A model generated the notes under the pieces. It was not told the origin of the DNA. It saw only the letters and a list, made by a program, of their open reading frames with translations, and made no database searches. From Acidobacteriota bacterium (GTDB lineage: Bacteria > Acidobacteriota > Vicinamibacteria > Vicinamibacterales > CAVVIG01): a stretch of 64,000 bases of DNA. The position numbers and the translations under genes are program-made. This document shows positions 1-64,000 of this stretch, in pieces. The stretch lies in contig JAGWRA010000232.1 in the NCBI GenBank assembly GCA_028876655.1, positions 639 through 64,638 on the forward strand, written 5' to 3'. Within the stretch, counting starts at the first letter, position 1; each line of letters opens with the position of its first letter.

Positions 1-1271
1 CCTGGACGTTCACCCTGCGCTCGCACATCAAGTTCCATGACGGGCACCCGCTGGACGCGGAGGCGGTCAAAGCCTCCATCGAGCGCAGCATGAGCGGCCC
101 GTCACCCGTCCCGGAAGTCAAGAGCATCGAGGCGCCGTCACCCGACCGCCTGATCGTACACTTGAAGTACCGGTCGCAGTTCCTGCTGGAAGACCTGATC
201 ATGCCGATTACCCGGGAGGGGAAGCCCGTCCCGGTCGGCACTGGTCCGTTCTCGCTCGTGTCGCTGTCCCCCCGGGAAGCCGTGATGAAGGCGAACGAGA
301 ACTACTACCTCGGCCGCCCGAAGATCGACCGCATCGTGATCCGCCTCTACCCGGCGCTGCGCGCAGCATGGGCGGATATGATGCGGGGCAAGGTCGACTT
401 CCTGTTCGACGTGGGACAGGACGCCCTCGATTTCGTCCAGCGATCGACTTCCGTGAAGGTCTTCCAGGTCCAGAGGCCGTATGCGTACGCGGTGTATCTG
501 AGCGATCGGAGACCCGAACTCCGTTCGCCCCTGCTCCGGCAGGCCTTCAACGCCGCGATCGATCGCTCGAAGCTGATTGCCGAGGGGCTCCAGGGGCACG
601 GTCGCCCGGCAAGCGGCGCCGTCTGGCCCGAGAACTGGGCGGTCGATCCGAAGGCACCGGGTTTCGAGTACGACCCGAAGCTCGCCATGCAGCTACTTGG
701 CAAAGCGGGGATCCCGGCCCCGCGCGCGACGAGTTCGTCGTCGCCGCCCGCCCGGATCACCATCGATTGTCTCGTGCCGGAGGGCGTGGCTACCATCGAG
801 CGCGTGGGGCTGCTCGTCCAGCAGCAGCTCCGGCAGTTCGGTGTGGAGTTTCACCTCGAGCCGCTGCCGTTCAACGAGTTCATCAGCCGCGTGGTCGCCG
901 GCAAGTTCGACGCCGTTCTCATTGACGGACTCATGGGCCCGAGCATGGGAATCGCCTACTGGGCCTGGCACTCCCGCGTACCCGGATCGTCGATCGGCTT
1001 CAATTTCGAGGACTATCATGACGCCCTCGTCGACCGAAGCCTCGATGCCATCAGGGATGCGCGGAGCGACGATGCGTACCGCGCGGGAGTCGCAGCGTTT
1101 CAGCGAGCGATCCTCAAGGATCCGCCCGCGATCTTCCTGGCCTGGAGCGAGACGTTCCGGGCCGTGAGCCGGCGCTTCGACGTACCGGTCAATCAGGGTC
1201 AGGACATCCTGCAGTCACTGGCGCGCTGGACGCCCGTCGCCCCGTCAACCGTCCAGACCTCGGAGCCGTGA
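1..1271 (+). CDS. ABC-transporter substrate-binding protein, family 5 (peptide/nickel type); 5' end lies outside the window
   Basis: Frame 3 is open from base 3 (WTFTLRSHIKFHDGHPLDAEAVKASIER, a typical SBP_bac_5 core) and runs into ORF 90..1271. Stop TGA 1269-1271 overlaps the next start (GTGA). Confidence 0.8.
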   Translation, partial: WTFTLRSHIKFHDGHPLDAEAVKASIERSMSGPSPVPEVKSIEAPSPDRLIVHLKYRSQFLLEDLIMPITREGKPVPVGTGPFSLVSLSPREAVMKANENYYLGRPKIDRIVIRLYPALRAAWADMMRGKVDFLFDVGQDALDFVQRSTSVKVFQVQRPYAYAVYLSDRRPELRSPLLRQAFNAAIDRSKLIAEGLQGHGRPASGAVWPENWAVDPKAPGFEYDPKLAMQLLGKAGIPAPRATSSSSPPARITIDCLVPEGVATIERVGLLVQQQLRQFGVEFHLEPLPFNEFISRVVAGKFDAVLIDGLMGPSMGIAYWAWHSRVPGSSIGFNFEDYHDALVDRSLDAIRDARSDDAYRAGVAAFQRAILKDPPAIFLAWSETFRAVSRRFDVPVNQGQDILQSLARWTPVAPSTVQTSEP

Positions 1272-3025
1272 ACAAGATCAGCACCCGCTTCGTGCTCCTG
1301 CTCGCGGCCGCCGCCGTGCTGCCGCTGCTCGCGTACGGGGGGGTGTCGGTCTATTCGCTGCGTTCGGGGACGCAGCAGTCGGTCATCGACGGCAACCTGA
1401 ACGTCGCCCGCCGGGCTTCGGCCGAGATCGAGCACTACATCGACAACAACGCCGCCATCCTCCGCGCGCTCGCCTCCGACCTGCAGAACACCGACCTCCA
1501 GGAGTGGCAACAGGACCGGATCCTGAAGAACTACGTCCTGCAGTTCCCGGAGTTCCGCGAGATCACGCTGTTCGATGCCGACGGCAAGCTCGTCGCCACG
1601 AGCCGAGTCGGCGCGCCCTCGCTTGCGTTCGCGAAGCCCGACGGCCGCCGGATCGACGGCGTCTGGATGTCCCCCATCACGGTGGACGACGATCTGCTAC
1701 CGACAACCGTATTTACGGCGCGCCTTCAGAATCTGAACCAGCCGGCCGGTTGGCTGATGGGCGAGTTCAGCCTCGAAGAGATGTGGCGCATGGTCGATCA
1801 GATCCGGATCGGCCAGCGCGGCTTCGCGCTCGTCGTGGCCTCGGGCGGCCGGCTCATCGCCCACGGCGATCCGGACGAGAAGCCGCTCGTCGCCCAGGGC
1901 AAGAACCTTTCGGGCAACCCCCTCGTGCGGGCGGTCACGGACGAGCACGGCGAGGCGCCGGTCTGGGCCGAGTACGAGTCGGTGGGCGGCCGCCACGTCC
2001 TGGGCGTCGCCTCGCGCATCGACCCGCTGGGCTGGACGGTCATCGTCGAGCAGCCGACGAGCGAGGCGTACGCCGTGTCGGCGCAGCTGCAGCGCCAGCT
2101 GGTCATCGCCATCGGCGCGGCGCTGCTGCTCACGATCATCGTCGGCTTCCTGTGGGGCCGGTCGTTCATCACGCCGATTCACGCCCTGATGCGCGGGACC
2201 CGCGCCCTGGCGTCCGGCAACCTGAACCAGCGGGTGCAGATCGACTCGATGCAGGAGTTCAACCAGCTCGGCGAGGCGTTCAACACGATGGCCGACCGGC
2301 TGGTGGAGCTGCAGGAGGACGTGAAGAAGAAGGAACGGCAGGCGATGTTCGGCCGGATTGCCGCCGGCCTCGTGCACGACCTCTCGCACCCGATTCAGAA
2401 CATCGGGAACAGCTGCCGATTGATCGTCAAGATGTTCGACGACGCCGAGTACCGCGAGACGTTCAAGCGGACAGTGGATCGCGAATTCCTGTCGATCAAG
2501 CGCGTGCTCGAAGACCTGCGGAACCTCGCCCGCCCGATTCCGCTGGAGCGCTTCCCGGTGGACATCAACCGGTCGATTGTCGAGATGCTGGAGGCCATGC
2601 GGCCGAACGGCGAGCGCGCGGGTGTCTCGCTGGAGGGGCATCTCACCGAGCAGCCGGTCTTCATCGAGGGCGACGTCTTCGCGCTCGGCCGCGTCTATCG
2701 GAACCTCGTGACGAACGGCATCCAGGCGACCGCGCCCGGCGGCAGCGTGGTGCTGAGCACGGCGCTCGTGGACGGCTTCGTGGAGATCCGCGTGGCCGAC
2801 ACCGGCTGCGGCATTCCGCCCGAGCGGCTGGGCGCGGTGTTCGAGGATTTCGTCACGACCAAGCGGCGGGGTCTCGGCCTCGGCCTCGCCATCTCGAAGA
2901 AGATCGTCGAGCAGCTGGACGGCACGATCAGCGTGACGAGCGAGGTCGGACGAGGCACCACGTTTCTGCTCCGCTTCCCGGCAACGTCCGCGCGGCCCGC
3001 GGAGGCCGCGGTTGCGGCGAGCTGA
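1268..3025 (+). CDS. Sensor histidine kinase (periplasmic Cache-like sensor, HAMP, HisKA, HATPase_c)
   Basis: N-terminal TM segment and second TM (LVIAIGAALLLTIIVGFLW). H-box GLVHDLSHPIQNI, N-box NLVTNGIQA, G-boxes DTGCGIP and GLGLGLAISKKIV. GTG start overlaps the upstream stop. Confidence 0.9.
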   Translation: MNKISTRFVLLLAAAAVLPLLAYGGVSVYSLRSGTQQSVIDGNLNVARRASAEIEHYIDNNAAILRALASDLQNTDLQEWQQDRILKNYVLQFPEFREITLFDADGKLVATSRVGAPSLAFAKPDGRRIDGVWMSPITVDDDLLPTTVFTARLQNLNQPAGWLMGEFSLEEMWRMVDQIRIGQRGFALVVASGGRLIAHGDPDEKPLVAQGKNLSGNPLVRAVTDEHGEAPVWAEYESVGGRHVLGVASRIDPLGWTVIVEQPTSEAYAVSAQLQRQLVIAIGAALLLTIIVGFLWGRSFITPIHALMRGTRALASGNLNQRVQIDSMQEFNQLGEAFNTMADRLVELQEDVKKKERQAMFGRIAAGLVHDLSHPIQNIGNSCRLIVKMFDDAEYRETFKRTVDREFLSIKRVLEDLRNLARPIPLERFPVDINRSIVEMLEAMRPNGERAGVSLEGHLTEQPVFIEGDVFALGRVYRNLVTNGIQATAPGGSVVLSTALVDGFVEIRVADTGCGIPPERLGAVFEDFVTTKRRGLGLGLAISKKIVEQLDGTISVTSEVGRGTTFLLRFPATSARPAEAAVAAS

Positions 3026-3063
3026 GCGTCGATCGGGAACACGACTGAAGAAGGACGGGCATC

Positions 3064-3306
3064 ATGTTCCGGAAGCTGGTGAAGACGGACGGCGTCGAGG
3101 TGGACGGCCACGTCTATGCGGTGCGGTACTACTCCACCCGCACGGTGCACGGCGAGTACCGGTACAGCGCCGAGGTGATCCTGGCGCCCGAGGACCGGAT
3201 CATCATCGATGACAACTCGCTGAACACGCTGGAAGCCCGGCTGACGCATCTCGTGCCGGCCACGGTGTACTGCCGGCTGCTGGCGGGCCGCGCCACGGCC
3301 GCGTAG
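3064..3306 (+). CDS. Hypothetical small protein (80 aa)
   Basis: ATG ORF 38 nt after the kinase gene. Third codon positions are strongly G/C-biased like neighbouring genes. No recognisable motif. Confidence 0.45.
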   Translation: MFRKLVKTDGVEVDGHVYAVRYYSTRTVHGEYRYSAEVILAPEDRIIIDDNSLNTLEARLTHLVPATVYCRLLAGRATAA

Positions 3307-3467
3307 GCGGCGGCCGGCGCGTCTGCACGGATCGGAGGGGAGGCCCCCGGCGAACGCCACCGGGAGTCGACCGAGAGCAACGCGGGGCGTGTCCTCTCGG
3401 ACCGCCACCACGCTGCTCTCCACAACCCGGGGGCGCTGGGCGCCAGGTGCTGTCGGGGGAAGCCGAC

Positions 3468-3767
3468 TTACTTCTTCGGCAGAACGGCGTCCTTCAGCTG
3501 CTTCGCAATCCGCGCCTTCACGACGGTCTTGGCCGGGATCTTGATGGCCTCGCCGGTCGCGGGGTTGCGGCCCATGCGCGCCTTGCGCTTCTGCACCACG
3601 AGCTTCACCATGCCGGGCAGCACGAACTCGCCCGAGCGCTTCAGCTCCTTTTCCGAGAGCGCCGTCAGTTCGTCGAAGAACTCGCGCGCCTGCGTCCGCT
3701 TCATCTCGAAGCGTTCGGCGAAGTGCGAGAAGAGTTCCGATTTGCCCATCCTGCGGGCTTCAGCCAT
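3468..3767 (-). CDS. HU/IHF-family nucleoid DNA-binding protein
   Basis: 99-aa basic protein. KRKARMGRNPATGEAIKIPAKTVVKARI matches the HU/IHF beta-arm (R-x-G-R-N-P-x-T-G). Confidence 0.9.
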   Translation of the reverse strand: MAEARRMGKSELFSHFAERFEMKRTQAREFFDELTALSEKELKRSGEFVLPGMVKLVVQKRKARMGRNPATGEAIKIPAKTVVKARIAKQLKDAVLPKK

Positions 3768-3944
3768 CTGCGTCCCCCTTCACATGGGCGCGCTTGACCA
3801 TCGCACCGGATCGCCGTGCGCGCCGACGGTGATCGCGGATTCTCCCGGGTTTCGGCGGTATCCTAGCGCGCCGCTCTCACGAGTGTCAATCGGTCCAGGC
3901 CGGGTTTTCAAGGGTTTTCCGGGCGCCGGTGGTAGACTGTCGCC

Positions 3945-4292
3945 ATGGCCACCGGCACGCTCGAGACGTTCCCCAACCCAAGACCCGAACGCGAATACGA
4001 AATTGAGATCCGCTGCCCGGAATTCACCTCGGTGTGCCCGAAGACCGGCCTGCCCGACTTCGGCGAGATCCGGATCACCTACGCGCCGGGCGATCAGTGC
4101 ATCGAACTGAAGGCGTTGAAGTACTACCTCATCGAGTTCCGCAACCGCGGCATCTACTACGAGCACGTGACCAACCAGATCCTGGACGACCTGGTCGGCG
4201 CCTGCCAGCCGAGGCGGATGACGGTCGTCGGCGACTTCTCCGTGCGGGGCGGCATCAAGACGATCGTCACGGCCACCTACACGAGGGCCTGA
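3945..4292 (+). CDS. queF: NADPH-dependent 7-cyano-7-deazaguanine (preQ0) reductase, unimodular type
   Basis: Catalytic Cys loop TSVCPKTGLPDFG and QueF motif IELKALKYYL. The 115-aa size fits the YkvM subtype. Confidence 0.92.
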   Translation: MATGTLETFPNPRPEREYEIEIRCPEFTSVCPKTGLPDFGEIRITYAPGDQCIELKALKYYLIEFRNRGIYYEHVTNQILDDLVGACQPRRMTVVGDFSVRGGIKTIVTATYTRA

Positions 4293-4307
4293 CCGGACGC
4301 CCGCCCG

Positions 4308-4592
4308 GTGCGAGGCGCGATGCCCGAGCCGGAAGATTCCATCGAACTGCCGATCGAGGACACGCTCGATCTCCACGCCTTCGCGCCCCGCGACGTCAAA
4401 GCGGTCGTCCTGGACTATCTCGACGCGGCGCACGCGCGCGGCTTCCGTGACGTCCGGATTGTCCACGGCAAAGGGATCGGCGTGCAGCGGGCCATCGTGC
4501 AGGCCGCGCTGGATCGCCATCCGCTCGTCGTGGAGTTCTGGGACGAGTGGCATCTGGGCGCCACCGTCGCCCGCCTGAAGCCCGGTATGTGA
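4308..4592 (+). CDS. Smr-domain protein
   Basis: LDLHAF plus VRIVHGKGIGV (Smr LDLH / H-G-x-G signatures). Start could be GTG 4308 or ATG 4320. Confidence 0.8.
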   Translation: MRGAMPEPEDSIELPIEDTLDLHAFAPRDVKAVVLDYLDAAHARGFRDVRIVHGKGIGVQRAIVQAALDRHPLVVEFWDEWHLGATVARLKPGM

Positions 4593-4602
4593 ATCGTTCC
4601 CA

Positions 4603-4691
4603 CCGGCGGCAATTCCTACGCGATCGCGCGGCGCCTAAGTGCTGACGGCACAGTCAGATCTGTAAAGCACCGGAAGGAATTTGCCGCCAGG
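4603..4691. other. Long intergenic stem-loop (possible structured RNA or terminator)
   Basis: CCGGCGGCAATTCC (4603-4616) pairs with GGAATTTGCCGCCAGG (4676-4691). Nested inner stems GTGCT/AGCAC and CTGAC/GTCAG. Lies in a 190-nt ORF-poor gap. Confidence 0.3.
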
Positions 4692-4782
4692 TTCCAGCTC
4701 GGCCGCCACCCGATCGCCGCCACCGCGCTGAAAACCGGCGCGAAACGGCCGGCGCGGGGCGCGCACCGAACCGGCACGTCCC

Positions 4783-5136
4783 TTGCGATGCGTCAGCATC
4801 GCGCGCGCCGCGGCGCGCCCGGAGCAGTCGATTCCCCGCGGCGAAGTCCGGTGGGGCCCGGTGGCCCCGACGAGCGCGGTCATGACGAACGAGCACGCCA
4901 GTCCCCATCCCTCCACCTCCGAACCCGGCCGCCGCACGGCGGATGAGCCGATCACGCGCGCGCACGACGGCGAGCCGGCGTCGCGCCAGGACGAGTGGGG
5001 AATCTACGATCCAGACCGGGCCGGCCTGCGGGCCATCCTCGCCCGCATCGGCGCGGCGGCCGGTGCGGACGACGACGAAGCGGCACGCCGGCGGGAGGCC
5101 ATGCTGATGCGTCTCTCCCTCGACGACGACGAATGA
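4783..5136 (+). CDS. Hypothetical acidic protein (start may be the internal ATG at 4882)
   Basis: It is the only same-strand ORF in the gap. The C-terminus is very acidic (RLSLDDDE). No motif recognised. Confidence 0.3.
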   Translation: MRCVSIARAAARPEQSIPRGEVRWGPVAPTSAVMTNEHASPHPSTSEPGRRTADEPITRAHDGEPASRQDEWGIYDPDRAGLRAILARIGAAAGADDDEAARRREAMLMRLSLDDDE

Positions 5137-5194
5137 CGCACGCCGCGCGGCGTCAGACGGTCGGCGGCACCGCCGCACGTATAATGCGGAGACC

Positions 5195-5872
5195 ATGCCG
5201 ACGCGTCCGCCTCACGCCGCGCGCGCTGCCGTCCCCACGCCCTCCGGCCTGACGGCCGCTCTGGCCCTCGCCGCAATCCTCTGGCTGGCTCTGCCGGCCG
5301 TCGGGCGCGCCCAGGAACCGCCGAAGAAGATCGGACCGTTCGTCGCCGATGTCCGTGGCTCGTTCGTAAAGTTCGGCCAGAGCGACGGCCTCGCGGCCGA
5401 GCACGGCCTGAACGGGACCGACCTCCCGTCGCACGGACTCGGCCTCGACCTGGGCGGCCACTTCTACTTCTTCAAGTGGCACGCGATCACGTTCGGTGCA
5501 GGCGCCGAAGTGCTGCTCTCGCGCGGGCATCAGGGGGCCACGACCACGGGCCCGGCGGTGACGACGACGTTCGATTCGTACGCGCCGCAGATCTCCTTCA
5601 ACTTCGGCTCCGGCGACGGCTGGAGCTACCTGAGCGGCGGCATCGGCAAGGGCTCGCTGACCATCCAGTCGGCCACGGCCCCACCCGAACAGGCCGAGAG
5701 TGTGAAGGTCATCAACTACGGCGGAGGCGCGCGGTGGTTCATGAAGAAGCGCCTCGCGTTCACCTTTGACGTCCGCTTCTACGATCTCCAGCAGCAACCT
5801 GCCGCGAACGGCCGGCCGGGCAATCCGCACGTCAGCTTCCTCGTGATGAGCGCGGGGATTTCGATCAAATAG
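5195..5872 (+). CDS. Outer-membrane beta-barrel protein (OmpW/porin-like)
   Basis: Signal-like N-terminus ending ALPAVGRAQE. Alternating hydrophobic beta-strand pattern with Gly/aromatic-rich segments to the C-terminus. Confidence 0.6.
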   Translation: MPTRPPHAARAAVPTPSGLTAALALAAILWLALPAVGRAQEPPKKIGPFVADVRGSFVKFGQSDGLAAEHGLNGTDLPSHGLGLDLGGHFYFFKWHAITFGAGAEVLLSRGHQGATTTGPAVTTTFDSYAPQISFNFGSGDGWSYLSGGIGKGSLTIQSATAPPEQAESVKVINYGGGARWFMKKRLAFTFDVRFYDLQQQPAANGRPGNPHVSFLVMSAGISIK

Positions 5873-5935
5873 TCCGCATGGGGCCCCACCCCCATGCGCA
5901 GCCGTCGCTCACGCTCCGGATCTTGCGATCGGCGG
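5873..5935 (+). repeat. REP-like hairpin element, copy R1
   Basis: GCATGGGG-CCCCAC-CCCCATGC hairpin (8-bp stem) plus tail GCAGCCGTCGCTCACGCTCCGGATCTTG. Begins 1 nt after the stop codon at 5870-5872. Confidence 0.85.
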
Positions 5936-5957
5936 CATTGCCACTTGGAGTGACGTC

Positions 5958-6018
5958 TCGCATGGGGCCCCACCGCAGGCGCAGCCGTCGCTCACGCTCG
6001 GGCTCCTGCGATCGGCGG
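5958..6018 (+). repeat. REP-like element, copy R2 (degenerate hairpin)
   Basis: Same element in tandem with R1. The 3' arm of the hairpin is mutated (CCGCAGGC) and the tail is conserved. Confidence 0.75.
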
Positions 6019-6079
6019 CCTTGTTCACCCTCCCGGCACCGCTCTTGCCCGCATCCATGCGGCGCGCCGGCCGAACTAT

Positions 6080-6092
6080 CTGAATCATTCAG
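6080..6092. promoter_or_regulatory. Perfect 6-1-6 palindrome CTGAATCATTCAG upstream of the helicase gene (candidate operator)
   Basis: Read directly from the sequence. It lies in a locally AT-richer patch about 45-60 nt before the 6138/6153 starts. Confidence 0.25.
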
Positions 6093-6137
6093 GCCTTCCA
6101 GCGGCTGCGCCGATCGCCGCGCAGAAACTGCGCCGGC

Positions 6138-8717
6138 GTGCGGGTGAGGGCGATGCAGGAAATGCCAGGGCCGTTCGTGGCGGGCGGACGCGTGAGGGCC
6201 CGTGGCGATGAATGGCGGATTGTCGACCTCGCGCCGGGCGACGGGTGCTGCGCGCTCACGCTGGTCGGCGCCGGCGCCCGCAACTGGCGCCGGCGGCGAG
6301 TCCTGCTCTGGCCGTTCGATCGCGTCGTGCCGGCCGCGTCGCCGCAACGCCCGCGTACGGTCCGTTTCGGCCGGTGGCTCGACGGCCTGCGGGCGCTGGT
6401 CGTCGCCACCCCCGGGGCCGGCCACCTGCGGGCCGCCGCGTCGGCTGACATCTCGCTGCTGCCCTACCAGCTCGAGCCGGCGCTCGCCGTGGTCCGAGGA
6501 CAGGCCTGCCGCCTCCTGCTCGCGGACGCGGTCGGACTGGGCAAGACGATTCAGGCCGGCCTCATTCTGGCGGAGCTCCGCGCGCGGGGCGAGCTGCAGC
6601 ATGCCCTCGTGCTCACGCCCGTGGGCCTGCGCGACCAGTGGGTCGACGAGCTGGCGCGGCGGTTCGCCATTCCGGCGACGGTCGTCGATCGCCATTTCGT
6701 CCGCGACACGCGCGCCACCTTTGCAACGCCCGTCAGTCCGTGGGCGCTCGGCGTGGTGTCGGTGGCGTCGTGCGACTACGCCAAACGGCCGGAGGTGCTG
6801 GCCGGCCTGGCCGCCCACTGGTGGGACCTGCTCATCGTCGACGAAGCCCACGCGGCGGCTGCGGCCGCCGAGCGGGGCCGGCTGATCGCGCGTGTCGCCG
6901 CGCGATCGCGCCACGTCGTGCTGCTCAGCGCGACGCCGCACGCGGGCGATCCCGCGGCCTTCTCCCGGCTCTGCGGCACCGGCGGGCTGGACGACGGCCC
7001 CATCGTGATCTTCCGCCGGTCGCGCCGCGAGGCCGGGCTCGGCGCCGACCGCCGGGTCGCCCGCCTGGCGGTCGCGCCGACGACAGCCGAGCGGTGGATG
7101 CACACCGTCCTGGCACGGTACACCCGCGCGGTCTGGACGGCGGCGTGGCGCACGCCGCGGGCCGAGGCGTGGCTGGCACTGGTCGTCCTGAACAAGCGCG
7201 CGCTGTCGAGCGCGGCCTCGCTGCACGCCTCGGTCGAGCGCCGCCTCCAGCTGCTCACCGATGCGGCCGGCGACTGGCGCCAGCCCGGCTTCCAGTTCGA
7301 CGAGGACGGCGAAGTCGACGCCGGCGACGAGGCCCCGCTGGCGCTCGGCGTTCCCGCGCTGGCCGACGGCGCGCGCGAGCGGGAGTACCTCCAGGCGCTG
7401 GCCGCGGCAGCCGCCCGTGCCGCTCGCCACGAGAGCAAGCTGGACGCGCTGCTCCGGTTGCTGCGGCGCGTCCACGAGCCGGTCCTTGTCTTCACGGAGT
7501 TTCGCGACACCCTCGCGAGGGTCGCGTCCGCGCTGCCTCCCGATCGCGTCGCCGTCCTGCACGGCGCGCTCGCCCGTCACGAGCGACGGGCGGCCGAACG
7601 GGCGTTCACCTCGGGCGACCGGCAGATTCTGCTGGCGACCGACGCGGCCGGTGAAGGCCTGAACCTCCAGGCCCGGTGCCGGTTCGTCGTCAATCTCGAG
7701 CTGCCCTGGAACCCGCACCGGCTGGAACAGCGGATCGGCCGGGTCGATCGCCTCGGGCAGTCACGCCGTGTGCACGCCGTGCACCTGGTGGCCCGCGGCA
7801 CCGGCGAAGCGCGCGTGCTCGCACGGCTCGCGTGGAAACTCGAACGGGCGCGGGTGGCTCTTGACGCGGACGAGCAGACTTCCGCGACGCCGTCCGAGCG
7901 CGACCTGCTGGGCACGATGGTCGGCGCCCGCGCACCGGGCGACCACCTCGACGGGCTGCCAGACGCGCATCGGGGGTCGGAGGAAACGCCGCCGACGATG
8001 CGGCTGTCGCTGCAGCGGGACGCGGCTGACGAAGCCCGCCATCAGGAAGCGCTGCGGCGGATCGCGGCCGGTCGCGTGCCTGCGGCCGCGCTCGGCACGG
8101 CCACGCTCGCGCGTCATCTCGCCGCCCTCGACCGGCAGGCGCCATGGCTCGGCACAGCGAAGCGCGGTCCGCTGAACGGGCTGACTGGAGGCCCCGGCCT
8201 GATCGTGCTCTTCCGCGGCCGCGTGGTCACGTCCGGCGGCCGCGCGGCCGACACGGGGCTGCTGCCCGTGTTCTATCGCGTGCCGGCCCTGGCGTGCGTG
8301 CGGTCGCGGCGCGAGGCACGCGCCATCGCCGAGGCGCTCCTGCGTGGCCAGCCGCCGGAACTCGCGCCGCTGCTGGAGACGGTGCAAGCCGCCCATCTCC
8401 GGTCGGCGGGCGACGCGTGGAGGCCACGGCTGGCGCTCGCTGCCCGGCGCGAGCGGCTGATGGCCGCACACGCGGAGGCGATGGCCGAGCTGGCCGGCCG
8501 GCTGGTGCAGCAGGGGCTTTTCGATCGCCGCGCGGTCCGCGCGGCAATGCAGCAGGCGCAGCAGCAGCTCAGCGACCGCGAGTCGGCAGCCAGCCGCCTT
8601 GCTGCGCTCGACGCGGCGGCAGCACTGGTCGCGGCAGGTCCGCCCGAACCGGTACTGGTGCTCATCGTCTCCGGCACCAGCGGCGCGACGGGCGCAGGAT
8701 GCGGAACGAACGGATGA
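6138..8717 (+). CDS. SNF2/SF2-family helicase-like ATPase with an uncharacterised ~270-aa C-terminal extension
   Basis: Motif I LLADAVGLGKT (GLGKT 6534-6548), DEAH box LIVDEAH (6840-6851). Helicase-C motifs LLATDAAGEGLNLQ and QRIGRVDRLGQ (7728-7760). Stop overlaps the next start (ATGA 8714-8717). True start may be ATG 6153. Confidence 0.9.
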   Translation: MRVRAMQEMPGPFVAGGRVRARGDEWRIVDLAPGDGCCALTLVGAGARNWRRRRVLLWPFDRVVPAASPQRPRTVRFGRWLDGLRALVVATPGAGHLRAAASADISLLPYQLEPALAVVRGQACRLLLADAVGLGKTIQAGLILAELRARGELQHALVLTPVGLRDQWVDELARRFAIPATVVDRHFVRDTRATFATPVSPWALGVVSVASCDYAKRPEVLAGLAAHWWDLLIVDEAHAAAAAAERGRLIARVAARSRHVVLLSATPHAGDPAAFSRLCGTGGLDDGPIVIFRRSRREAGLGADRRVARLAVAPTTAERWMHTVLARYTRAVWTAAWRTPRAEAWLALVVLNKRALSSAASLHASVERRLQLLTDAAGDWRQPGFQFDEDGEVDAGDEAPLALGVPALADGAREREYLQALAAAAARAARHESKLDALLRLLRRVHEPVLVFTEFRDTLARVASALPPDRVAVLHGALARHERRAAERAFTSGDRQILLATDAAGEGLNLQARCRFVVNLELPWNPHRLEQRIGRVDRLGQSRRVHAVHLVARGTGEARVLARLAWKLERARVALDADEQTSATPSERDLLGTMVGARAPGDHLDGLPDAHRGSEETPPTMRLSLQRDAADEARHQEALRRIAAGRVPAAALGTATLARHLAALDRQAPWLGTAKRGPLNGLTGGPGLIVLFRGRVVTSGGRAADTGLLPVFYRVPALACVRSRREARAIAEALLRGQPPELAPLLETVQAAHLRSAGDAWRPRLALAARRERLMAAHAEAMAELAGRLVQQGLFDRRAVRAAMQQAQQQLSDRESAASRLAALDAAAALVAAGPPEPVLVLIVSGTSGATGAGCGTNG

Positions 8718-11700
8718 TTCCCGGCATCCGCGGACAGCTCGTCTCGTCGTACTTCGCCGAGCACCATCTGGCCGACCGCTTCGGCGGTCGTCTCGGCGAA
8801 GCCACGCGGCCCGTGGCGCGGCGGCGGTTCGCCGCCTGGTGGGCCGCGTGCGAGCGGACGCTCGGACCGGCCTCGAGCCTGCGCGCGCTCTTCGATGTCG
8901 GGGCGCGGCCGCTGCTCGCCCTCCTCGGCCTCCCACCGGGACGGCTCGTGTGGCTGCCGGCGGGCGATGGGCTGCTGGCACCGCTGCCGGGTGCCGGGTC
9001 GGCGGCCGCACTGGTCGGCGCCTGGGACGCCGATCTCGGTCCGGCGTGGCGCGACGCCCGCCAGCACCTGGCGATGGACGTCGCCTGGGTACTCGCCTTC
9101 AACGGCCGGGCGCTCCGCCTCATCGAGGCGCCTCGGCCGTACGCGGCGCGCTTCCTCGAGTTCGATCTCGAGGCGGCGGCAGGCGACGAGCGGACGTTCT
9201 CCCTGCTCTGGGCCGTACTGCGGCGCGACGCCTTCGAGTCCTCCGCGGCGGCAGCCGGCGGCTGTCTGCTCGACGCGGTCCTCGAGACGGCCGCGCGGTA
9301 CGCGACGGGGGTATGCCGGTCGCTCCGCGACGGCGTGCTCACGGCGCTCGCCGAAATCCTGTCCGGCCTGGTCGCCACCGGCCACCCCGGACGCCGCCGG
9401 CGCCGGCCGGCGGCGGACGACGACCTCGACGCGCCGTTCGAACAGGCGCTCACGATCGTCTATCGCATCCTCTTCCTGCTGTTCGCGGAGGCACGCGGCC
9501 TCGTGCCGACCTGGCATCCGACCTACCGCGACAGCTACACGATCGAGGCGCTGCGCGACATGGCCGAGGGTTCCGGCGACGCGTCCGGCCTCTGGGAGTC
9601 GCTGCAGGCGATCGCGCGGCTGGCCGCGTCGGGCTGCCGCGCCGGCGATCTCGTCGTCACCCCCTTCAACGGGCGGCTGTTCTCGGCACAGCGGACGCCG
9701 CTCGCCGAGTCGACCCTCGACGACGAGCGGGCGCGGCGGGCGCTGGCGGCGCTGTCGAGCCGCACCGGCCGCGGTCAGAGACGGGAGCGGATTGCGTATC
9801 GCGACCTCGGCGTCGAGCAGCTCGGCGCGGTCTACGAGAGCGTCCTCGACTATCGTCCGCGGCGCGTCCAGGCGCCGGCGACCACGGTTCCGGCCGCGCC
9901 CGCTGCCGATCTCGTGCGGCTCGAGCGCCAGGGGGTCCGACGCAAGGCCACCGGCAGCTTCTATACGCCGCGCTCCATCACCGACTACCTGGTCCGCCGG
10001 ACGCTGGCTCCGCTCGTGCGCGGGGCCGGCCCGGAGGCCATCCTGTCGCTGCGCATCGTCGATCCGGCGATGGGCAGCGGGGCCTTTCTCGTCGCCGCCT
10101 GCCGCTACCTGTCGGCGCAGTACGAAGCGGCGCTGACCCGCCGCGGCGATTGCCGGCCCGAGGACATCGGCCCCGCCGATCGCAGCGCCTTCCGCCGGAC
10201 GATCGCGCTCCGCTGTCTCTATGGCGTCGACGCGAATCCGACGGCGGTGCAACTCGCGCGACTGTCCATCTGGCTCGCCACGCTGGCGGCCGACAAGCCG
10301 CTCACCTTCCTCGATCACCATTTCGTGACCGGCGACAGCCTCGTCGGCGCCTCGCTCGAGGACATCCGGCGTCAACCACCGGGACAACGGCGGCGGCCGG
10401 CCGTGCTGCCGCTGTTCGACGAGGACGCCGCGGGCGAGGCCCTGCGGGAGGCCTTGCCCGTGCGCGCGGGGCTGGCCGCGACGCCCGACGACACCGCCGA
10501 CGACGTCCGGCGCAAGGAGCGGGCGCTCGAGCGGCTGGCGGATCCCGAGGGCCTCCTCTCGCGATGGAAGGCGGCGGCCGACGCCTGGTGCGCCGCCTGG
10601 TTCCTCGACGACCGGCAGCGCCTGCCGCCCGGCCTCTTCGGCGAGTTGACGGACGCGATCGTCCGTGGCCGCTCGACGCTGCCCGCCGCGCTCGTCACGA
10701 CGTGGCGCACGCGGCTCGCGGCGGTGGCGGCCGCGAACCGCTTCTTTCACTGGACGCTCGAATTCCCGGAGGTCTTCTTCGACGAGGCGGGGCGGCCGCT
10801 CGCCGCCGGCGGCTTCGATGCGGTGATCGGCAACCCGCCCTGGGACATGCTGCGCGCCGACACGGGCGAACAGGCGGACCGCGAGCGGGCTGATGTCGGC
10901 CGCCGGATCGCGTTCGTCCGCGATTCCGGCCTCTACCGTGCGCGGTCGCACGGCCACCCGAATCTCTACCAGCTGTTCGTCGAACGGGCGCTGCGGATCG
11001 CGCGGCCCGGCGGACGGCTCGGGCTGGTCGTACCGTCCGGACTGTTCACCGACCACGGCAGTGCGGGCCTGCGGCGGCTGCTGCTCGAACGCTGCGACAC
11101 CGACGCGGTCGTCGGCATCGACAACCGGGCGGGCATCTTTCCGATCCACCGGAGCACGACGTTCCTGCTGCTGTCGACCACCGTCGGACGACCCACCGCC
11201 CGCATGGCCTGCCTCTTCCACGCGTCGCAGCCGGCGGCCCTCGACGCGCTGGACGACGACGCCTCCCGCGGGACGCGGGGGTACCCCGTGTCGCTCACGC
11301 CGGCCCTCATCCGCCGGCTCGGCGGCGACACGCTGACGATTCCGCTGCTCGCGACGGCCGACGACCTGGCGTTGACCGAGCGGCTGACGAGCTGCGCCCG
11401 TCCGCTGGCGGACCCGCTGGGCTGGGGCGCACGCTTCGGACGCGAGCTGAACGCCACCGACGATCGCGCGCACCTGCACGCCGGCGGCGGCGGCCTGCCG
11501 ATCGTGGAAGGGCGGCAGATCGAGCCGTTCCGGGTCGACCTCACCGCGTCGCGCCTGCGCATCGGGCGTCGCGCCGCGGCCCGCCTCGTCGATCCTGCCG
11601 CCACGTACGAGCGGGCACGGCTCGCCTACCGCGACGTGGCCGGCGCCACCAACCGGCTGTCGCTCATCGCGGCGGTGCTTCCCTCCGGCTGCCTCACGGT

Positions 11701-12064
11701 CCACACCGTCTTCTGCCTGAAGACACCGCTGCCCGACGAGGACCAGCTGTTCCTCTGCGGACTGCTGAACAGCCTCGTGCTGAACTACCTCGTGCGCCAG
11801 CGGATGACGACGCACGCGACGACGGCCATGGTGCACCGGCTGCCGGCGCCACGTCCGCCGCGGGCGTCGGACGACTTCCGGCGCGTGGTCGAGGCGGCGG
11901 GGGCGCTCGAGGCCGGCGCGGCCGCGCGGGAGGATCGGGCCAGGCTGCAGGCGGCGGTGGCACGGCTGTACGGTCTGACCCGGGCCGAGCTGCAGCACGT
12001 GCTGACGACCTTCCCGCTGCTCGACGACGGGGACAAGGCGGCGGTGCTCGCGGCCTGCAGCTGA
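8714..12064 (+). CDS. Type IIG / Eco57I / PglX-like N6-adenine DNA methyltransferase with a C-terminal TRD-like region (1116 aa)
   Basis: TGSFYTP (9950-9970), motif I DPAMGSGAF (10061-10087), motif IV NPPW (10832-10843). C-terminal LLNSLVLNYLVRQ-type specificity-domain signature. ATG 8714 chosen for the ATGA coupling; the upstream in-frame 8144-8713 extension is an Arg/Gly-rich shadow. Confidence 0.9.
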   Translation: MIPGIRGQLVSSYFAEHHLADRFGGRLGEATRPVARRRFAAWWAACERTLGPASSLRALFDVGARPLLALLGLPPGRLVWLPAGDGLLAPLPGAGSAAALVGAWDADLGPAWRDARQHLAMDVAWVLAFNGRALRLIEAPRPYAARFLEFDLEAAAGDERTFSLLWAVLRRDAFESSAAAAGGCLLDAVLETAARYATGVCRSLRDGVLTALAEILSGLVATGHPGRRRRRPAADDDLDAPFEQALTIVYRILFLLFAEARGLVPTWHPTYRDSYTIEALRDMAEGSGDASGLWESLQAIARLAASGCRAGDLVVTPFNGRLFSAQRTPLAESTLDDERARRALAALSSRTGRGQRRERIAYRDLGVEQLGAVYESVLDYRPRRVQAPATTVPAAPAADLVRLERQGVRRKATGSFYTPRSITDYLVRRTLAPLVRGAGPEAILSLRIVDPAMGSGAFLVAACRYLSAQYEAALTRRGDCRPEDIGPADRSAFRRTIALRCLYGVDANPTAVQLARLSIWLATLAADKPLTFLDHHFVTGDSLVGASLEDIRRQPPGQRRRPAVLPLFDEDAAGEALREALPVRAGLAATPDDTADDVRRKERALERLADPEGLLSRWKAAADAWCAAWFLDDRQRLPPGLFGELTDAIVRGRSTLPAALVTTWRTRLAAVAAANRFFHWTLEFPEVFFDEAGRPLAAGGFDAVIGNPPWDMLRADTGEQADRERADVGRRIAFVRDSGLYRARSHGHPNLYQLFVERALRIARPGGRLGLVVPSGLFTDHGSAGLRRLLLERCDTDAVVGIDNRAGIFPIHRSTTFLLLSTTVGRPTARMACLFHASQPAALDALDDDASRGTRGYPVSLTPALIRRLGGDTLTIPLLATADDLALTERLTSCARPLADPLGWGARFGRELNATDDRAHLHAGGGGLPIVEGRQIEPFRVDLTASRLRIGRRAAARLVDPAATYERARLAYRDVAGATNRLSLIAAVLPSGCLTVHTVFCLKTPLPDEDQLFLCGLLNSLVLNYLVRQRMTTHATTAMVHRLPAPRPPRASDDFRRVVEAAGALEAGAAAREDRARLQAAVARLYGLTRAELQHVLTTFPLLDDGDKAAVLAACS

Positions 12065-12078
12065 TCGACCTCATCCAA

Positions 12079-12131
12079 TCCGCATGGGGCCCCACCCCCA
12101 TGCGCTGCCGTCGCTCACGCTCCGGATCTTG
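12079..12131 (+). repeat. REP-like hairpin element, copy R3
   Basis: TCCGCATGGGGCCCCACCCCCATGCGCTGCCGTCGCTCACGCTCCGGATCTTG, near-identical to R1. Lies 15 nt after the methyltransferase stop. Confidence 0.85.
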
Positions 12132-12195
12132 ATAGCATCGACTCGCATTCAATTCGCCGGCGCCGGGACGTTGCGATATAGTCGGACATCGCGCC

Positions 12196-13737
12196 ATGCC
12201 CAACTACGGCTTCGCCATCGATCTGCGGAAGTGCATCGGCTGCCACGCCTGCACGATTGCCTGCAAGTCCGAGCATCAGATTCCCATCGGCGTGAACCGG
12301 TGCTGGGTGAAGACCGTCGAGAAGGGGACCTTTCCCGACACGCGCCGGTTCTTCTTCCCGGTGCTGTGCAACCAGTGCGACGAGGCGCCGTGCGCGCGCA
12401 TCTGCCCGACGGGTGCGCTCTTCAAGCGGCGCGACGGCATCGTCGATCTCCACGGCGACTCGTGCATCGGCTGCCGCGCCTGCATGGTGGCGTGTCCGTA
12501 CGATCAGCTGTTCATCGATCCGAACACGCACACCGCCGAGAAGTGCAACTTCTGCGCGAACCGGATCGAGAACCGGCTCGAGCCGGCGTGCGTGAGCGTC
12601 TGCCCGACGCAGTGCCGCATCTTCGGCGATCTCGACGATCCGACGAGCGAGGTCGCGATCATCGCGCGGTCGCAGGCGGTCACCGTCCGGAAGCCCGAGA
12701 AGGGGACGCGGCCGCGGGTGATCTACCTGGCTGCCGAGGACAGCGCGATCCGCCCCGAAACGGCCGCGCGGCCGCTGTGGTTCAAGGAAGGCCAGGTGCG
12801 GCTGCGCCCGCTGGCTTCCCCGGCCGAGGATCCCGCGCGGCCCGGTGCGCCGCGCGTCGACTACGACATGCCCCATCACAAGCCGTGGGGCGTCGACATG
12901 GCGATCTACCTGCTGACCAAGGGGATTTCGGCGGGCGCGATGCTGCTGAGTGCGCTGCTGTGGTGGCTCGGCGTCCGCGACGTCCTGACGACCCTCGTGG
13001 GGCCGGCCATCGCGCTGGCGGCCGTGGTCGCGACGGCGGTCATCCTGGTGATCGACCTGGAGCGGCCCGAACGGTTCCTCTACATCCTGCTCCGGCCGAA
13101 CTGGCGGTCGTGGATGGTCTGGGGGGCGTACTTCCTGACGGCGCACGGCGGCCTCTGCACGCTGTGGCTGCTGGCCGCCTGGTTCGGCTGGCCGCTCGCG
13201 CTGACCGCGCTGGTGGTCCCGGTCGTCGTGATGTCCGTGCTGGCCACCTGCTACACGGGCTTCCTCTTCGCGCAGGGTCTGGCGCGCGATCTCTGGCAGG
13301 GACCGCATGCGGCCTTCGACCTGCTGGCGCAGGCGCTCGCCGAGGGCTCTGCCGTGCTGCTGCTGGCGATGCTGGGGCTGCAGGTGGCCGGTGCGCCGGA
13401 CACGGCCGCGGCCGCGCCGTTGAGCTGGGTGCTGCTCGGGGCGCTCGGCGTGCACCTGCTGTTCATCGTCTTCGAGAACCTGCTGGCGCCGAGCGCGTCG
13501 CGGCATCACGAACTGGCGGTCGACGCGATCCGCCGCGGCCCGTTCGCCCGGCTCTTCTGGGGCGGCGCCATCGTCACCGGCGGCCTGCTGCCGATCGTGC
13601 TGCTGGCCCTCACGCTCGGACCGGGCGGCGGCCCGATGCTGCCCGCGCTCGCGGCAGCCGCCCTGCTGGCGCTCGCCGGCAGCTTCGCCTGGGAGTACAT
13701 CTGGGTGGAAGCCGGCCAGAGCGTGCCGCTGTCGTGA
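12196..13737 (+). CDS. Fused 4Fe-4S ferredoxin (PsrB/NrfC-like) and NrfD/PsrC-like 8-TM membrane subunit of a molybdopterin oxidoreductase
   Basis: N-terminal half has four Cys clusters (CIGCHACTIAC, CNQCDEAPC, CIGCRACMVAC, CNFC...C). C-terminal half has about 8 hydrophobic helices. No signal or Tat motif. Confidence 0.85.
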   Translation: MPNYGFAIDLRKCIGCHACTIACKSEHQIPIGVNRCWVKTVEKGTFPDTRRFFFPVLCNQCDEAPCARICPTGALFKRRDGIVDLHGDSCIGCRACMVACPYDQLFIDPNTHTAEKCNFCANRIENRLEPACVSVCPTQCRIFGDLDDPTSEVAIIARSQAVTVRKPEKGTRPRVIYLAAEDSAIRPETAARPLWFKEGQVRLRPLASPAEDPARPGAPRVDYDMPHHKPWGVDMAIYLLTKGISAGAMLLSALLWWLGVRDVLTTLVGPAIALAAVVATAVILVIDLERPERFLYILLRPNWRSWMVWGAYFLTAHGGLCTLWLLAAWFGWPLALTALVVPVVVMSVLATCYTGFLFAQGLARDLWQGPHAAFDLLAQALAEGSAVLLLAMLGLQVAGAPDTAAAAPLSWVLLGALGVHLLFIVFENLLAPSASRHHELAVDAIRRGPFARLFWGGAIVTGGLLPIVLLALTLGPGGGPMLPALAAAALLALAGSFAWEYIWVEAGQSVPLS

Positions 13738-13746
13738 ATGCCCGTC

Positions 13747-13775
13747 GGGATTGGGGATTGGGGATTCGGGATTGG
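13747..13775 (+). repeat. Tandem heptamer array H1 (GGGATTG-type, ~4 units)
   Basis: GGGATTG GGGATTG GGGATTC GGGATTG G, 10 nt after the stop at 13737. Confidence 0.8.
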
Positions 13776-13844
13776 CGCACGTCGCACGGACAGATCGCAC
13801 AGCGCCTGCGGCCGCGCCGAGCGGCCCGCCCGCGAGGCGCCGGC

Positions 13845-13866
13845 GCATGGGGGTGGGGCCCCATGC
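13845..13866 (-). repeat. REP-like hairpin core, copy R4 (reverse orientation, hairpin only)
   Basis: GCATGGGGGTGGGGCCCCATGC is the reverse complement of the R1/R3 hairpin. Lies between two subunit genes of the same oxidoreductase. Confidence 0.7.
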
Positions 13867-13914
13867 GCACTGAATGATGCCGACGCCCACACCTTCTGAA
13901 GCCATCGACCTCTT

Positions 13915-16683
<2,769 letters not shown>

Positions 16684-16805
16684 GGGCTACAGACTGTGGG
16701 CTCCAGGCTACGGGACCCGAGAAGCCCATAGTGATCTGTTGAAGGATGCGCGGCGCGACTACAGGAGCGCCGAGCGCAGCCCCGAAGCCCGGAGCCCGTA
16801 GCCGA
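16684..16805. repeat. Inverted pair of heptamer arrays H2 (GGGCTAC-type) between convergent genes
   Basis: Left arm GGGCTAC AGACTGT GGGCTCC AGGCTAC GGGACCC (from 16684). Right arm CCCGAAGCCCGGAGCCCGTAGCC (to 16805) is its imperfect reverse complement, so the pair can form a long hairpin. Confidence 0.7.
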
Positions 16806-16819
16806 TCTGCGTGAGTCCC

Positions 16820-17128
16820 CTACCCGAAGATCCCCACCAGCAGGCTGCCCAGCAGCGTGACGAGCACGATCATCGTCAGCAGGACGAACAGCCAGTCGTG
16901 CTCGCGCGCGTACTCGTAGACCGACACCACGACGCGCAGGACGGGCGTGGAGAGCAGCACGATCAGCCCGACGTGGATGACCGCGACCGACAGGCCGCGC
17001 GTGGCCGGGACCTGCCGCAGGATGAGACCGGCGGCCAGGCAGAAGGCGCTCACCGTCACGCCGGTTTTCAGCACCACGCCGATGAGCCGCTCCAGTTGGT
17101 CGTCGCGATCGTGACTCACCGGATTCAT
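16820..17128 (-). CDS. DUF1634-family small membrane protein
   Basis: 102 aa with hydrophobic segments (GVVLKTGVTVSAFCLAAGLIL; WLFVLLTMIVLVTLLGSLLVGIFG). ATG 17128 overlaps the TauE stop (ATGA). Partners TauE, as is typical for DUF1634. Confidence 0.75.
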   Translation of the reverse strand: MNPVSHDRDDQLERLIGVVLKTGVTVSAFCLAAGLILRQVPATRGLSVAVIHVGLIVLLSTPVLRVVVSVYEYAREHDWLFVLLTMIVLVTLLGSLLVGIFG

Positions 17129-17958
17129 CGCAACCCCCGCCACAGCATGGTTGCCGAGACGACGAAGAGCACGATGGCCATCAGCAGCTTCAGCCACTTC
17201 GCCTTCGCGCGGGCGGCCAGGTGGATGCCGCCCCAGGATCCGATCTGCACGCCGACGACGGCCGCGGCTGCGAGGACGGGAATCAGCCGTCCTTGCCCGT
17301 AGTAGATGACGGCGCCGGCGGTGGCGGTCACGCCGATCATGAAGGCGCTGGTCGCCGCGGCCGCGCGCATCGGCACGCCACACCAGGCGTTCAGCACCGG
17401 CACCTTGACGACCCCCCCGCCGATGCCGAGCAGCGACGAGATGTTGCCGGCGATGAACGACGCGGCCAGCCCGAGCGGCAGCCGCTTCACCTGGTAGGTC
17501 ACCCACCCGCCACTCTCGTCCTCGTGGAAGCGGCCGCCGAGCCGGCCCGGCGAGACGTCAGGATCGAGGATGACGTTGCGCCGCGTCATCCGCCGGATCA
17601 TCGCGACCGCCGTCAGGGCGGTGACGATGCTGAAGAGGATCCGGAGCGTCGACTGCGACATCTCCTGCGCGGTGATGCCGCCCAGCAGCGCGCCGGCCGC
17701 GGTCGCCACCTCGAGCGTCATCCCGAGGCGCATGTTGATGAGGTGGCGTCCGGAGCGGGCGGCCGACACCGAGCTCGACGTGGCGATGACGGTCGTGAGG
17801 CTGATGGCGGCCGCTGCCTGGTACGGAAAGCCCAGCAGCAGGTTGAGGAACGGAACGAGGAAGACGCCGCCGCCGATGCCGAGCATGGCGCCGAGCAGGC
17901 CGGCCACCGCGCCGGCGAACAGCGTGAGGGCCTCGATGGTGAGGGTGACCGGCGGCAT
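17125..17958 (-). CDS. TauE/SafE-family sulfite/anion exporter (DUF81)
   Basis: Repeated LGIGGG(V/G) motifs (GAMLGIGGGVFLVPFL and SLLGIGGGVVKVPVL) and about 7-8 TM helices. Confidence 0.9.
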   Translation of the reverse strand: MPPVTLTIEALTLFAGAVAGLLGAMLGIGGGVFLVPFLNLLLGFPYQAAAAISLTTVIATSSSVSAARSGRHLINMRLGMTLEVATAAGALLGGITAQEMSQSTLRILFSIVTALTAVAMIRRMTRRNVILDPDVSPGRLGGRFHEDESGGWVTYQVKRLPLGLAASFIAGNISSLLGIGGGVVKVPVLNAWCGVPMRAAAATSAFMIGVTATAGAVIYYGQGRLIPVLAAAAVVGVQIGSWGGIHLAARAKAKWLKLLMAIVLFVVSATMLWRGLR

Positions 17959-17967
17959 GAGGCCGGT

Positions 17968-17976
17968 ATTAAATCA
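17968..17976 (-). promoter_or_regulatory. Possible extended -10 element (TGATTTAAT) for the TauE gene; would give a near-leaderless mRNA
   Basis: The reverse complement of 17968-17976 reads TGATTTAAT, about 10 nt upstream of ATG 17958. No clear -35. Confidence 0.25.
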
Positions 17977-18061
17977 CGGTTCCCGCACGGTCACAACGGA
18001 CCGCGAGACCGGGCACGAGATGTTGCCGTCTGTCACAGCCCTCGTCGGTCCCGACGCGGCG

Positions 18062-18487
18062 CTACCGCAGCAGCAGCAGGCCGGCCAGCGTCAGCACGAG
18101 CACGAAGAATGTCACCACCGTGTAGAGCAGGTCGCGTTCCTCGACCAGGAACAGCACCATCGAGGTGGCGACGCGGAGGATGGGGGTGAAGACCAGCAGG
18201 TAGATGCCCAGTTCGATGACGGCCTGCCCCCGCAGGTCGCGCAGCCCCTGCCACAGGTGGTGCGGGTTCCCGTCGAAGGCGGCGCGCTGCATCTGATCGA
18301 CGGAGACGGGACGGTGCAGGAAGCTGAGCGCCAGGCCGCACAGCATCACGACGACGCTCGTGACGACACCGACCCGCAGGATCCAGGCCGACGCGTCCTG
18401 AATCGTGAGCCCGCCCTCCGGTGCGAAGGCGGACGTCTCGCGCGCGGCGCGGTCGGACGGGCGGGAGCCGGTGGACATCTCGGTCAT
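18062..18487 (-). CDS. DUF1634-family small membrane protein (second copy)
   Basis: Same architecture as 16820-17128 (ILRVGVVTSVVVMLCGLAL; LLYTVVTFFVLVLTLAGLLLL). Lies directly downstream of the second TauE gene. Confidence 0.75.
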   Translation of the reverse strand: MTEMSTGSRPSDRAARETSAFAPEGGLTIQDASAWILRVGVVTSVVVMLCGLALSFLHRPVSVDQMQRAAFDGNPHHLWQGLRDLRGQAVIELGIYLLVFTPILRVATSMVLFLVEERDLLYTVVTFFVLVLTLAGLLLLR

Positions 18488-18509
18488 CTCTCCAGGAGCC
18501 GGGTCACGC

Positions 18510-19370
18510 TCAGAAGCGGACCCCGAAACCGCGCAGCAGCATCTCGACGCCGATCACGGCCAGCGCCACCGCAAAGACCTGCCGCACGTGGGCGTTGCTC
18601 ATCCGCTCCATCAGCTTCGTGCCGAGGAAGGCGCCCACCAGCACGGCCACGGCCACCGGTACCACCAGGTAGGGCAGCACCAGGCCGCGCTTCAGATAGA
18701 CGCCGGCCGCCGCCGCCGCCGTGACGCCGATCATGAAGTTGCTGGTCGCCGTCGACACCTTGCTCGGCACCTTCATGGCGATCTCGTGGGCCAGCACCTT
18801 CACGACGCCGGCCCCGATGCCGAGCAGGCCGGAAATCACGCCGGCGGCCCCCATCAGCCCCATGGCGGCCGGGATGCCCGTCACGTCGTAGGCGACCTCG
18901 CGCCCGAGCCGCTTGTCGTAGTAGGAGCCGTTCAGGCGCAGCCGCGCCGCCAGCCGGTCGTTGTGCACGCCTTCCGGCAGTTCCTCGCCGATCTTCATCA
19001 CGATCGGCAGGAGCGACACCAGCAGGATGGCCCCGAACAGGATCGACAGCATCTGCCCGTTCACCCACCGCGTGAGCACCGCGGCGCCGAACAGCGCGCC
19101 GGCGGCCGTCGACAGTTCGAGGAACATCGCAATGCGGATGTTCGTGATCCGGTCCTTGACGTACACCGAGCCGGCGCCGCTCGACACGGCGATCACCGAC
19201 ACGATGCTGGCCGCCACGGCGTCCTGAATCGGGATGCCGAGGAACAGCGTCAGCACCGGGACGATCACGATGCCGCCACCGAGGCCGCTGATCGCACCGA
19301 CGACGCCACCGGCGAGTGACGCGCCGGCTATCTTGGCCAGCCAGAGGAGTGAAGCGGTTTCGCTGAACAT
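18510..19370 (-). CDS. TauE/SafE-family sulfite/anion exporter (second copy)
   Basis: GAISGLGGGIVIVPVL and GLLGIGAGVVKV motifs. Start set at ATG 19370 (MFSETASLLW) because the longer ORF start adds a non-membrane Arg/Cys-rich tail. Confidence 0.85.
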   Translation of the reverse strand: MFSETASLLWLAKIAGASLAGGVVGAISGLGGGIVIVPVLTLFLGIPIQDAVAASIVSVIAVSSGAGSVYVKDRITNIRIAMFLELSTAAGALFGAAVLTRWVNGQMLSILFGAILLVSLLPIVMKIGEELPEGVHNDRLAARLRLNGSYYDKRLGREVAYDVTGIPAAMGLMGAAGVISGLLGIGAGVVKVLAHEIAMKVPSKVSTATSNFMIGVTAAAAAGVYLKRGLVLPYLVVPVAVAVLVGAFLGTKLMERMSNAHVRQVFAVALAVIGVEMLLRGFGVRF

Positions 19371-19427
19371 CGGCGATGTGAGCACGAGCCGCCGGGCGAT
19401 GACGGGCCCGGCCGGCTGACATGTGAA

Positions 19428-19492
19428 GAATGGCGGTGGGGTTCCGGAGCAGCTCCTGCACGACCGGAAGCGGCCGCGCGTTCCCACCATTC
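19428..19492. promoter_or_regulatory. Nested inverted repeats in the divergent TauE / rhodanese-MBL control region
   Basis: GAATGGCGGTGGG (19428-19440) pairs with CCCACCATTC (19483-19492). Inside are TTCCGG...CCGGAA and the palindrome GGAGCAGCTCC (19446-19456). Confidence 0.25.
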
Positions 19493-19635
19493 TACTTCAA
19501 CCGGGCCACCTCCGCCCGCACGGGCCACGGCCGGGCCGGCGCCGCTGATTTGGCTTGGCGAGAGCCGGCATCGCGGCCCTACAATGTGGGCAGACCGGGC
19601 GGTGTCCGGCAGGCCATCCGCCGGAAGGAGCGTCG

Positions 19636-20760
19636 ATGCAGGTTCAGGAGCTCAGCGTCAACGAGTTGCGCGCGGCCCTCGAAGAGGGACGTCCGCTCAC
19701 GGTGCTCGACGTCCGACCGACGGCGCAGCGCGCCGAGTGGGCCATCCCGGACAGCCGGCACGTCGACGCGTACGACGAGCTGTGGCGCGGCGAGTCGGCG
19801 GCGCTGTGCGAGGCCGCCGGGCGGCTGCCACGCGACCGGCCGGTCGTGGCGGTCTGCGCCATGGGCCGCACGAGCCTCATCGCCGCCGAGATCCTGCAGC
19901 AGCTCGGCTTCGACGCCTATTCCCTGGCGGGCGGCATGACCGCGTGGAGCGAGGCGTGGAACACGGCCACGGCCACGTTCCCGGGCGACCCGGCCGTCAC
20001 GGTGGTCCAGGTGCGCCGGACCGGCAAGGGTTGCCTGTCCTATGTCGTCGGTTCGGGATCCGAGGCGGTCGTCATCGACCCGTCGGTCGACGCCGGCGTG
20101 TACCTCCACGTGGCGGGCGAGCACGGCTGGCGGATCGTCGCGGTGCTCGACACCCACGTGCACGCCGACCACGTCTCGCGCGCCCGGGCGCTCGCCCAGC
20201 AGGCGGGGGCCGCCCTGTACCTGCCGCCGCAGAACCGGGTGACCTTCGAGTTCCAGCCGCTCGAGGACGGCAGCCCGGTGCGCTTCGGTGGATCGACGCT
20301 GCGCGCGGTGCAGACGGCCGGCCACACCACCGAGAGCATGTCGTACGTCGTGAACGACCAGGCGGTCTTCACCGGCGACACGCTGTTCCTGCAGAGCGTC
20401 GGCCGCCCGGACCTGGTAGCCCCCGGCGACGAGCCGACCCGCCGCGCGCGCATGCTGTTCCGGTCGCTCAAGGATCGGCTGGCCGCGCTGCCCGGATCGA
20501 TGCAGGTCTTCCCGTGTCACACGAGCGAGCCGGTGCCGTTCGACGGCGTGGTGCACGCCGCGCGGCTCGACCGCGTGCTGGCCGGGATTCCGCTGCTGGC
20601 GCTCGACGAGGAGCCGTTCGTGCAGGCCGTGCTCGAGCGGATTCCGCCCACGCCGCCCAATCACGTGCAGATCGTGCGCATCAACGAGGGGAAGTCTCCG
20701 ATGCCCGCCGACATGCGGCCGCTCGAGGCTGGCGCGAACCGCTGCGCGGTCTCGCGTTGA
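19636..20760 (+). CDS. Rhodanese-domain / MBL-fold (ETHE1 persulfide-dioxygenase-like) fusion protein
   Basis: N-terminal rhodanese with active-site loop VCAMGRTS. MBL motif HVHADHVS (HxHxDH). ATG 19636 is preceded by GGAAGGAG. Confidence 0.88.
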   Translation: MQVQELSVNELRAALEEGRPLTVLDVRPTAQRAEWAIPDSRHVDAYDELWRGESAALCEAAGRLPRDRPVVAVCAMGRTSLIAAEILQQLGFDAYSLAGGMTAWSEAWNTATATFPGDPAVTVVQVRRTGKGCLSYVVGSGSEAVVIDPSVDAGVYLHVAGEHGWRIVAVLDTHVHADHVSRARALAQQAGAALYLPPQNRVTFEFQPLEDGSPVRFGGSTLRAVQTAGHTTESMSYVVNDQAVFTGDTLFLQSVGRPDLVAPGDEPTRRARMLFRSLKDRLAALPGSMQVFPCHTSEPVPFDGVVHAARLDRVLAGIPLLALDEEPFVQAVLERIPPTPPNHVQIVRINEGKSPMPADMRPLEAGANRCAVSR

Positions 20761-20761
20761 G

Positions 20762-21100
20762 ATGCCGGCCGCCGGGCCGGGCCCGGCGCCAGGGAGGATC
20801 GTCCGGGGAATGACTGCACGTCTCACTGCGTGGATCGTCGTGCTGATCGTCGCGCTGACCGTGATCGCCGGCCTGATCGCCGGCGCCGAGCGGCAGGACA
20901 CAGGCCGGCCGCCCGGCGTCGTCACCGGCAAGGCGCACGACGGCAGCGGGCCCGCCTGGACCCGGGAGGCCGGCCCGGAGGGCGGCGCCGGCGATCGGAC
21001 GACGCCGAAGACGCCCGGCGTCGCGCCCGGCGGCCCGCAGCCCGTCTCGGCGCCGGCGCCCCGCTACAGCCCGCGGACGCGCTTGCTGAAGGCCTCGTAG
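20762..21100 (+). CDS. Hypothetical membrane-anchored Pro/Gly-rich protein (weak call)
   Basis: One hydrophobic helix (LTAWIVVLIVALTVIAGLIAG) followed by a low-complexity tail. Overlaps the 3' end of the convergent gene by 37 nt. Confidence 0.3.
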   Translation: MPAAGPGPAPGRIVRGMTARLTAWIVVLIVALTVIAGLIAGAERQDTGRPPGVVTGKAHDGSGPAWTREAGPEGGAGDRTTPKTPGVAPGGPQPVSAPAPRYSPRTRLLKAS

Positions 21101-21504
21101 GCGCCCGGGCTGTTCACCTGCATCCACTCGATGTAGGCGCCCGCCACGGTTTCCAGGTTCTTCAGGTACGCCGGGTCGCTGTTCTTCGCCCGCACCGTCG
21201 GCAGCAGGTCGCGGATCCGCTCCCATACGAACAGCAGCTCCCGCCCGCTCTGGAAGAACAGCTGCTGGTTCAGGACACCGGCCGTCAGGAACGACGCGAC
21301 CATCTCCCAGTAGGACGTCACCATCCGGAAGTTCGCGTTCTGATCGGTGCCCGGCGCGCAGAGCGTGTTGTATTCGTCGAAGCTCTTCGCCTTGAAGCTC
21401 GACGCGAACCAGGCGCGCGCCTGGCGCATCCGCTCCTCGCGGCGGGTTTCATACAGGTGCAGCACGAGGTTTACATCGTCGTACGTGGCATGCGTGGTTC
21501 CCAT
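21064..21504 (-). CDS. Conserved hypothetical protein (146 aa, helical)
   Basis: Clean ATG ORF with non-low-complexity composition (YDDVNLVLHLYETRREERMRQARAWF...). No motif I can name with confidence. Confidence 0.65.
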   Translation of the reverse strand: MGTTHATYDDVNLVLHLYETRREERMRQARAWFASSFKAKSFDEYNTLCAPGTDQNANFRMVTSYWEMVASFLTAGVLNQQLFFQSGRELLFVWERIRDLLPTVRAKNSDPAYLKNLETVAGAYIEWMQVNSPGAYEAFSKRVRGL

Positions 21505-21510
21505 GGGGGT

Positions 21511-21596
21511 CGGTCTCCAGTCTTCGGGCTACGGGCTTCGGGATACGGGCTACGGGCGACAGTCTCTGGCTACGGGCTACAGGCCACGGGCTACGG
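21511..21596. repeat. Tandem heptamer array H3 (~12 units, CGGGCTA / CAGTCTC type)
   Basis: CGGTCTC CAGTCTT CGGGCTA CGGGCTT CGGGATA CGGGCTA CGGGCGA CAGTCTC TGGCTAC GGGCTAC AGGCCAC GGGCTAC. Its last unit contains the stop codon of 21591-22679. Confidence 0.85.
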
Positions 21597-22679
21597 TTGG
21601 CTGTCCTCCTTCACGACACCGAGGTCGAGCAGCGAGGCGCCCTTCCAGACCGACGGGACGGCCCGGATGAACATCACGACGCCTGCCGCCGGCGCGCGCA
21701 CCTCCTGGAGGGTCCGGCCGACGAAGTCGGTCACATAGCCGACCCGCATCCCGGAGGCCACGTAGGTGCCGCGCGCCACGAGCGGATAGAAGATCCCGGG
21801 CTGCTCGCCCGACACGGTGAGCACCTTCTCAATCCAGACCGGATGGGCGATCGACCGTGCCGTCCCCGGCAGGATGTGCAGGTACCGCATCACCTGCTCG
21901 CAGCCCCGCACCAGCAGCGCCACATCGTCCGGTTCGACCGTGCCCGAGTGGCCGGCCTCGACGGCGATCGACGGCTTGCCGCGCGTCAGCGCCGTGTTGT
22001 GGAGGTAGCGCGACGCGGCGGGGTCCTTCGGCCAGTCGTCCGCCAGGATGATATGGTCGATGCCGAACGCCAGCACCATCTCGCGCGAGACGCGATCCAC
22101 GTCCGCCCGGCCGGTCGTCACCAGGTAGCTGTACGGCCGCAGGTTCTCGTCGATGTCGCCGCCGTGCAGATCGATGAGATAGTCGCACTGATCGACCACT
22201 TCCTTCGTCATGGCGTACGACGCGCGGTCGGTCTGCGTGCCGTCGGCCTTGCCGGGATAGGAGCCGTTCATGCTCTTGTGATCATACGGATTGACGTGCG
22301 GCACGATCTGCTCGAACGACGGCACGTTCACCAGCGGGACGACGATCACCGAGCCGGACAGGCGGGCGGGGTCCAGCCGTCCGATCAGCTGCTCCAGCGC
22401 GATGATCGACGCATACTCCGTCCCGTGCAGGCCGGCCACCAGGGCCAGGACGGGACCGGGCTTCGCGCCGTTGACGACCACCACCGGGATGTCGAGGGCG
22501 GGATCCGATCCGGCCGGGACGTGAATGACGCCGGTGGCCTTCTCGCCCCGGTGCGCCGTGGCCGTGCCGACGGTCAGGGACTGATGGGCGTCTGGTGCCG
22601 CGCCGGCCTGCGCACGGGCCGCGGCCGGCCAGGCGACCGCCGCCAGCGCGAGGGCGATCACGAATCTGCGGGTGATCAT
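21591..22679 (-). CDS. Succinylglutamate desuccinylase/aspartoacylase (AstE/AspA) family zinc hydrolase, secreted
   Basis: Signal peptide MITRRFVIALALAAVAWPAAARA, GLHGTEYAS and DLHGGD motifs. Start set at ATG 22679 rather than the 509-aa ORF start. Confidence 0.85.
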   Translation of the reverse strand: MITRRFVIALALAAVAWPAAARAQAGAAPDAHQSLTVGTATAHRGEKATGVIHVPAGSDPALDIPVVVVNGAKPGPVLALVAGLHGTEYASIIALEQLIGRLDPARLSGSVIVVPLVNVPSFEQIVPHVNPYDHKSMNGSYPGKADGTQTDRASYAMTKEVVDQCDYLIDLHGGDIDENLRPYSYLVTTGRADVDRVSREMVLAFGIDHIILADDWPKDPAASRYLHNTALTRGKPSIAVEAGHSGTVEPDDVALLVRGCEQVMRYLHILPGTARSIAHPVWIEKVLTVSGEQPGIFYPLVARGTYVASGMRVGYVTDFVGRTLQEVRAPAAGVVMFIRAVPSVWKGASLLDLGVVKEDSQP

Positions 22680-22794
22680 CGGCCTCTGCTCCTCGTTGCG
22701 CCTCGTGGCCGGCCGTGCGCGGGTCGGCCGGCTGCCGCGGCCGGACCGTTTGCCACGGCCGGGCGCGACTGAATATAGTCCTCGGGACGCCATT

Positions 22795-24258
22795 ATGCCT
22801 ACGCACCCGCTGTACATCGACGGCGCGTTCGCCGCCTCGTCCTCCTCCGACACGATACCCGTGCTGAATCCCGCGACACAGGAGGAGGTGGCGCGGGTCC
22901 CCGCCGGCAACGACCAGGACGTGGACGCGGCCGTCCGCGCGGCCCGCCGCGCGTTCGACGAGGGCCCGTGGCCGGAGACGACGGCGCAGGATCGGGGCCG
23001 CATCCTGTTCGCGCTGGCGAACGCCGTGCGGGAGCGGGCGGCCGAGCTGGCCGAGCTCGAGACCCTGCAGAGCGGCAAGCCGATCGTCGAGGCCGAGTTC
23101 GACATCGAGGACGTCGCCACCTGCTTCGAGTACTACGGCGGGCTGGCGACGAAGATTCACGGCGAGGTCGTCCCGGTGCCGGACAAGGCGATGAGCCTGG
23201 CGCTGCGCGAGCCGATCGGCGTGGCGGCGCAGATCGTCCCGTGGAACTATCCGCTGCTGATGGCCACCTGGAAGCTGGCGCCGGCCATCTGCGCCGGCTG
23301 CACGGCCGTGCTGAAGCCGGCCGAGCAGACGCCGCTGACGGCGCTCGCGCTCGCCTCGAGCTTCGCCGATGCCGGCCTCCCGCCGGGCGTCGTGAACATC
23401 GTCACCGGCCGCGGCGAAGGGGCCGGCGCCGCGCTCGTCAGCCATCCCGGCGTCGACAAGATCGCCTTCACGGGCAGCGTCGAGGTCGGCAAAGCGATCA
23501 TGCGCTCGGCCTCCGACTCGCTGAAGAAGCTGTCGCTCGAGCTCGGCGGCAAGTCGCCGAACATCTTCTTCGCCGACGCCGACTTCGAGGCCGCGGTCGA
23601 CGGCGCACTGTTCGGCATCTTCTTCAACCAGGGCGAGGTCTGCTCGGCCGGCAGCCGGATCCTCGTGCAGCGGCCGATCTACGCGAAGTTCGTGGAGGCG
23701 ATGGCCGAAAAGGCGAAGACCATCCGGCTCGGCCCCGGCCTCGACCGCGAGACGAAGATGGGACCGCTCGTCAGCCGCGAGCAGTTCGATCGCGTGCGCC
23801 AGTACCAGGCGATCGGCAAGCGGGAGGCCCGTCTCGTCGCTGGCGGCCACCGGGCGACCGGCGGCGCGCTCGATCGCGGCTGGTTCGTCGAGCCGACGAT
23901 CTTCGCCGACGTCGACAACTCGGCCCGGATCGCGCGCGAGGAGATCTTCGGGCCGGTGGCGTGCGTGATCCCGTTCGACGAAGAAGCCGACGCCATCCGG
24001 ATTGCCAACGACACCTACTACGGGCTGGCGGCGGCGGTCTGGACGCGCGACATCTTCAAGGCGATGCGCGCCGTCAAGGCGCTCCGTGCCGGCATCGTCT
24101 GGGTGAACCACATGCAGCCGACCTACGTGGAGGCGCCGTGGGGCGGCTACAAGCAGAGCGGCTTCGGCCGCGAGCTCGGCCGCTGGGGCGTGGACGAGTA
24201 CCTCCAGACCAAACAGGTCTACATCAACCTCGACGAGCAGCCGGTCGGCTGGTTCTGA
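22795..24258 (+). CDS. NAD(P)-dependent aldehyde dehydrogenase (betaine-aldehyde DH-like)
   Basis: FTGS.EVGK region (KIAFTGSVEVGKAI), catalytic ELGGKSP and FFNQGEVCSAGSR motifs. ATG 22795 (MPTHPLYIDG). Confidence 0.92.
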   Translation: MPTHPLYIDGAFAASSSSDTIPVLNPATQEEVARVPAGNDQDVDAAVRAARRAFDEGPWPETTAQDRGRILFALANAVRERAAELAELETLQSGKPIVEAEFDIEDVATCFEYYGGLATKIHGEVVPVPDKAMSLALREPIGVAAQIVPWNYPLLMATWKLAPAICAGCTAVLKPAEQTPLTALALASSFADAGLPPGVVNIVTGRGEGAGAALVSHPGVDKIAFTGSVEVGKAIMRSASDSLKKLSLELGGKSPNIFFADADFEAAVDGALFGIFFNQGEVCSAGSRILVQRPIYAKFVEAMAEKAKTIRLGPGLDRETKMGPLVSREQFDRVRQYQAIGKREARLVAGGHRATGGALDRGWFVEPTIFADVDNSARIAREEIFGPVACVIPFDEEADAIRIANDTYYGLAAAVWTRDIFKAMRAVKALRAGIVWVNHMQPTYVEAPWGGYKQSGFGRELGRWGVDEYLQTKQVYINLDEQPVGWF

Positions 24259-24295
24259 CGGCGCGCTCGAAGAGCAACCCGGACGCGAGAGGCGG

Positions 24296-25057
24296 ATGGT
24301 GCCCAGGACTCCACGGACGACCGGGACGCGGCGACCGCGCCATGCGGCGCTGGTTCGGGCGACGCACTGGCTGACCGCCCTGTCGTTCCTGGCCCTGCTC
24401 GTCACCGGTGCGGAGATTGTCATCTCCCACCCGCGTTTCTACTGGGGCGAAACCGGCAACGTCAACATGACCCCGGCCTTCTCGCTGCCGATCCCCTCCT
24501 CGCGGGCTTCCGTGCCGACAGGCTACGGCTACGTGCTTCCAGACCAGAACGGCTGGAGCCGCGCGCTGCATTTCGAGGCTGCCTGGCTCGTCGTGTTGAC
24601 GGGACTCGTCTACGTGATCTTCGGATTCGTCAGCGGCCATTTCCGGCGGAACCTGATTCCCGAGCCGTTAGAGCGCGGCCCGGGAAGGCTGGCGGCGGCC
24701 ATCGCGGCGCATCTGCGCTTCACGCGGCCGGGCCGCGAGGACGATGGCGCGTACAACGTCGTGCAGCGCTTGACGTACCTGCTGGTCATCTTCGGGCTGT
24801 TCCCCCTGGTCATCTGGACGGGGCTGGCGATGTCCCTGACATTCGAAGGCGCCTTTCCGGGAGCGGTGATCCTCCTGGGCGGCCGGCAGTCGGCGCGAAC
24901 GCTCCACTTCTTCGTCTCCATCCTCCTCCTGGGGTTTCTGCTGGTCCATGTCCTGATGGTCTATCTCGCGGGGTTCCGCCGGCGGGTGGGCGCAATGATC
25001 ACCGGCCGCCCCGTGGACGCCGTGGAGACTGTTGTGCAGGCCGGGGAGCCACGATGA
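24296..25057 (+). CDS. Membrane b-type cytochrome (cytochrome b561 / Ni-Fe hydrogenase cytochrome-b-like, MsrQ-like partner)
   Basis: About 4 TM helices with conserved His (RATHWLTALSF, ALHFEAAWLV, TLHFFVSILL). Stop overlaps the next start (ATGA 25054-25057). Confidence 0.8.
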   Translation: MVPRTPRTTGTRRPRHAALVRATHWLTALSFLALLVTGAEIVISHPRFYWGETGNVNMTPAFSLPIPSSRASVPTGYGYVLPDQNGWSRALHFEAAWLVVLTGLVYVIFGFVSGHFRRNLIPEPLERGPGRLAAAIAAHLRFTRPGREDDGAYNVVQRLTYLLVIFGLFPLVIWTGLAMSLTFEGAFPGAVILLGGRQSARTLHFFVSILLLGFLLVHVLMVYLAGFRRRVGAMITGRPVDAVETVVQAGEPR

Positions 25058-25815
25058 GCGGAATTTCACGACGGAAGCTGCTGACCACGGGTCTCACGGC
25101 GGTGGCGGGCGTCTCGGGGCTCGCCGCTGCCGCGAAGCTGGCCGGACGCGACGGCTTGATCCCGCCCGACGCCGGCACGCTCTTCGGCGCCGGCGGGACG
25201 TTGACCTATGCTGCGCAGCGAATCCTGATGGGCCACGCTGGAGCGAGGGAGTTCGATCGGCGTCAGATTTCGACGGCGCCCTTCGCCAATCCGGTCGATC
25301 CGCCACTCGACGGGGCCTTCGGGCGCCTCCAGGCCGCCGGATTTGCGGATTGGCGGATTGATGTGGATGGCATGGTCGCGCGTCCCGCGTCATTCTCGCT
25401 GGCGGAACTCCGGAGCTTCCCTCAGCGCACGCAGATCACCGAGGTCGCGTGCGAGGAGGGCTGGTCCTACATCGCCGAATGGACGGGCGTGCCGCTGGCG
25501 CACATCCTGGAACGCGTGGACACGCACCCGCAGGCCCGGTACGTGCTGTACCGTTCCATCCAGAAGGACTGGTGGGACAGCATCGACATGGCGGACGCGC
25601 TGCACCCCCAGACGATCCTCACCCTGGCGATGAACGGGACAGACCTCCCGGTACCGTTCGGCGGCCCCGTCCGCCTGCGCCTTCCCCGGCAACTGGGCTA
25701 CAAGAGCATCAAGTACATCGTGCGACTGACCCTGACCGACGATCTGAAGAAGTTCGGCAGCGGACTGGGTTCGTCAGAGCCGGATTTGGGCTACTCGTGG
25801 TACGCCGGCATCTGA
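25054..25815 (+). CDS. Periplasmic molybdopterin-binding oxidoreductase, sulfite-oxidase fold (YedY/MsrP-like)
   Basis: Tat-type signal SRRKLLTTGLTAVAG...AAA. Oxidoreductase_molyb signature EVACEEGWSYIAEWTGVPL and GGPVRLRLPRQLGYKSIKY. Confidence 0.85.
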   Translation: MSGISRRKLLTTGLTAVAGVSGLAAAAKLAGRDGLIPPDAGTLFGAGGTLTYAAQRILMGHAGAREFDRRQISTAPFANPVDPPLDGAFGRLQAAGFADWRIDVDGMVARPASFSLAELRSFPQRTQITEVACEEGWSYIAEWTGVPLAHILERVDTHPQARYVLYRSIQKDWWDSIDMADALHPQTILTLAMNGTDLPVPFGGPVRLRLPRQLGYKSIKYIVRLTLTDDLKKFGSGLGSSEPDLGYSWYAGI

Positions 25816-25837
25816 CGCCGACGCCCGGCTCGGCGAT

Positions 25838-25859
25838 GGAGCAGCCGGTCGGCTGCTCC
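25838..25859 (+). terminator. GC-rich hairpin after the MsrP-like gene (terminator-like, no U tract)
   Basis: GGAGCAGCC-GGTC-GGCTGCTCC, a perfect 9-bp stem 23 nt after the stop at 25815. Confidence 0.4.
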
Positions 25860-25968
25860 TGACGGCCGGCCGGCCTTCCGCACCGGACCGGTTCTGGAAG
25901 AGAATATCGGTTTGCACGAGAACGTACACTGAGGGTTCGTCGCAGGGGCGCCGGACGGAGGAGACTCG

Positions 25969-26508
25969 ATGACGGGTTACGGTGGCAAGGACATGGCGCG
26001 GTCGTTCCTGACCGTGCGGAACAACACGATTCAGATTGCGGAAGAGATCCCCGAGGACCAGTACGGGTTCCGGGCTGCGCCGGGGACGCACAGCGTCCTG
26101 GAGCTGCTCGCGCACCTGGTCGTCAGCTCGCAGTCGAACTACGACACGCACGCGGTGAAGCAGCTGAAGACCTTCATCGGCCTCGACTTCGCCGCATGGA
26201 TGAAGGAGCGGGCTGCAGAGCAGGCGGCGTTCCGCACGAAGAGCCAGGTGATCGAGGCGCTGAAGGCCGATCGCGATCGCTGGGTGACGTGGCTCGAGGG
26301 CGCCAGCGACGCGGTGCTCTCCGAGCAGGTGACGTTCCCGCCGCACCTGACGCCGCCGGCCAAGACGCGCTTCGAGATGGTCCTGTCGGTGAAGGAGCAC
26401 GAGATGCACCATCGCGGGCAGCTCATGCTCGTCGAGCGCCTGCTCGGCATCGTCCCGCACATGACGCGCCAGCGCGAGGCGGCGATGGCGCAGGCGACGA
26501 AGGCCTGA
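25969..26508 (+). CDS. DinB-family protein
   Basis: DinB His triad context (LLAHLV..., HEMHHRGQLMLVERLLG). Confidence 0.85.
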   Translation: MTGYGGKDMARSFLTVRNNTIQIAEEIPEDQYGFRAAPGTHSVLELLAHLVVSSQSNYDTHAVKQLKTFIGLDFAAWMKERAAEQAAFRTKSQVIEALKADRDRWVTWLEGASDAVLSEQVTFPPHLTPPAKTRFEMVLSVKEHEMHHRGQLMLVERLLGIVPHMTRQREAAMAQATKA

Positions 26509-26509
26509 G

Positions 26510-27268
26510 ATGGCGTCCGCTCCCCGCTTCACGCCGCGCTCGCTGACCTTCCTGCGGGCGCTGAAGCGGCACAACGATCGCGAGTGGTTCCGCGCACGGC
26601 GCGACGAGTACGAGACGCACGTGCGCGGGCCGCTCGTCGCGATCATCGAGCGGCTGGCGGCCGACTTCCGGTCGTTCGCCCCCGAGATGGTCGCCGATCC
26701 GAAGGTGTCCACCTACCGGATCTACCGCGACACGCGCTTCAGCGCCGACAAGTCACCGCTGAAGACGCACGTCGCCGGCATCTTCCCCGACCGCCGGCTC
26801 GGCAAGGGAGCCGGCGCCGCGCTGTACTTCCACGTCGGCCCGGACGAGATGTGGATCGGGGGCGGGCTCTACCACCCCGACACGCCGAAGCTGCACGCCG
26901 TGCGCGAGCACCTGGCCGGGAACTTCTCGCGCTTCCGGACGATCGTGCGGGCACCGGCGTTCCGCCGGACGTTCCAGGACTTGGAGGGCGACCGGATGCA
27001 GCGCGTGCCGCGCGGCTTCCCGGCCGATCACGCCGCGGCGGAGTACTTGAAGCTGCGGGACTTCCTCGTCGGCGTCGATCACCCCGTCCCCTTCGCGACC
27101 GACCCGCGCTTCTACCGGACGCTGGTCGCGACCTTCAGGCAGGCAATCCCGTTCGTGCGGTTCATCAACGAGGCGCTGGTGACAACGAAGGAGCGGCAGG
27201 CGTTCTGGGAGAACGTCGACATTCTTCAGTCCGCGCGGGGCCCCACCCCCGCGCGCAGCCGTCGCTGA
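26510..27268 (+). CDS. DUF2461 (TIGR02453) family protein
   Basis: FLRALKRHNDREWF...YRIYRDTRFSADKSPLKTH matches the family signature. The last 12 codons and the stop lie inside repeat R5. Confidence 0.85.
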   Translation: MASAPRFTPRSLTFLRALKRHNDREWFRARRDEYETHVRGPLVAIIERLAADFRSFAPEMVADPKVSTYRIYRDTRFSADKSPLKTHVAGIFPDRRLGKGAGAALYFHVGPDEMWIGGGLYHPDTPKLHAVREHLAGNFSRFRTIVRAPAFRRTFQDLEGDRMQRVPRGFPADHAAAEYLKLRDFLVGVDHPVPFATDPRFYRTLVATFRQAIPFVRFINEALVTTKERQAFWENVDILQSARGPTPARSRR

Positions 27269-27282
27269 CGCTCCGGAGCTTG
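27230..27282 (+). repeat. REP-like hairpin element, copy R5 (GCGCGGGG variant)
   Basis: TCCGCGCGGGGCCCCACCCCCGCGCGCAGCCGTCGCTGACGCTCCGGAGCTTG. Overlaps the 3' end of the DUF2461 gene. Confidence 0.8.
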
Positions 27283-27329
27283 CCAGGAACGGCACTCGCC
27301 CTGCACCCCCGTTCGACGGCACATGACGT

Positions 27330-28154
27330 TCAGAGCTTCCGCAGCCACTCCCCGTACAGCTCCGGCCGGCGGTGCTGCAGGAAGAGCCGGCGGGCGTGCG
27401 ACTGCTCCACCAGTGACAGATCGAGGTCGGCCTCGAGGATGACGTCCTCCCCGCGTGGCGCGCGGGCGATCACGTGGCCACCCGGGTCGCAGACGAACGA
27501 TTCGCCGGCGAAGGCGATCCGCGGCTCTGCCCCGACCCGGTTGCAGAGCGCGACGAAGTAGCCGTTCTGGAGCGCGGCGACGCGCATCTCCCCTTCGTAC
27601 AACCCTTCAGGCCATTCGCCGGCAGCGCCCGCCTGCGGCACGACGACAACCTCCGCGCCGCCGAGCGCCAGCGCGCGCATGTACTCCGGATAGTGGCGGT
27701 CGTAGCAGATCGCCACGCCGATCCGGCCGGCGCGCGTCTGGAACACCGGCGCGCCGAGGTCGCCCGGCGTGTAGTACCCCTGCTCGTGGAAGCAGGGCGC
27801 GTCGGTGATGTGCACCATGCGCGTCTTCCCGACCAGCGTGCCGTCGGCATCGATGACCGGCGAGCAGTCGTACGTCCGGTCGCCCTCGCGCTCGAACAGG
27901 TTCAGGACGATCGCAACCCCCAGCTCGCGCGCCTTCCGGCAGAAGGCGTCGGTGACGAATCCGGGGACCGGCTCGGCCTTCCCGCGGACGTCGCCGCGCG
28001 CCGGCTCCTGGGGGTAGAACGGCTCGAACGCGAGCTCCGCGAAGCAGACGAGCTCCGCACCGCGGCGTGCGGCCTCCGCGACGGCCTGCAGGCCGCGGGC
28101 CAGGTTGTCGGGCTTGTCGGTGGTGGCGCGCTGCTGGACGAGGGCGATCCGCAT
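27330..28154 (-). CDS. Carbon-nitrogen hydrolase (nitrilase superfamily, N-carbamoylputrescine amidase-like)
   Basis: Glu in CFAELAF and catalytic Cys in VAICYDRHYPE. ATG 28154 (MRIALVQQ). Confidence 0.88.
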   Translation of the reverse strand: MRIALVQQRATTDKPDNLARGLQAVAEAARRGAELVCFAELAFEPFYPQEPARGDVRGKAEPVPGFVTDAFCRKARELGVAIVLNLFEREGDRTYDCSPVIDADGTLVGKTRMVHITDAPCFHEQGYYTPGDLGAPVFQTRAGRIGVAICYDRHYPEYMRALALGGAEVVVVPQAGAAGEWPEGLYEGEMRVAALQNGYFVALCNRVGAEPRIAFAGESFVCDPGGHVIARAPRGEDVILEADLDLSLVEQSHARRLFLQHRRPELYGEWLRKL

Positions 28155-28162
28155 GCCGCTCT

Positions 28163-28798
28163 TCAGCGCGTCCCGCGGTGCGGGAGCAGACGATAGATTA
28201 CGAAGAAGTGGTTCTCGATGAACCGGTAGCGCCGCTCGAGGCGGAAGCCGGCCGCCTGCATCCACCGGGCGAGGTCGCGCTCGGTGTACCGCTCGCGCCG
28301 GTGGCCCTCCGGCCAGCCGGAGGTGAAGTCGACGATGGCCACGCGGCCTCCGGGGCGCAGGTAGGACCGCAGGCGCTTCAGATAGGCGGGACGGTTGCCG
28401 ATATGGTGCAGCGTTTCGAACATCGTGATGAGGTCCACCGGCGAGGGGATCTCCGGGTCGTCGGCGGTACCGTGGACGGTCTGCAGGTTCGTCAGGCCGT
28501 CGCTCGCCGACATCTCGTCGATATAGGCCAGCAGGTCCGGATCGGTGTCGACGGCGTACACCAGCCCATCGTCGCCGACGACCCGCGCCATCGCACGCGC
28601 GAACAATCCGGCGCCGGCGCCGATGTCCGCCACGTGCATCCCCGGCTCCAGGTCGAGGGCCTCGACCGTGCGCGAGACGTTCAGCCGGCTGGCGCGCTCG
28701 CGGGGCTCGCGGGGCTCGCGCGACTGGCCCGGCGCAGCCTGCACCACGGCTCCCACGAGCAGCCCGGCGGCCACGATACCCGTAACGGTCTTCCTCAT
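28163..28798 (-). CDS. Class I SAM-dependent methyltransferase with N-terminal signal peptide
   Basis: MRKTVTGIVAAGLLVGAVVQA signal and motif I VADIGAGAGLF. Confidence 0.8.
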   Translation of the reverse strand: MRKTVTGIVAAGLLVGAVVQAAPGQSREPREPRERASRLNVSRTVEALDLEPGMHVADIGAGAGLFARAMARVVGDDGLVYAVDTDPDLLAYIDEMSASDGLTNLQTVHGTADDPEIPSPVDLITMFETLHHIGNRPAYLKRLRSYLRPGGRVAIVDFTSGWPEGHRRERYTERDLARWMQAAGFRLERRYRFIENHFFVIYRLLPHRGTR

Positions 28799-28935
28799 AG
28801 GGACTTAGCCCGGTCGCCCTCCGCCCTCATTATACGCACCCGGGCCACGGCGCGCCGGCCGGGGCGCCGGCCGCCCTGCTCCCGGGGTAAGATCGATGGT
28901 CGAACTCGACATCGCCCTTCTTCGAGGATGCTGCC

Positions 28936-30525
28936 ATGACCACCGAGACCAGACGCCCGCAGATGAAGATCACCTACGCCACGATGAGCGCGGATCAGAT
29001 GTCCGATCTGCACCGGGAACTCGATGCCGCCATCGAGCGGGTCAAGAAGGACTTCGGCCGCAGCTACCCGATGATCATCGGCGGGAAGGAAGTCCGCGCG
29101 GCCGCCGAGTTCGAGGACCGCAGCCCGATCGACACCCGCATCCTCATCGCGAAGCTGCAGAAGGGGACGCGCGAGCACGTGCAGGAGGCGATCGCCGCGG
29201 CCCGCGCCGCGTCGCCGGCCTGGGCGAACCGCCCGTGGCAGGAGCGGGTCGCGCTGGTCCGCCGCGTGAACGATCTGATCCGCGAGAACCGCTGGGACCT
29301 CTCCGCGCTGATGGGCTACGAGGCCGGCAAGAACCGGCTGGAGTGCGTCGGCGACGTCGAGGAGTCGGCCGATCTGGCGGCGTACTACTGCGACCAGATC
29401 GAGCAGCACCACGGCTTCACCGAGAAGATGGGGACGCTCGGCCCGGGGGAGGAGAACTACAGCGTGATGCGCCCGTACGGCGTCTTCGCGGTCATCTCGC
29501 CGTTCAACTTCCCGATGGCCCTGGCCTTCGGTCCCGCCGGCGCCGCGCTCGCCGCCGGCAACACGGTCGTCTTCAAGCCGGCCACCGACACGCCGCTGCT
29601 CGGCGAGAAGCTGGCCGAACTGGTCCAGCAGGCCGGGCTGCCGGCCGGCGTCTTCAACTTCGTCACCGGCCCGGGGAGCACGGTCGGCCAGGAACTGCTC
29701 GACAACCCCGGCATCGACGGCATCGTCTTCACCGGCTCGATGGACGTCGGCATGCACCTGATTCGCAGCAACGCCGCGCGGCCGACGCCGCGGCCGATCA
29801 TCATCGAGATGGGCGGCAAGAACCCGTCGATCATCATGAAGTCGGCCGACCTCGACAAGGCGAGCGACGGCGTCATGCGGTCGGCGTTCGGCGCGCAGGG
29901 GCAGAAGTGCTCGGCCAACTCGCGCGTGTACGTCCAGAAGGACGTCCGGGCGAAGTTCGTCGAGATGCTCGTGGAGAAGACGAAGAAGATCAAGATCGGC
30001 AACCCGCTCGACAAGGACGTCTGGATGGGTCCGGTGATCAACGAAGGGGCCGTGAAGACCTACGAGCAGGCGATCGCCCGCGCGAAGGCCGACGGCGGGA
30101 AGATCCTGACGGGTGGGCGGCGCCTCACCGAGGAGCCGTTCAACCACGGCTACTTCGTGGAGCCGACGATCATCGACGGCCTGCCGAAGGATCACGCCCT
30201 CTTCAAGGAGGAGCTGTTCGTCCCCATCACCGTGCTCACCGACGTCATCTCGCTCGACGAGGCGATCGACCTGGCGAACCGGACGGAGTACGGGCTGACG
30301 GCCGGCATCTTCTCGGAAGACGACGGCGAGATCCAGAAGTTCTTCGATTCGATCCAGGCCGGCGTCACCTACGCGAACCGGCGCGCGGGGGCGACGACGG
30401 GCGCGTGGCCGGGCATCAACCCGTTCGGCGGCTGGAAGGCGAGCGGCTCGACCGGCCGCGGCACCGGCGGCCCGCACTACGTGCAGCAGTTCATGCGCGA
30501 GCAGAGCCGGGTGCGGATCCGGTAG
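28936..30525 (+). CDS. L-glutamate gamma-semialdehyde (1-pyrroline-5-carboxylate) dehydrogenase-type aldehyde dehydrogenase
   Basis: FTGS.DVG region (IVFTGSMDVGMHL), EMGGKNP and GQKCSANSR catalytic motifs. GAGGA precedes ATG 28936. Confidence 0.88.
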   Translation: MTTETRRPQMKITYATMSADQMSDLHRELDAAIERVKKDFGRSYPMIIGGKEVRAAAEFEDRSPIDTRILIAKLQKGTREHVQEAIAAARAASPAWANRPWQERVALVRRVNDLIRENRWDLSALMGYEAGKNRLECVGDVEESADLAAYYCDQIEQHHGFTEKMGTLGPGEENYSVMRPYGVFAVISPFNFPMALAFGPAGAALAAGNTVVFKPATDTPLLGEKLAELVQQAGLPAGVFNFVTGPGSTVGQELLDNPGIDGIVFTGSMDVGMHLIRSNAARPTPRPIIIEMGGKNPSIIMKSADLDKASDGVMRSAFGAQGQKCSANSRVYVQKDVRAKFVEMLVEKTKKIKIGNPLDKDVWMGPVINEGAVKTYEQAIARAKADGGKILTGGRRLTEEPFNHGYFVEPTIIDGLPKDHALFKEELFVPITVLTDVISLDEAIDLANRTEYGLTAGIFSEDDGEIQKFFDSIQAGVTYANRRAGATTGAWPGINPFGGWKASGSTGRGTGGPHYVQQFMREQSRVRIR

Positions 30526-30627
30526 CGCCTGCGGCCTGCGCGAGGCGCCGGAGGGAAGCGAGGCGAAGCCGAACTTCCCTCCCGCCCGCCAGCCGGTCCG
30601 GGCCAGCTGTACACTAGCGAAGGCGCC

Positions 30628-32280
30628 ATGCACGCGATGCGGCTCGCCCTCGTGCTCGCTCTGGCCTCACCAGCTCCACAGGCGTCCCAGCCGCGGCCGC
30701 CTCGGCCTCAGGCATCCACCGGCGCCATCACCGGCCACGTCTTCGCCGCCGACACGGGCGCGCCTCTGCGTCATGCGTCGGTGCGCGCGCTCTCGCGCGG
30801 CAGCCGAGCCTGGGCGCAGGCCGGCACGGACGACCAGGGGCGCTACGCCATCAACGATCTGCCGCCCGGCCAGTACGTGATCACCGCCAGCAAGGGCGGC
30901 TACGTCTCGATGCAGTTCGGCCAGGCGCGGCCGCTCGAGCCCGTCCGGCCCGTCGACGTGAGCGCCGGCGTCACGACCGAGCGCATCGACCTCGTGCTGC
31001 CGCGCGGCGGCGTCATCACCGGCCGCATCGTCGACGACCTCGGGCAGCCGGTGATCGACGCGGTGGTTTCTCCCCTCCGGTCGCGCTACGTCGCCGGCCA
31101 GCGCCGGCTCGAGCCCGCGGGCCGCTTCGCGCGGACGGACGACCGGGGCCAGTACCGCATCTACGGCCTCGGGCCCGGCCAGTACACCGTGCAGGCCACC
31201 TGGCGCGACAGCGACGCGGGCGACTCCGGCGACCAGATTTCCTACGCCCCGACCTACTACCCCGGCACGTCCGACCCCTCGTCGGCGGCACGGATTGCGG
31301 TGCAGGCCGGCCAGGAAGTGGCCAGCGTCGACTTCGCGCTGGCGGCCGTCCCGGTGGCGACGCTCAGCGGCGTCGTCGTCGACTCGTCGGGCCGGCCGAT
31401 GCGGAACGCGAGACTCGCACTGCGGCAGCTGATCCGCACGAGCGCGGCGGTCGTCCTGTCGAACGCGTGCGGGGGTCGGACGCGGCAGGATGGCGCGTTC
31501 ACGATGGTGGGCGTCATCCCGGGCGACTACACGCTGGTCGCCCACGGCAACGGCCCGCATGGACCGGAGATCGGCTCGGTGCCGGTCTCGCTCGGAGGGC
31601 AGGATCTGTCCGGCGTGCAGATCACCACCTCACCCGGCACGACCGCGCGGGGACGGATCTTCGTCGACGCGAAGCGCGCGCCGACGTTCGATCCGCAGGT
31701 GCTGCGGATCGAGGCGGTGCCGGAGCAGCCGGACGACGAGGGGTGGCAGCGGAACGCGGCCCGGCCGGCGGACGACGGGACGTTCGAGCTGACCGGCCTG
31801 ACGGGCCGAGCGTGGATCCGCGTGCCGAACCTGCCCGCCGGCTGGGTGCTGGAGTCGGTCCGCGCCGGGGGCGCGGACGTCACCGACGCGCCGGTGGACT
31901 TCAGCGGCCGCGACCTCGTGGCCGATCTTCAGGTGACGCTCACCGATCGACTCACCACGGTGAACGGCGGTGTGCTCGATGACGACGGGCGGCCGGTGCT
32001 CGACTACGTGCTGCTGGTATTCCCGCAGGATGCGGCGCTGCGCGGCTATCAGTCACGGTACGTGAAGGCCGTCCAGCCCGACGGCCAGGGCCGCTTCGAG
32101 GTGCGTGGCCTTCCGCCGGGCGCCTATCTCGCCGCCGCCGTCGCCTCGATCGAAGACGGGGAAGAGACGGATCCGGATCTGCTCGAGCGCCTGAGCCGCG
32201 ATGCCACGAAGTTCACGCTGAAGGACGGGGAGACGAAGACCGTGACCGTCAGGCCTCAGAACGCGTCGCCCCTCCAGTAG
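30628..32280 (+). CDS. Secreted protein with repeated carboxypeptidase-regulatory-like (CarboxypepD_reg) beta-sandwich domains
   Basis: Signal-like N-terminus. Repeated G-x-V-x-D..G.P...A.V motifs (ITGHVFAADTGAPLRHASV, ITGRIVDDLGQPVIDAVV, LSGVVVDSSGRPMRNARL, NGGVLDDDGRPVLDYVLL). Confidence 0.75.
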   Translation: MHAMRLALVLALASPAPQASQPRPPRPQASTGAITGHVFAADTGAPLRHASVRALSRGSRAWAQAGTDDQGRYAINDLPPGQYVITASKGGYVSMQFGQARPLEPVRPVDVSAGVTTERIDLVLPRGGVITGRIVDDLGQPVIDAVVSPLRSRYVAGQRRLEPAGRFARTDDRGQYRIYGLGPGQYTVQATWRDSDAGDSGDQISYAPTYYPGTSDPSSAARIAVQAGQEVASVDFALAAVPVATLSGVVVDSSGRPMRNARLALRQLIRTSAAVVLSNACGGRTRQDGAFTMVGVIPGDYTLVAHGNGPHGPEIGSVPVSLGGQDLSGVQITTSPGTTARGRIFVDAKRAPTFDPQVLRIEAVPEQPDDEGWQRNAARPADDGTFELTGLTGRAWIRVPNLPAGWVLESVRAGGADVTDAPVDFSGRDLVADLQVTLTDRLTTVNGGVLDDDGRPVLDYVLLVFPQDAALRGYQSRYVKAVQPDGQGRFEVRGLPPGAYLAAAVASIEDGEETDPDLLERLSRDATKFTLKDGETKTVTVRPQNASPLQ

Positions 32281-33248
32281 ATCAGGTCGTCCGCCTTCAG
32301 GTCGGGCGGGCTGTGGCGCGGGTCGACGGGACGCATCATCATGATCGTGGCCGACGGCACGCGGGTGAGCGCCGACACCTGCGGCGGGCGGAAATCGGTC
32401 GGCAGCCAGGTGCGGATCACGGGGGGCTGCTCGCCAGGCGCCCGAGCCAGCAGAACCTGCAGCATCGCGCCGAGCCGCGCGCCCGTCGGGTCGCGGTCGC
32501 CGCACTCCTCGATCCCCCAGTGTTCGCCGCGGCGGCCCCGCAGGCGACTGACGGTCATCACGAGATAGGCCACGGCGCGACCGCCCTCCTCCGCCACGAA
32601 GAACTGCGCCCCGCGATGGCCGGCCCGGCTCAGCCCCGCGAACAGGCGCTTCTTGGCGATCGCGTACGCCACGTAGTCGACCGGCCGATCGAGCGAGAAG
32701 CGGTACCCGGCCGCCCGTGCGGCGTGCATCCCGGCGATCTCGGCGTAGTCGCGCTCCTCGCCGGCGCGCACGAGCATCGCGGGCGCCCCCGGCTTCCGCT
32801 CCACCTCGACCATGACATCGTCGACCGGCACCACCCGGAAGCCGAGCTGTTCGTAGTAGCGCGGTCCGATCTCCGAGAACAGCAGCGCGAGATCGACACC
32901 CCGGGCGGCCGCGTCAGCGAGCATCTGCTCGATCAGCACCTTCGCCTGCCCGCGGCCGCGCTCGGCTGCCGGTGTGAAGACGGCCGCAATGCCGAGGATC
33001 TTCACGCGGCGGCCATCGAGCGTGCCGGTGAAGTCGTACCGCTTCGCGCTCGACAGCAGACGGCTGCCGTCGAGAAGCGCGAGACGCTGCAGGTGCGCGG
33101 ATCCCCAGTCTGTCTTCAGCTGGGCCGCGTTGAAGCGCGCGTACGCCTCGCGCGTGAGGCCGTCGCCCCACACGGGATAGGTGTCGTCGAGAATCCGCTC
33201 GAGCGTCTCGCCCGTCGCGGGCATCAGGCGCAGGGCCGGCAATCCCAC
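32256..33248 (-). CDS. GNAT-family N-acetyltransferase (Eis-like multi-domain)
   Basis: Acetyl-CoA loop ERGRGQAKVLIEQML and YYEQLGF. The 330-aa size suggests GNAT plus extra domains. Confidence 0.8.
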   Translation of the reverse strand: MGLPALRLMPATGETLERILDDTYPVWGDGLTREAYARFNAAQLKTDWGSAHLQRLALLDGSRLLSSAKRYDFTGTLDGRRVKILGIAAVFTPAAERGRGQAKVLIEQMLADAAARGVDLALLFSEIGPRYYEQLGFRVVPVDDVMVEVERKPGAPAMLVRAGEERDYAEIAGMHAARAAGYRFSLDRPVDYVAYAIAKKRLFAGLSRAGHRGAQFFVAEEGGRAVAYLVMTVSRLRGRRGEHWGIEECGDRDPTGARLGAMLQVLLARAPGEQPPVIRTWLPTDFRPPQVSALTRVPSATIMMMRPVDPRHSPPDLKADDLIYWRGDAF

Positions 33249-33312
33249 CTCCGCGAAATCTTTTCAACCTCTCCACAGGCGTCCGGTCTAAACCGGCAGC
33301 GAGGAACGCTTC

Positions 33313-34917
33313 ATGAAGGGACCGAGCCTTACGTCCGCGCTGGGCGCCGCGATCGTCGTCGCGATCACGATCCTGGGTACTCCAGCGGCGCCCATCGCGG
33401 CCGCCGCGGACGGCAGCTCGTCCATTCCATCGTCCGACGCGGCGATCGTCCACGTGCTGAACCGGATCGGCTACGGTCCGCGGCCGGGCGACGTGGCCCG
33501 CGTCCGTCGCATCGGCCTCGCGCGTTACATCGACGAACAACTGCATCCCGATCGCATTCCCGATCCCGGCGCCGAGGCCCGGCTGGCCGGGCTCCGCACG
33601 CTCGGCCTCTCGACACGGCAGCTCGCGACGGACTACCTGCTGCCCGCCATCGCGGCTCGCCGGCGGCGGGCCGCGCAGGGCGCGAACGCTCCCGATTCTA
33701 CCGGTACTCCCGGCACGGACTCATCCATTGACGGCCGGGGCCCGGCCGGCCGCCGGCAGCGCATGGCCGGCGAGGGCGCGCCGAACCCGAACCTGCCGAT
33801 TGTCGAGCTGTCCGAGCAGAAGCTGATCCGGGCGGTCTACAGCGAGCGGCAGCTGCAGGAAGTCCTCACCGACTTCTGGTTCAACCACTTCAACGTGGAC
33901 GCGCGCAAGGGCCCCGACCGGATCATGCTGACGGCCTACGAGCGCGACGTCATCCGCCCGCACGTCCTCGGCCGGTTCCGCGACCTCCTCGAAGCGACGG
34001 CGAAGAGCCCGGCCATGCTCTTCTACCTCGACAACTGGATGAGCGTCGCGCCGGATGCCGATGCCGGTCGGCGCCGCGAGCGGGGCATCAACGAGAACTA
34101 CGGGCGCGAGCTGATGGAGCTGCACACGCTCGGCGTCGACGGCGGCTACACGCAGAAGGACGTCATCGAGGTCGCGCGCTGCTTCACGGGCTGGACGATC
34201 GCCGGGCCACGCATGGGCGGGGGATTCATCTTCAGGACGCGGCTGCACGACGAGGGCGAGAAGGTCGTGCTCGGCCACCGGATTCCCGCGGGCGGGGGCG
34301 AGGAGGACGGCGAGCGGGTGCTCGACATCCTCGCCGGCAGCCCGGCCACCGCGCATCACATCGCCTTCGAGCTCGCGCAGCGGTTCGTCAGCGATACGCC
34401 GCCGCCGGCGCTCGTCGATCGCGCGGCCGCCCGCTACCTGCAGACCGGCGGCGACCTGCGCGAGGTGGTCCGGACGATCATCACGTCGCCGGAGTTCTTC
34501 GCAGCCGCCGACGACGGGGTGAAGGCGAAGACGCCGTTCGAGTTCGTGGCGAGCGCGCTCCGGGCCACGGGCGCCGACATCGAGAACGCGCGGCCGCTGG
34601 TCGGCGTCCTCCGGCAGATGGGGATGCCGCTCTACATGCGCCAGCCGCCGACGGGCTACGCCGACACGGCCGACGCCTGGACGACCAGCGGCGCGCTGCT
34701 GGCGCGGATGAACTTCGCCGTGGCGCTCGCGGCGAACCGGGTGCCGGGCGTGACGCATCCATGGCCCGAGGCCGACACGGAGGATCGCGCAGCCCTCATG
34801 GCTGCGGTCCTCCCTGGCGGCGTGACGGCGGCCACGCAGGCCGCCATCGATCGCGCGCCAGGCCCGGTGCAGGCCCTGGCGCTGGCGATCGGGTCGCCGG
34901 ACTTCCAGGCGCGATAG
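33313..34917 (+). CDS. DUF1800-family protein
   Basis: NENYGRELMELHTLGVDGGYTQKDVIEVARCFTGW is the DUF1800 hallmark. Paired with DUF1501 downstream. Confidence 0.88.
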   Translation: MKGPSLTSALGAAIVVAITILGTPAAPIAAAADGSSSIPSSDAAIVHVLNRIGYGPRPGDVARVRRIGLARYIDEQLHPDRIPDPGAEARLAGLRTLGLSTRQLATDYLLPAIAARRRRAAQGANAPDSTGTPGTDSSIDGRGPAGRRQRMAGEGAPNPNLPIVELSEQKLIRAVYSERQLQEVLTDFWFNHFNVDARKGPDRIMLTAYERDVIRPHVLGRFRDLLEATAKSPAMLFYLDNWMSVAPDADAGRRRERGINENYGRELMELHTLGVDGGYTQKDVIEVARCFTGWTIAGPRMGGGFIFRTRLHDEGEKVVLGHRIPAGGGEEDGERVLDILAGSPATAHHIAFELAQRFVSDTPPPALVDRAAARYLQTGGDLREVVRTIITSPEFFAAADDGVKAKTPFEFVASALRATGADIENARPLVGVLRQMGMPLYMRQPPTGYADTADAWTTSGALLARMNFAVALAANRVPGVTHPWPEADTEDRAALMAAVLPGGVTAATQAAIDRAPGPVQALALAIGSPDFQAR

Positions 34918-34922
34918 GTTGG

Positions 34923-34940
34923 GCCGAGCTGAAGCTCGGC
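34923..34940 (+). other. Short perfect hairpin between the DUF1800 and DUF1501 genes
   Basis: GCCGAGC-TGAA-GCTCGGC (7-bp stem). It argues against the TTG 34919 start for the next gene. Confidence 0.35.
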
Positions 34941-34963
34941 TCCTGCGAAGAATGAGGGACGCG

Positions 34964-36220
34964 ATGATTTCCCGACGCGCATTCATCCGCAACGGCAGCG
35001 TGGCGATGCTGAGCCTTGGCTTCGCCCCCCGGTTCCTGACCCGCACCGTCCAGGCTGCCGCCGAACCGGCACGCCGCCGCCGGCTGCTCGTCGCCATCTT
35101 CCAGCGCGGCGCCGTCGACGGCCTGAACGTCGTCGTCCCGTTCGGCGAGGCGGCCTACTATCAGTCGCGGCCCGGCATCGGCATCGCGCGGCCCGGCAGC
35201 ACGGGCGCAGGCGCCGTCGATCTCGACGGCTTCTTCGGCCTGCATCCGCGGCTCGCCCCACTCAAGCCGATCTTCGACCGCCGCCAGCTCGCCATCGTCC
35301 ATGCCTGCGGGTCGCCCGACAGCACGCGCTCGCACTTCGACGCGCAGGACTTCATGGAGACGGCGACGCCCGGGGTGAAGAACACCACGGACGGCTGGCT
35401 GAACCGCTACCTGCAGACGAATCCCGAGATCGGCACCACGCCGTTCCGCGCGGTGTCGCTGACGACGCAGTTGCCGAGAACGCTGGAGGGACCAGCGTCC
35501 GCGATCGCGCTGACCGGCGTGGACCGCTTCGGCCTGCACGCGGGTCCGGCCACGAGTCCGCTCGCGGGGGCCTTCGCCGCGGAGTACGCCGGCGCGGCGC
35601 AACCGTTGCTCAGCCGGGCCGGTGACGAGACGTTCGACGCGATGCGGATGCTGCAGACCGCCGATCCGGCGCGGTACGAGCCGGCGCCGGGCGCGGACTA
35701 TCCGCCCAGCCCGTTCGGGCAGGCGCTGCGCCAGATCGCGCAACTCGCCAAGGCGGACGTCGGCCTGGAGGTGGCGTTCGCCGAGGTCGGGGGCTGGGAC
35801 ACCCATGTGAACCAGGGGGCCGACGCCGGCCAGCTGGCGGCCCGGCTCGACGACTTCGCGCGCAGCCTCGCGGCCCTGACGACGGATCTCGGTGACCGGC
35901 TCGGCGACACCGTGATCCTCACCATGTCCGAGTTCGGGCGGGCGGTGAACGAGAATGGCAACGGCGGCACCGATCACGGCCACGGCAACGCCATGCTGGT
36001 GATCGGCGGCGCGGTACGCGGCGGCCGGGTCTACGGCACCTGGCCCGGCCTGTCCGTGGCACAGCGCTACCAGGGACGCGATCTGGCGGTGACCACCGAC
36101 TTCCGCGACGTCTTCGCCGAGATCGCCGTGCGGCATCTCGGTGTCACGAACGCCTCACCGATTTTCCCGGGGTATCAGGTGGACGAGCGGAGGTTCAAGG
36201 GGTTCCTCCGTGACGCTTGA
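34964..36220 (+). CDS. DUF1501-family protein (sulfatase-like fold) with Tat signal
   Basis: MISRRAFIRNGSVAMLSLGF twin-arginine signal and GTDHGHGN motif. ATG 34964 is preceded by GAGGGA. Confidence 0.88.
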   Translation: MISRRAFIRNGSVAMLSLGFAPRFLTRTVQAAAEPARRRRLLVAIFQRGAVDGLNVVVPFGEAAYYQSRPGIGIARPGSTGAGAVDLDGFFGLHPRLAPLKPIFDRRQLAIVHACGSPDSTRSHFDAQDFMETATPGVKNTTDGWLNRYLQTNPEIGTTPFRAVSLTTQLPRTLEGPASAIALTGVDRFGLHAGPATSPLAGAFAAEYAGAAQPLLSRAGDETFDAMRMLQTADPARYEPAPGADYPPSPFGQALRQIAQLAKADVGLEVAFAEVGGWDTHVNQGADAGQLAARLDDFARSLAALTTDLGDRLGDTVILTMSEFGRAVNENGNGGTDHGHGNAMLVIGGAVRGGRVYGTWPGLSVAQRYQGRDLAVTTDFRDVFAEIAVRHLGVTNASPIFPGYQVDERRFKGFLRDA

Positions 36221-36307
36221 AGCAATGAGCAATGCGCGATGAGCAATGGGTCTTGAGCCGTTCGGCTCAGGACAATACCCATTGCCCGTTGCTCGTTGCC
36301 CATTGCC
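36221..36307. repeat. Inverted pair of heptamer arrays H4 (GCAATGA / CATTGCC type) around a central hairpin
   Basis: AGCAATG AGCAATG CGCGATG AGCAATG, then the TGAGCCG-TTC-GGCTCA hairpin, then ATTGCCC GTTGCTC GTTGCCC ATTGCC. Starts 1 nt after the stop at 36220. Confidence 0.8.
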
Positions 36308-36364
36308 ACACGGTCGCCGCCATCCTCATTGCGTCACCGTTCCCTTTCCCCGTACACTTCCCCC

Positions 36365-37501
36365 GTGCAGATCACCGATCTTCCGACGCCTCAGGTGCTC
36401 GTCGACCGGCCGCGGCTGCTGCGGAACATCGCACGCCAGCAGGAGGCGGCCACCCGGCACGGCCTCCGGCTCAGGCCTCACGCGAAGACGCACAAGAGCC
36501 CGGCCATCGCCGCCTGGCAGATCGGCCGCGGCGCCGTCGGCATCTGCTGCGCGAAGCTCGGCGAGGCCGAGATCTTCGCGGACGCGGGCGTCACGGACAT
36601 CCGCCTGCCCTATCCGGTGAACCCGGCCAACGCACCACGCCTGCTGGCGCTGATGGACCGCGCCGCCGTCTCGATCATCGTCGATCATCTCGACGTCGCG
36701 CGCGCCTGGTCGGACGTCATGCGGCGCGCCGGTCGCCGGCTCGACGTCCTGATCAAGGTCGATGTCGGGTTCCACCGCTGCGGCATCGATCCCCGCCGGA
36801 TCGATGCGCGGGCCTTCGTGCGCGCGATCGCCGCCATGCCAGGCCTGAACCTGCGCGGCCTGCTCAGCCATGCCGGTCAGGGCTATCACGCCGCGTCCGA
36901 AGCCGAACTGAAGCAGATTGCGGACGATGAGGCGGCGCTGCTGGGAGAGGTGAAGGCGCAGGCAGCGCAGGACGGCGTCGCGCTCGACGAGATCAGCGTC
37001 GGCTCCACGCCCACCTTCCGCTACACGTTGGGCCAGCCGGGCCTCACGGAGATCCGCCCCGGCAACTACGTCTATTACGACCGGACGCAGGTGGCGCTCG
37101 GCGCTGCGACGCCGGACGACTGCGCGCTGACGGTGCTGGCCATGGTGGTCTCCAAGCCGGCGCCCGACCGGATCATCCTCGATTCGGGCAGCAAGACCCT
37201 GACGACCGACGGCGCCCGCGGCATCGACACGCCGGCCGGGCACGGCGCCATCATCACCGACCTCGTCCCCACACCCGCCTCGGCCGTCGTCGACCCGTCG
37301 CTCGTCATCGAGCGGCTGTCGGAGGAACATGCCGTGGTCCGGGTGACCTCAGGCACCACGCCGCTCCAGCCGGGCGATCGGGTCCGCGTCATCCCGAACC
37401 ACTCGTGTGTCGTGTCCAACCTGGTGGACCGGATCCACCTCGTGGACGGGCCGGCCGTGCTGGACACATTGCCGGTGGCGGCCAGGGGGAAGATCTTCTG
37501 A
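36365..37501 (+). CDS. D-threonine aldolase / D-serine dehydratase (DSD1) family PLP enzyme
   Basis: PLP-Lys motif RPHAKTHK, alanine-racemase-like N-domain, C-terminal IPNHSC metal-site motif. GTG 36365 preferred over ATG 36296, which lies inside repeat H4. Confidence 0.85.
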   Translation: MQITDLPTPQVLVDRPRLLRNIARQQEAATRHGLRLRPHAKTHKSPAIAAWQIGRGAVGICCAKLGEAEIFADAGVTDIRLPYPVNPANAPRLLALMDRAAVSIIVDHLDVARAWSDVMRRAGRRLDVLIKVDVGFHRCGIDPRRIDARAFVRAIAAMPGLNLRGLLSHAGQGYHAASEAELKQIADDEAALLGEVKAQAAQDGVALDEISVGSTPTFRYTLGQPGLTEIRPGNYVYYDRTQVALGAATPDDCALTVLAMVVSKPAPDRIILDSGSKTLTTDGARGIDTPAGHGAIITDLVPTPASAVVDPSLVIERLSEEHAVVRVTSGTTPLQPGDRVRVIPNHSCVVSNLVDRIHLVDGPAVLDTLPVAARGKIF

Positions 37502-37566
37502 CGCTGAAAACGGAGAACGCCGACAGGAGAGCGCGCGTGGACGATTCGAAGTAGAATCAGGAGACC

Positions 37567-37863
37567 ATGGCGGACAAATCGAAGCAGATCGTCGGTGATG
37601 CGCTCGGGATGGTGGAGACGCGCGGCCTGGTCGGCATGATCGAGGCGGCCGACGCGATGGTGAAGACGGCGAACGTCGTCTTCGTCGGGTGGCAGAAGGT
37701 GGATGCCGGGCTGGTGACGGCGATCGTGCGGGGAGACGTCGGGTCGGTGAAGGCTGCGACCGACGCCGGTGCCGCGGCAGCCCGCCGGGTCGGCGAGCTG
37801 GTCGGCGTGCACGTCATCCCGCGGCCGGCGGACGATCTCGAGAAGGTGTTTCCCATCCGCTGA
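37567..37863 (+). CDS. Bacterial microcompartment shell protein, BMC-H (PduA/EutM/CcmK type)
   Basis: [26 protein letters not shown]...[25 protein letters not shown]...VHVIPRP is a near-canonical Pfam00936 hexamer sequence. Confidence 0.9.
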
Positions 37864-37869
37864 CGCAGA

Positions 37870-37904
37870 CAGTCTCCGGTCTTCAGTCTACGGCCTTCGG
37901 TCCT
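37870..37904. repeat. Tandem heptamer array H5 (5 units, CAGTCTC/CGGTCTT type)
   Basis: CAGTCTC CGGTCTT CAGTCTA CGGCCTT CGGTCCT. Contains the stop and last codons of the MerR gene on the minus strand. Confidence 0.8.
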
Positions 37905-38400
37905 GCGCGGCCGGCTTCGCCGGCCCTTTTCCTTTCTTCGCGGCTGGTTTCCTCCGGCGGGCCCGCATCCGGGCGTTCAGTTCCTTCAGCGTCTCCCCTT
38001 CCCCGATCTCGAGCAGCGGCTGATCCGGCGCGCGCAGCAGGTTGAAGAACCGGCCGTCCCGCGTCCGGGCGTAGATCTCGCGTCCGTCGGTCAGCAGCGT
38101 GACGTCGCCGGCCCCGCTCGTCGCCTCGAACAGGCGGACGCCGAACTCCCGGCGCAGCGCCTCGATCAGGCGGCGGAGGCGTGCGACCGAGAAGCCGCGA
38201 TGGCGCAGGTCAGCGAGGACGGCGAGTTCGAGCAGGTCGACGGGCGAGTAGCGCCGCTCGGTGAAGCCGCCGGCTTCCGTGCGGCGCGGCGCCACCGCCG
38301 GCGCCATCACGCGATGGGCGTCCCACCACTGCAGCTGTCGGGCCGTCAGGCCGGTCAGCGCCGCCACTTCCCGCGAGCTGTACGTCTGCTTGAGGCGCAT
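37888..38400 (-). CDS. MerR-family transcriptional regulator
   Basis: N-terminal HTH YSSREVAALTGLTARQLQWWD...RRYS. Lys-rich C-terminal tail. Confidence 0.85.
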   Translation of the reverse strand: MRLKQTYSSREVAALTGLTARQLQWWDAHRVMAPAVAPRRTEAGGFTERRYSPVDLLELAVLADLRHRGFSVARLRRLIEALRREFGVRLFEATSGAGDVTLLTDGREIYARTRDGRFFNLLRAPDQPLLEIGEGETLKELNARMRARRRKPAAKKGKGPAKPAAQDRRP

Positions 38401-38407
38401 GCGGGCG

Positions 38408-38686
38408 TCAGGCGACCGCGTCGGCCATCTTCGCGCCGTCGAAGTCCCTGGCCGTCAGTCCGCCTTCACTGTGCGTGGAATAGCTGAGGGTGACACGCCG
38501 GTAGTTGATCAGGATGTCGGGGTGATGATCGGCCTGTTCCGCCCCGGGGACGAGGCGGTTGACGAACGCGACGGCGGCGGGAAAATCGGCGAACGTGAAC
38601 TGGCGCCGGATGGCCTGGCCGTCGCGGGTCCAGCCCGGCAGCGTCTTCAGCCGTTCGGTAATCTCCGGATCGGACAAGGTCGCCAT
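38408..38686 (-). CDS. 4a-hydroxytetrahydrobiopterin (pterin-4a-carbinolamine) dehydratase
   Basis: 92 aa. FADFPAAVAFVNRL...EQADHHPD matches the PCD signature ([DE]-x-x-x-H-H-P). ATG 38686. Confidence 0.9.
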   Translation of the reverse strand: MATLSDPEITERLKTLPGWTRDGQAIRRQFTFADFPAAVAFVNRLVPGAEQADHHPDILINYRRVTLSYSTHSEGGLTARDFDGAKMADAVA

Positions 38687-38720
38687 CGTCGAGCCTCTCC
38701 TCCGATGCGGCGCCCGCTGG

Positions 38721-39086
38721 TCACGCAGCCGGCTGCCGCCGCCGGATCTCTTCGAGGCGGACGCGCGCCGCCTCCATGTCCTGCAGCGCCTCACTCGCGA
38801 CTTCGGGACCGGGCCCGTCGCCGGGCGGCGCGAACGCCCCCGCCGCGACGGCGCGCTGGTACACCCGTTCAGCTTCCTGGAGCGCCACGAGCGCCGCCTC
38901 GTGCTCCTGCTGCCAGCCAAGCCAGGCGGCGCAGCGATCGAGCGCCGCCTCGGGCGTCTCCGCGCGGAAGACCGGACCGTGATTGTCGCGCCGGCCCTCG
39001 CGCCTCGCCTCCGCGATCCACTCCCGCCCCTCCTGGCGCGCGGTGATCGTAAAGGTGGCCCCGCCGGTCGACAGCGTCCGTTCCAT
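38721..39086 (-). CDS. Hypothetical protein (121 aa)
   Basis: ATG 39086 lies 14 nt after the ThiO-like stop on the same strand, with non-repetitive composition. No motif recognised. Confidence 0.5.
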   Translation of the reverse strand: MERTLSTGGATFTITARQEGREWIAEARREGRRDNHGPVFRAETPEAALDRCAAWLGWQQEHEAALVALQEAERVYQRAVAAGAFAPPGDGPGPEVASEALQDMEAARVRLEEIRRRQPAA

Positions 39087-39100
39087 GGCGTGATCCTGCC

Positions 39101-40219
39101 TCAGAGCGCCCCGAACCGGGCCGGGTTCATCTGCTCGAGTTCGGGTGCGGTCCGTCCCTCGAGGACCAGATCGGCCACCAGCGTCGCCGTGAGCGGCGCC
39201 AGCAGGATGCCGTTGCGATAGTGGCCCGTGGCGTACACGAGCCCCTCGAGGCGGGCCGAGCGGCCGACGATCGGCAGCTCGTCGGCCGTCGCCGGCCGCA
39301 GGCCGACGCGGACGCCGGCGAAGCCGGCCTGCCAGCCCTGCGGCACGAGCGCGCACGCGGCGCCCAGCAGATCGTGGACGCCGCTGGCGGTCGCCCGCTC
39401 GTCGAACCCGGCATCCTCCACCGTCGCCCCGACCAGCAGCGAGCCGTCGGTCCAGGGGACGAGATAGCACGACGGCCCCCAGACGACACGGCGGAGCGGC
39501 GCCCCCTTCCACTCCAGATAGAGCAGCTGACCGCGCACCGGCCGCACCGGGACCGCCGGCCCTTCGCCGGCGGCAATCCGCCCCGACCAGCTGCCGGCCG
39601 CCAGGACGACCTGTCGGGCCTTCACGACACCCTCGCCCGTGTCCAGGCGCACGCCCGATCCGTCGCGATCGATCCGCGTGACCTGGCACGACCGCCTGGT
39701 GTGGACGCCGCGCTCCGCCGCGGCTTCCCACAGCGCGAAGGTCAGTTCGGGCGCGTTGACGAAGCCGTGCGTCCGGACGAGCAGGCCGCCCGCCGTCTCC
39801 GGCGCCAGGTGGGGCTCGGCCTCGCGCACGGCGCGCGCATCGAGGAACTCGGCATCGACGCCGCGCGACGCGAGCAGGCCGGCATGCCGCTCGAGGGCGG
39901 CGGCGCCGTCGCCGTCGGCCGCGGTCTCGAGCGTGCCGGTGCGATAGTAGTGCGCGGGCCCGTGTCCGTCCCGGCGGAGCCGGTCGATGAACCCGTCGTA
40001 GAGGGCCAGGCCGCGGATCGACAGCTCCAGCAGCGGTGCCTTGTCGTGCCCCTCGATGTACGGGGCCAGCACGCCGGCCGACGCCTGCGTCGCGCCGAGG
40101 GCGACGTCGCGGCAATCGATCAGCTGCACGCGGGCGCCGCGGCGCGCCAGTTCCCAGGCCACCGCACAGCCGATGACGCCGGCGCCGATGACCGCGATAT
40201 CCGGTGATGACTCAGCCAC
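39101..40219 (-). CDS. thiO: FAD-dependent glycine oxidase-like oxidoreductase (ThiO/DAO family)
   Basis: Dinucleotide-binding IAVIGAGVIGCAVAWELARRG and a DAO-family C-terminus (GHYRNGILLAP). GTG start 40219 preceded by a GGAGAGGGGAG stretch. Confidence 0.8.
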   Translation of the reverse strand: MAESSPDIAVIGAGVIGCAVAWELARRGARVQLIDCRDVALGATQASAGVLAPYIEGHDKAPLLELSIRGLALYDGFIDRLRRDGHGPAHYYRTGTLETAADGDGAAALERHAGLLASRGVDAEFLDARAVREAEPHLAPETAGGLLVRTHGFVNAPELTFALWEAAAERGVHTRRSCQVTRIDRDGSGVRLDTGEGVVKARQVVLAAGSWSGRIAAGEGPAVPVRPVRGQLLYLEWKGAPLRRVVWGPSCYLVPWTDGSLLVGATVEDAGFDERATASGVHDLLGAACALVPQGWQAGFAGVRVGLRPATADELPIVGRSARLEGLVYATGHYRNGILLAPLTATLVADLVLEGRTAPELEQMNPARFGAL

Positions 40220-40298
40220 GTCGCGTCCCCGTTCTCCCCTCTCCGCTTCATTATGCGTCGAAAGGCGGAGCCGCGGCAGGGACGCGCCGGGCGGGCGA

Positions 40299-40841
40299 TC
40301 AGCGCCAGCCTTCGCGCGCGGCGACGCTCCGGATGTGCGCCAGGTGATGGCGGCCGTGCCAGGCGTACAGCGCGGCCGTGACGTCGAGCCGGATCGGCCC
40401 GTGCTGCGGATGGACGAACTCGCGCGCCCAGTGCTCGTCGGTCATCATCCGCAGCAGCGGCACCCAGCGCCGGTGGATGGCATCCAGCAGGTCGAGGGAC
40501 GCGCCCACGGGAGTGACGCGATAGTCGCCGAGCGCCGCCCACGCATCTTCGGCGTAGGTCTTGATCGTCGGCCGGTCCTCGGTGAGCGCCCACTTGAACC
40601 GCAGGAAGCTGTTCATGTGGCTCTCCGGCACATGATGGAGGACGTCGCGGACCGTCCAGCCGCCGGGGCGGTACGGCGTGTCCAGTTGCGGATCCGACAG
40701 TCCATCGACGGCGCTCCGGAACCGCGACGGCAGTCCCGCAATCTCCTCGATCGCCTTCGCGCGGTCGGCCGCGCTCACCTGCGCCGGGCGCTGGAACCGT
40801 CCGATCGGGTACTTCAGTGTCTCGAGATCCGATGTGCCCAT
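40299..40841 (-). CDS. DinB_2 / YfiT-like metal-dependent (thiol-transferase-like) protein
   Basis: YPIGRF...GGWTVRDVLHHVPESHMN...WHGRHHLAHI matches the YfiT/BstA-type His triad. ATG 40841. Confidence 0.85.
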   Translation of the reverse strand: MGTSDLETLKYPIGRFQRPAQVSAADRAKAIEEIAGLPSRFRSAVDGLSDPQLDTPYRPGGWTVRDVLHHVPESHMNSFLRFKWALTEDRPTIKTYAEDAWAALGDYRVTPVGASLDLLDAIHRRWVPLLRMMTDEHWAREFVHPQHGPIRLDVTAALYAWHGRHHLAHIRSVAAREGWR

Positions 40842-40844
40842 ACG

Positions 40845-40873
40845 CCCCCCAATCCCTAACCCCCAATCCCGAT
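40845..40873 (-). repeat. Tandem heptamer array H6 (reverse complement of the GGGATTG type, ~4 units)
   Basis: CCCCCCAATCCCTAACCCCCAATCCCGATC. Supplies the last codons (EIGIGG) and stop of the methyltransferase gene 40856-41545. Confidence 0.75.
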
Positions 40874-41545
40874 CTCCGTCCCGCCCCTCTTCCGAAGCAC
40901 CCACGTCGTCATGCACCGTTGATTCTGCACGATCGTGGTCTTCAGGGGATCCAGCCACTCGCCGCCGAGCCGGTCCGTCGCCGCCCTCAGCGCCGCCTCG
41001 TCCACGAGATAACGCTCGGACCCATCGGGCAGCCGGTGCCGCCCGCCGCCGAGCGGCTGCACGCGCGATTCCATGCCGATGGACGAGGCGAGGCGGCAGA
41101 AGAACAGGCCGCCTGGACGCAGGACGCGCCATGATCCGTCCAGCATCGCCTGGAAGTGGGCATGGTCACGCGCGAAGTGGAGGACGGCGCTGCTGATGAC
41201 CACGTCGGCGGATGCGTCTGCAAAGCTCATCGCCTCGATCGGCTCCACGCGGAAGCGATCGGCCGGCAGGCCCGGCGCCAGCCGCGCCGCCAGCGCCCGG
41301 ACGGCGCGGATCGCCTCCGGATTCCCGTCGACGCCGCGCACGTCGTAGCCTTCGCTCAGCAGGTACTCGAGATTGCGTCCGCCGCCGCAGCCCGCGTCGA
41401 GGATCTGCATGGGTGGCGCGATCCGGCCGCGCAGGAGCTGGTCGAGCAGGTAGATGTCGATGCGGCCGAGGGCGACGAGGGACAGATTACGCCCCTTCCC
41501 GGTGCACGGTGTCGGGCGAGAAGGCGGGCAGACAGACGGCGACAT
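40856..41545 (-). CDS. Class I SAM-dependent methyltransferase
   Basis: Motif I ILDAGCGGGRN, post-I DVRGVDGNP, VISSAVLHF. The only canonical start (ATG 41545) overlaps the upstream cupin gene by 59 nt, so the true start is uncertain. Confidence 0.78.
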   Translation of the reverse strand: MSPSVCPPSRPTPCTGKGRNLSLVALGRIDIYLLDQLLRGRIAPPMQILDAGCGGGRNLEYLLSEGYDVRGVDGNPEAIRAVRALAARLAPGLPADRFRVEPIEAMSFADASADVVISSAVLHFARDHAHFQAMLDGSWRVLRPGGLFFCRLASSIGMESRVQPLGGGRHRLPDGSERYLVDEAALRAATDRLGGEWLDPLKTTIVQNQRCMTTWVLRKRGGTEIGIGG

Positions 41546-41852
41546 AGTGCGCGCCGTCCGGCCCGGGCGTGCTGTAGCGGACCCATTCGCCCGCCGGCGC
41601 GTGCACGGCCTGGCCGGCGTGCACGTCGATCGTCCCCTGCTTCGTCTCGACGCGGAGCAGCCCCGCCAGGACGAGCGTGAACTCGTCGAACGCCGGCGTC
41701 TGGGCCGGCTCCTCCCAGCCCGGCGGGCTCGTCATGCGGGCCACGCTGACCCCGGCCGTCGCGCTGTTCACCCGCCCGACGAATTCCTCGATCCGCTTCG
41801 GCTTGTTCCCGGCCGACTGGATCACCGTCGGCCGCTCGATCAATCTGGCCAT
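41487..41852 (-). CDS. Cupin-domain protein
   Basis: 121 aa with a beta-barrel pattern (GVSVARMTSPPGW...DEFTLVLAGLLRVE...VHAPAGEWVRY). Confidence 0.72.
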   Translation of the reverse strand: MARLIERPTVIQSAGNKPKRIEEFVGRVNSATAGVSVARMTSPPGWEEPAQTPAFDEFTLVLAGLLRVETKQGTIDVHAGQAVHAPAGEWVRYSTPGPDGAHYVAVCLPAFSPDTVHREGA

Positions 41853-41880
41853 CGTTCCTCGTGGACGGCACCGGCCGCCG

Positions 41881-42432
41881 TCAGCCCTCGCCGGGTCCGT
41901 CGGCTTCGATCTCCACGCCGAGGCCGCTGGCGATCCGGTTCACGAACGCGAAGTAGGCCACCACGGCGCCGGCGTCGTGAATCGCCAGGTCGTCGAGGCC
42001 CGCCTCGCGCAGGGCGTCGATGTCGGCGGCGTTGACGGCCGCCGGCGTCCGCGTCAGCTTGTCCGCGTAGCGCAGCAGCGCCTGCTCCCGCGGCGTCACG
42101 TCGATCCAGCCGACCGGCGCCTCGAGCAGGGCGGTGACGAGCCGGTCCTGCGCCTCGGCGGCCACGCCGTCGGCCGTGAGCATCCTACGGAGACCCGCTC
42201 CGTGATGACGGATTCAATAGTGGCAGCCGTTCAGCCCGGACACGCGCACGGCGATCAGCTCGCGCTCGCGGCGCGTCAGCGGCCCGGGCTGGTGCATCAG
42301 CTCGCGATACAGTCCGTGGTGGCCGCGCATCACGGCGGGGTGCACGGAGTGGATCTGGATGATGTGGTCGGGATCGTCCACACGCTCGGCCGGCGCGAGC
42401 GCGTCGGGAGACACGTACCGGATGAACGCCAT
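41881..42432 (-). CDS. AhpD/carboxymuconolactone-decarboxylase-family peroxidase-related protein with in-frame TGA (42214-42216): candidate selenoprotein (CxxU), otherwise a pseudogene
   Basis: ORFs 42214..42522 and 41881..42183 are in the same frame. Read-through gives ...VSGLNGCHY[TGA]IRHHGAG..., i.e. the family motif NGCxYCxxxH with TGA at the second Cys. ATG 42432 is preceded by GGAGG. A hairpin follows the TGA. Confidence 0.6.
42182..42213 (-). other. SECIS-like stem-loop immediately 3' of the in-frame UGA
   Basis: mRNA sequence is UGA AUCC GUCAUC ACGGAG CGGGU CUCCGU A GGAU. Lower stem AUCC/GGAU, 6-bp upper stem ACGGAG/CUCCGU, apical loop CGGGU starting 17 nt after the UGA. Confidence 0.45.
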
Positions 42433-42593
42433 CCTCCAACGCCTCCTCACGGCCCCCGCGCGCCGGCTCCAGCCGTGGCTGGCGGCCCGCGGGTGCCCCT
42501 GACGGTCTTGCAGGTCGTTCAAAGACGCCGCCGATGTCCGAGTGTTCGAGGGGATTGTTCACCAGCGGGCGTTGAAGCGCAAGTGCCGTGCGT

Positions 42594-43019
42594 CTACAGG
42601 AGGCGGAGGCTGACCCAGAGCGCGCCGAGCTGGAGGAAGCCGAACGCCCAGAAGGCGCCGAGCCGCGACACGATGGTGGCGGTCGATCGCCACAGCGCGG
42701 CAGCAGCCAGCGCCGCCACCGCGGCGAGCCCGATGGCGCCCATCAGCATCAGGTGGATCGTCGAGCGGGGTCCCCCGAGCGGCGCCACCAGCCCGAGTTC
42801 GGCGAGGCCGGTGACGGCCGTCATCACCAGCCAGAACACGGCCACCGGCATGGCCGCCCACGACGCCCACGGACGCCGTCGGACCGTGGCCGCCAGCGCG
42901 AGCAGGGCGGGAACCGTCTGCACCAGATGGCGGCCGGAGGTGCCGGTGGTGACGCCGAGGATCAGCGAGAGGACGACGAGGACGGCGAGGGCCCCGGCGA
43001 GCCGGCGATCGATGACCAT
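42594..43019 (-). CDS. Hypothetical integral membrane protein (~4 TM)
   Basis: 141 aa, almost entirely hydrophobic helices. No motif recognised. Confidence 0.55.
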   Translation of the reverse strand: MVIDRRLAGALAVLVVLSLILGVTTGTSGRHLVQTVPALLALAATVRRRPWASWAAMPVAVFWLVMTAVTGLAELGLVAPLGGPRSTIHLMLMGAIGLAAVAALAAAALWRSTATIVSRLGAFWAFGFLQLGALWVSLRLL

Positions 43020-43073
43020 CGACTCCAGCTTACCCGATGCGCCGGCTCCGGCGCCCGCCTGCGCCGCGTGGTG

Positions 43074-43853
43074 TCAGACACGGATGACGCCGCGCAGGTA
43101 CTCGACGCACCGGCCGGCCAGCTTGATCCGGTCGCCGAGGTCCTCGCAGAACAGCTCGCCGCCCCGCTGCGACACCTGGCGCGCGTGCAGCTCGGTCTTC
43201 CCCAGCCGCTCGCTCCAGTACGGCACGAGCGTGCAGTGGGCCGAGCCGGTGACGGGATCCTCGGGGATGCCCGCGCGTGGCGCGAAGAACCGCGAGACGA
43301 AATCGCACTCGTCGCCGGGCGCCGTGACGATGAAGCCGAACGCATCGAGCCGCGCCAGCCCGGCGATGTCCGGGCGCAGGGCCCGCACCTCGGCTTCGCT
43401 CGACAGGACGGCCATCAGGTCGCGCGCCCGGTACACCTCGAGCGGCGCCGTCCCGAGGGCCGCCACGAGCGCGGGCTCCCGCCGGATCGGCTCGGCCGGC
43501 CGCGACGGGAACTCCATGGCAAGCTGGTCGCCCGCCTGCTGGACGACGATCGTCCCCCCCTTGTAGCGGAAGATGATGTGCGCGTTGGAGGTCCGCTTCT
43601 CGCTGAAGAGCACGTGCGCGCTGGCCAGTGTGGCGTGCCCGCAGAGATCCACTTCCACTTCCGGCGTGAACCACCGGATGTGGAACTCGGGCCCGCGGGG
43701 GAGGACGAACGCCGTCTCGGCGAGGTTGTTCTCCTGGGCGATGGCCAGCATGACGTCGGGCGCCAGCCACTCCGTGAGGACGACGACCGCGGCAGGGTTG
43801 CCCGTGAACAGCTGGTCGGTGAAGGCGTCGATCTGGTAAATCGGAAGCTCCAT
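43074..43853 (-). CDS. PhzF-family isomerase
   Basis: IYQIDAFTDQLFTGNPAAVV...NLAETAFV...CGHATLA are the PhzF family hallmarks. Confidence 0.9.
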   Translation of the reverse strand: MELPIYQIDAFTDQLFTGNPAAVVVLTEWLAPDVMLAIAQENNLAETAFVLPRGPEFHIRWFTPEVEVDLCGHATLASAHVLFSEKRTSNAHIIFRYKGGTIVVQQAGDQLAMEFPSRPAEPIRREPALVAALGTAPLEVYRARDLMAVLSSEAEVRALRPDIAGLARLDAFGFIVTAPGDECDFVSRFFAPRAGIPEDPVTGSAHCTLVPYWSERLGKTELHARQVSQRGGELFCEDLGDRIKLAGRCVEYLRGVIRV

Positions 43854-44008
43854 GTCCGTGCAGTACGTCCGCCGCCGGTGCGACGTTTACCGTCGGCGGC
43901 TCGGGCGAGCCGCGCCGATCTCAGCCGTTTCCGGATGTCCGGCACGCATGGTGGCACCGGCGCCTTCGCGCAGCCGGCCTCCGGCCCGCGACCGACCGGG
44001 GCGCCGCA

Positions 44009-44380
44009 CTAGCGGATGACGCGACGCCGCCGCAGGGCCGCCCGCAACGCCTCGACACGGCGCCGGTTCACGCCGAGATCCCAGCGGCCCAGCCGTGCAG
44101 CCGACCGGACGGCAACCAGACCGTCGGCAGGCCGCACCTGCAGTTCGAGGTCGTCGACGAACCGGAAGACCGCACTGCGGCACTCGGCGTGCAGCCGGCT
44201 CTCCGTGTGCTCCACGATCCGCGTCCGGGGCAGCGCCGCCACCACGGTCCGGATCACCCGCCAGGCCTCGTCTGGCGGCACGGTGAGCCTGAACGGATCG
44301 ATCGCGTGCGGCGCGTCCGTCGCGTCGCTCGACACGCAGTTCGGGGTAGCCGGACATGGAGGCAGATGTGCAGGTGCCAT
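44009..44380 (-). CDS. DUF1499-family protein
   Basis: PNCVSS motif near the N-terminus and RLGRWDLGVNRRRVE near the C-terminus. Confidence 0.78.
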   Translation of the reverse strand: MAPAHLPPCPATPNCVSSDATDAPHAIDPFRLTVPPDEAWRVIRTVVAALPRTRIVEHTESRLHAECRSAVFRFVDDLELQVRPADGLVAVRSAARLGRWDLGVNRRRVEALRAALRRRRVIR

Positions 44381-44486
44381 CGCTGGCGGACGAGCCCGGC
44401 GCGGGCGCGGATCGTCATGTGATTATAGCCAGCCTGCCTTCCCCATTGTGCCGCCCGGGCCGGCTGCCGTAGCATTAGCGACCATC

Positions 44487-46067
44487 ATGCGACTGTTCAC
44501 CGTCCCCCTGGCCCTTGCCGCCCTGCTCGCCGTTGGTTTCGCGATGGCCTGCAGCGCGCCCACGGCGCAAACCGAGCCCCCGTTTCATGTGGAGGAAGCG
44601 ACCATCGCGCAGATTCACGCGGCCATGAAGGCCGGCCGCCTGACCTGCCACAGCCTGGTCGAGGACTACCTCCGCCGGATCGAGGCGTACGACAAGAACG
44701 GCCCGAGACTCAACGCGATCATCCTCGTGAATCCCGACGCGCTGAAGGAGGCCGACGAGCTCGACCGCCGCTTCAAGGCCGGCGGGTTCGTCGGGCCGCT
44801 TCACTGCGTGCCGATGATCGTGAAGGACAACTACCAGACGGCGGGGCTGCAGACGACGGCCGGCTCGCTGTCGCTGAAGGGGTTCATCCCCGGGAAGGAC
44901 GCGTTCCTGGTCGCGCGCGTCAAGGCAGCCGGCGCGATCGTGCTGGCGAAGTCGAACATGGACGAGTTCGCCTTCAGCCCGTACGAGACGGTCAGCTCGA
45001 TCCTGCCGGGCTACACGCACAATCCGTACGACACCTATCGCGTCACCGCAGGATCGAGTGGCGGCACGGCGGCGGCCATTGCGGCGAGCTTCGGCACCGT
45101 CGGCTTCGGCACCGACACGGGGAACTCGATCCGCGGCCCCTCGTCGCACCAGGCCCTGGTCGGCATCCGCTCGACGATGGGGCTGACGAGCCGGGCCGGA
45201 ATCGTGCCGCTGAACCTGCAGGCCGACATTGCCGGCCCGATGGCGCGCACGGTCGAGGACGCGGTCGCCGTGTTCCAGGTGATCGCGGGCGGGGATCCCG
45301 ACGATCCCGCGACGAAGGCGGCGGCGGGACACCCGATTCCCGACTACTCGAAGTCGCTCGTGCGCGACGGCCTGAAGGGCGCGCGCATCGGCGTGCTCCG
45401 GCAGGCGTGGAAGGCCGACACCGCCGATCCCGAAGTGATGCAGGTGTTCCAGCGCGCGCTCGACGACATGCAGCGCGCCGGCGCGGTGATCGTCGATCCG
45501 GCGACGGTCGAGGGGCTCGAGGCCATCAAGGAGCCCGACCGCCGGCTGGGGCCGTGCATGGGCTTCAAGTACGACATCAACCGGTACCTCGCGGCGCAGG
45601 GCGACCGCGTGCCGGTCCACACGCTCGCCGAGATCATCAAGTCGCGGAAGTTCCATCCGTCGATCGAGCTGCGGCTCGAGCGGGCGGAGGCGGGCCCCGA
45701 GAACGGCCCCGACTCGCCGGCGTGCCAGGCGGAAGCCGCCTACCGTCAGCAGGTGCGCGACGCCGTGCTGAAGACGATGGCCGACCTGAAGCTGGACGCC
45801 TTCGTCTACCCGACGTGGAGCAACGTGCCGCGGCTCATCGGCGACCTGAACACGCCGGCCGGCGACAACAGCCAGTTCTTCTCGCCGACCACCGGCTTCC
45901 CGGCCATCAACGTGCCGATGGGGTATACGCGTGGCGGGCGGCTGCCGGCGGGAATGACGATCTACGGCCGGCCGTGGGACGAAGCGACGCTGATCAAGCT
46001 GGCGTACTCGTACGAGCAGCACACCCACTGGCGCCGGCCGCCGTCGTCGACGCCGCCGTTGCACTAG
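44487..46067 (+). CDS. Amidase (amidase-signature family), secreted or lipoprotein-like
   Basis: Signal MRLFTVPLALAALLAVGFAMACS. AS signature GGSSGG-like (AGSSGGTAAAIAA) with GTDTGNSIRGPS. Confidence 0.9.
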   Translation: MRLFTVPLALAALLAVGFAMACSAPTAQTEPPFHVEEATIAQIHAAMKAGRLTCHSLVEDYLRRIEAYDKNGPRLNAIILVNPDALKEADELDRRFKAGGFVGPLHCVPMIVKDNYQTAGLQTTAGSLSLKGFIPGKDAFLVARVKAAGAIVLAKSNMDEFAFSPYETVSSILPGYTHNPYDTYRVTAGSSGGTAAAIAASFGTVGFGTDTGNSIRGPSSHQALVGIRSTMGLTSRAGIVPLNLQADIAGPMARTVEDAVAVFQVIAGGDPDDPATKAAAGHPIPDYSKSLVRDGLKGARIGVLRQAWKADTADPEVMQVFQRALDDMQRAGAVIVDPATVEGLEAIKEPDRRLGPCMGFKYDINRYLAAQGDRVPVHTLAEIIKSRKFHPSIELRLERAEAGPENGPDSPACQAEAAYRQQVRDAVLKTMADLKLDAFVYPTWSNVPRLIGDLNTPAGDNSQFFSPTTGFPAINVPMGYTRGGRLPAGMTIYGRPWDEATLIKLAYSYEQHTHWRRPPSSTPPLH

Positions 46068-46070
46068 GCG

Positions 46071-46215
46071 CCAGGGGCGGCCATTCCGCGGGGCAGGTCT
46101 GCTTCAGGCCACCCCTACGAGAGAGGTGACAGCGGAGGGGCCGTGAGGCGCCGTCGAGGAGGCGATTTCGCAGGGGCCGCCTGAGGCGCGATCAAGCCGG
46201 AATGGCGGCCCCTGG
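46071..46215. repeat. Inverted-repeat-bounded ~145-nt intergenic element (MITE-like or structured RNA)
   Basis: CCAGGGGCGGCCATTCCG (46071-46088) is the near-exact reverse complement of CCGGAATGGCGGCCCCTGG (46197-46215). Internal direct repeats of AGGGGCCG(CC)TGAGGCGC at 46134-46152 and 46170-46190. Confidence 0.35.
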
Positions 46216-46376
46216 AGACAATCGGTAACTGGCCCCTCTGAGGCCGTCGTGGATCTGTCGAGACGACGATATTCCTGCGCCGCGCTCTTCGCGCGATCGC
46301 AACGGCCAGCTTCGAACGCTTTTCTCCGCCACGGGTCCACTCGACGGGTGCCGTGTCACGATCGGCTCCGCCGCCG

Positions 46377-47333
46377 CTACCTGCCGAACAGCAGCCCGCC
46401 GACATCCGCGGCGGTCACCGGCCGTGGCTCGTTCTGAAGGCCGACCAACGCGGCCGCCAGCCCGATCACCTCGGCGGCCGTCCGGCCGGACGCACGCAGA
46501 TCGCGCACGCCCGTGCCTCCATCCGACTTGCTCAGCTTCTGCGTCGCGCTCTTCATGATGAGGGGATGGTGGAGGAACGCCGCCGGCTGCTTCCGCCCGA
46601 GCAGCCGCGCCAGCTGGATCTGCCGCCCCGTCGACGACGCCAGGAGGTCCTCGCCGCGGATGACGAGCGTGACGCCCTGGTCGAGGTCGTCGACGGCCGC
46701 CGCGAACTGGTACGTCCAGCACCCGAGTCGATCGCGCACGAGCAGGTCGCCGCATTGTTCGAACGGCCGCTGCTCCTGCGGGCCCAGCCGCAGATCGTCG
46801 AACCGCTCGACCGACGGCGCCAGACGGACGCGCAGGCCGAGGCCGGGTCCCTCCGCCAGGCCACGGTCCGCGCACGTGCCCGGATAGCGCAGCTCGCCGC
46901 CCGCGCCGCCGCCAGCCGCGGTGATGCCGGCGCGCGAACAGGCGCAGGCGTACACCAGCCCCTGCCTCCGCAGCCGATCCAGCGCCGCCTCGTAGATGGC
47001 CGTGCGGTCGCTCTGGCGCCCGGCGGCGCACGGGCCCGCGCGGAGCGCCGCGATGGGCGGTTCGTCGGGCAGGAAGCCGAGCCACTCGAGATCGTCGAGG
47101 ATGGCGGCCTCGAAGGCGGGCCGGCTGCGGTCGCGATCGTGATCCTCGATGCGCAGGCGGACACGGCCGCCCGCGGCGCGGGTCACCCCCCAGACGTACA
47201 GCGCGTTGACGACGTGACCGAGGTGCAGGAGGCCGGTGGGGGCGGGAGCGAAGCGGCTGACCGGGGGATCGGGAAGCGCGCGGTCGAGCGCCGCTCGATC
47301 GAGCGGCGCCGGCCTGGCCGATGAGCTCAGCAC
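46377..47333 (-). CDS. gluQ: Glutamyl-Q tRNA(Asp) synthetase
   Basis: Truncated GluRS-like protein with HIGH motif (LLHLGHVVNAL) and KLSKS (QKLSKSDGG). ~318 aa with no anticodon-binding domain. Confidence 0.9.
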   Translation of the reverse strand: MLSSSARPAPLDRAALDRALPDPPVSRFAPAPTGLLHLGHVVNALYVWGVTRAAGGRVRLRIEDHDRDRSRPAFEAAILDDLEWLGFLPDEPPIAALRAGPCAAGRQSDRTAIYEAALDRLRRQGLVYACACSRAGITAAGGGAGGELRYPGTCADRGLAEGPGLGLRVRLAPSVERFDDLRLGPQEQRPFEQCGDLLVRDRLGCWTYQFAAAVDDLDQGVTLVIRGEDLLASSTGRQIQLARLLGRKQPAAFLHHPLIMKSATQKLSKSDGGTGVRDLRASGRTAAEVIGLAAALVGLQNEPRPVTAADVGGLLFGR

Positions 47334-47364
47334 GCGGACGGCTCGAGCGCGCCGGACGGCGGGA

Positions 47365-48747
47365 TCAGACGAACGCCCTGATCACGTCCGAGCGCGTGAT
47401 GATGAACGTCTTGTCCAGCTTGAAGTCGCGAACCAGCACCGCCGGCGTCTGCGGCGTGATCATCGTCGACAGCAGCTCCACCGGCGTCGTGATGTCGACG
47501 AACGGGAAGGCCGGCAGCATGATCGACGAGACGGGCTGGTGCCGGACCTCGGGGTTCCGCAGCAGCTCGTCGTAGAGGTGCGTCTCGTTCAGCGAGCCGA
47601 CGAGCCGCTTGTCGCGCGTGATCGAGACCTGCGAGAAGTCGTGCCGGGCCATCAGCCTGATGGCCTTCTCGACCGTCTCGTCGGCCTCGACCGAGAGCAG
47701 CTCGCCCGACAGCCCCGACGCGACCATGTCGCGCGCGGTCAGCCCGGAGACGTCGAGGAACCCCTTCTCGCGCATCCACTCGTCGTTGAACATCTTCGCC
47801 ATGTAGCGCGACCCGTGGTCGTGGAAGATGACGACGATGAGATCGTCGGCGGTGAAGCGGTCCTTCAGTTGCAGCAGCCCGGCGATCGCGGCGCCGGCGG
47901 AGTTGCCGCCGAAGATCCCCTCTTCGCGGGCGATCCGGCGGGTCATCACCGCAGCGTCCTTGTCGGTGACCTTCTCGAAGCCGTCGATGACGTCGAAGTC
48001 GACGTTCTGCGGCAGGAAGTCCTCGCCGATCCCCTCGGTGATGTACGGGTAGATCTCGTTCTTGTCGAAGACGCCGGTCTCCTTGTACTTCTTGAACACC
48101 GAGCCGTACGTGTCGATGCCCCAGACCTTGATCTTCGGGTTCCGCTCCTTCAGGTAGCGCCCCGTGCCGCTGGCGGTCCCGCCGGTGCCGACGCCGACCA
48201 CCAGGTGGGTGATCCGGCCGTCGGTCTGCTCCCAGATTTCCGGCCCGGTCTGCTCGTAGTGGGCCTGCGCGTTCGAGAGGTTGTCGTACTGGTTCGCCTT
48301 CCAGGAGTTCGGGACCTCGTTCACCAGGCGCGACGACACCGAGTAGTACGACCGCGGGTCCTCTGGATCTACGTTCGTCGGGCAGACGATCACCTCGGCG
48401 CCGAACGCCCTCAGCGCATCGACCTTCTCCTTCGACTGCTTGTCGGTCGTCGTGAAGATGCACTTGTAGCCCTTCACCACGGCCGCAATCGCCAGCCCCA
48501 TGCCGGTGTTGCCCGACGTGCCTTCGATGATCGTCCCGCCCGGCTTCAGCAGCCCCGCCCGTTCGGCGTCCTCGATCATCTTCAGGGCCATCCGGTCCTT
48601 GATCGAGTTGCCGGGATTGAAGGTCTCGAGCTTCACCAGCACGGTCCCCTTGACGATCCCGGCCGGGATCCGGTTGAGGCGGACCATCGGCGTGTGGCCG
48701 ATCGCCTCGAGGATGTTGTCGCAGATCTTCTTCTTCGGGTGCGTCAC
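47365..48747 (-). CDS. Cystathionine beta-synthase-type PLP enzyme (CysK/CysM fold plus C-terminal CBS-domain pair)
   Basis: PLP-Lys motif NPGNSIKDR, GTSGNTG loop, C-terminal tandem CBS domains. GTG 48747 (GGAG upstream) preferred; ATG 48861 is possible. Confidence 0.88.
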   Translation of the reverse strand: MTHPKKKICDNILEAIGHTPMVRLNRIPAGIVKGTVLVKLETFNPGNSIKDRMALKMIEDAERAGLLKPGGTIIEGTSGNTGMGLAIAAVVKGYKCIFTTTDKQSKEKVDALRAFGAEVIVCPTNVDPEDPRSYYSVSSRLVNEVPNSWKANQYDNLSNAQAHYEQTGPEIWEQTDGRITHLVVGVGTGGTASGTGRYLKERNPKIKVWGIDTYGSVFKKYKETGVFDKNEIYPYITEGIGEDFLPQNVDFDVIDGFEKVTDKDAAVMTRRIAREEGIFGGNSAGAAIAGLLQLKDRFTADDLIVVIFHDHGSRYMAKMFNDEWMREKGFLDVSGLTARDMVASGLSGELLSVEADETVEKAIRLMARHDFSQVSITRDKRLVGSLNETHLYDELLRNPEVRHQPVSSIMLPAFPFVDITTPVELLSTMITPQTPAVLVRDFKLDKTFIITRSDVIRAFV

Positions 48748-48925
48748 GGGTTCTCGATCTCCGTCCACGGAATCCGGATTGGGAGCCTTCGGGGCGGGCC
48801 GCCGCCTGACGAGCTTGCTTGATGCACTGTACCGCACCGTCCCGGCGCGGACAACCGGCAACGCGGCCGCGGCGGCAGCGGCACCGGCCGTTCCGCATCC
48901 CGGAAGCGACGCGCGCGCCGGCCCG

Positions 48926-49627
48926 TCAGCGCTTCGCGAGCTGCGACAGGAGCTCGAGCTGGATCTGCTGGATCTCCACCAGGCGCTCCCACTGGTGCGA
49001 CAGCAGGTGATCCACCTTCTCGTGCAGGTGCCGGATCTCGAGCTCGGCCTTCAGGTTCACCTGGTAGTCGTGCTGCGAGCGCAGCCGGTCCTTCGCCTCC
49101 TGCCGGTTCTGGCTCATCATGATGACCGGCGCCTGGATCGCGGCCAGGCACGACAGCACGAGGTTCAGCAGGATGAACGGGTAGGGGTCGGGCGGCCGCC
49201 AGTAGAGCACGAGCGAGTTCATCACGAGCCAGAGGACCAGGAAGACGCCAAAGCAGATGAGGAACGTCCAGCTGCCGCCGAAGGTCGCCATCCGGTCGGC
49301 CACCTTCTCGCCGAACGACCAGGCCTGCTCGAACTCCGCGTCCACGTTGGTCGCGAGGACCTCGTGCTGCCGCAGGCTCTCGATGACCTCCTGCTCGAGC
49401 GACGTCAGCTCGCCCCGTTCCGACGCGAGCAGCGACTCGACGTACTGCGCACGATATCGCGAGAGGTCCAGCCCGCAGATGAACGAGGTGGCCGACCAGG
49501 CGGGATGGTCGTGCTGAATCAGATCCGTGAGACTGTTGCGGACCGCCGCTGCGGGAATCGCCTCGCGGGCGCTCAGCTTCTTCCCGCACACTGCGCAGGT
49601 CCGCTCGACGCCGGGGGTGGTGGTCAT
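48926..49627 (-). CDS. DUF1003-family membrane protein
   Basis: FGGSW.F plus PYPFILLNLVLS...QAPVIMMSQNRQ are hallmarks. C-terminal coiled coil. Confidence 0.85.
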   Translation of the reverse strand: MTTTPGVERTCAVCGKKLSAREAIPAAAVRNSLTDLIQHDHPAWSATSFICGLDLSRYRAQYVESLLASERGELTSLEQEVIESLRQHEVLATNVDAEFEQAWSFGEKVADRMATFGGSWTFLICFGVFLVLWLVMNSLVLYWRPPDPYPFILLNLVLSCLAAIQAPVIMMSQNRQEAKDRLRSQHDYQVNLKAELEIRHLHEKVDHLLSHQWERLVEIQQIQLELLSQLAKR

Positions 49628-49993
49628 GGGCGCTTCAGTCGCTGTCGCGTGGGCAGTGGGCCCGGGCGCCTATTATGCCGCAGCGGGGCCGGTGCGATCC
49701 GGGGAACCGCCGGTGGCGGCGCGAGAGCGGCGGCTGGATCTCGACATTTTTGTCTGTCCGAGTTAGACTCCGACTCGCAATTCCCGATTTCTTCGGAACC
49801 GAAACGTTCGTCCGTAGCCCGGCCCAAGCTCCACTCCGCCTGCGGCACCGCCTGCAGATTCCGCGGATCGTCCCCACCGAGCTGCGACGCCGGGTCGTGC
49901 ACCATCCAGTCCGTACGACCGCACTCCCCTGGAGCGAGTGTGGCCCGAGGTTCGTCTCGGAATCGCATCACCGCTCGAACAAGGGGGGCCCCG

Positions 49994-50950
49994 ATGAAGG
50001 TGGCGATTTTCGGCGCGGTCGGCACGATCGGCCGGTCGGTGACGGCGGCCCTGCTGGCTCGGGGTGACACCGTGCGCGCGGTCGGGCGGACCGAGGCCAC
50101 GCTGCGCGAGGCTTTCGGGGGGGCGAGCGGCGTGGAAATCCAGGCGGCCGACGTCGCGACCGCCGAAGGCTGCGCCCGCGCGGCCGCTGGCGTCGATGCC
50201 ATCGTGTACGCCGTCGGCCTGCCATACACGAAGACGGCGTTCGGCAACTACCCGTCGATGATGCACTTGGCGGTGACGGCGGCCCGCGGCGCCCGCGTGC
50301 ACCGGCTGCTCCACGTCTCCAACGTGTACCCCTACGGCGAGCCCCGCACTCCGCGCGTGCGCGAGGATCATCCGCGCCACCCGCAGGCGGTGAAGGGACA
50401 GCGCCGCAAGGAGCAGGAAGACGTCGCCCTGGCGGGGCACGGCGCCAACGGCCTGGAGACGCTCGTGCTTCGGCTGCCCGACTTCTACGGGCCGTTCGCC
50501 GATCGCAGCCTCGGCAACACGATCCTGTCGGCGGTGGCGCGCGGCGGGCGGGCGACGATGCTCGGCCCGATCGACACGCCGCACGAGTTCATGTTCACGC
50601 CCGATGTGGGTCCGATGGTGGCGGCGCTGCTGTCGCATCCCTCCGGCTGGGGCGAGGCCTACAACTTCGGTGGCGCCGGCATCCTCACGCAGCGGGAGTT
50701 CGCGATGCGCGCGTTCGCCATCGCCGGCCGCCCGCCCCGCCTGCGCGTCGCCAGCCCCGGGATGGTCCGTCTGATGGGCTGGGTCTCGCCGATGATGCGC
50801 GAACTGGTGGAGATGAGCTACCTGCAGACCCACCCGGTGCTGCTCGACGACAGCAAGCTGCACGCGCTGCTGGGCACGGTGCCGAAGACGCCCTACGAGG
50901 ACGGCATCCGTCGCACGATCGATCACCTGCGCGTCCGCCGGACGTCCTGA
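49994..50950 (+). CDS. NAD-dependent epimerase/dehydratase family (SDR, atypical) protein
   Basis: MKVAIFGAVGTIGRSV Rossmann motif. ATG 49994 preceded by AAGGGGGG. Confidence 0.85.
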   Translation: MKVAIFGAVGTIGRSVTAALLARGDTVRAVGRTEATLREAFGGASGVEIQAADVATAEGCARAAAGVDAIVYAVGLPYTKTAFGNYPSMMHLAVTAARGARVHRLLHVSNVYPYGEPRTPRVREDHPRHPQAVKGQRRKEQEDVALAGHGANGLETLVLRLPDFYGPFADRSLGNTILSAVARGGRATMLGPIDTPHEFMFTPDVGPMVAALLSHPSGWGEAYNFGGAGILTQREFAMRAFAIAGRPPRLRVASPGMVRLMGWVSPMMRELVEMSYLQTHPVLLDDSKLHALLGTVPKTPYEDGIRRTIDHLRVRRTS

Positions 50951-50978
50951 CGCGCGCGGCCGTCCTTCCGATCCGCCC

Positions 50979-51479
50979 CTACTTCAGCGACAGATACCGG
51001 GCCAGCGTCCGGTCGCCCACCATGATCGCGACCCGATCGAACCGGTCGAACTGCCGGACGAGGCGCGTCAGCTGCTCGCCGACGCGCGGGCCGTCGCACA
51101 TGCCGCCCATCGAGAACGGCTCGAGTACGACGGTGGCCTGCCGGCCGTCGATCCTCACCGACCTGAGGACGATTCCGAGCTGCGCGACCCGGTTCGTGTA
51201 ACCCTCCGGCGGCGCCGCCGTAAGTTGTGCGCGAACGGCGGTCTCGAGGTCCGATCCCGAGAGCGCCGCCGTGCGTCGGTGCCCGACGATCACGTCGCCG
51301 CAGCCGATCGTCTCGCCGTGCGCCGCCGGGCCGGGACTCATCGCCACGAAGTACAGCGTGAAGGCGACCTCGCGGGGGCGCGCGGCCTGCGCCGGTGCAC
51401 CAGCCCGGACTGCCGTCCCCCCCAGGGCGATCGCCAGCACGAGCCCCACGGCCATCCGCCGGACGTCCGTTGCCATCAT
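50979..51479 (-). CDS. Secreted GerMN-like domain protein
   Basis: Signal MMATDVRRMAVGLVLAIALGGTAVRAGA. FTLYFV...LRSVRIDGRQATVVLEP...VAIMVGD resembles GerMN domains (moderate). Confidence 0.55.
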   Translation of the reverse strand: MMATDVRRMAVGLVLAIALGGTAVRAGAPAQAARPREVAFTLYFVAMSPGPAAHGETIGCGDVIVGHRRTAALSGSDLETAVRAQLTAAPPEGYTNRVAQLGIVLRSVRIDGRQATVVLEPFSMGGMCDGPRVGEQLTRLVRQFDRFDRVAIMVGDRTLARYLSLK

Positions 51480-51547
51480 GTCGCTGCCGGCCCTCCCTGA
51501 CTGCTCAGACCGCCCCGCACGCCCCGGGGTTTGCTCGCGAGCGGGGC

Positions 51548-51934
51548 TCAGTGCCGATGGGCGCCCGCCAGGCCGAAGCGGCTGACGGTGTCCTTCTCGA
51601 AGTCGAACTCGATGAGGACGGCCGGCTCCGAGCCGACCACCGAACCGACATGACCCGGCTCGAGGACCACGGCCTGCGGGGCGGTGAGGTCGAGCGTGCA
51701 CCCGTCGGGATAGCGGATCTGAATCCGCCCGCGCGCGAGGAAGCCGACGTGCGCGTGCATGCACAGCTCGGTGCCGACCACGCCCTTCATATGGCTCTGC
51801 CACTGGAAGCCGGCCGGGTAAATCGTCCGCTTCACGCGGCCGTCGCCGGCGCGCACGACGTCGTGCTGGACGCCGCCGACCTCGCGGTGGTCGGCACCGG
51901 GCATCGGGGCGAGCAGGGGATCGTTGACGCTCAT
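51548..51934 (-). CDS. Cupin-domain protein
   Basis: 128 aa. CMHAHVGFLARGRIQIRYPDG...LEPGHV pattern. ATG 51934 preceded by AGGAGGAG. Confidence 0.7.
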   Translation of the reverse strand: MSVNDPLLAPMPGADHREVGGVQHDVVRAGDGRVKRTIYPAGFQWQSHMKGVVGTELCMHAHVGFLARGRIQIRYPDGCTLDLTAPQAVVLEPGHVGSVVGSEPAVLIEFDFEKDTVSRFGLAGAHRH

Positions 51935-52063
51935 ACGGGACTCCTCCTGGATTGAGGTCGGGCGGGCCCGACACGGGGCGGGCGGCATGCTAGCACAGCG
52001 CGGCCCCCCACGGTCGAGCTGCATGTCGCCGCCGGCGCCGGTGCACTATGATGGTGGCGGGCA

Positions 52064-52852
52064 ATGCCGGAAGCCGGTTCTCGCCGCGTCGGGTCATTCG
52101 TCAGGCTGGTGCACTACTGGTGGCCCGTCGCGCTGGGCTGGTCCATCGCGCTCGTGTGGAACCAGGTCAGCGAGCGCCCCGTCTCGCACGCGGGTCTCGC
52201 CGTGCTGCTCTGGGGCATCCTCGGCGCCTACAGTCTCGACCGGCTCCTCGACGGCTCCCCGCCGGCCGATCCCCGCTGGCTCCGCTGCCTGCTCGTCGGC
52301 GCCTTCACGGTCTCGGCGTCGGTTTCGCTGGTGTACCTGACCCGCCTGCCCGCCGGCACCGTGGCGATGATTCCGCTGCTGGCGGCCATCGGCTTCTTCT
52401 ACCGCCGGCTGAAACGGTATCCCCTCACCAAGACCGTCCTCGTACCGGCCGTCTGGGTCTGGGCCGGCCTCGCGCTGCCGGCCGCGGACGGATCGTGGTT
52501 CGGCTGGCGCGCGCTGCGGCTGCCGGTCGCGGCTCCGCTGATGGCGCTGTTCGCCGCCGGCTGCCTGCTGTGCGACGTCAAGGACGCCGAGGCCGATCGC
52601 CGCGCGGGGGTCAGGAGCCTGCCGGCGGTCTTCGGCATCCCGGCGACGATTGCCGTGGCCACCGCCCTCGCCGTGGCCGGCGCCCTGATGGCCTGGCTGC
52701 AGCAGCGGACCGGGCTGCTGGTCACCGGCCTGGCGCTCGTCGGCCTGGGCCAGTGGACCACCATCCTGATGGCCGGACCGGCGGGTGCGCTGGTCGTCGA
52801 TCTCGCGCTGACGATCCCGGGCGTGCTGATCGTCGCGCATCTGGTACGGTAG
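52064..52852 (+). CDS. UbiA-family prenyltransferase
   Basis: Polytopic membrane protein with Asp-rich motif CDVKDAEADRRAG. Confidence 0.7.
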   Translation: MPEAGSRRVGSFVRLVHYWWPVALGWSIALVWNQVSERPVSHAGLAVLLWGILGAYSLDRLLDGSPPADPRWLRCLLVGAFTVSASVSLVYLTRLPAGTVAMIPLLAAIGFFYRRLKRYPLTKTVLVPAVWVWAGLALPAADGSWFGWRALRLPVAAPLMALFAAGCLLCDVKDAEADRRAGVRSLPAVFGIPATIAVATALAVAGALMAWLQQRTGLLVTGLALVGLGQWTTILMAGPAGALVVDLALTIPGVLIVAHLVR

Positions 52853-52875
52853 ATCGCGCGCGGTAAGCGGCCTCT

Positions 52876-53751
52876 TCAGCGCTGAGACGGCGGCCGCCGG
52901 TTCAGCGGGGGCGGCGGCGGACCGGAGGGCGGTTCGAACGACGCGTCGAGACCGCCAGCCGCGATCCAGTCGTCAACGAGCCCCGGCGCCAGCCCGATTT
53001 CCTCGATCAGGCTGGCGCGCATCCGGGCGCGCGACAGGTCGCGCGTCTCCACACCCGCGGCGGTCTTCTCGAGCCGCCGGTTCCCGAAGAGGACCACCAG
53101 TGCGCCCGGCCGGTTGCGCCGGGCGTAGAGCCGCTGATTGAACGGGCTGCGCTCGCGCGACGCCTCGTACCGCTCGAGGCACGTCGCGCGGTCGGACGGA
53201 TCGACGAGCAGCCGGCATGCGAGGTATCCCTCGTTGGGCGGCACGTCGGCCCAGATCACGTGGGTGCCGTTCTCCGGCTCCACCTCCGCCGCCAAGACCG
53301 CATCGGGACTGACGAAGACTTCCGTGCCCAGCGGGAGCGGGATCCCGGTGAGCAGTGACGAGTCGACCAGCCAGTGCTGCCCGTCGAACGCGACCGCCAC
53401 CGTGCCGTGGTTGAGGACGCCGGCATCGCGCATCGACGCCGCCACCGGGCGCGCGGCGAAGCCCAGCGAGAGGAGCAGCTCACAGAGCGCGTGGCTGGTG
53501 GCCCAGCAGGTGCCGCCGGCTCCGTACTCCAGCCAGCCCGTGAAGAAATCGCTCGCGTCGCGCCCCGGCAGCGGCCGGGCCGGGCCGCTGCGCAGGGCGA
53601 TCATCTTCCGGACGTTGTCGAACGGGACGCCAGCACACCACGCCGCGTACACCGCGCGCAGCCCCTCGAGGCCGGCCGGCGGTGGCGCCGGCAGCCCGAG
53701 CCGGGCCAGCACGCGGTCGCGCAGCGCAGGAGTCAGGGAATCAATACCCAT
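52876..53751 (-). CDS. Arylamine N-acetyltransferase (NAT family)
   Basis: Catalytic Cys context GAGGTCWATSHAL and FDNVRK near the N-terminus. The start codon lies inside repeat H7. Confidence 0.88.
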   Translation of the reverse strand: MGIDSLTPALRDRVLARLGLPAPPPAGLEGLRAVYAAWCAGVPFDNVRKMIALRSGPARPLPGRDASDFFTGWLEYGAGGTCWATSHALCELLLSLGFAARPVAASMRDAGVLNHGTVAVAFDGQHWLVDSSLLTGIPLPLGTEVFVSPDAVLAAEVEPENGTHVIWADVPPNEGYLACRLLVDPSDRATCLERYEASRERSPFNQRLYARRNRPGALVVLFGNRRLEKTAAGVETRDLSRARMRASLIEEIGLAPGLVDDWIAAGGLDASFEPPSGPPPPPLNRRPPSQR

Positions 53752-53810
53752 TGCTCATTGCTCATTGCCCGTTGCTCGTTGCTCATCGCCCGTTGCCCGT
53801 TGCTCGTTGC
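53747..53810. repeat. Tandem heptamer array H7 (9 units, CATTGCT/CGTTGCT type)
   Basis: CATTGCT CATTGCT CATTGCC CGTTGCT CGTTGCT CATCGCC CGTTGCC CGTTGCT CGTTGC, between the O-methyltransferase and NAT genes. Confidence 0.85.
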
Positions 53811-53839
53811 GAGACCGCGCGTTCTCGCGGGAGCCTCGT

Positions 53840-54871
53840 CTATTTGATCCCCACCACCATCGAGTCGGGCCCGACGAGATGTTCGACCCGGGTCTCCTTG
53901 AAGCCGGCCTCCTCCATCCAGCCGGTGCAGTCGGCGCCGGTGTAATCGAAACCGCCTGGCGTCTCGACCAGCATGTTGAGGCTCATGAGCAGGCCAAACG
54001 CATTCGCCCGCCGGTCGTCGTCGATGACCGTCTCGTAGACGATGAAGGCGCCGCCGTCGGGCAGGGCCTCCCAGGCCTTCTTCACGAGCATCCGCTTCTG
54101 CTCGAGGTTCCAGTCGTGGAGGATGTGCCCCATCATCACGACGTCGGCCTTCGGCAGCGGCTCGGTGAAGAAGTCGCCGGGCTGGAACGTGAGGCGGTGC
54201 GCGAGGCCGAGCTGTTCGGCGTACTCCTCGAAGATCGGCTGGACCTCCGCGAGATCGAACCCGATGCCCGTCAGGTGCGGGTTGGCCTGAACGACCTGCG
54301 CGACCAGGTCGCCCTGCGCGGTGCCGACATCGACGCAGCTCCGGTACTTCGCCCACGGGAACTGGCGGGCGATGGCCATGTTCGCGCCGTGGCTGATGCC
54401 GGTCATCGCCTTCAGGAACTGTTTCAGGCGCGCCGGATCCGCATAGAGCGCCTCGAAGAGCGGTTCGTCGCCCGTCTTCGCCTCGTTCTGCGGACGCCCC
54501 GTGCGCAGCGCCTCGGTCAGGTCGCCCCAGAAGCGGTACAGCCGGTGGTTCCCCATCTCGAGGATGCCGCCGACGTACGACGGCTTGTGCTTGTCGAGGA
54601 AGAGCTCCGTCGCCGGCGTGTTGGCGTAGACGCCGTCGGTGCGCTGGAGGAAGCCGAGCGCCACGAGCGTGTCGAGGAAGTCGTGCGCCGCCCGCGCGTG
54701 CAGGCCGAGCCGGCCGCGCAGGTTCTCGAGCGTGCCGGGGCGCCGCGCCAGCTCGGTGAACACTTCCATCTCGACGGCGCTCAACAGCACCTTCGAGGCC
54801 ATGAAGCCCATCCCGATCTGCATGATGTGTTCGGGAGTCACGTTGCCTGCCTGCGCCGCCGGATCTGACAT
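53840..54871 (-). CDS. Class I O-methyltransferase (Methyltransf_2 with N-terminal dimerisation domain; ASMT/CrtF/polyketide-OMT-like)
   Basis: Winged-helix dimerisation region ([14 protein letters not shown]), SAM motif VDVGTAQGD, and HILHDW. ATG 54871 preceded by GGAGGA. Confidence 0.88.
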
Positions 54872-55077
54872 CTCGGTCCTCCTCTTCTCGCGTTCCGGAT
54901 TCCCGTACAACGGGGTGGGCCGACATCATGACCGATGGCAGGCGGCGGCTTCAACGGCATTCACCGTCGGGGATGGCGTGGCGTCCGTCAGCGGGGTGTG
55001 GAAGCGGATGGCGGCGGGAGGAGCGGCCGCTGCCGGGAGCCGGCCCCGATGGAGCCAGCCCCGGCCATCCGCCGATG

Positions 55078-55596
55078 CTAGGCGGCTTCGGCGTGAGGAG
55101 GCACGCCCCGGTGCTGGTAGCAGTAGCCCTGGTTCTTCGTGTGCCGCTCGCACGGTCCCTCTTTCGAGCTGCAGGGGGCACCGCACGCGTGCGCGACCAG
55201 AATCGGGTGCGGTGTCGGCGCGTTGCCCTGATCGCCAGGGGCTTCGTCCTCCGGCGCAGGGGCAGGCGGCACTGCGGGCGTTGCCGGCTGCGTGCCGGGC
55301 GCCGGCTGCTGGGCGGCCAGCGGTGTGACGCGAATCTGGACGGACACCTCCTGAGTGAACAGGCCCGGCGCGTTTCCTCGTGCCCCGCCCCAGGAATACT
55401 GGTCGGTTGGCCCGCACTGCACGAAGTGACCTATTGGCTCGTCGCCGAGACCGAGCTTCACCATTCCGCGCCGGTTGGTCCGAAGCGGATTGGGACTGCC
55501 CGACGAACACCCCTCGGCGCACGGTCCAACATGGCTTACGAGGATGCCGCGCACCGGCTGCCCCTGATCGTCAACGACCGTGACTTTGTACAACAT
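55078..55596 (-). CDS. Hypothetical protein: beta-sandwich-like N-domain, Pro-rich linker, Cys/His-rich C-terminal knuckle
   Basis: ATG 55596 preceded by GGGAGG. The C-terminus HACGAPCSSKEGPCERHTKNQGYCYQH has 4 Cys and 3 His in 27 aa. Confidence 0.6.
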   Translation of the reverse strand: MLYKVTVVDDQGQPVRGILVSHVGPCAEGCSSGSPNPLRTNRRGMVKLGLGDEPIGHFVQCGPTDQYSWGGARGNAPGLFTQEVSVQIRVTPLAAQQPAPGTQPATPAVPPAPAPEDEAPGDQGNAPTPHPILVAHACGAPCSSKEGPCERHTKNQGYCYQHRGVPPHAEAA

Positions 55597-55801
55597 CGCG
55601 TGCCTCCCTCCCGCCCGTCGCGGATCGGAGCACGGGCCATGCCACCGCTGGCGCCGCTGTATCAGGGCAGATTGGGCGCGCCTCCCTTGAGCGGAGGAAG
55701 GGGATTACGAAAATGTCGCGGATGGTGGGGAGGACCGGAACACCGACAGCGACAGGATTTGCACCTATGCCGGACGTGGGACGTCGGACGTGAGGAGCGG
55801 T

Positions 55802-56518
55802 CTACACCACCGCCCCGAACAACCGGCCCACCAACGCCGTGACGACCAGCGCCAGCGCCCCCCAGAAGGTCACGCGCAGCGCGCCGGCCGTTGCCGAGGC
55901 GCCGCCGGTCCGCGCGGCCAGGCCGCCGAGCAGGGCCAGGAAGGCCAGCGAGGCCAGTGAGACCGACGCGATGAGGAGGCTGGCCGGCGCCAGCGCCACC
56001 GCCATCAGCGGCAGGAGTGCACCGACCGTGAACGATCCCGCCGACGCGAACGCCGCCTGCACGGGCCGGGCGGCCACGACTTCCGAAATCCCCAGCTCGT
56101 CACGCGCATGCGCCCCGAGCGCGTCGTGGGCCATCAGCTGCTCGGCGACCTGGCGGGCCAGATCGGGCGTCAGGCCGCGCTGCACGTAGATCCCGGCGAG
56201 CTCCTCGTGCTCGGCGCGGTCCTGCGTGGCCAGCTCCCGCCGCTCGCGCGCCAGGTCCGCCGCTTCGGTGTCGGCCTGCGAGCTGACCGACACGTACTCG
56301 CCGGCCGCCATCGACATCGCCCCGGCCACGAGGCCGGCCACGCCGGCCACCAGCACGTCGGCCCGGGCCGCATGCGCGGCGGCCACGCCGACGACCAGGC
56401 TGGCCGTCGAGACGATGCCGTCGTTGGCGCCGAGGACGGCGGCACGGAGCCAGCCGATCCGGCTCGTGCGGTGATGCTCCTGGTGCCTTCGTCCCCGTCC
56501 GGGATCGTGTCTCGCCAT
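55802..56518 (-). CDS. VIT1/CCC1-family iron/manganese transporter
   Basis: LRAAVLGANDGIVSTASLVVGV and MAAGEYVSVSSQ motifs. ATG 56518. Confidence 0.88.
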   Translation of the reverse strand: MARHDPGRGRRHQEHHRTSRIGWLRAAVLGANDGIVSTASLVVGVAAAHAARADVLVAGVAGLVAGAMSMAAGEYVSVSSQADTEAADLARERRELATQDRAEHEELAGIYVQRGLTPDLARQVAEQLMAHDALGAHARDELGISEVVAARPVQAAFASAGSFTVGALLPLMAVALAPASLLIASVSLASLAFLALLGGLAARTGGASATAGALRVTFWGALALVVTALVGRLFGAVV

Positions 56519-56583
56519 GGCGGTCCCTCGCGCGGGCCGGCGCCTGTTGCGCCGGGCCGGCCCACGTCTCCGATTATGGTCCG

Positions 56584-57348
56584 TCAGAACTGTCGGAGGA
56601 AATCCTCGGGGATGTCCGCCTTCTTCCGGCCCGCGATGGCGAAGTAGTAGAGCGGCTCGCCCTGAATGGACAGGCGGTGGCGGTAGCGCTCCAGGTGATA
56701 GAGGTCGAGATACTTCGACAGGATCAGCTGCCGGATCATCTTCGAGAATCCCGACTGGTCGTCGTGGCTGAAGAAGGTCTCCTTGATGTTGAACGCGACC
56801 CAGCCCTGCGGCTGGATGGCGTTGAACGCCTCGAGGAACGCCAGCGGGGGGATGTCGCCGAAGCCCAGCGCGGCCACGGTGGTCAGGCAGTCGAACGACC
56901 AGCTGGCCAGTTCCTCGCGCTCGGCCGGACCGAGCCGGCAGAAGTCGGTGACCAGATAGGCGTCGTAGAGCCCCGGCCGGTCGCGCTCGGTGGCCATCTG
57001 CGCCTCGGGGATGATGTCGGCCCCCACGAGTCTGGAGATCCCCCACTTCTTCAGCGCCTCGCCCATCATCCCGTTGCCGGCGCCGAAGTCGAGCACGCGC
57101 AGCTCGGTGAAGTTCTCGCTGGTCTGCGCGACCGACGACTTCAGGATCTCGGCCACCTTCGAGGGCGACTGGCACTTCAGGCGGTCGTAGAACAGCTGCT
57201 CGTAGAGGCCGGGGACCTTGTAGATCGCGTCGTAGTCGTGGAAGCGGATGGTGCGGCGGTGGTCGCCGTCGAGCAGGTGGAAGTAGGCCTCGTCCTGGCC
57301 CACACGATCGTCAATCGGGGGGAACTGGATCCTGTGCCGGATGTGCAT
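56584..57348 (-). CDS. Class I SAM-dependent methyltransferase
   Basis: Motif I RVLDFGAGNGMMG, post-I VGADIIPEA. ATG 57348 (MHIRHR). Confidence 0.8.
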   Translation of the reverse strand: MHIRHRIQFPPIDDRVGQDEAYFHLLDGDHRRTIRFHDYDAIYKVPGLYEQLFYDRLKCQSPSKVAEILKSSVAQTSENFTELRVLDFGAGNGMMGEALKKWGISRLVGADIIPEAQMATERDRPGLYDAYLVTDFCRLGPAEREELASWSFDCLTTVAALGFGDIPPLAFLEAFNAIQPQGWVAFNIKETFFSHDDQSGFSKMIRQLILSKYLDLYHLERYRHRLSIQGEPLYYFAIAGRKKADIPEDFLRQF

Positions 57349-57652
57349 CGTCACCTTTCCTTTGAATGGGCGGCGGCGGAGCCACGGGCCCGCCGCCGAT
57401 CCCTGTGAGACCGTCGAGACAGGGGACGCCCGGAGAGACATCGCGCGGAACGGCTGCGCCGACGGGACACGGCAGACGGGCCCGCGTCACGCACGCAGCG
57501 GCAGACTCGTGGGGGCGGACCTTCATGCTACCTCATCGGCATGCGTCCATCAACACGCGGACGCGGACCCGCGAGACGCTCATTCCGTATCCCGGGATTG
57601 CCAGGGTGGCGGGTGAACAGGTGACCGCCGGTCGCCGCAAGGTGGCGTCCGA

Positions 57653-58195
57653 TCAGGCGATCCGATGTGCCACGATGGCGCTGCCAAAGTGGCGACCGTC
57701 GATGTCGAGGTACAGCTGGCGTTCGGTGATCGACACGGCCACGACGGCCCGCCGGCCGATGGCAGCGGCTGCCGAGTCGATGAAGTCACGGTCGAACGCA
57801 TACACGGGAATGTCGGCCGCGCGATGGATCGGTCCGGCGCGCAGCTCCTCCAGCACCTTCTCGACGTGCCGGTGGGTGTACACGGCGGCGCGGCCCGCCA
57901 GCTTCATGCCGCGATGCAGGCGCCGGGCATCCGGCATGCCGACCTCGATCCAGGCCGTCACGCGCCCGGCTGGATCGCGCACGAGGACCGCCGGCTCGTC
58001 GGCCGACGACACGCCGCCGGTGGCGAACGTGATGCCCTCGGTGTATTCGAGGCAGTACGCCAGATAGCGGGTCAGCAGGTATTCCTGCGTTTCCGAGGGG
58101 TGACGGCCCATCCGGAGGTCGAAGGTCTCGTAGACGCCTCGATCGACGTCGGCCAGTTCGGTCACCAGGTTGTAGATCGTCGCGGTCAGGGCCAT
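57653..58195 (-). CDS. YaeQ-family protein (PD-(D/E)xK-fold)
   Basis: ATIYNLVTELADVDRGVYETFDLRMGRHPSE...WIEVG is the typical YaeQ N-terminal signature. Confidence 0.88.
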   Translation of the reverse strand: MALTATIYNLVTELADVDRGVYETFDLRMGRHPSETQEYLLTRYLAYCLEYTEGITFATGGVSSADEPAVLVRDPAGRVTAWIEVGMPDARRLHRGMKLAGRAAVYTHRHVEKVLEELRAGPIHRAADIPVYAFDRDFIDSAAAAIGRRAVVAVSITERQLYLDIDGRHFGSAIVAHRIA

Positions 58196-58265
58196 CGTCT
58201 CACTCCACCTGCGACGTACGACGGGGGTCGCGGACTTCGCCGAAGGCCACGCCGAGCCGAGGACA

Positions 58266-58324
58266 GGAGAATCCGAAGCGAGGCGTCAGCGTCAGCACCG
58301 CGCGGGGGTGGGGCCCCGCGCGCA
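58266..58324 (-). repeat. REP-like hairpin element, copy R6 (reverse orientation, GCGCGGGG variant)
   Basis: ...CGTCAGCGTCAGCACCGCGCGGGGGTGGGGCCCCGCGCGC resembles the reverse complement of R5. Confidence 0.7.
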
Positions 58325-58336
58325 TTGAATAATGCC

Positions 58337-58900
58337 TCAGAAGATGAATGGAATCAGCCCCTTCACGCGTGCCTTGTACTGCGGGTACTGGTCGGGGAAG
58401 TGCTTGAGCATCATCGCCTCCTCCTGCCTCGACTTGATCCAGAGCACGAGGAAGACGACGACGAAGCCGAGGAACGTCTGAGCGTTGTTCCAGACGATGG
58501 CCGTGCCGAGGAACATCGCCAGCACGCCGGTGTAGATCGGGTGGCGCACGAACGCATAGGGGCCGCGCCGGACCAGCTCGTGATCCTCCTTGAACGTGAC
58601 CCAGCCGCTCCAGTTGCGGCCGAGCGTGCGGCGCGCCCAGAGCGTGAAGGCGAGCCCTGCGAAGCAGACGGCCACGCCGACCCAGGCGACCAGCGGCGTG
58701 CGCGGCAGGAGCGGCGGCACGCGGCGCAGGATGGTCTGCAGCATCGCCAGTTCGACGGCGCCGATGGCGACCAGCACCAGAATCAGCCGGCTGCCCCAGC
58801 TCTGCCGCTCCACGGTCCGCTTGGCCGACCAGGCGGCCAGGAACCAGTAGAGGATCATCACGATCCAGCAGCCGATGACGATGTTCTTGTAGAGAGTCAT
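58337..58900 (-). CDS. Isoprenylcysteine carboxyl methyltransferase (ICMT/PEMT-like) family membrane protein
   Basis: GPYAFVRHPIYTG motif and multiple TM helices. ATG 58900 overlaps the upstream stop (ATGA). Confidence 0.85.
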   Translation of the reverse strand: MTLYKNIVIGCWIVMILYWFLAAWSAKRTVERQSWGSRLILVLVAIGAVELAMLQTILRRVPPLLPRTPLVAWVGVAVCFAGLAFTLWARRTLGRNWSGWVTFKEDHELVRRGPYAFVRHPIYTGVLAMFLGTAIVWNNAQTFLGFVVVFLVLWIKSRQEEAMMLKHFPDQYPQYKARVKGLIPFIF

Positions 58901-60159
58901 GCAGCACCACGCTCTTTCGTTCGCTCGACTCTTGCCAGGATCGTCGCGGCGGTCAGGTGCGCCGTCACGTTCGCCGTCGTCTTGCACATGTCCGGGATGG
59001 CGTCCACGGCGATGAGCAGCCCGACCCCCTCCGGCGGCAGGCCGAGATTCACGAGCAACGGCACCAGCAGGAACAGGCTGGCGCTCGGAATGCCGGGGAC
59101 GCTGAAGCTGAGCAGCGTGCCGGTCGCCACGATCGTCAGCAGCTGCGCCGCGCCGACGTGCACGCCGTACAGCTTGCCGAGGAACAGCGCGCCCACGATC
59201 CAGCCGATCGGCACGTTCACCCGGAACAGGGTGACGGCGAGCGGCAGGACGAAGCCGTCGATGATCGGCGGCAGCCCCAGCGTGTCGCGCGCCGCGGCCA
59301 GCAGCGCCGGCAGCGCGGCCAGTGACGACCGCGTGCTGAAGGCGACCGCCTGCGCCGGCAGCACGGCCCGGGCGAAGCGCCTCAGCGGCATCCGTCCGGC
59401 CACCACGGCCACCGGATACAGCAGCAGCGTGACCGCGAGCGCGATGCCCGAGAGGGTGGCCACGTAATAGATGATGGCGCCGGCGGCCGCCATCCCCATC
59501 CGGAAGCCGAGCGGCACGGCCAGCGCGAAGATGCCGATCGGCGCCACCGCCAGGATCCACCCGACGATCACCAGCAACGCGTCGGCCAGCGCCCGGAACC
59601 ACCCGACGAGCGCTTCCTGACGGGCGCGGTCGAGCTGCGCAATCGCCAGGCCGAGCACCAGCGTGAAGACCAGCACGGGCAGTACCGCCCCGTCGGCGGC
59701 GGCCTTCAGCGGGTTCACCGGCACCATGTCGACGATCCGCTGCGTCAGCGACGGCATGTGCCGCGCGGCCTCCGCCACGGCCGGCGCGCCCGCACTGGCG
59801 CGCAGCGACGCCGCCACCTCGGGCGCGATCGTCAGCCCGCGCATCACGGCCGGCGCGACGACCATCGTGAAGAGGCCGCCGGCCACCAGCAGTGCCACGA
59901 ACACCGGCACGGCCCAGGCGCCGAGCCGCCCCACGCGCCGCAGGTCGGTCGCGCCGCCGACGCCGCTGATGACGAGCGTGATCACCAGCGGGATCACGGT
60001 CATCCGGATCGCATCGATCCAGACCGTGCCGACGGGCTCGATGACGGCCACCGCCGCTGCCGCGCCATGCCCGGGCACGGTCGCGAGGGCGATGCCGGCC
60101 GCCAGGCCGACGATGAGGGCAAGGAGGGTGCGGAGGGTGGAGGACGTCACCTCGGCCAC
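58897..60159 (-). CDS. Dicarboxylate/amino acid:cation symporter (DAACS, GltP/DctA family)
   Basis: 420-aa polytopic protein with family-typical segments (IDAIRMTVIPLVITLVISGV; FSTRSSLAALP). Confidence 0.88.
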   Translation of the reverse strand: MAEVTSSTLRTLLALIVGLAAGIALATVPGHGAAAAVAVIEPVGTVWIDAIRMTVIPLVITLVISGVGGATDLRRVGRLGAWAVPVFVALLVAGGLFTMVVAPAVMRGLTIAPEVAASLRASAGAPAVAEAARHMPSLTQRIVDMVPVNPLKAAADGAVLPVLVFTLVLGLAIAQLDRARQEALVGWFRALADALLVIVGWILAVAPIGIFALAVPLGFRMGMAAAGAIIYYVATLSGIALAVTLLLYPVAVVAGRMPLRRFARAVLPAQAVAFSTRSSLAALPALLAAARDTLGLPPIIDGFVLPLAVTLFRVNVPIGWIVGALFLGKLYGVHVGAAQLLTIVATGTLLSFSVPGIPSASLFLLVPLLVNLGLPPEGVGLLIAVDAIPDMCKTTANVTAHLTAATILARVERTKERGAA

Positions 60160-60707
60160 AGCCAGCCGAACGTCCCCGCCGTCAGCAGACCGTAGATCAA
60201 CCCGTCGAACATCGACAGCAGCGTCGTCTCCCAGCTGCGCCGGTACCAGATCGACTGCTGCGCCAGGGCGAACGAATAGCCCATGAAGGCGGTCGTGCCG
60301 ACGAAGCGGAACACCTGGAGGTAGTCGACGCCGGCGACGAGCGCGCGGCCGGTGACGTAGGCCGAGAAGAAGCTGACGGCCAGCGCGTAGATGAACCAGA
60401 GCGTCAGGTTCCTGCCCATGCCCATGTCGCCGCCGGGGGACACGGTCATGAAGACCAGCGGCCCCTTCTTCATCTTCTCGACGAACGCCGGGTCCTTCAT
60501 GCCCGACCGCGACCCGGGGAGCGGCGCGCCATAGTCGCCCGCCGGCAGGTCGAGCCGTCGCAGGGCCTCCAGCAGTTCGTCTTCTTTCGGAACCCGCCGC
60601 AGGTCGTTCTTGTGGAGCGGCAGCACCATGTGGAAGAAGGCGCTGACGAAGAAGACGATCACGGCCGAGAGCACGATGGGAAGCCAGAGCGCCATGACGG
60701 GGACCAT
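60147..60707 (-). CDS. Hypothetical membrane protein
   Basis: TM helices at both ends and a soluble middle. ATG 60707 preceded by GGAGG. Overlaps the next gene by 13 nt. Confidence 0.6.
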   Translation of the reverse strand: MVPVMALWLPIVLSAVIVFFVSAFFHMVLPLHKNDLRRVPKEDELLEALRRLDLPAGDYGAPLPGSRSGMKDPAFVEKMKKGPLVFMTVSPGGDMGMGRNLTLWFIYALAVSFFSAYVTGRALVAGVDYLQVFRFVGTTAFMGYSFALAQQSIWYRRSWETTLLSMFDGLIYGLLTAGTFGWLWPR

Positions 60708-60797
60708 GTGCACCTCCGGAGCGGAACGGGATGGACGTCAGCAGGAACGCGGCATGCTAATGCGGGCCGCGGACAAGGGCAAGAACAAACTCTCTCC

Positions 60798-61736
60798 TCA
60801 GTATCCGCGCTCGAAGTCGACGCGGTACTTCAACTCCTCCCCCGCGCGGAACCGCCGGTAGTTGTCGATGTAGATCGGCGCGATGTCCTCGGGGAAGCTG
60901 AGCGCCGCGGTGTGGCCGGTGATGAGGACGTTCGGCAGCCGCCAGAAGACGCTGTAGGGCGGCAGCGGCTCCTCGTGGAAGACGTCGAGCACGGCGCCGG
61001 CGAGCCGCCCCGACTGCAGCGCGTCGGCCAGCGCCTCCTCGTCGACCACCTGGCCGCGTCCGGGGTTCACGAAGACGGCGTGCTGCGGCAGCGCGCGCAG
61101 CAGCCGTTCGCCGACGAGGCCGCGCGTCGCGGGCGTGTGCGGCAGGACGCAGACCAGGTAGTCGAGGCCTCGCGCGAACGCGTCGAGGTCGTCGCCGTGG
61201 AACCAGGCATCGACGTCCGGGCAGCCCTCGGTCGCGCGCGTGTAGCCGTGGACGCGCATGTGAAAGCACTTCGCCGTGTGCGCGAGATCCGCGCCGATCG
61301 AGCCGACACCGAGCAGGCCGATCCGCTTGCCGCGCAGGCTGCCGGGCGGCGTGCGGTCCCAGCGGCCGGCCAGCTGCGAGGCATGCCGGCTGAAGATCAG
61401 CCGCTCGTGCGCCAGCAGGTAGCCGAAGACGTACTCCGACATCAGCGGTCCGAAGACGCCCCGGGCGTTGGTCAGGACGTAGTCGCGCCGCAGCCCCGCC
61501 GCCAGCAGCGGCTCGACACCCGCCCAGGTCGCCTGCACCCAGCGCAGCGCCGCCAGCTGCGGCAGCACCTGCGCGATGAGCGACGGCTCGCCGAGGACCG
61601 AGTCGCACCCGGCCCCCTCCTGCGCGGCATGCGCCGCATCGGTGGCCGAGACGATCTCGAGCTCCGGCAGCCGGGCCTCTTCAATCAGCCGGCAATAGGC
61701 CGGCGCGTGACGGGACAGGACGAGAAGACGATGCAT
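60798..61736 (-). CDS. D-isomer-specific 2-hydroxyacid dehydrogenase (NAD-binding)
   Basis: GKRIGLLGVGSIG Rossmann motif and a C-terminal catalytic region (ITGHTAA). Confidence 0.88.
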   Translation of the reverse strand: MHRLLVLSRHAPAYCRLIEEARLPELEIVSATDAAHAAQEGAGCDSVLGEPSLIAQVLPQLAALRWVQATWAGVEPLLAAGLRRDYVLTNARGVFGPLMSEYVFGYLLAHERLIFSRHASQLAGRWDRTPPGSLRGKRIGLLGVGSIGADLAHTAKCFHMRVHGYTRATEGCPDVDAWFHGDDLDAFARGLDYLVCVLPHTPATRGLVGERLLRALPQHAVFVNPGRGQVVDEEALADALQSGRLAGAVLDVFHEEPLPPYSVFWRLPNVLITGHTAALSFPEDIAPIYIDNYRRFRAGEELKYRVDFERGY

Positions 61737-61739
61737 CCT

Positions 61740-64000
61740 CTACTGCTTCCCTTCGCCACCGATGGGGATCGGCACCTTCCGCTTTCCCGTGGTCGGCGGC
61801 GGCGGCTCGTGCATCAGGCGATCCGGCGGATGCGCCTTCAGCTCCTTCATCGCTTCCGCCACGGCCCGCTCCAGCTGCGGGTCGTGACCGGCGATGACCT
61901 CCTTCGGCCAGTTCTCGACGTCGATGTCGGGCGTGATGCCGGTGTTCTCGACCGCCCAGTGACCCGAGCGATCGAAGAAGCCGCCGCGCGGGGCGATCAT
62001 CGACCCGCCGTCGATGAACGGCGGCGTGTCCGCCGTGTGGACCAGGCCGCCCCACGTCCGCTTGCCGACGAGCAGGCCGATCTTCCGCCGCTTGAACATG
62101 TAGGGCATCAGGTCGCCGCCCGACCCCGACATCTCGTTGATGATCATCACCTTCGGCCCCCAGATGCCCGCCTCGGGGCTCGTGAAGGGGACCCGGTCGC
62201 CGGCGACGTTGTTGAAGTAGCCGTCGAAGTCGCGCTGCAGCGCATCGATGATGTAGTCGGCCGCCGAGCCGCCGTTGTTGTAGCGCTCGTCGATCACCGC
62301 CCCCTGCTTGTCCTGCTGCGCGAAGTAGTAGCGGTTGAAGCTCTCGTACCCCCCCTGCCCGGTGTCGGGCAGGTAGACGTAGGCGAGCTTCCCGCCCGAG
62401 AGCTTGTCGACCAGCCGGCGGTTCGACTCGACCCACGCGCGCGTCCGCAGGCCGGCCTCGTTCCGGATCGGGACGACCGTGATCTCCCAGGCCCCTTGGG
62501 TGGACGGCGTCGAGTTCACCGTGAGCACCGTCTGCTTGTCGGCCGTGCCATCCAGCAGCCGGTAGATGTTGTCGGCGCCCCGCAGGTCGGCGCCGTTGAC
62601 GGCGAGGATGTAGTCACCCTGGGCCACCTTGATGCCTGGCGTCGCCAGCGGCGCGCGCAGACCCGGGTTCCACGCCTCCGTGTCGTAGATCCGCGCGAGC
62701 CGGTAGCGGCCGTTCTCGACCCGGAAGTCGGCGCCGAGCAGGCCGGCCCGGATTGGCGGCACCTCCGGCATGTCGCCGCCGCGGACGTACGAGTGGCCGA
62801 TTGAGATCTCCGATCCCATCATGTCGATCAGGTAGTTCAGGTCGGCCCGGTGCATCACGTACGGCAGCAGCTCGCCGTAGACCTGCTTGTCGCGCGGCCA
62901 GTCGGTGCCGTGCATGTTCTTCACGTAGAGGTAGTCGCGCTGGTTCCGCCACCCCTCGTCGAAGATCTGCCGGAACTCCGCCTTCGGATCGAGGAACATC
63001 GTCAGCTTCGCCTTCAGCTTCCCCTGCCCCGCCTCGGGCGGCTTGCCGGTGGCGTCCACCAGGAACAGCTCGGGCACCCGCTCGACGCCGCCGTTGTCGT
63101 CCGGCTCGACGAGGTTCGTCCGGTAGACCAGCTTCTTCCCGTCGGCGCTGACGTCGAAGGTGGCGACGCCGCTCTTCACGAAGACGTCCGGCTTGCGGTC
63201 CGCCAGCCGGTAGCGATGCAGCGCGTTGCCGGCGTTCGGCGATCCGCCCTCCGGCGTCTCCATGTAGAACACCGAGCCGGCCTCGCCCGCGCGCAGCATC
63301 GTGTACTGCCGCTCGGGGACGCCGCGCACGGAGATGACGCGTGACTGCAGGCCGTCGAAGTCGATCGTGACGGCCGCCGGCTCCTTCGCCGCCTCCGCGG
63401 CGCCGTTCTTCCGGGCCGGCGCCGATCCGACCCCCTTGTCCTCGTCACTCTCCGGGAGCAGCGGGCTCGGGTCGCCCTTGTGCAGCACGGCGAGATACAG
63501 CCCGAAGTGTTCGAGGTGGTCGTACGACGTCATGTCGAGCCACTGCGACTTCAGGCCGTAGTCGGTTGAGGCGAAGAACCAGAGATACTTGCCGCTGGCG
63601 TCCCACACCGGCCAGACGGCGTCGGCCATGCCGTCGGTGACCTGGTGGGTCTCCCCGGTCTCGACGTTGCTGATGAAGATGGCGTGGTAGAGCGAGTTCA
63701 GGTGGCTCGAGTACGCGACCCACTTCGAGTCGGGGCTCCAGGTCGGGTTCTCCGTACGGCTCGGCACCATCCACGGATCGCTGCCGACGATCTTCGCCTT
63801 CCCGGTCGCGACGTCCATCACCCAGATCTTCAGGTCGGTGTCGGTGTAGACGATCTTCTTCGAATCGGGCGACCACGACGCCATGTAGTAGTGCGTCGGG
63901 TGCTCGAGCGGGATCGTCCGCGGCGGCGTCACGCCGTCCTGCGCCTCGATGACCAGCTCGTACTCGCCCGACTTGTCGCTGAAGTACGAGATGTCCTTCC
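61740..64000 (-). CDS. Tricorn-protease-like S41 peptidase (beta-propeller, PDZ, S41 domains); 5' end lies outside the window
   Basis: Frame stays open to the window edge (…ISYFSDKSGEYELVIEAQDG…). WSPDSK propeller repeats, then a PDZ-like region and the S41 core (NEMSGSGGDL). Confidence 0.88.
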   Translation of the reverse strand, partial: KDISYFSDKSGEYELVIEAQDGVTPPRTIPLEHPTHYYMASWSPDSKKIVYTDTDLKIWVMDVATGKAKIVGSDPWMVPSRTENPTWSPDSKWVAYSSHLNSLYHAIFISNVETGETHQVTDGMADAVWPVWDASGKYLWFFASTDYGLKSQWLDMTSYDHLEHFGLYLAVLHKGDPSPLLPESDEDKGVGSAPARKNGAAEAAKEPAAVTIDFDGLQSRVISVRGVPERQYTMLRAGEAGSVFYMETPEGGSPNAGNALHRYRLADRKPDVFVKSGVATFDVSADGKKLVYRTNLVEPDDNGGVERVPELFLVDATGKPPEAGQGKLKAKLTMFLDPKAEFRQIFDEGWRNQRDYLYVKNMHGTDWPRDKQVYGELLPYVMHRADLNYLIDMMGSEISIGHSYVRGGDMPEVPPIRAGLLGADFRVENGRYRLARIYDTEAWNPGLRAPLATPGIKVAQGDYILAVNGADLRGADNIYRLLDGTADKQTVLTVNSTPSTQGAWEITVVPIRNEAGLRTRAWVESNRRLVDKLSGGKLAYVYLPDTGQGGYESFNRYYFAQQDKQGAVIDERYNNGGSAADYIIDALQRDFDGYFNNVAGDRVPFTSPEAGIWGPKVMIINEMSGSGGDLMPYMFKRRKIGLLVGKRTWGGLVHTADTPPFIDGGSMIAPRGGFFDRSGHWAVENTGITPDIDVENWPKEVIAGHDPQLERAVAEAMKELKAHPPDRLMHEPPPPTTGKRKVPIPIGGEGKQ

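What the first reader, a model, noticed from the sequence alone, without database searches (positions are those of the whole stretch)
6138..12064. Translationally coupled SNF2 helicase and type IIG/PglX-like m6A methyltransferase with no recognisable nuclease or partner genes (minimal DISARM-like or split type-ISP-like module?)
Gene 6138-8717 is an SF2/SNF2 ATPase with GLGKT at 6534-6548, DEAH at 6840-6851 and QRIGRVDRLGQ at 7728-7760. Its stop overlaps the start (ATGA, 8714-8717) of a 1116-aa gamma-class amino-methyltransferase. That protein carries TGSFYTP at 9950-9970, DPAMGSGAF at 10061-10087, NPPW at 10832-10843 and a C-terminal TRD-like region.

An SNF2 helicase plus an N6A methyltransferase is the DrmD+DrmMI accessory pair of class 1 DISARM. 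Helicase-MTase-TRD is also the domain order of single-chain type ISP restriction enzymes. PglX of BREX is the same methyltransferase type.

None of the obligate partners is nearby. I find no DrmA/B/C, BrxC/PglZ, HsdR/S, or any PLD, HNH or obvious PD-(D/E)xK gene. The flanks are an outer-membrane barrel gene and a Mo-oxidoreductase operon. The pair is bracketed by same-orientation REP-like elements at 5873-6018 and 12079-12131. Its composition looks native rather than recently acquired. A two-gene helicase/methylase unit without an obvious effector is a plausible undescribed defence or epigenetic system.
Basis: partly seen in the sequence, partly recalled or inferred. Interest (0 to 1): 0.78.

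Follow-up and report, generated by a model that had tools for sequence, protein, structure and literature searches.

The report
Stand-alone SNF2 motor plus adenine methylase
Two overlapping genes encode a RapA-like DNA motor and a BREX/DISARM-type adenine methyltransferase with no nuclease or other defence partner; the pair has been inherited vertically through a whole order of soil Acidobacteria, so it looks like a defence "marking" module that survives, and perhaps works, on its own.

Summary
In detail: genes, motifs, the ATGA overlap and the flanking repeats are all where stated.

The helicase (6138-8717) is a RapA/BrxHII/DrmD-type SNF2 ATPase. The 1116-aa protein (8714-12064) is a PglX/DrmMI/ArmB-type gamma-class N6-adenine methyltransferase with its own TaqI-like target recognition domain (TRD). 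Neither has a recognisable nuclease.

At least 558 species genomes, almost all Vicinamibacterales, encode the methylase. The helicase lies directly upstream wherever upstream DNA is available. No third gene is conserved.

The pair sits in conserved housekeeping synteny. Its divergence tracks that of a neighbouring housekeeping gene (Mantel r 0.94). Both genes are under purifying selection (omega 0.14-0.22), and the TRD shows no swapping.

Relatives at about 30% identity on plasmids lie in ARMADA/DISARM-like operons next to a giant DEAD/DEAH helicase of the size of the YprA-like effector. No homologue of it appears in 2.97 Mb of fetched related loci plus the window.

Best reading: an autonomous, ATP-assisted m6A modification module derived from the DISARM-I/ARMADA helicase-methylase pair. 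Whether it serves housekeeping epigenetics or nuclease-free exclusion of foreign DNA is open. It is a new variant of a known kind, of moderate interest.

The parts
5873..6008 (+). Two tandem copies of a REP-like hairpin element (5873-5925, 5956-6008) in the intergenic region upstream of the helicase. It is a dispersed repeat, not part of the system proper.
6138..8717 (+). RapA/BrxHII/DrmD-type SNF2 ATPase gene (859 aa from GTG 6138; the true start is possibly ATG 6153 or 6162).
   Evidence: Pfam SNF2-rel_dom + Helicase_C. PADLOC DrmD 263 bits. NCBIfam DISARM_DrmD 301 bits, below the 610 cutoff. Best PDB sequence and fold match is RapA over the full length.
6189..6332 (+). N-terminal small beta-barrel (aa 18-65), Tudor/KOW-like as in RapA and BrxHII.
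   Evidence: AF2 secondary structure. Full-length Foldseek alignment to RapA. Domain description of BrxHII/RapA in PMC12839542.
6435..7847 (+). SNF2 motor core (aa 100-570), with Walker A GLGKT at 6534-6548, DEAH at 6840-6851 and motif VI QRIGRVDRLGQ at 7728-7760.
   Evidence: core motif residues invariant in 20 homologues
8013..8672 (+). C-terminal alpha+beta domain (aa 626-845) with two long helices inserted in a five-stranded sheet, of RapA/BrxHII C-terminal type. It is preceded by a low-confidence linker (aa 571-617). No nuclease-like domain is evident.
8714..12064 (+). PglX/DrmMI/ArmB-type gamma-class N6-adenine DNA methyltransferase gene (1116 aa). Its start overlaps the helicase stop (ATGA).
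   Evidence: Best Foldseek matches are BREX PglX/BrxX over about 1050-1130 columns, then CamA, M.BseCI and M.TaqI.
8714..9238 (+). Family-specific N-terminal alpha/beta domain (aa 1-175). Conserved residues are R57, D/E61, R113, N130-G131, R135, D/E138, R141, E149 and D151; there is no conserved Lys. It is the fastest-evolving part of the protein. Its function is unknown; partner contact or sensing is possible.
   Evidence: The WxhAxNGxxLRL strand is shared with a plasmid ARMADA-type methylase.
9266..9913 (+). Helical spacer region (aa 185-400). It gives a weak MmeI_hel match at aa 249-323.
9914..11203 (+). Methyltransferase catalytic domain (aa 401-830), with motif I DPAMGSGAF at 10061-10087, motif IV NPPW at 10832-10843, and a helical insert of about 140 aa (aa 551-690).
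11411..11863 (+). TaqI-like target recognition domain (about aa 900-1050), followed by a C-terminal helical bundle running to 12061.
   Evidence: Weak Pfam TaqI_C match. TIGR02987 covers aa 700-1112. Fold matches to TaqI, CamA and BseCI. Conservation analysis.
12079..12131 (+). REP-like hairpin element 15 nt after the methylase stop; it may act as a transcript-end hairpin.
   Evidence: 9-bp GC-rich stem, z = -2.3

Best explanation
The locus is an autonomous two-gene operon. It encodes a RapA/BrxHII/DrmD-type SNF2 dsDNA translocase and a PglX/DrmMI/ArmB-type N6-adenine methyltransferase that carries its own TRD. It is the helicase-methylase module of DISARM class 1 and ARMADA, but without the YprA-family (DrmAB/ArmC) helicase-nuclease effector. 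It has been inherited vertically at a fixed chromosomal neighbourhood across the Vicinamibacterales (Acidobacteriota).

Proposed mechanism:
1. The two proteins are made together through translational coupling and form a complex (inferred).
2. The methylase reads a short, probably asymmetric, motif with its TaqI-like TRD, flips the adenine and methylates it from SAM. This is inferred from invariant motifs I and IV and from the PglX/CamA/TaqI-like fold.
3. The SNF2 partner hydrolyses ATP to translocate on duplex DNA. In doing so it licenses, loads or clears the way for the methylase. This is inferred by analogy with BrxX, which is inactive without its partners, and with the SNF2-dependent eukaryotic methylation factors Dnmt5 and DDM1/HELLS.
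4. The result is chromosome-wide m6A marking. With no nuclease in either protein, the unit does not cut DNA.

Because the locus is lineage-wide, syntenic and has a non-diversifying TRD, its main present-day role is more likely self-marking or epigenetic than classical restriction.
For: Shown:
- Both identities come from sequence and fold.
- The core catalytic residues of the motifs are invariant.
- The helicase lies directly upstream on the same strand in every locus with at least 1 kb of upstream DNA, about 70 loci.
- Stop-start spacing is -16 to +20 nt in 44 of 61 loci, with an exact 4-nt overlap in 17.
- No conserved third gene exists. Housekeeping synteny is conserved instead: radical-SAM gene, His kinase, HU, QueF, then helicase and methylase, then TauE, a 314-aa reductase-like gene and an amidohydrolase-like gene.
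- At least 558 species genomes hold the methylase.
- Pairwise divergence of the methylase and the helicase tracks that of a housekeeping neighbour 5 kb away (Mantel r 0.94, 0 of 2000 permutations).
- dN/dS is 0.14 for the methylase and 0.22 for the helicase, against 0.05 for the neighbour. All methylase regions are below 0.25.
- TRD identity (mean 0.55, minimum 0.40) follows catalytic-domain identity (mean 0.61), with no swaps among 58 sequences.
- GC3 is native-like.
- No relatives occur on viral contigs.
- No homologue of the two plasmid DEAD/DEAH (YprA-sized) helicases occurs in 2.97 Mb of fetched related loci plus the window.
- Plasmid relatives at 29-33% identity sit next to DEAD/DEAH helicases of 1740-1840 aa, as in ARMADA/DISARM operons.

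From the literature:
- The BrxHII-like helicase plus PglX-like methylase pair is the module shared by DISARM class 1 and ARMADA (10.1101/2025.09.15.676423).
- DrmMI expressed without the rest of DISARM methylates ACACAG (10.1101/2021.12.28.474362).
Against: - No methylome data exist, so neither methylation nor a motif is shown.
- Formation of a complex, and any role of ATP hydrolysis in methylation, are inferred only.
- The proteins evolve three to four times faster (by dN) than the housekeeping neighbour. The methylase N-domain is highly variable (mean identity 33%). Both features are more typical of conflict systems than of core regulators.
- In the known homologous systems (ARMADA, DISARM, BREX) the methylase and helicase are needed for defence itself, not only for marking.
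- Whole genomes were not available, so an effector encoded elsewhere cannot be excluded.
- How universal the pair is within the order could not be measured. In 33 of 59 loci anchored on an upstream synteny gene, the pair was not within 10 kb, although in at least five of these it lies 23-80 kb away on the same contig.
Confidence: 0.5

Rival explanations
1. It is a minimal, nuclease-free defence system. The SNF2-methylase complex marks host DNA. It recognises unmethylated motifs on incoming phage or plasmid DNA and blocks their replication or entry by ATP-driven translocation or occupancy. This would be BREX-like exclusion without degradation.
For: - The closest relatives are defence components (PADLOC DrmD/DrmMI; ARMADA-type operons on plasmids).
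- In ARMADA, the helicase Walker motifs and the methylase NPPW motif are required for protection.
- In Serratia DISARM, deleting drmABC did not abolish protection against phages T1 and M13. For phage Nami, full restoration of phage replication required deleting drmD and drmMI in addition to drmABC.
- The proteins evolve faster than housekeeping neighbours, and the N-domain is very variable.
Against: - Inheritance is vertical, in conserved housekeeping synteny, over deep divergence.
- There is no TRD diversification or swapping. In E. coli ARMADA, by contrast, armB is the variable gene.
- The locus is not in a defence island, and no effector is present.
- No experimental precedent exists for the pair alone conferring defence.
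Confidence: 0.25
2. It is the sensor/modification half of a DISARM- or ARMADA-like system whose effector (a YprA-family helicase-nuclease or other) is encoded elsewhere in the genome.
For: All characterised homologous pairs work with such an effector. Only 64 kb of this genome, and at most about 10 kb on each side of the gene in each relative, could be inspected.
Against: In known systems the effector is always adjacent. No homologue of the two plasmid DEAD/DEAH (YprA-sized) helicases was found in 2.97 Mb of fetched related loci plus the window. A partner kept in trans across several hundred species would be unusual.
Confidence: 0.1
3. It is a split type ISP/IIG-like restriction enzyme. A cryptic nuclease sits in the methylase N-terminal alpha/beta domain, with the conserved D/E138...E149-x-D151 acting as a BamHI-like acidic triad. 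The SNF2 motor supplies translocation.
For: The N-domain is alpha/beta, with conserved acidic residues at the end of one predicted strand and within the next. The overall domain order resembles MmeI and type IIL enzymes, with weak MmeI_hel and TaqI_C matches.
Against: - There is no conserved Lys and no sequence match to any nuclease family.
- The top 50 Foldseek matches of the whole protein are PglX, CamA, BseCI and TaqI, which are all methylases, and include no nuclease.
- The N-domain is the least conserved region.
- A restriction enzyme with one asymmetric site and a fixed specificity, inherited vertically, is atypical.
Confidence: 0.08
4. It is a decaying remnant of a DISARM/ARMADA/BREX system with no current function.
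For: The proteins are shorter than their plasmid relatives: 859 against 920-965 aa, and 1116 against 1311-1338 aa. The helicase is split in L001 and interrupted by an IS element in L002.
Against: dN/dS is 0.14-0.22. The core catalytic residues are invariant. The operon structure and the tight stop-start spacing are kept in most of 61 measured loci. Several loci with split genes (for example L011, L015, L056) are from contig-named MAGs that look like long-read assemblies (my inference, not verified), so the breaks may be sequencing indels.
Confidence: 0.03

Closest known systems
DrmD + DrmMI of class 1 DISARM (Serratia sp. SCBI; Ofir et al. 2018; Aparicio-Maldonado et al. 2021 preprint)
   Same: An SNF2 helicase gene is immediately followed by a large gamma-class N6-adenine methylase gene. 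These are the best PADLOC matches for both proteins. DrmMI methylates an asymmetric 6-bp motif.
   Different: No drmA, drmB or drmC. The helicase scores 301 bits against the NCBIfam DrmD cutoff of 610. Both proteins are shorter. The locus is chromosomal, syntenic and vertically inherited rather than part of a defence island.
ArmA + ArmB of ARMADA types I and II (bioRxiv 10.1101/2025.09.15.676423; mBio 2026, PMC13463889)
   Same: A BrxHII/RapA-like SNF2 helicase is paired with a PglX-like methylase in the same gene order. The Walker A Lys (K136) and Walker B (D235/E236) have almost the same residue numbers as ArmA K136 and D236. The Roseomonas plasmid relative (29% identity for the methylase, 32% for the helicase core) sits next to a 1740-aa DEAD/DEAH helicase in the ARMADA type I gene order, and the Thermus one lies in an operon with an 1838-aa DEAD/DEAH helicase.
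   Different: No YprA-like ArmC and no GajB-like ArmD. The helicase aligns only over the motor core. In E. coli armB is the variable gene, whereas here the TRD does not diversify.
BREX PglX/BrxX (with BrxHII in types 3 and 5)
   Same: It is the best structural match over the full length of the methylase (8c45, 9ewz). The helicase has the Tudor + SNF2 + RapA-like C-terminal layout described for BrxHII.
   Different: No BrxC or PglZ. NCBIfam PglX models score 32-46 bits against cutoffs of 400-900. The N-terminal domain differs from that of BrxX.
E. coli RapA (HepA), the RNA-polymerase-associated SNF2 ATPase
   Same: It is the closest solved relative of the helicase by sequence (E = 2e-32) and by fold over the full length.
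   Different: The helicase scores 148 bits against the RapA equivalog cutoff of 576. It has one N-terminal beta-barrel rather than two. It is strictly operonic with a DNA methylase. Binding to RNA polymerase was not tested.
Type IIL/IIG (MmeI) and type ISP (LlaGI) restriction-modification enzymes
   Same: The order of helical spacer, gamma-class methylase and TRD is the same, and a motor is combined with a methylase.
   Different: No PD-(D/E)xK or Mrr nuclease was detected. The motor is of the SNF2/RapA type and is a separate polypeptide.
Lineage-specific orphan adenine methylases (CamA of C. difficile; CcrM; Dam) and SNF2-dependent eukaryotic methylation (Dnmt5; DDM1/HELLS)
   Same: There is no cognate nuclease, conservation is lineage-wide and vertical, and specificity appears stable. 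CamA is a strong fold match. In the eukaryotic cases an SNF2 ATPase is coupled to DNA methylation.
   Different: Bacterial orphan methylases have no dedicated motor partner. The eukaryotic systems make 5mC and are unrelated in their methylase domain. These are analogies only.

Membership tests
DISARM class 1 | Core triplet drmA (helicase), drmB (DUF1998) and drmC (PLD) adjacent to drmD and drmMI | tested here: not met
   None is present in the window flanks or in about 70 related loci. No hit to the two plasmid DEAD/DEAH (YprA-sized) helicases in 2.97 Mb.
DISARM class 1 | DrmD equivalog (NCBIfam NF038317, cutoff 610 bits) | tested here: not met
   300.7 bits; it is the best-scoring family but lies below the cutoff. 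PADLOC DrmD scores 263 bits.
DISARM class 1 | DrmMI-type N6-adenine methylase | tested here: met
   PADLOC DrmMI PDLC02643 scores 348 bits, E = 4e-104, the best hit.
ARMADA (types I and II) | [quoted passage not shown] | tested here: not met
   Such a large helicase is absent here and in all related loci. It is present next to the plasmid relatives.
BREX | BrxC/PglY ATPase and PglZ phosphatase in the locus; PglX equivalog | tested here: not met
   No such neighbours. PglX models score 32-46 bits against cutoffs of 400-900.
Type IIG/IIL restriction-modification enzyme (MmeI-like) | N-terminal PD-(D/E)xK nuclease domain with a conserved D...(D/E)xK motif | tested here: not met
   No conserved Lys in the N-domain across 42 and 30 homologues. 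No nuclease family hit. The top 50 fold matches include no nuclease. A non-canonical acidic triad cannot be formally excluded.
Type ISP restriction-modification enzyme | A single polypeptide with Mrr nuclease, SF2 helicase, methylase and TRD | tested here: not met
   There are two polypeptides, no Mrr domain, and the motor is of the SNF2/RapA type.
RapA (RNA polymerase recycling factor) | RapA equivalog score; tandem N-terminal Tudor-like domains that bind RNA polymerase | tested here: not met
   148.5 bits against a cutoff of 576. A single N-terminal beta-barrel in the model. Binding to RNA polymerase is not testable here.
Gamma-class N6-adenine DNA methyltransferase | Motif I (xxDPAMGSG) before motif IV (NPPW), followed by a C-terminal TRD | tested here: met
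   D450/P451/M453-S455 and N707-W710 are invariant. Pfam N6_Mtase and Eco57I match. The fold resembles TaqI, CamA and PglX.
SNF2 family ATPase | Walker A, DExH and motif VI within a bilobed SNF2 core | tested here: met
   Pfam SNF2-rel_dom + Helicase_C. The core motif residues are invariant. Foldseek matches RapA, ISWI, Chd1 and INO80.
Orphan (solitary) lineage-conserved methylase | No cognate nuclease; vertical, lineage-wide conservation; stable specificity; a regulatory phenotype | tested here: inconclusive
   No nuclease was found, inheritance is vertical and the TRD does not diversify. Prevalence per genome, the motif and any phenotype are not testable here.

The most novel reading that the evidence does not exclude
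The Vicinamibacterales have domesticated the helicase-methylase sensor module of DISARM/ARMADA-type immunity into a chromosomal, motor-driven adenine methylation machine. This would be a bacterial counterpart of the SNF2-dependent DNA methylation of eukaryotes (Dnmt5, DDM1/HELLS). In it, ATP hydrolysis by a RapA-like translocase, possibly riding with RNA polymerase, is required to deposit a lineage-wide m6A mark that has a housekeeping (regulatory or replication/repair) role.
Probability: 0.25. Interest if true: 0.75.

Novelty: new variant of a known kind. Interest (0 to 1): 0.55.

Why it matters
The helicase-methylase pair is the least understood part of DISARM class 1 and ARMADA. The same pairing (BrxHII with the distinct methylase PglXI) occurs in BREX types 3 and 5. 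It is not known what the SNF2 partner does for the methylase, or whether the pair can sense foreign DNA by itself.

Here nature has isolated that pair. It has no effector, is kept under purifying selection in at least 558 species genomes, and sits at a stable chromosomal site. That makes it a clean system in which to ask whether an SNF2 motor is needed for m6A deposition, and whether methylation-based exclusion can work without any nuclease.

If the pair proves to be housekeeping, it would be an example of an immune module domesticated into an epigenetic one in an abundant but poorly studied soil lineage. If it is only a modification module, it is a modest addition to the catalogue.

Tried and rejected
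- **REP elements as att sites or island borders.** Rejected: further copies lie elsewhere in the window and in L001.
- **Recent acquisition, judged from high GC.** Rejected: the excess is in GC1 and GC2, GC3 is native-like, and the same offset appears in 46 of 47 related loci.
- **A conserved third gene.** I clustered ORFs from 83 loci. Single linkage on all ORFs was useless because of antisense ORFs in high-GC DNA. After a GC3-based filter, only housekeeping synteny emerged.
- **A nuclease in the unassigned regions.** Pfam at E <= 10 on four sub-regions gave only weak MmeI_hel and TaqI_C matches. A PDB profile search with the N-domain alignment gave only spurious ARM-repeat hits. A search of 1.84 billion representative proteins with the N-domain returned only this family, 469 clusters.
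- **Prevalence of the pair, estimated by anchoring on an upstream synteny gene**. Inconclusive: the pair is often displaced 23-80 kb by inserted blocks, so 'absent within 10 kb' does not mean absent.
- **Phage origin.** No relatives on viral contigs.
- **Literature on the stand-alone pair.** None of them, nor look-ups inside the ARMADA, BREX-diversity, CoCoNuT and component-modularity papers, turned up a description of the pair without partners.
- **Promoter/terminator consensus scan.** It found nothing in 5700-12300, which is uninformative for an Acidobacterium.

Full report
**1. Observation**

The window is about 70% GC. ORF 6138-8717 (+) and the ORF ending at 12064 (+) are present. The core residues of these motifs are invariant in alignments of 20 homologues each: K136, D235-E236 and the Q531...Q541 core in the helicase; F416-P419, D450/P451/M453-S455 and N707-W710 in the methylase.

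The helicase stop TGA (8715-8717) overlaps the ATG at 8714. The homologue consensus begins MxPGxxGxLVS, which supports 8714 as the methylase start rather than the in-frame ATG at 8699 used by one gene caller. The helicase start is less certain. Conservation begins at about residue 11-16, so ATG 6153 or 6162 may be the true start.

The flanks are as described: an OMP beta-barrel gene upstream, and a fused 4Fe-4S/NrfD gene plus a molybdopterin oxidoreductase downstream.

The repeats at 5873-5925, 5956-6008 and 12079-12131 are real. The same element also occurs at 13843-13866(-), partly at 27258-27282, and once in the closest relative. It is a dispersed REP-like hairpin, not a pair of island borders.

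The pair is 74-75% GC against 66-70% in the flanks. The excess lies in codon positions 1 and 2, reflecting Ala/Arg/Gly-rich proteins. GC3 (0.88-0.91) is like that of the neighbours, and the same offset is seen in 46 of 47 related loci.

**2. What the two proteins are**

*Helicase.* Pfam gives SNF2-rel_dom + Helicase_C. The best PADLOC family is DrmD (263 bits), followed by BrxHI/BrxHII models (216-220 bits). The best NCBIfam family is DISARM_DrmD at 301 bits, well under its 610-bit cutoff; RapA scores 148 bits against a cutoff of 576.

The closest solved relative by sequence is E. coli RapA (E = 2e-32). The AlphaFold2 model (pLDDT 78.9) matches RapA over its full length by Foldseek (E = 3e-26) ahead of the eukaryotic remodellers. 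The model shows:
- an N-terminal small beta-barrel (aa 18-65);
- the SNF2 core (aa 100-570);
- a low-confidence linker (aa 571-617);
- a C-terminal alpha+beta domain with two long inserted helices (aa 626-845).

This is the Tudor + SNF2 + RapA-type C-terminal layout recently described for BrxHII (PMC12839542). No nuclease-like domain is evident.

*Methylase.* Pfam gives Eco57I, N6_Mtase and MmeI_Mtase over aa 410-810. The best PADLOC family is DrmMI (348 bits), followed by type IIG models. NCBIfam PglX models score only 32-46 bits. Weak matches suggest an MmeI-type helical spacer (aa 249-323) and a TaqI_C-type TRD (about aa 929-1034).

The model (pLDDT 77.5) matches BREX PglX/BrxX over about 1050-1130 alignment columns (E = 3e-14). 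The next matches are the methylases CamA, M.BseCI and M.TaqI, and the top 50 include no nuclease.

The N-terminal 175 residues form an alpha/beta domain found only in this family: a search of 1.84 billion representative proteins returned 469 clusters, all of this type. It has no PDB or Pfam relative by sequence. Its conserved polar residues are R57, D/E61, R113, N130, R135, D/E138, R141, E149 and D151, and there is no conserved lysine. A canonical PD-(D/E)xK site is therefore absent. A non-canonical acidic triad (D138...E149-x-D151) cannot be excluded. This domain is the fastest-evolving part of the protein (mean pairwise identity 33%).

**3. Relatives and genomic context**

Full-length homologues of both proteins are numerous. 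Almost all are Acidobacteriota of the order Vicinamibacterales. A few MAGs labelled Acidimicrobiia or Bifidobacteriaceae carry the same synteny and are probably mislabelled.

In every locus with at least 1 kb of upstream sequence (about 70 loci), a helicase homologue lies directly upstream on the same strand. The helicase stop lies within -16 to +20 nt of the methylase start in 44 of 61 loci, with the exact 4-nt overlap in 17.

Clustering of neighbouring genes found no conserved third partner. It found conserved housekeeping synteny instead:
- upstream: a radical-SAM gene, a dCache histidine kinase, HU, QueF and sometimes Smr;
- downstream: TauE, a 314-aa reductase-like gene and an amidohydrolase-like gene.

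The Fe-S/Mo-oxidoreductase cassette seen in the window is present in only a subset of loci.

Pairwise divergence of the methylase and the helicase correlates tightly with that of the radical-SAM neighbour (r = 0.94 and 0.89; Mantel test for the methylase, 0 of 2000 permutations reached the observed value). This is what vertical descent predicts.

No relatives occur on viral contigs. On plasmids the nearest relatives are only 29-33% identical. There they sit in larger operons next to DEAD/DEAH helicases of 1740-1840 aa, as in ARMADA and DISARM. No homologue of those large helicases exists in the 2.97 Mb of fetched related loci plus the window.

**4. Is the pair functional?**

dN/dS is about 0.14 for the methylase and 0.22 for the helicase, against 0.05 for the housekeeping neighbour. 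Every region of the methylase, including the N-domain and the TRD, is below 0.25. The decaying-remnant reading is therefore rejected. Several loci with split genes come from contig-named MAGs that look like long-read assemblies (not verified), so the breaks may be indel errors. L002 has a genuine IS insertion.

The TRD-like region is nearly as conserved as the catalytic domain: mean identity 0.55 against 0.61, minimum 0.40. There are no outlier pairs that would indicate TRD swapping. This contrasts with E. coli ARMADA, where armB is the variable gene of the island.

**5. Mechanism**

Shown:
- two catalytically intact enzymes, an SNF2 ATPase and a gamma-class m6A methylase with its own TRD;
- tight operonic coupling;
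- no recognisable nuclease;
- no adjacent partner;
- vertical inheritance.

Inferred: the methylase deposits m6A at a short, probably asymmetric, motif. The SNF2 partner uses ATP to translocate on duplex DNA and to load, license or clear the way for the methylase. Three precedents bear on this inference.
- BrxX is inactive without its partners (PMC11842806).
- DrmMI, by contrast, methylates ACACAG partially when expressed without the rest of DISARM. Helicase dependence is therefore not assured.
- Fungal Dnmt5 needs its SNF2 ATPase step to methylate.

Because nothing in the pair can cut DNA, any anti-invader effect would have to be non-degradative, as in BREX, or rely on an effector encoded elsewhere. 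I weigh the readings as follows.

| Reading | Weight |
|---|---|
| Autonomous ATP-assisted modification module, chiefly self-marking or epigenetic | about 0.5 |
| Nuclease-free defence | about 0.25 |
| Effector encoded in trans | about 0.1 |
| Cryptic nuclease (split type ISP/IIG) | about 0.08 |
| Remnant without function | about 0.03 |

**6. Comparison with known systems**

The pairing of a BrxHII/RapA-like helicase with a PglX-like methylase is already recognised as the module shared by DISARM class 1 and ARMADA types I and II (bioRxiv 10.1101/2025.09.15.676423; mBio 2026). The Walker residues even carry nearly the same numbers (K136, D235/E236).

The locus fails the membership tests for DISARM (no DrmABC; DrmD below cutoff), ARMADA (no YprA-like ArmC), BREX (no BrxC or PglZ), type IIG/IIL (no nuclease motif) and type ISP (not fused, no Mrr). 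It works most like the modification arm of DISARM-I or ARMADA.

In its evolutionary behaviour it resembles lineage-specific orphan methylases such as CamA. I found no description of the stand-alone pair in the six full-text searches I ran or in the papers read.

**7. Verdict**

The type-ISP analogy and the significance of the REP bracket do not hold.

The finding is a new variant of a known kind: the DISARM/ARMADA helicase-methylase module living alone as a vertically inherited chromosomal operon in an entire order of soil Acidobacteria. It is of moderate interest. It offers a naturally minimal system for asking what the SNF2 partner does for PglX-type methylases, and whether it can act without a nuclease. 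Nothing yet shows a new mechanism.

Noticed in passing
window 5873-5925, 5956-6008, 12079-12131, 13843-13866(-), 27258-27282; L001 7035-7056: A dispersed REP-like element of about 53 nt. Its core is a 9-bp GC-rich hairpin (GCATGGGG...CCCCATGC). It sits in intergenic regions, including directly after the methylase stop, and is shared with the closest relative but with none of the other 164 fetched loci.
   Followed up: partly
window 12196-16683: A single 513-aa ORF fuses a 4Fe-4S dicluster domain (Fer4_11) to an NrfD-type membrane subunit and precedes a 922-aa molybdopterin oxidoreductase. This two-gene cassette is present between the methylase and TauE in only about 15 of the related loci, so it is a variable insertion in otherwise conserved synteny.
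   Followed up: partly
L002 5515-13450: In one relative the helicase is split into two ORFs. An IS element (rve transposase plus HTH_Tnp_1) and a 23S_rRNA_IVP-family gene lie between the helicase and the methylase. The methylase itself is intact.
   Followed up: no
L039, L041, L058, L141, L151: MAGs labelled Acidimicrobiia or Bifidobacteriaceae carry the pair, or its upstream radical-SAM neighbour, within typical Vicinamibacterales synteny. This suggests mis-binned contigs or wrong taxonomic labels.
   Followed up: partly
L120/L008, L153/L024, L144/L067, L125/L049, L135/L083: In several genomes the pair lies 23-80 kb, rather than 5 kb, from the radical-SAM/His-kinase block on the same contig. 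A block of other genes has been inserted between them in part of the order.
   Followed up: partly
window 22282-24423(-), 41677-43566(+), 57665-59467(+): Three ORFs of 600-712 aa have no Pfam match at E <= 1e-5. They may be real genes of unknown family or spurious long ORFs of the kind common in 70% GC DNA.
   Followed up: no
window 6138-6192: The helicase start codon is ambiguous. The candidates are GTG 6138, ATG 6153, ATG 6162 and the gene caller's GTG 6192. Conservation among homologues starts at about residue 11-16, which argues against 6192.
   Followed up: partly
L086-L096 (close relatives): Synonymous divergence of the helicase and methylase is about 1.5-2 times that of the radical-SAM gene 5 kb away in the same genome pairs. 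This may reflect weaker codon constraint, or some allelic exchange of the pair among related lineages.
   Followed up: no

Follow-up and report, generated by a model that had tools for sequence, protein, structure and literature searches.

The locus studied here raises the question of whether a reading frame broken by a single TGA is a damaged gene or a gene in which UGA is read as selenocysteine (Sec). It lies on the minus strand of a 64,000-nt stretch of DNA from an Acidobacteriota bacterium, the whole of which was analysed and is called the window in what follows. The ORF lister reported 42214 to 42522 and 41881 to 42183 as two separate ORFs, both on the minus strand and in a common frame. 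The original prediction joined them into one AhpD-like peroxidase-related domain of about 183 amino acids, placed the interrupting TGA at a redox cysteine position and described a SECIS-like hairpin immediately 3' of it. With one reservation about the lower part of that hairpin, our results bear this out, and, with a probability of around 0.88, we take the locus to be an AhpD-like gene of the TIGR01926 family that truly encodes Sec.

Read from the ATG at 42432 to 42430 through to the terminal TGA at 41883 to 41881, both taken from the frame, the gene (41881 to 42432, minus strand) is complete and comprises 183 codons, including the predicted Sec73. There is only one internal stop in this frame, the TGA at 42216 to 42214, and its protein context is SGLNGCHY-[TGA]-IRHHGAGLRR. 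The ATG at 42432 is the true start, given that all the orthologues described below begin with M/V-A-[FYH]-I at the column aligned to it, and that a putative Shine-Dalgarno-like sequence, GAGGAGG (42442 to 42448, minus strand), is found 9 nt 5' of this codon. The GC3 of the halves before and after the TGA was 0.89 and 0.93, respectively, values that are typical of real genes in this window of 70% GC.

For the profile comparisons, the joined protein was used with Cys modelled at the TGA. It reached 116.8 bits against TIGR01926 ("peroxidase-related enzyme"), for which the cut-off is 81.8, and the match extended over residues 25-174 and spanned the TGA, so that the proposed union of the two ORFs holds. 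The joined protein also matched the Pfam CMD domain PF02627 (E = 3.5e-13) and the TIGR00778 AhpD core domain (47.7 bits, cut-off 27.8). In the same comparison, its scores were below the cut-offs of TIGR00777, which represents true AhpD (18.7 bits vs. 191.95), of NF041238, AhpD_rel_CFYUT (seleno)protein (56.7 bits vs. 175), and of NF053654, GroundWater_YciW (seleno)protein (26.3 bits vs. 310). According to these scores and cut-offs, the window protein belongs to TIGR01926, within the CMD superfamily, and stands outside true AhpD and the two other AhpD-related selenoprotein families. NF041238 and NF053654 are likewise CMD/AhpD-superfamily selenoproteins with Sec at the second CxxU position, but by score they are separate subfamilies.

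The best matches among solved structures were PDB 2oyo, a "peroxidase-related protein" of D. geothermalis (E = 2e-24), and PDB 6k40, DR1765 of D. radiodurans (E = 3e-22). Their active sites align with that of the window protein, the motif N-x-C-x-Y-C-x-x-x-H-G-A-x-L-R of both structures falling on N-G-C-H-Y-U-I-R-H-H-G-A-G-L-R, although the two are Cys proteins without UGA or SECIS and the aligned stretch covers only query residues 41-173. The in-frame UGA (42214 to 42216, codon 73) thus occupies the second-Cys position of C70-H-Y-U73. The active-site segment as a whole, Glu58-x11-Cys70-His71-Tyr72-Sec73-x3-His77, is encoded by 42202 to 42261 on the minus strand, and E58, C70, Y72, U73, H76 and H77 were each conserved in at least 90% of 52 sequences. 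The proton relay described for AhpD of M. tuberculosis consists of Glu118/Cys130/His132/Cys133/His137 and that of P. aeruginosa PA0269 of Glu36/Cys48/Tyr50/Cys51/His55 (PMC3141380). The relay spacing E-x11-C-x-[H/Y]-C-x3-H is the same in the window protein, which has Tyr at the position of M. tuberculosis His132, as does PA0269. It must be noted that the resemblance to M. tuberculosis AhpD, a TIGR00777 protein, is at the motif level, and that the window protein is not a member of that family. By analogy with AhpD, a Cys70/Sec73 selenenylsulfide couple would be the redox centre and the protons would be relayed through Glu58, Tyr72 and His77.

A scan with one genome per species yielded 63 related loci, 52 of them with a full-length orthologue of 48-85% identity. 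The orthologues came from metagenome-assembled genomes (MAGs) of Acidobacteriota/Vicinamibacterales, Gemmatimonadota, Planctomycetota and Eisenbacteria, as well as of SAR324, Calditrichaceae (Calditrichota-like), Neomarinimicrobiota (Marinimicrobia-like) and Polyangiaceae (Myxococcota). The codon following C-x-Y was TGA in all 53 full-length sequences (the window and the 52 orthologues) and never TAA or TAG. None of the 53 aligned sequences had further stops or frameshifts, and the frame continued to a conserved C-terminus, in which the block IHDaCaiVAYFAFVNRiADGLGVElE is almost invariant among the orthologues. Mean pairwise identity was 62% 5' of the TGA and 57% 3' of it. The best relative was found in an Acidobacteriota MAG (L028), whose orthologue is 85% identical to the window protein and whose sequence matches that of the window without a difference for 35 nt beyond the U of UGA.

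The column of the TGA is a cysteine column in homologues, as had been predicted from the family consensus. Cys was found there in P0003, L053, L061, L345 and L346 and in PDB 2oyo and 6k40, the motif being CAYC in L053 and CHYC in L061, both of which are distant homologues. The closest Cys-form protein is P0003 (CRYC, 51% identity). The clade is therefore almost wholly of the Sec type, with 53 TGA sequences vs. one close Cys form.

With respect to the hairpin, nucleotides are numbered here from the U of UGA as nt 1. The upper stem-loop of the candidate SECIS is 17 nt in length (42187 to 42203, minus strand) and consists of the stem A14-G19 / C25-U30 (ACGGAG/CUCCGU) closed by the apical loop C20-G21-G22-G23-U24 (CGGGU; 42197 to 42193, minus strand). 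The stem begins 10 nt after the UGA and the apical loop at nt 20, which corresponds to a spacer of 16 nt. The published model of the bacterial SECIS (bSECIS) allows an apical loop of 3-9 nt and an upper stem of 4-16 bp; it requires a G within the first two nucleotides of the loop, a distance of 16-37 nt from UGA to loop and a minimum free energy (MFE) of -7.5 kcal/mol or lower (PMC13188914). The loop of 5 nt and the stem of 6 bp are both within these limits; a G is present at the second loop position, followed by another G; and the spacing is at the lower limit of its range. The named hairpin structure has an energy of -8.8 kcal/mol and the MFE of 39 nt was -10.5 kcal/mol. The claim that the spacing and the G-rich loop are compatible with a bacterial SECIS is consequently sustained.

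The minimal SECIS of the E. coli fdhF type is also a 17-nt hairpin; it spans nt 15-31, and its loop contains G23 and U24 (PMC8659212). The window hairpin has the same length, occupies nt 14-30 instead of nt 15-31, and carries G23 in the loop, where it is invariant among the orthologues. It differs from the E. coli element, which starts 11 nt from the UGA and has a bulged U17, in that this bulged U is absent, and also in that position 24 is variable in the orthologues (T in 30, G in 10, A in 9 and C in 4). A further difference concerns the lower helix, which is poorly conserved among the orthologues of the window gene. This possible helix pairs A4-U5-C6-C7 (42213 to 42210) with G32-G33-A34-U35 (42185 to 42182), within 42182 to 42213 on the minus strand. 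The original prediction had included it (AUCC/GGAU) as part of the structure; the window shares it with L028, L003 and others, but it was paired in only 59% of the orthologue cells, whereas the upper stem, which was part of the same claim, was paired in 92.5% of them (fixed register, 53 sequences). The swaps from C6-G33 to G6-C33 in the lower helix did not exceed the shuffle control.

Taken by itself, the hairpin of the window is not beyond chance. The fold of 58 nt compared with shuffles gave a z-score of 0.16, and a hairpin of at least 6 bp with loosely SECIS-like geometry stands downstream of about 20% of the TGA triplets that occur in the window, whose GC content is 70%. An Rfam scan of the whole window gave no family at the gathering threshold and no match to a bacterial SECIS model. 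The significance of the hairpin comes from the comparative data. In this regard, covariation of the upper stem in the fixed register was almost absent and did not exceed the shuffle control, as the stem hardly varies, and the RNAalifold consensus of the 53 aligned segments (UGA plus 42 nt) was empty. Since neither RNAalifold nor pair-count covariation gave a signal, we relied on the analysis of synonymous sites.

This analysis revealed a freeze of synonymous sites that is confined to the stem. At Gly+5, in the stem, GGA was found in 33 sequences and GGG in 12, while GGC and GGT were never used, although together they account for 59% of the background. Ala+6, which is shared between stem and loop, was encoded by GCG in 47 of 48 cases (background 40%); Leu+8 and Arg+9, both in the stem, were encoded by CTC in 48 of 52 (background 40%) and by CGT in 44 of 51 (background 8.8%), respectively. 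The near-fixed stem codons are thus often rare ones in these genomes, GGA and CGT among them. Gly+7, whose third base is nt 24 of the loop, had a normal codon entropy of 1.65 bits, the range for conserved 4- or 6-fold degenerate residues elsewhere in the gene being 1.1-2.0 bits. The sequences are phylogenetically related and no formal P-value is claimed for this comparison; there has been ample time for change, given that the other synonymous sites are saturated. G22 and G23 were invariant in the 53 sequences. The freeze in the stem only is the signal on which this reading turns, and it points to selection on the hairpin at the RNA level.

The variants that do occur are in line with this selection. 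In L026, L046, L048, L049 and L052 both amino acids and nucleotides have changed and a hairpin of 5-7 bp with the loop GGUCU is kept in place, and in L047 a compensated pair converts GGAG/CUCC into GAAG/CUUC. Where distant Cys forms carry the similar HHAAGL motif, it is written in ordinary codons and the hairpin is lacking. Among the Cys forms the closest is L344, with TGT at the site and a degenerate, "fossil" stem in which the loop is altered to CGAAC, which is consistent with a recent Sec-to-Cys conversion.

The genes for Sec insertion were sought within the window and around the related loci. ARAGORN identified no tRNA gene in the 64-kb window, a motif scan for SelA, SelB and SelD gave no hit in the window or in the 63 related loci, and no tRNA-Sec was found in the orthologue flanks. 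In wider searches, a degenerate selA DNA pattern matched at least 120 loci, including Vicinamibacterales, Acidobacteriota and Gemmatimonadota genomes, while protein queries with SelA of Vicinamibacterales and of Gemmatimonadales recovered at least 353 and at least 105 relatives, respectively, 80 loci being taken from each. The 280 selA loci among the matches listed included none from a MAG with an AhpD-like orthologue, which is uninformative either way. Among the matches listed, tRNA-Sec adjoins selA only in Actinobacteria and Proteobacteria and not in Acidobacteriota or Gemmatimonadota, and selB does not adjoin selA on a Vicinamibacterales chromosome (L184). The occurrence of selA is widespread in Vicinamibacterales and Gemmatimonadales and supports Sec decoding at the level of the lineage.

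Independent support from the same genomes is provided by a second gene. In three of the orthologous loci (L011, L024 and L033), a Prx-like redoxin gene located at most 3 kb from the orthologue is itself interrupted by an in-frame TGA, at the U of W-U-P-Y-C (UxxC), and a hairpin follows that codon, which supports Sec decoding in those genomes; a Cys version of the same gene is present in L036. In the window, the sole same-frame pair of ORFs split by TGA, apart from the gene under study, was QueF followed by a Smr-domain gene, and this candidate was rejected, these being two ordinary genes.

The location of the machinery bears directly on a first alternative, according to which the gene is a genuine selenoprotein gene that has recently been orphaned by loss of the Sec machinery and is now silent or truncated in the source organism. 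The scans of the window and the orthologue flanks, in which selABCD was not located, are compatible with it, as is the fact that Sec-to-Cys conversion occurs in the family, L344 with its TGT and fossil hairpin being the example. Nevertheless, decay or conversion to Cys would be expected of an orphaned UGA gene, and here the gene, the UGA and the hairpin are intact, the first 35 nt from the U of UGA are those of L028 and synteny with that locus is conserved. We therefore regard recent orphaning as very unlikely. For the source organism we infer Sec insertion, and likewise the redox partner and the substrate of the product: Sec would be delivered at UGA73, and translation would not be terminated there. 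On this view, 42432 to 41881 is a single functional TIGR01926 gene with Sec in place of the second CxxC cysteine.

Decoding of the UGA as one of the standard amino acids, namely Trp, Cys or Gly, through near-cognate suppression or a reassigned code and without Sec, was also considered. Two database relatives, P0001 and P0002, are recorded with Trp at the TGA position and might seem to favour it; these entries are gene-caller artefacts. A reassigned genetic code is excluded by the use of TGA as a true stop in the window, where it ends 32 of the 52 high-GC3 frames and is the commonest stop, so that the code is standard. Moreover, the catalytic Cys occupies this column, and the redox centre would not survive its replacement by Trp or Gly; with such a read-through, the conserved hairpin of SECIS geometry and the frozen synonymous sites would have no role. 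The chance that the UGA is decoded in this way is accordingly slight.

It is also conceivable that the gene is a pseudogene, dead or dying after a TGC or TGT Cys codon mutated to TGA, or that the TGA arose as an error of sequencing or assembly. Gene callers do give two ORFs, and the window contains no visible Sec machinery, but the TGA is shared by all the full-length sequences across several phyla, in which other stops and frameshifts are lacking and both flanks of the codon retain an identity of 57-62%. In addition, GC3 is high in both halves, and independent assemblies cannot share one error. The scattered lesions expected of a true pseudogene were likewise sought in the alignment of homologues and not found. 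This explanation is barely credible. Finally, termination at the UGA followed by a restart, with a split AhpD-like protein built from one polypeptide of about 72 aa and another of 100-110 aa, may be dismissed as highly implausible: an ATG at 42183, 10 codons past the UGA, does open an ORF of 100 aa in the window, and many C-terminal fragments are found in databases, but that Met is not conserved (I, L or V in the orthologues, as in RRIL or RAIL), no conserved start or RBS follows the TGA, the C-x-x-[C/U]-x3-H helix would be cut in two with His76/His77 missing from the restart product, and the database fragments are explained by stop-codon-naive gene calling.

The Sec-encoding reading that we favour places the gene in a family that is already known, as the original prediction had stated. 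AhpD-like CxxU proteins (COG2128) were described as a new selenoprotein family, with 27 sequences, in the Sargasso Sea study of 2005 (Zhang, Fomenko & Gladyshev; PMC1088965). In the GOS study of 2008, "AhpD-like 1" (CxxU) was among the most abundant families, with 299 sequences, and the pairing of Prx-like and AhpD-like genes was remarked upon (PMC2398784). The table of a 2026 AEM review lists "AhpD-like protein, TIGR01926, CxxU" (PMC13188914), that is, the very family to which the window protein belongs. The window gene agrees with this catalogued family (COG2128/TIGR01926) in its HMM assignment, in having Sec in place of the second Cys with Cys homologues alongside, in having a bacterial SECIS within the ORF with G in a small apical loop, and in the annotation problem that it poses. 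It differs from the published sets, which consist mostly of marine metagenome reads, in that the sources of the window member and of the 52 orthologues are high-GC MAGs of Acidobacteriota, Gemmatimonadota and Planctomycetota. The window gene thus adds one more member, and a mis-annotated one, to a selenoprotein family known since 2005, and it is not a new system. It opens no new question, given that the family, the motif and the decoding mechanism have been described since then.

The annotation problem is real and extends beyond this locus, and its correction is where the chief practical value lies. In the protein database, most relatives are stored in pieces, either a C-terminal one of about 105 aa or an N-terminal one of about 100 aa, in agreement with the expectation that automated annotation would split the gene. 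The window gene calls for annotation as one selenoprotein of 183 residues, in place of a pair of hypothetical ORFs or a pseudogene, and the same correction is due in dozens of MAGs whose database entries show Trp at the Sec position or consist of pieces of about 70 and 105 aa. The gene, in turn, singles out the Acidobacteriota-like source organism as a probable selenium user. In addition, the set of orthologues may serve as a teaching example of how a SECIS located within an ORF freezes the synonymous sites of its stem and leaves a loop site free.

A broader picture may be proposed tentatively, although it is doubtful that all its parts hold together. The soil and sediment genes of Acidobacteriota, Gemmatimonadota and Planctomycetota might form an almost obligately Sec branch of TIGR01926. 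In such a branch, the codons of the catalytic helix H-H-G-A-G-L-R would double as the SECIS stem, and protein motif and RNA element would each limit how far the other can change. Where a Prx-like UxxC selenoprotein is encoded next to it, as in some genomes, the two might work as a relay for peroxide reduction analogous to AhpC/AhpD but based wholly on selenium.

As regards function, the product is probably an AhpD-like thiol/selenol oxidoreductase in peroxide defence, judging from its sequence. In the defence against oxidative stress, its likely part would be to keep a peroxiredoxin partner reduced or to reduce peroxides itself. A DR1765 mutant of D. radiodurans is sensitive to H2O2, and complementation needs the CxxC cysteines of the protein (PMC8945050). 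No AhpC or lipoamide-system partner is encoded near the gene, and no partner gene recurs among the 52 loci, so that the assignment of function draws on homology. On the same strand, a cupin gene follows at a distance of 28 nt, and then a gene for a SAM-dependent methyltransferase and a DinB-family gene, while the genes that precede it encode a small membrane protein and a protein of the PhzF family. This arrangement is common to L028 only, where four of the neighbouring proteins are 69-90% identical to those of the window and their order is conserved.

Prx-like (AhpC/TSA redoxin) genes with an in-frame TGA, all of them encoding the motif W-U-P-[YF]-C, were identified in L011 (4721-5779, minus strand), L024 (1149-1673, minus strand) and L033 (1136-1672, plus strand), three MAG loci carrying orthologues of the AhpD-like selenoprotein gene, and in L160 (7009-7368), a locus listed by the selA DNA pattern. 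A hairpin was present 3' of the in-frame TGA (UxxC) in the four genes. In the three MAGs the distance to the AhpD-like selenoprotein gene was less than 3 kb, which resembles the pairing of Prx-like with AhpD-like genes already noted in the survey of GOS data (PMC2398784). The Prx-like gene of a further orthologue locus, L036, had Cys in place of Sec.

The nearest Cys form of the AhpD-like protein, P0003, is encoded in JGI metagenome 3300048500 (L344:1302-1841) with the codon TGT. At its SECIS position the stem ACGGGG/CUCCGU was retained and the loop was changed to CGAAC; this looks like a fossil SECIS, the remnant of a Sec-to-Cys conversion. Genes neighbouring this Cys form code for a BrxC-like protein and an AhpC-TSA/redoxin of 424 aa. 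In the public records of two other relatives, P0001 and P0002, the Sec position was occupied by Trp (CHYW and CPYW, respectively), evidently from a gene caller translating with a code in which TGA is Trp.

It must be noted that 264 of the 1350 TGA triplets in the window (both strands, 70% GC), about 20%, were followed by a hairpin of at least 6 bp with loose bacterial-SECIS geometry. Therefore, a SECIS-like hairpin in a single GC-rich sequence carries little evidential weight. In the window, another two high-GC3 ORFs share one frame with a TGA between them (3936-4592, plus strand). A selenoprotein reading was rejected, these being ordinary neighbours, a QueF-like gene and, after it, an Smr-domain gene that has a separate ATG (4320).

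Among the 120 high-GC loci listed by the selA pattern (L064-L183), 34 had tRNA-SeC a few kb or less from selA; these 34 were from Actinobacteria, Proteobacteria and others, none of them from Acidobacteriota or Gemmatimonadota. In addition, selB did not adjoin selA in the Vicinamibacterales chromosome L184. In genomes of Acidobacteriota and Gemmatimonadota, the Sec genes seem to be scattered. In one Acidobacteriota MAG, ARAGORN reported an unusually long, 92-nt 'tRNA-Arg (ccg)' at a distance of about 4 kb from selA (L210:2239-2330, minus strand); in size it is closer to a tRNA with a long variable arm.

Downstream of the AhpD-like gene, on the same (minus) strand, the window contains a Cupin_2 gene directly 3' (41487-41852), a SAM methyltransferase gene (40856-41479), whose product also exceeded the cut-off of the TehB family of tellurite resistance (33.8 bits; cut-off, 20.4), and a DinB_2 gene (40299-40832). 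Among the orthologue loci, this order was common only to the window and L028, its nearest relative.
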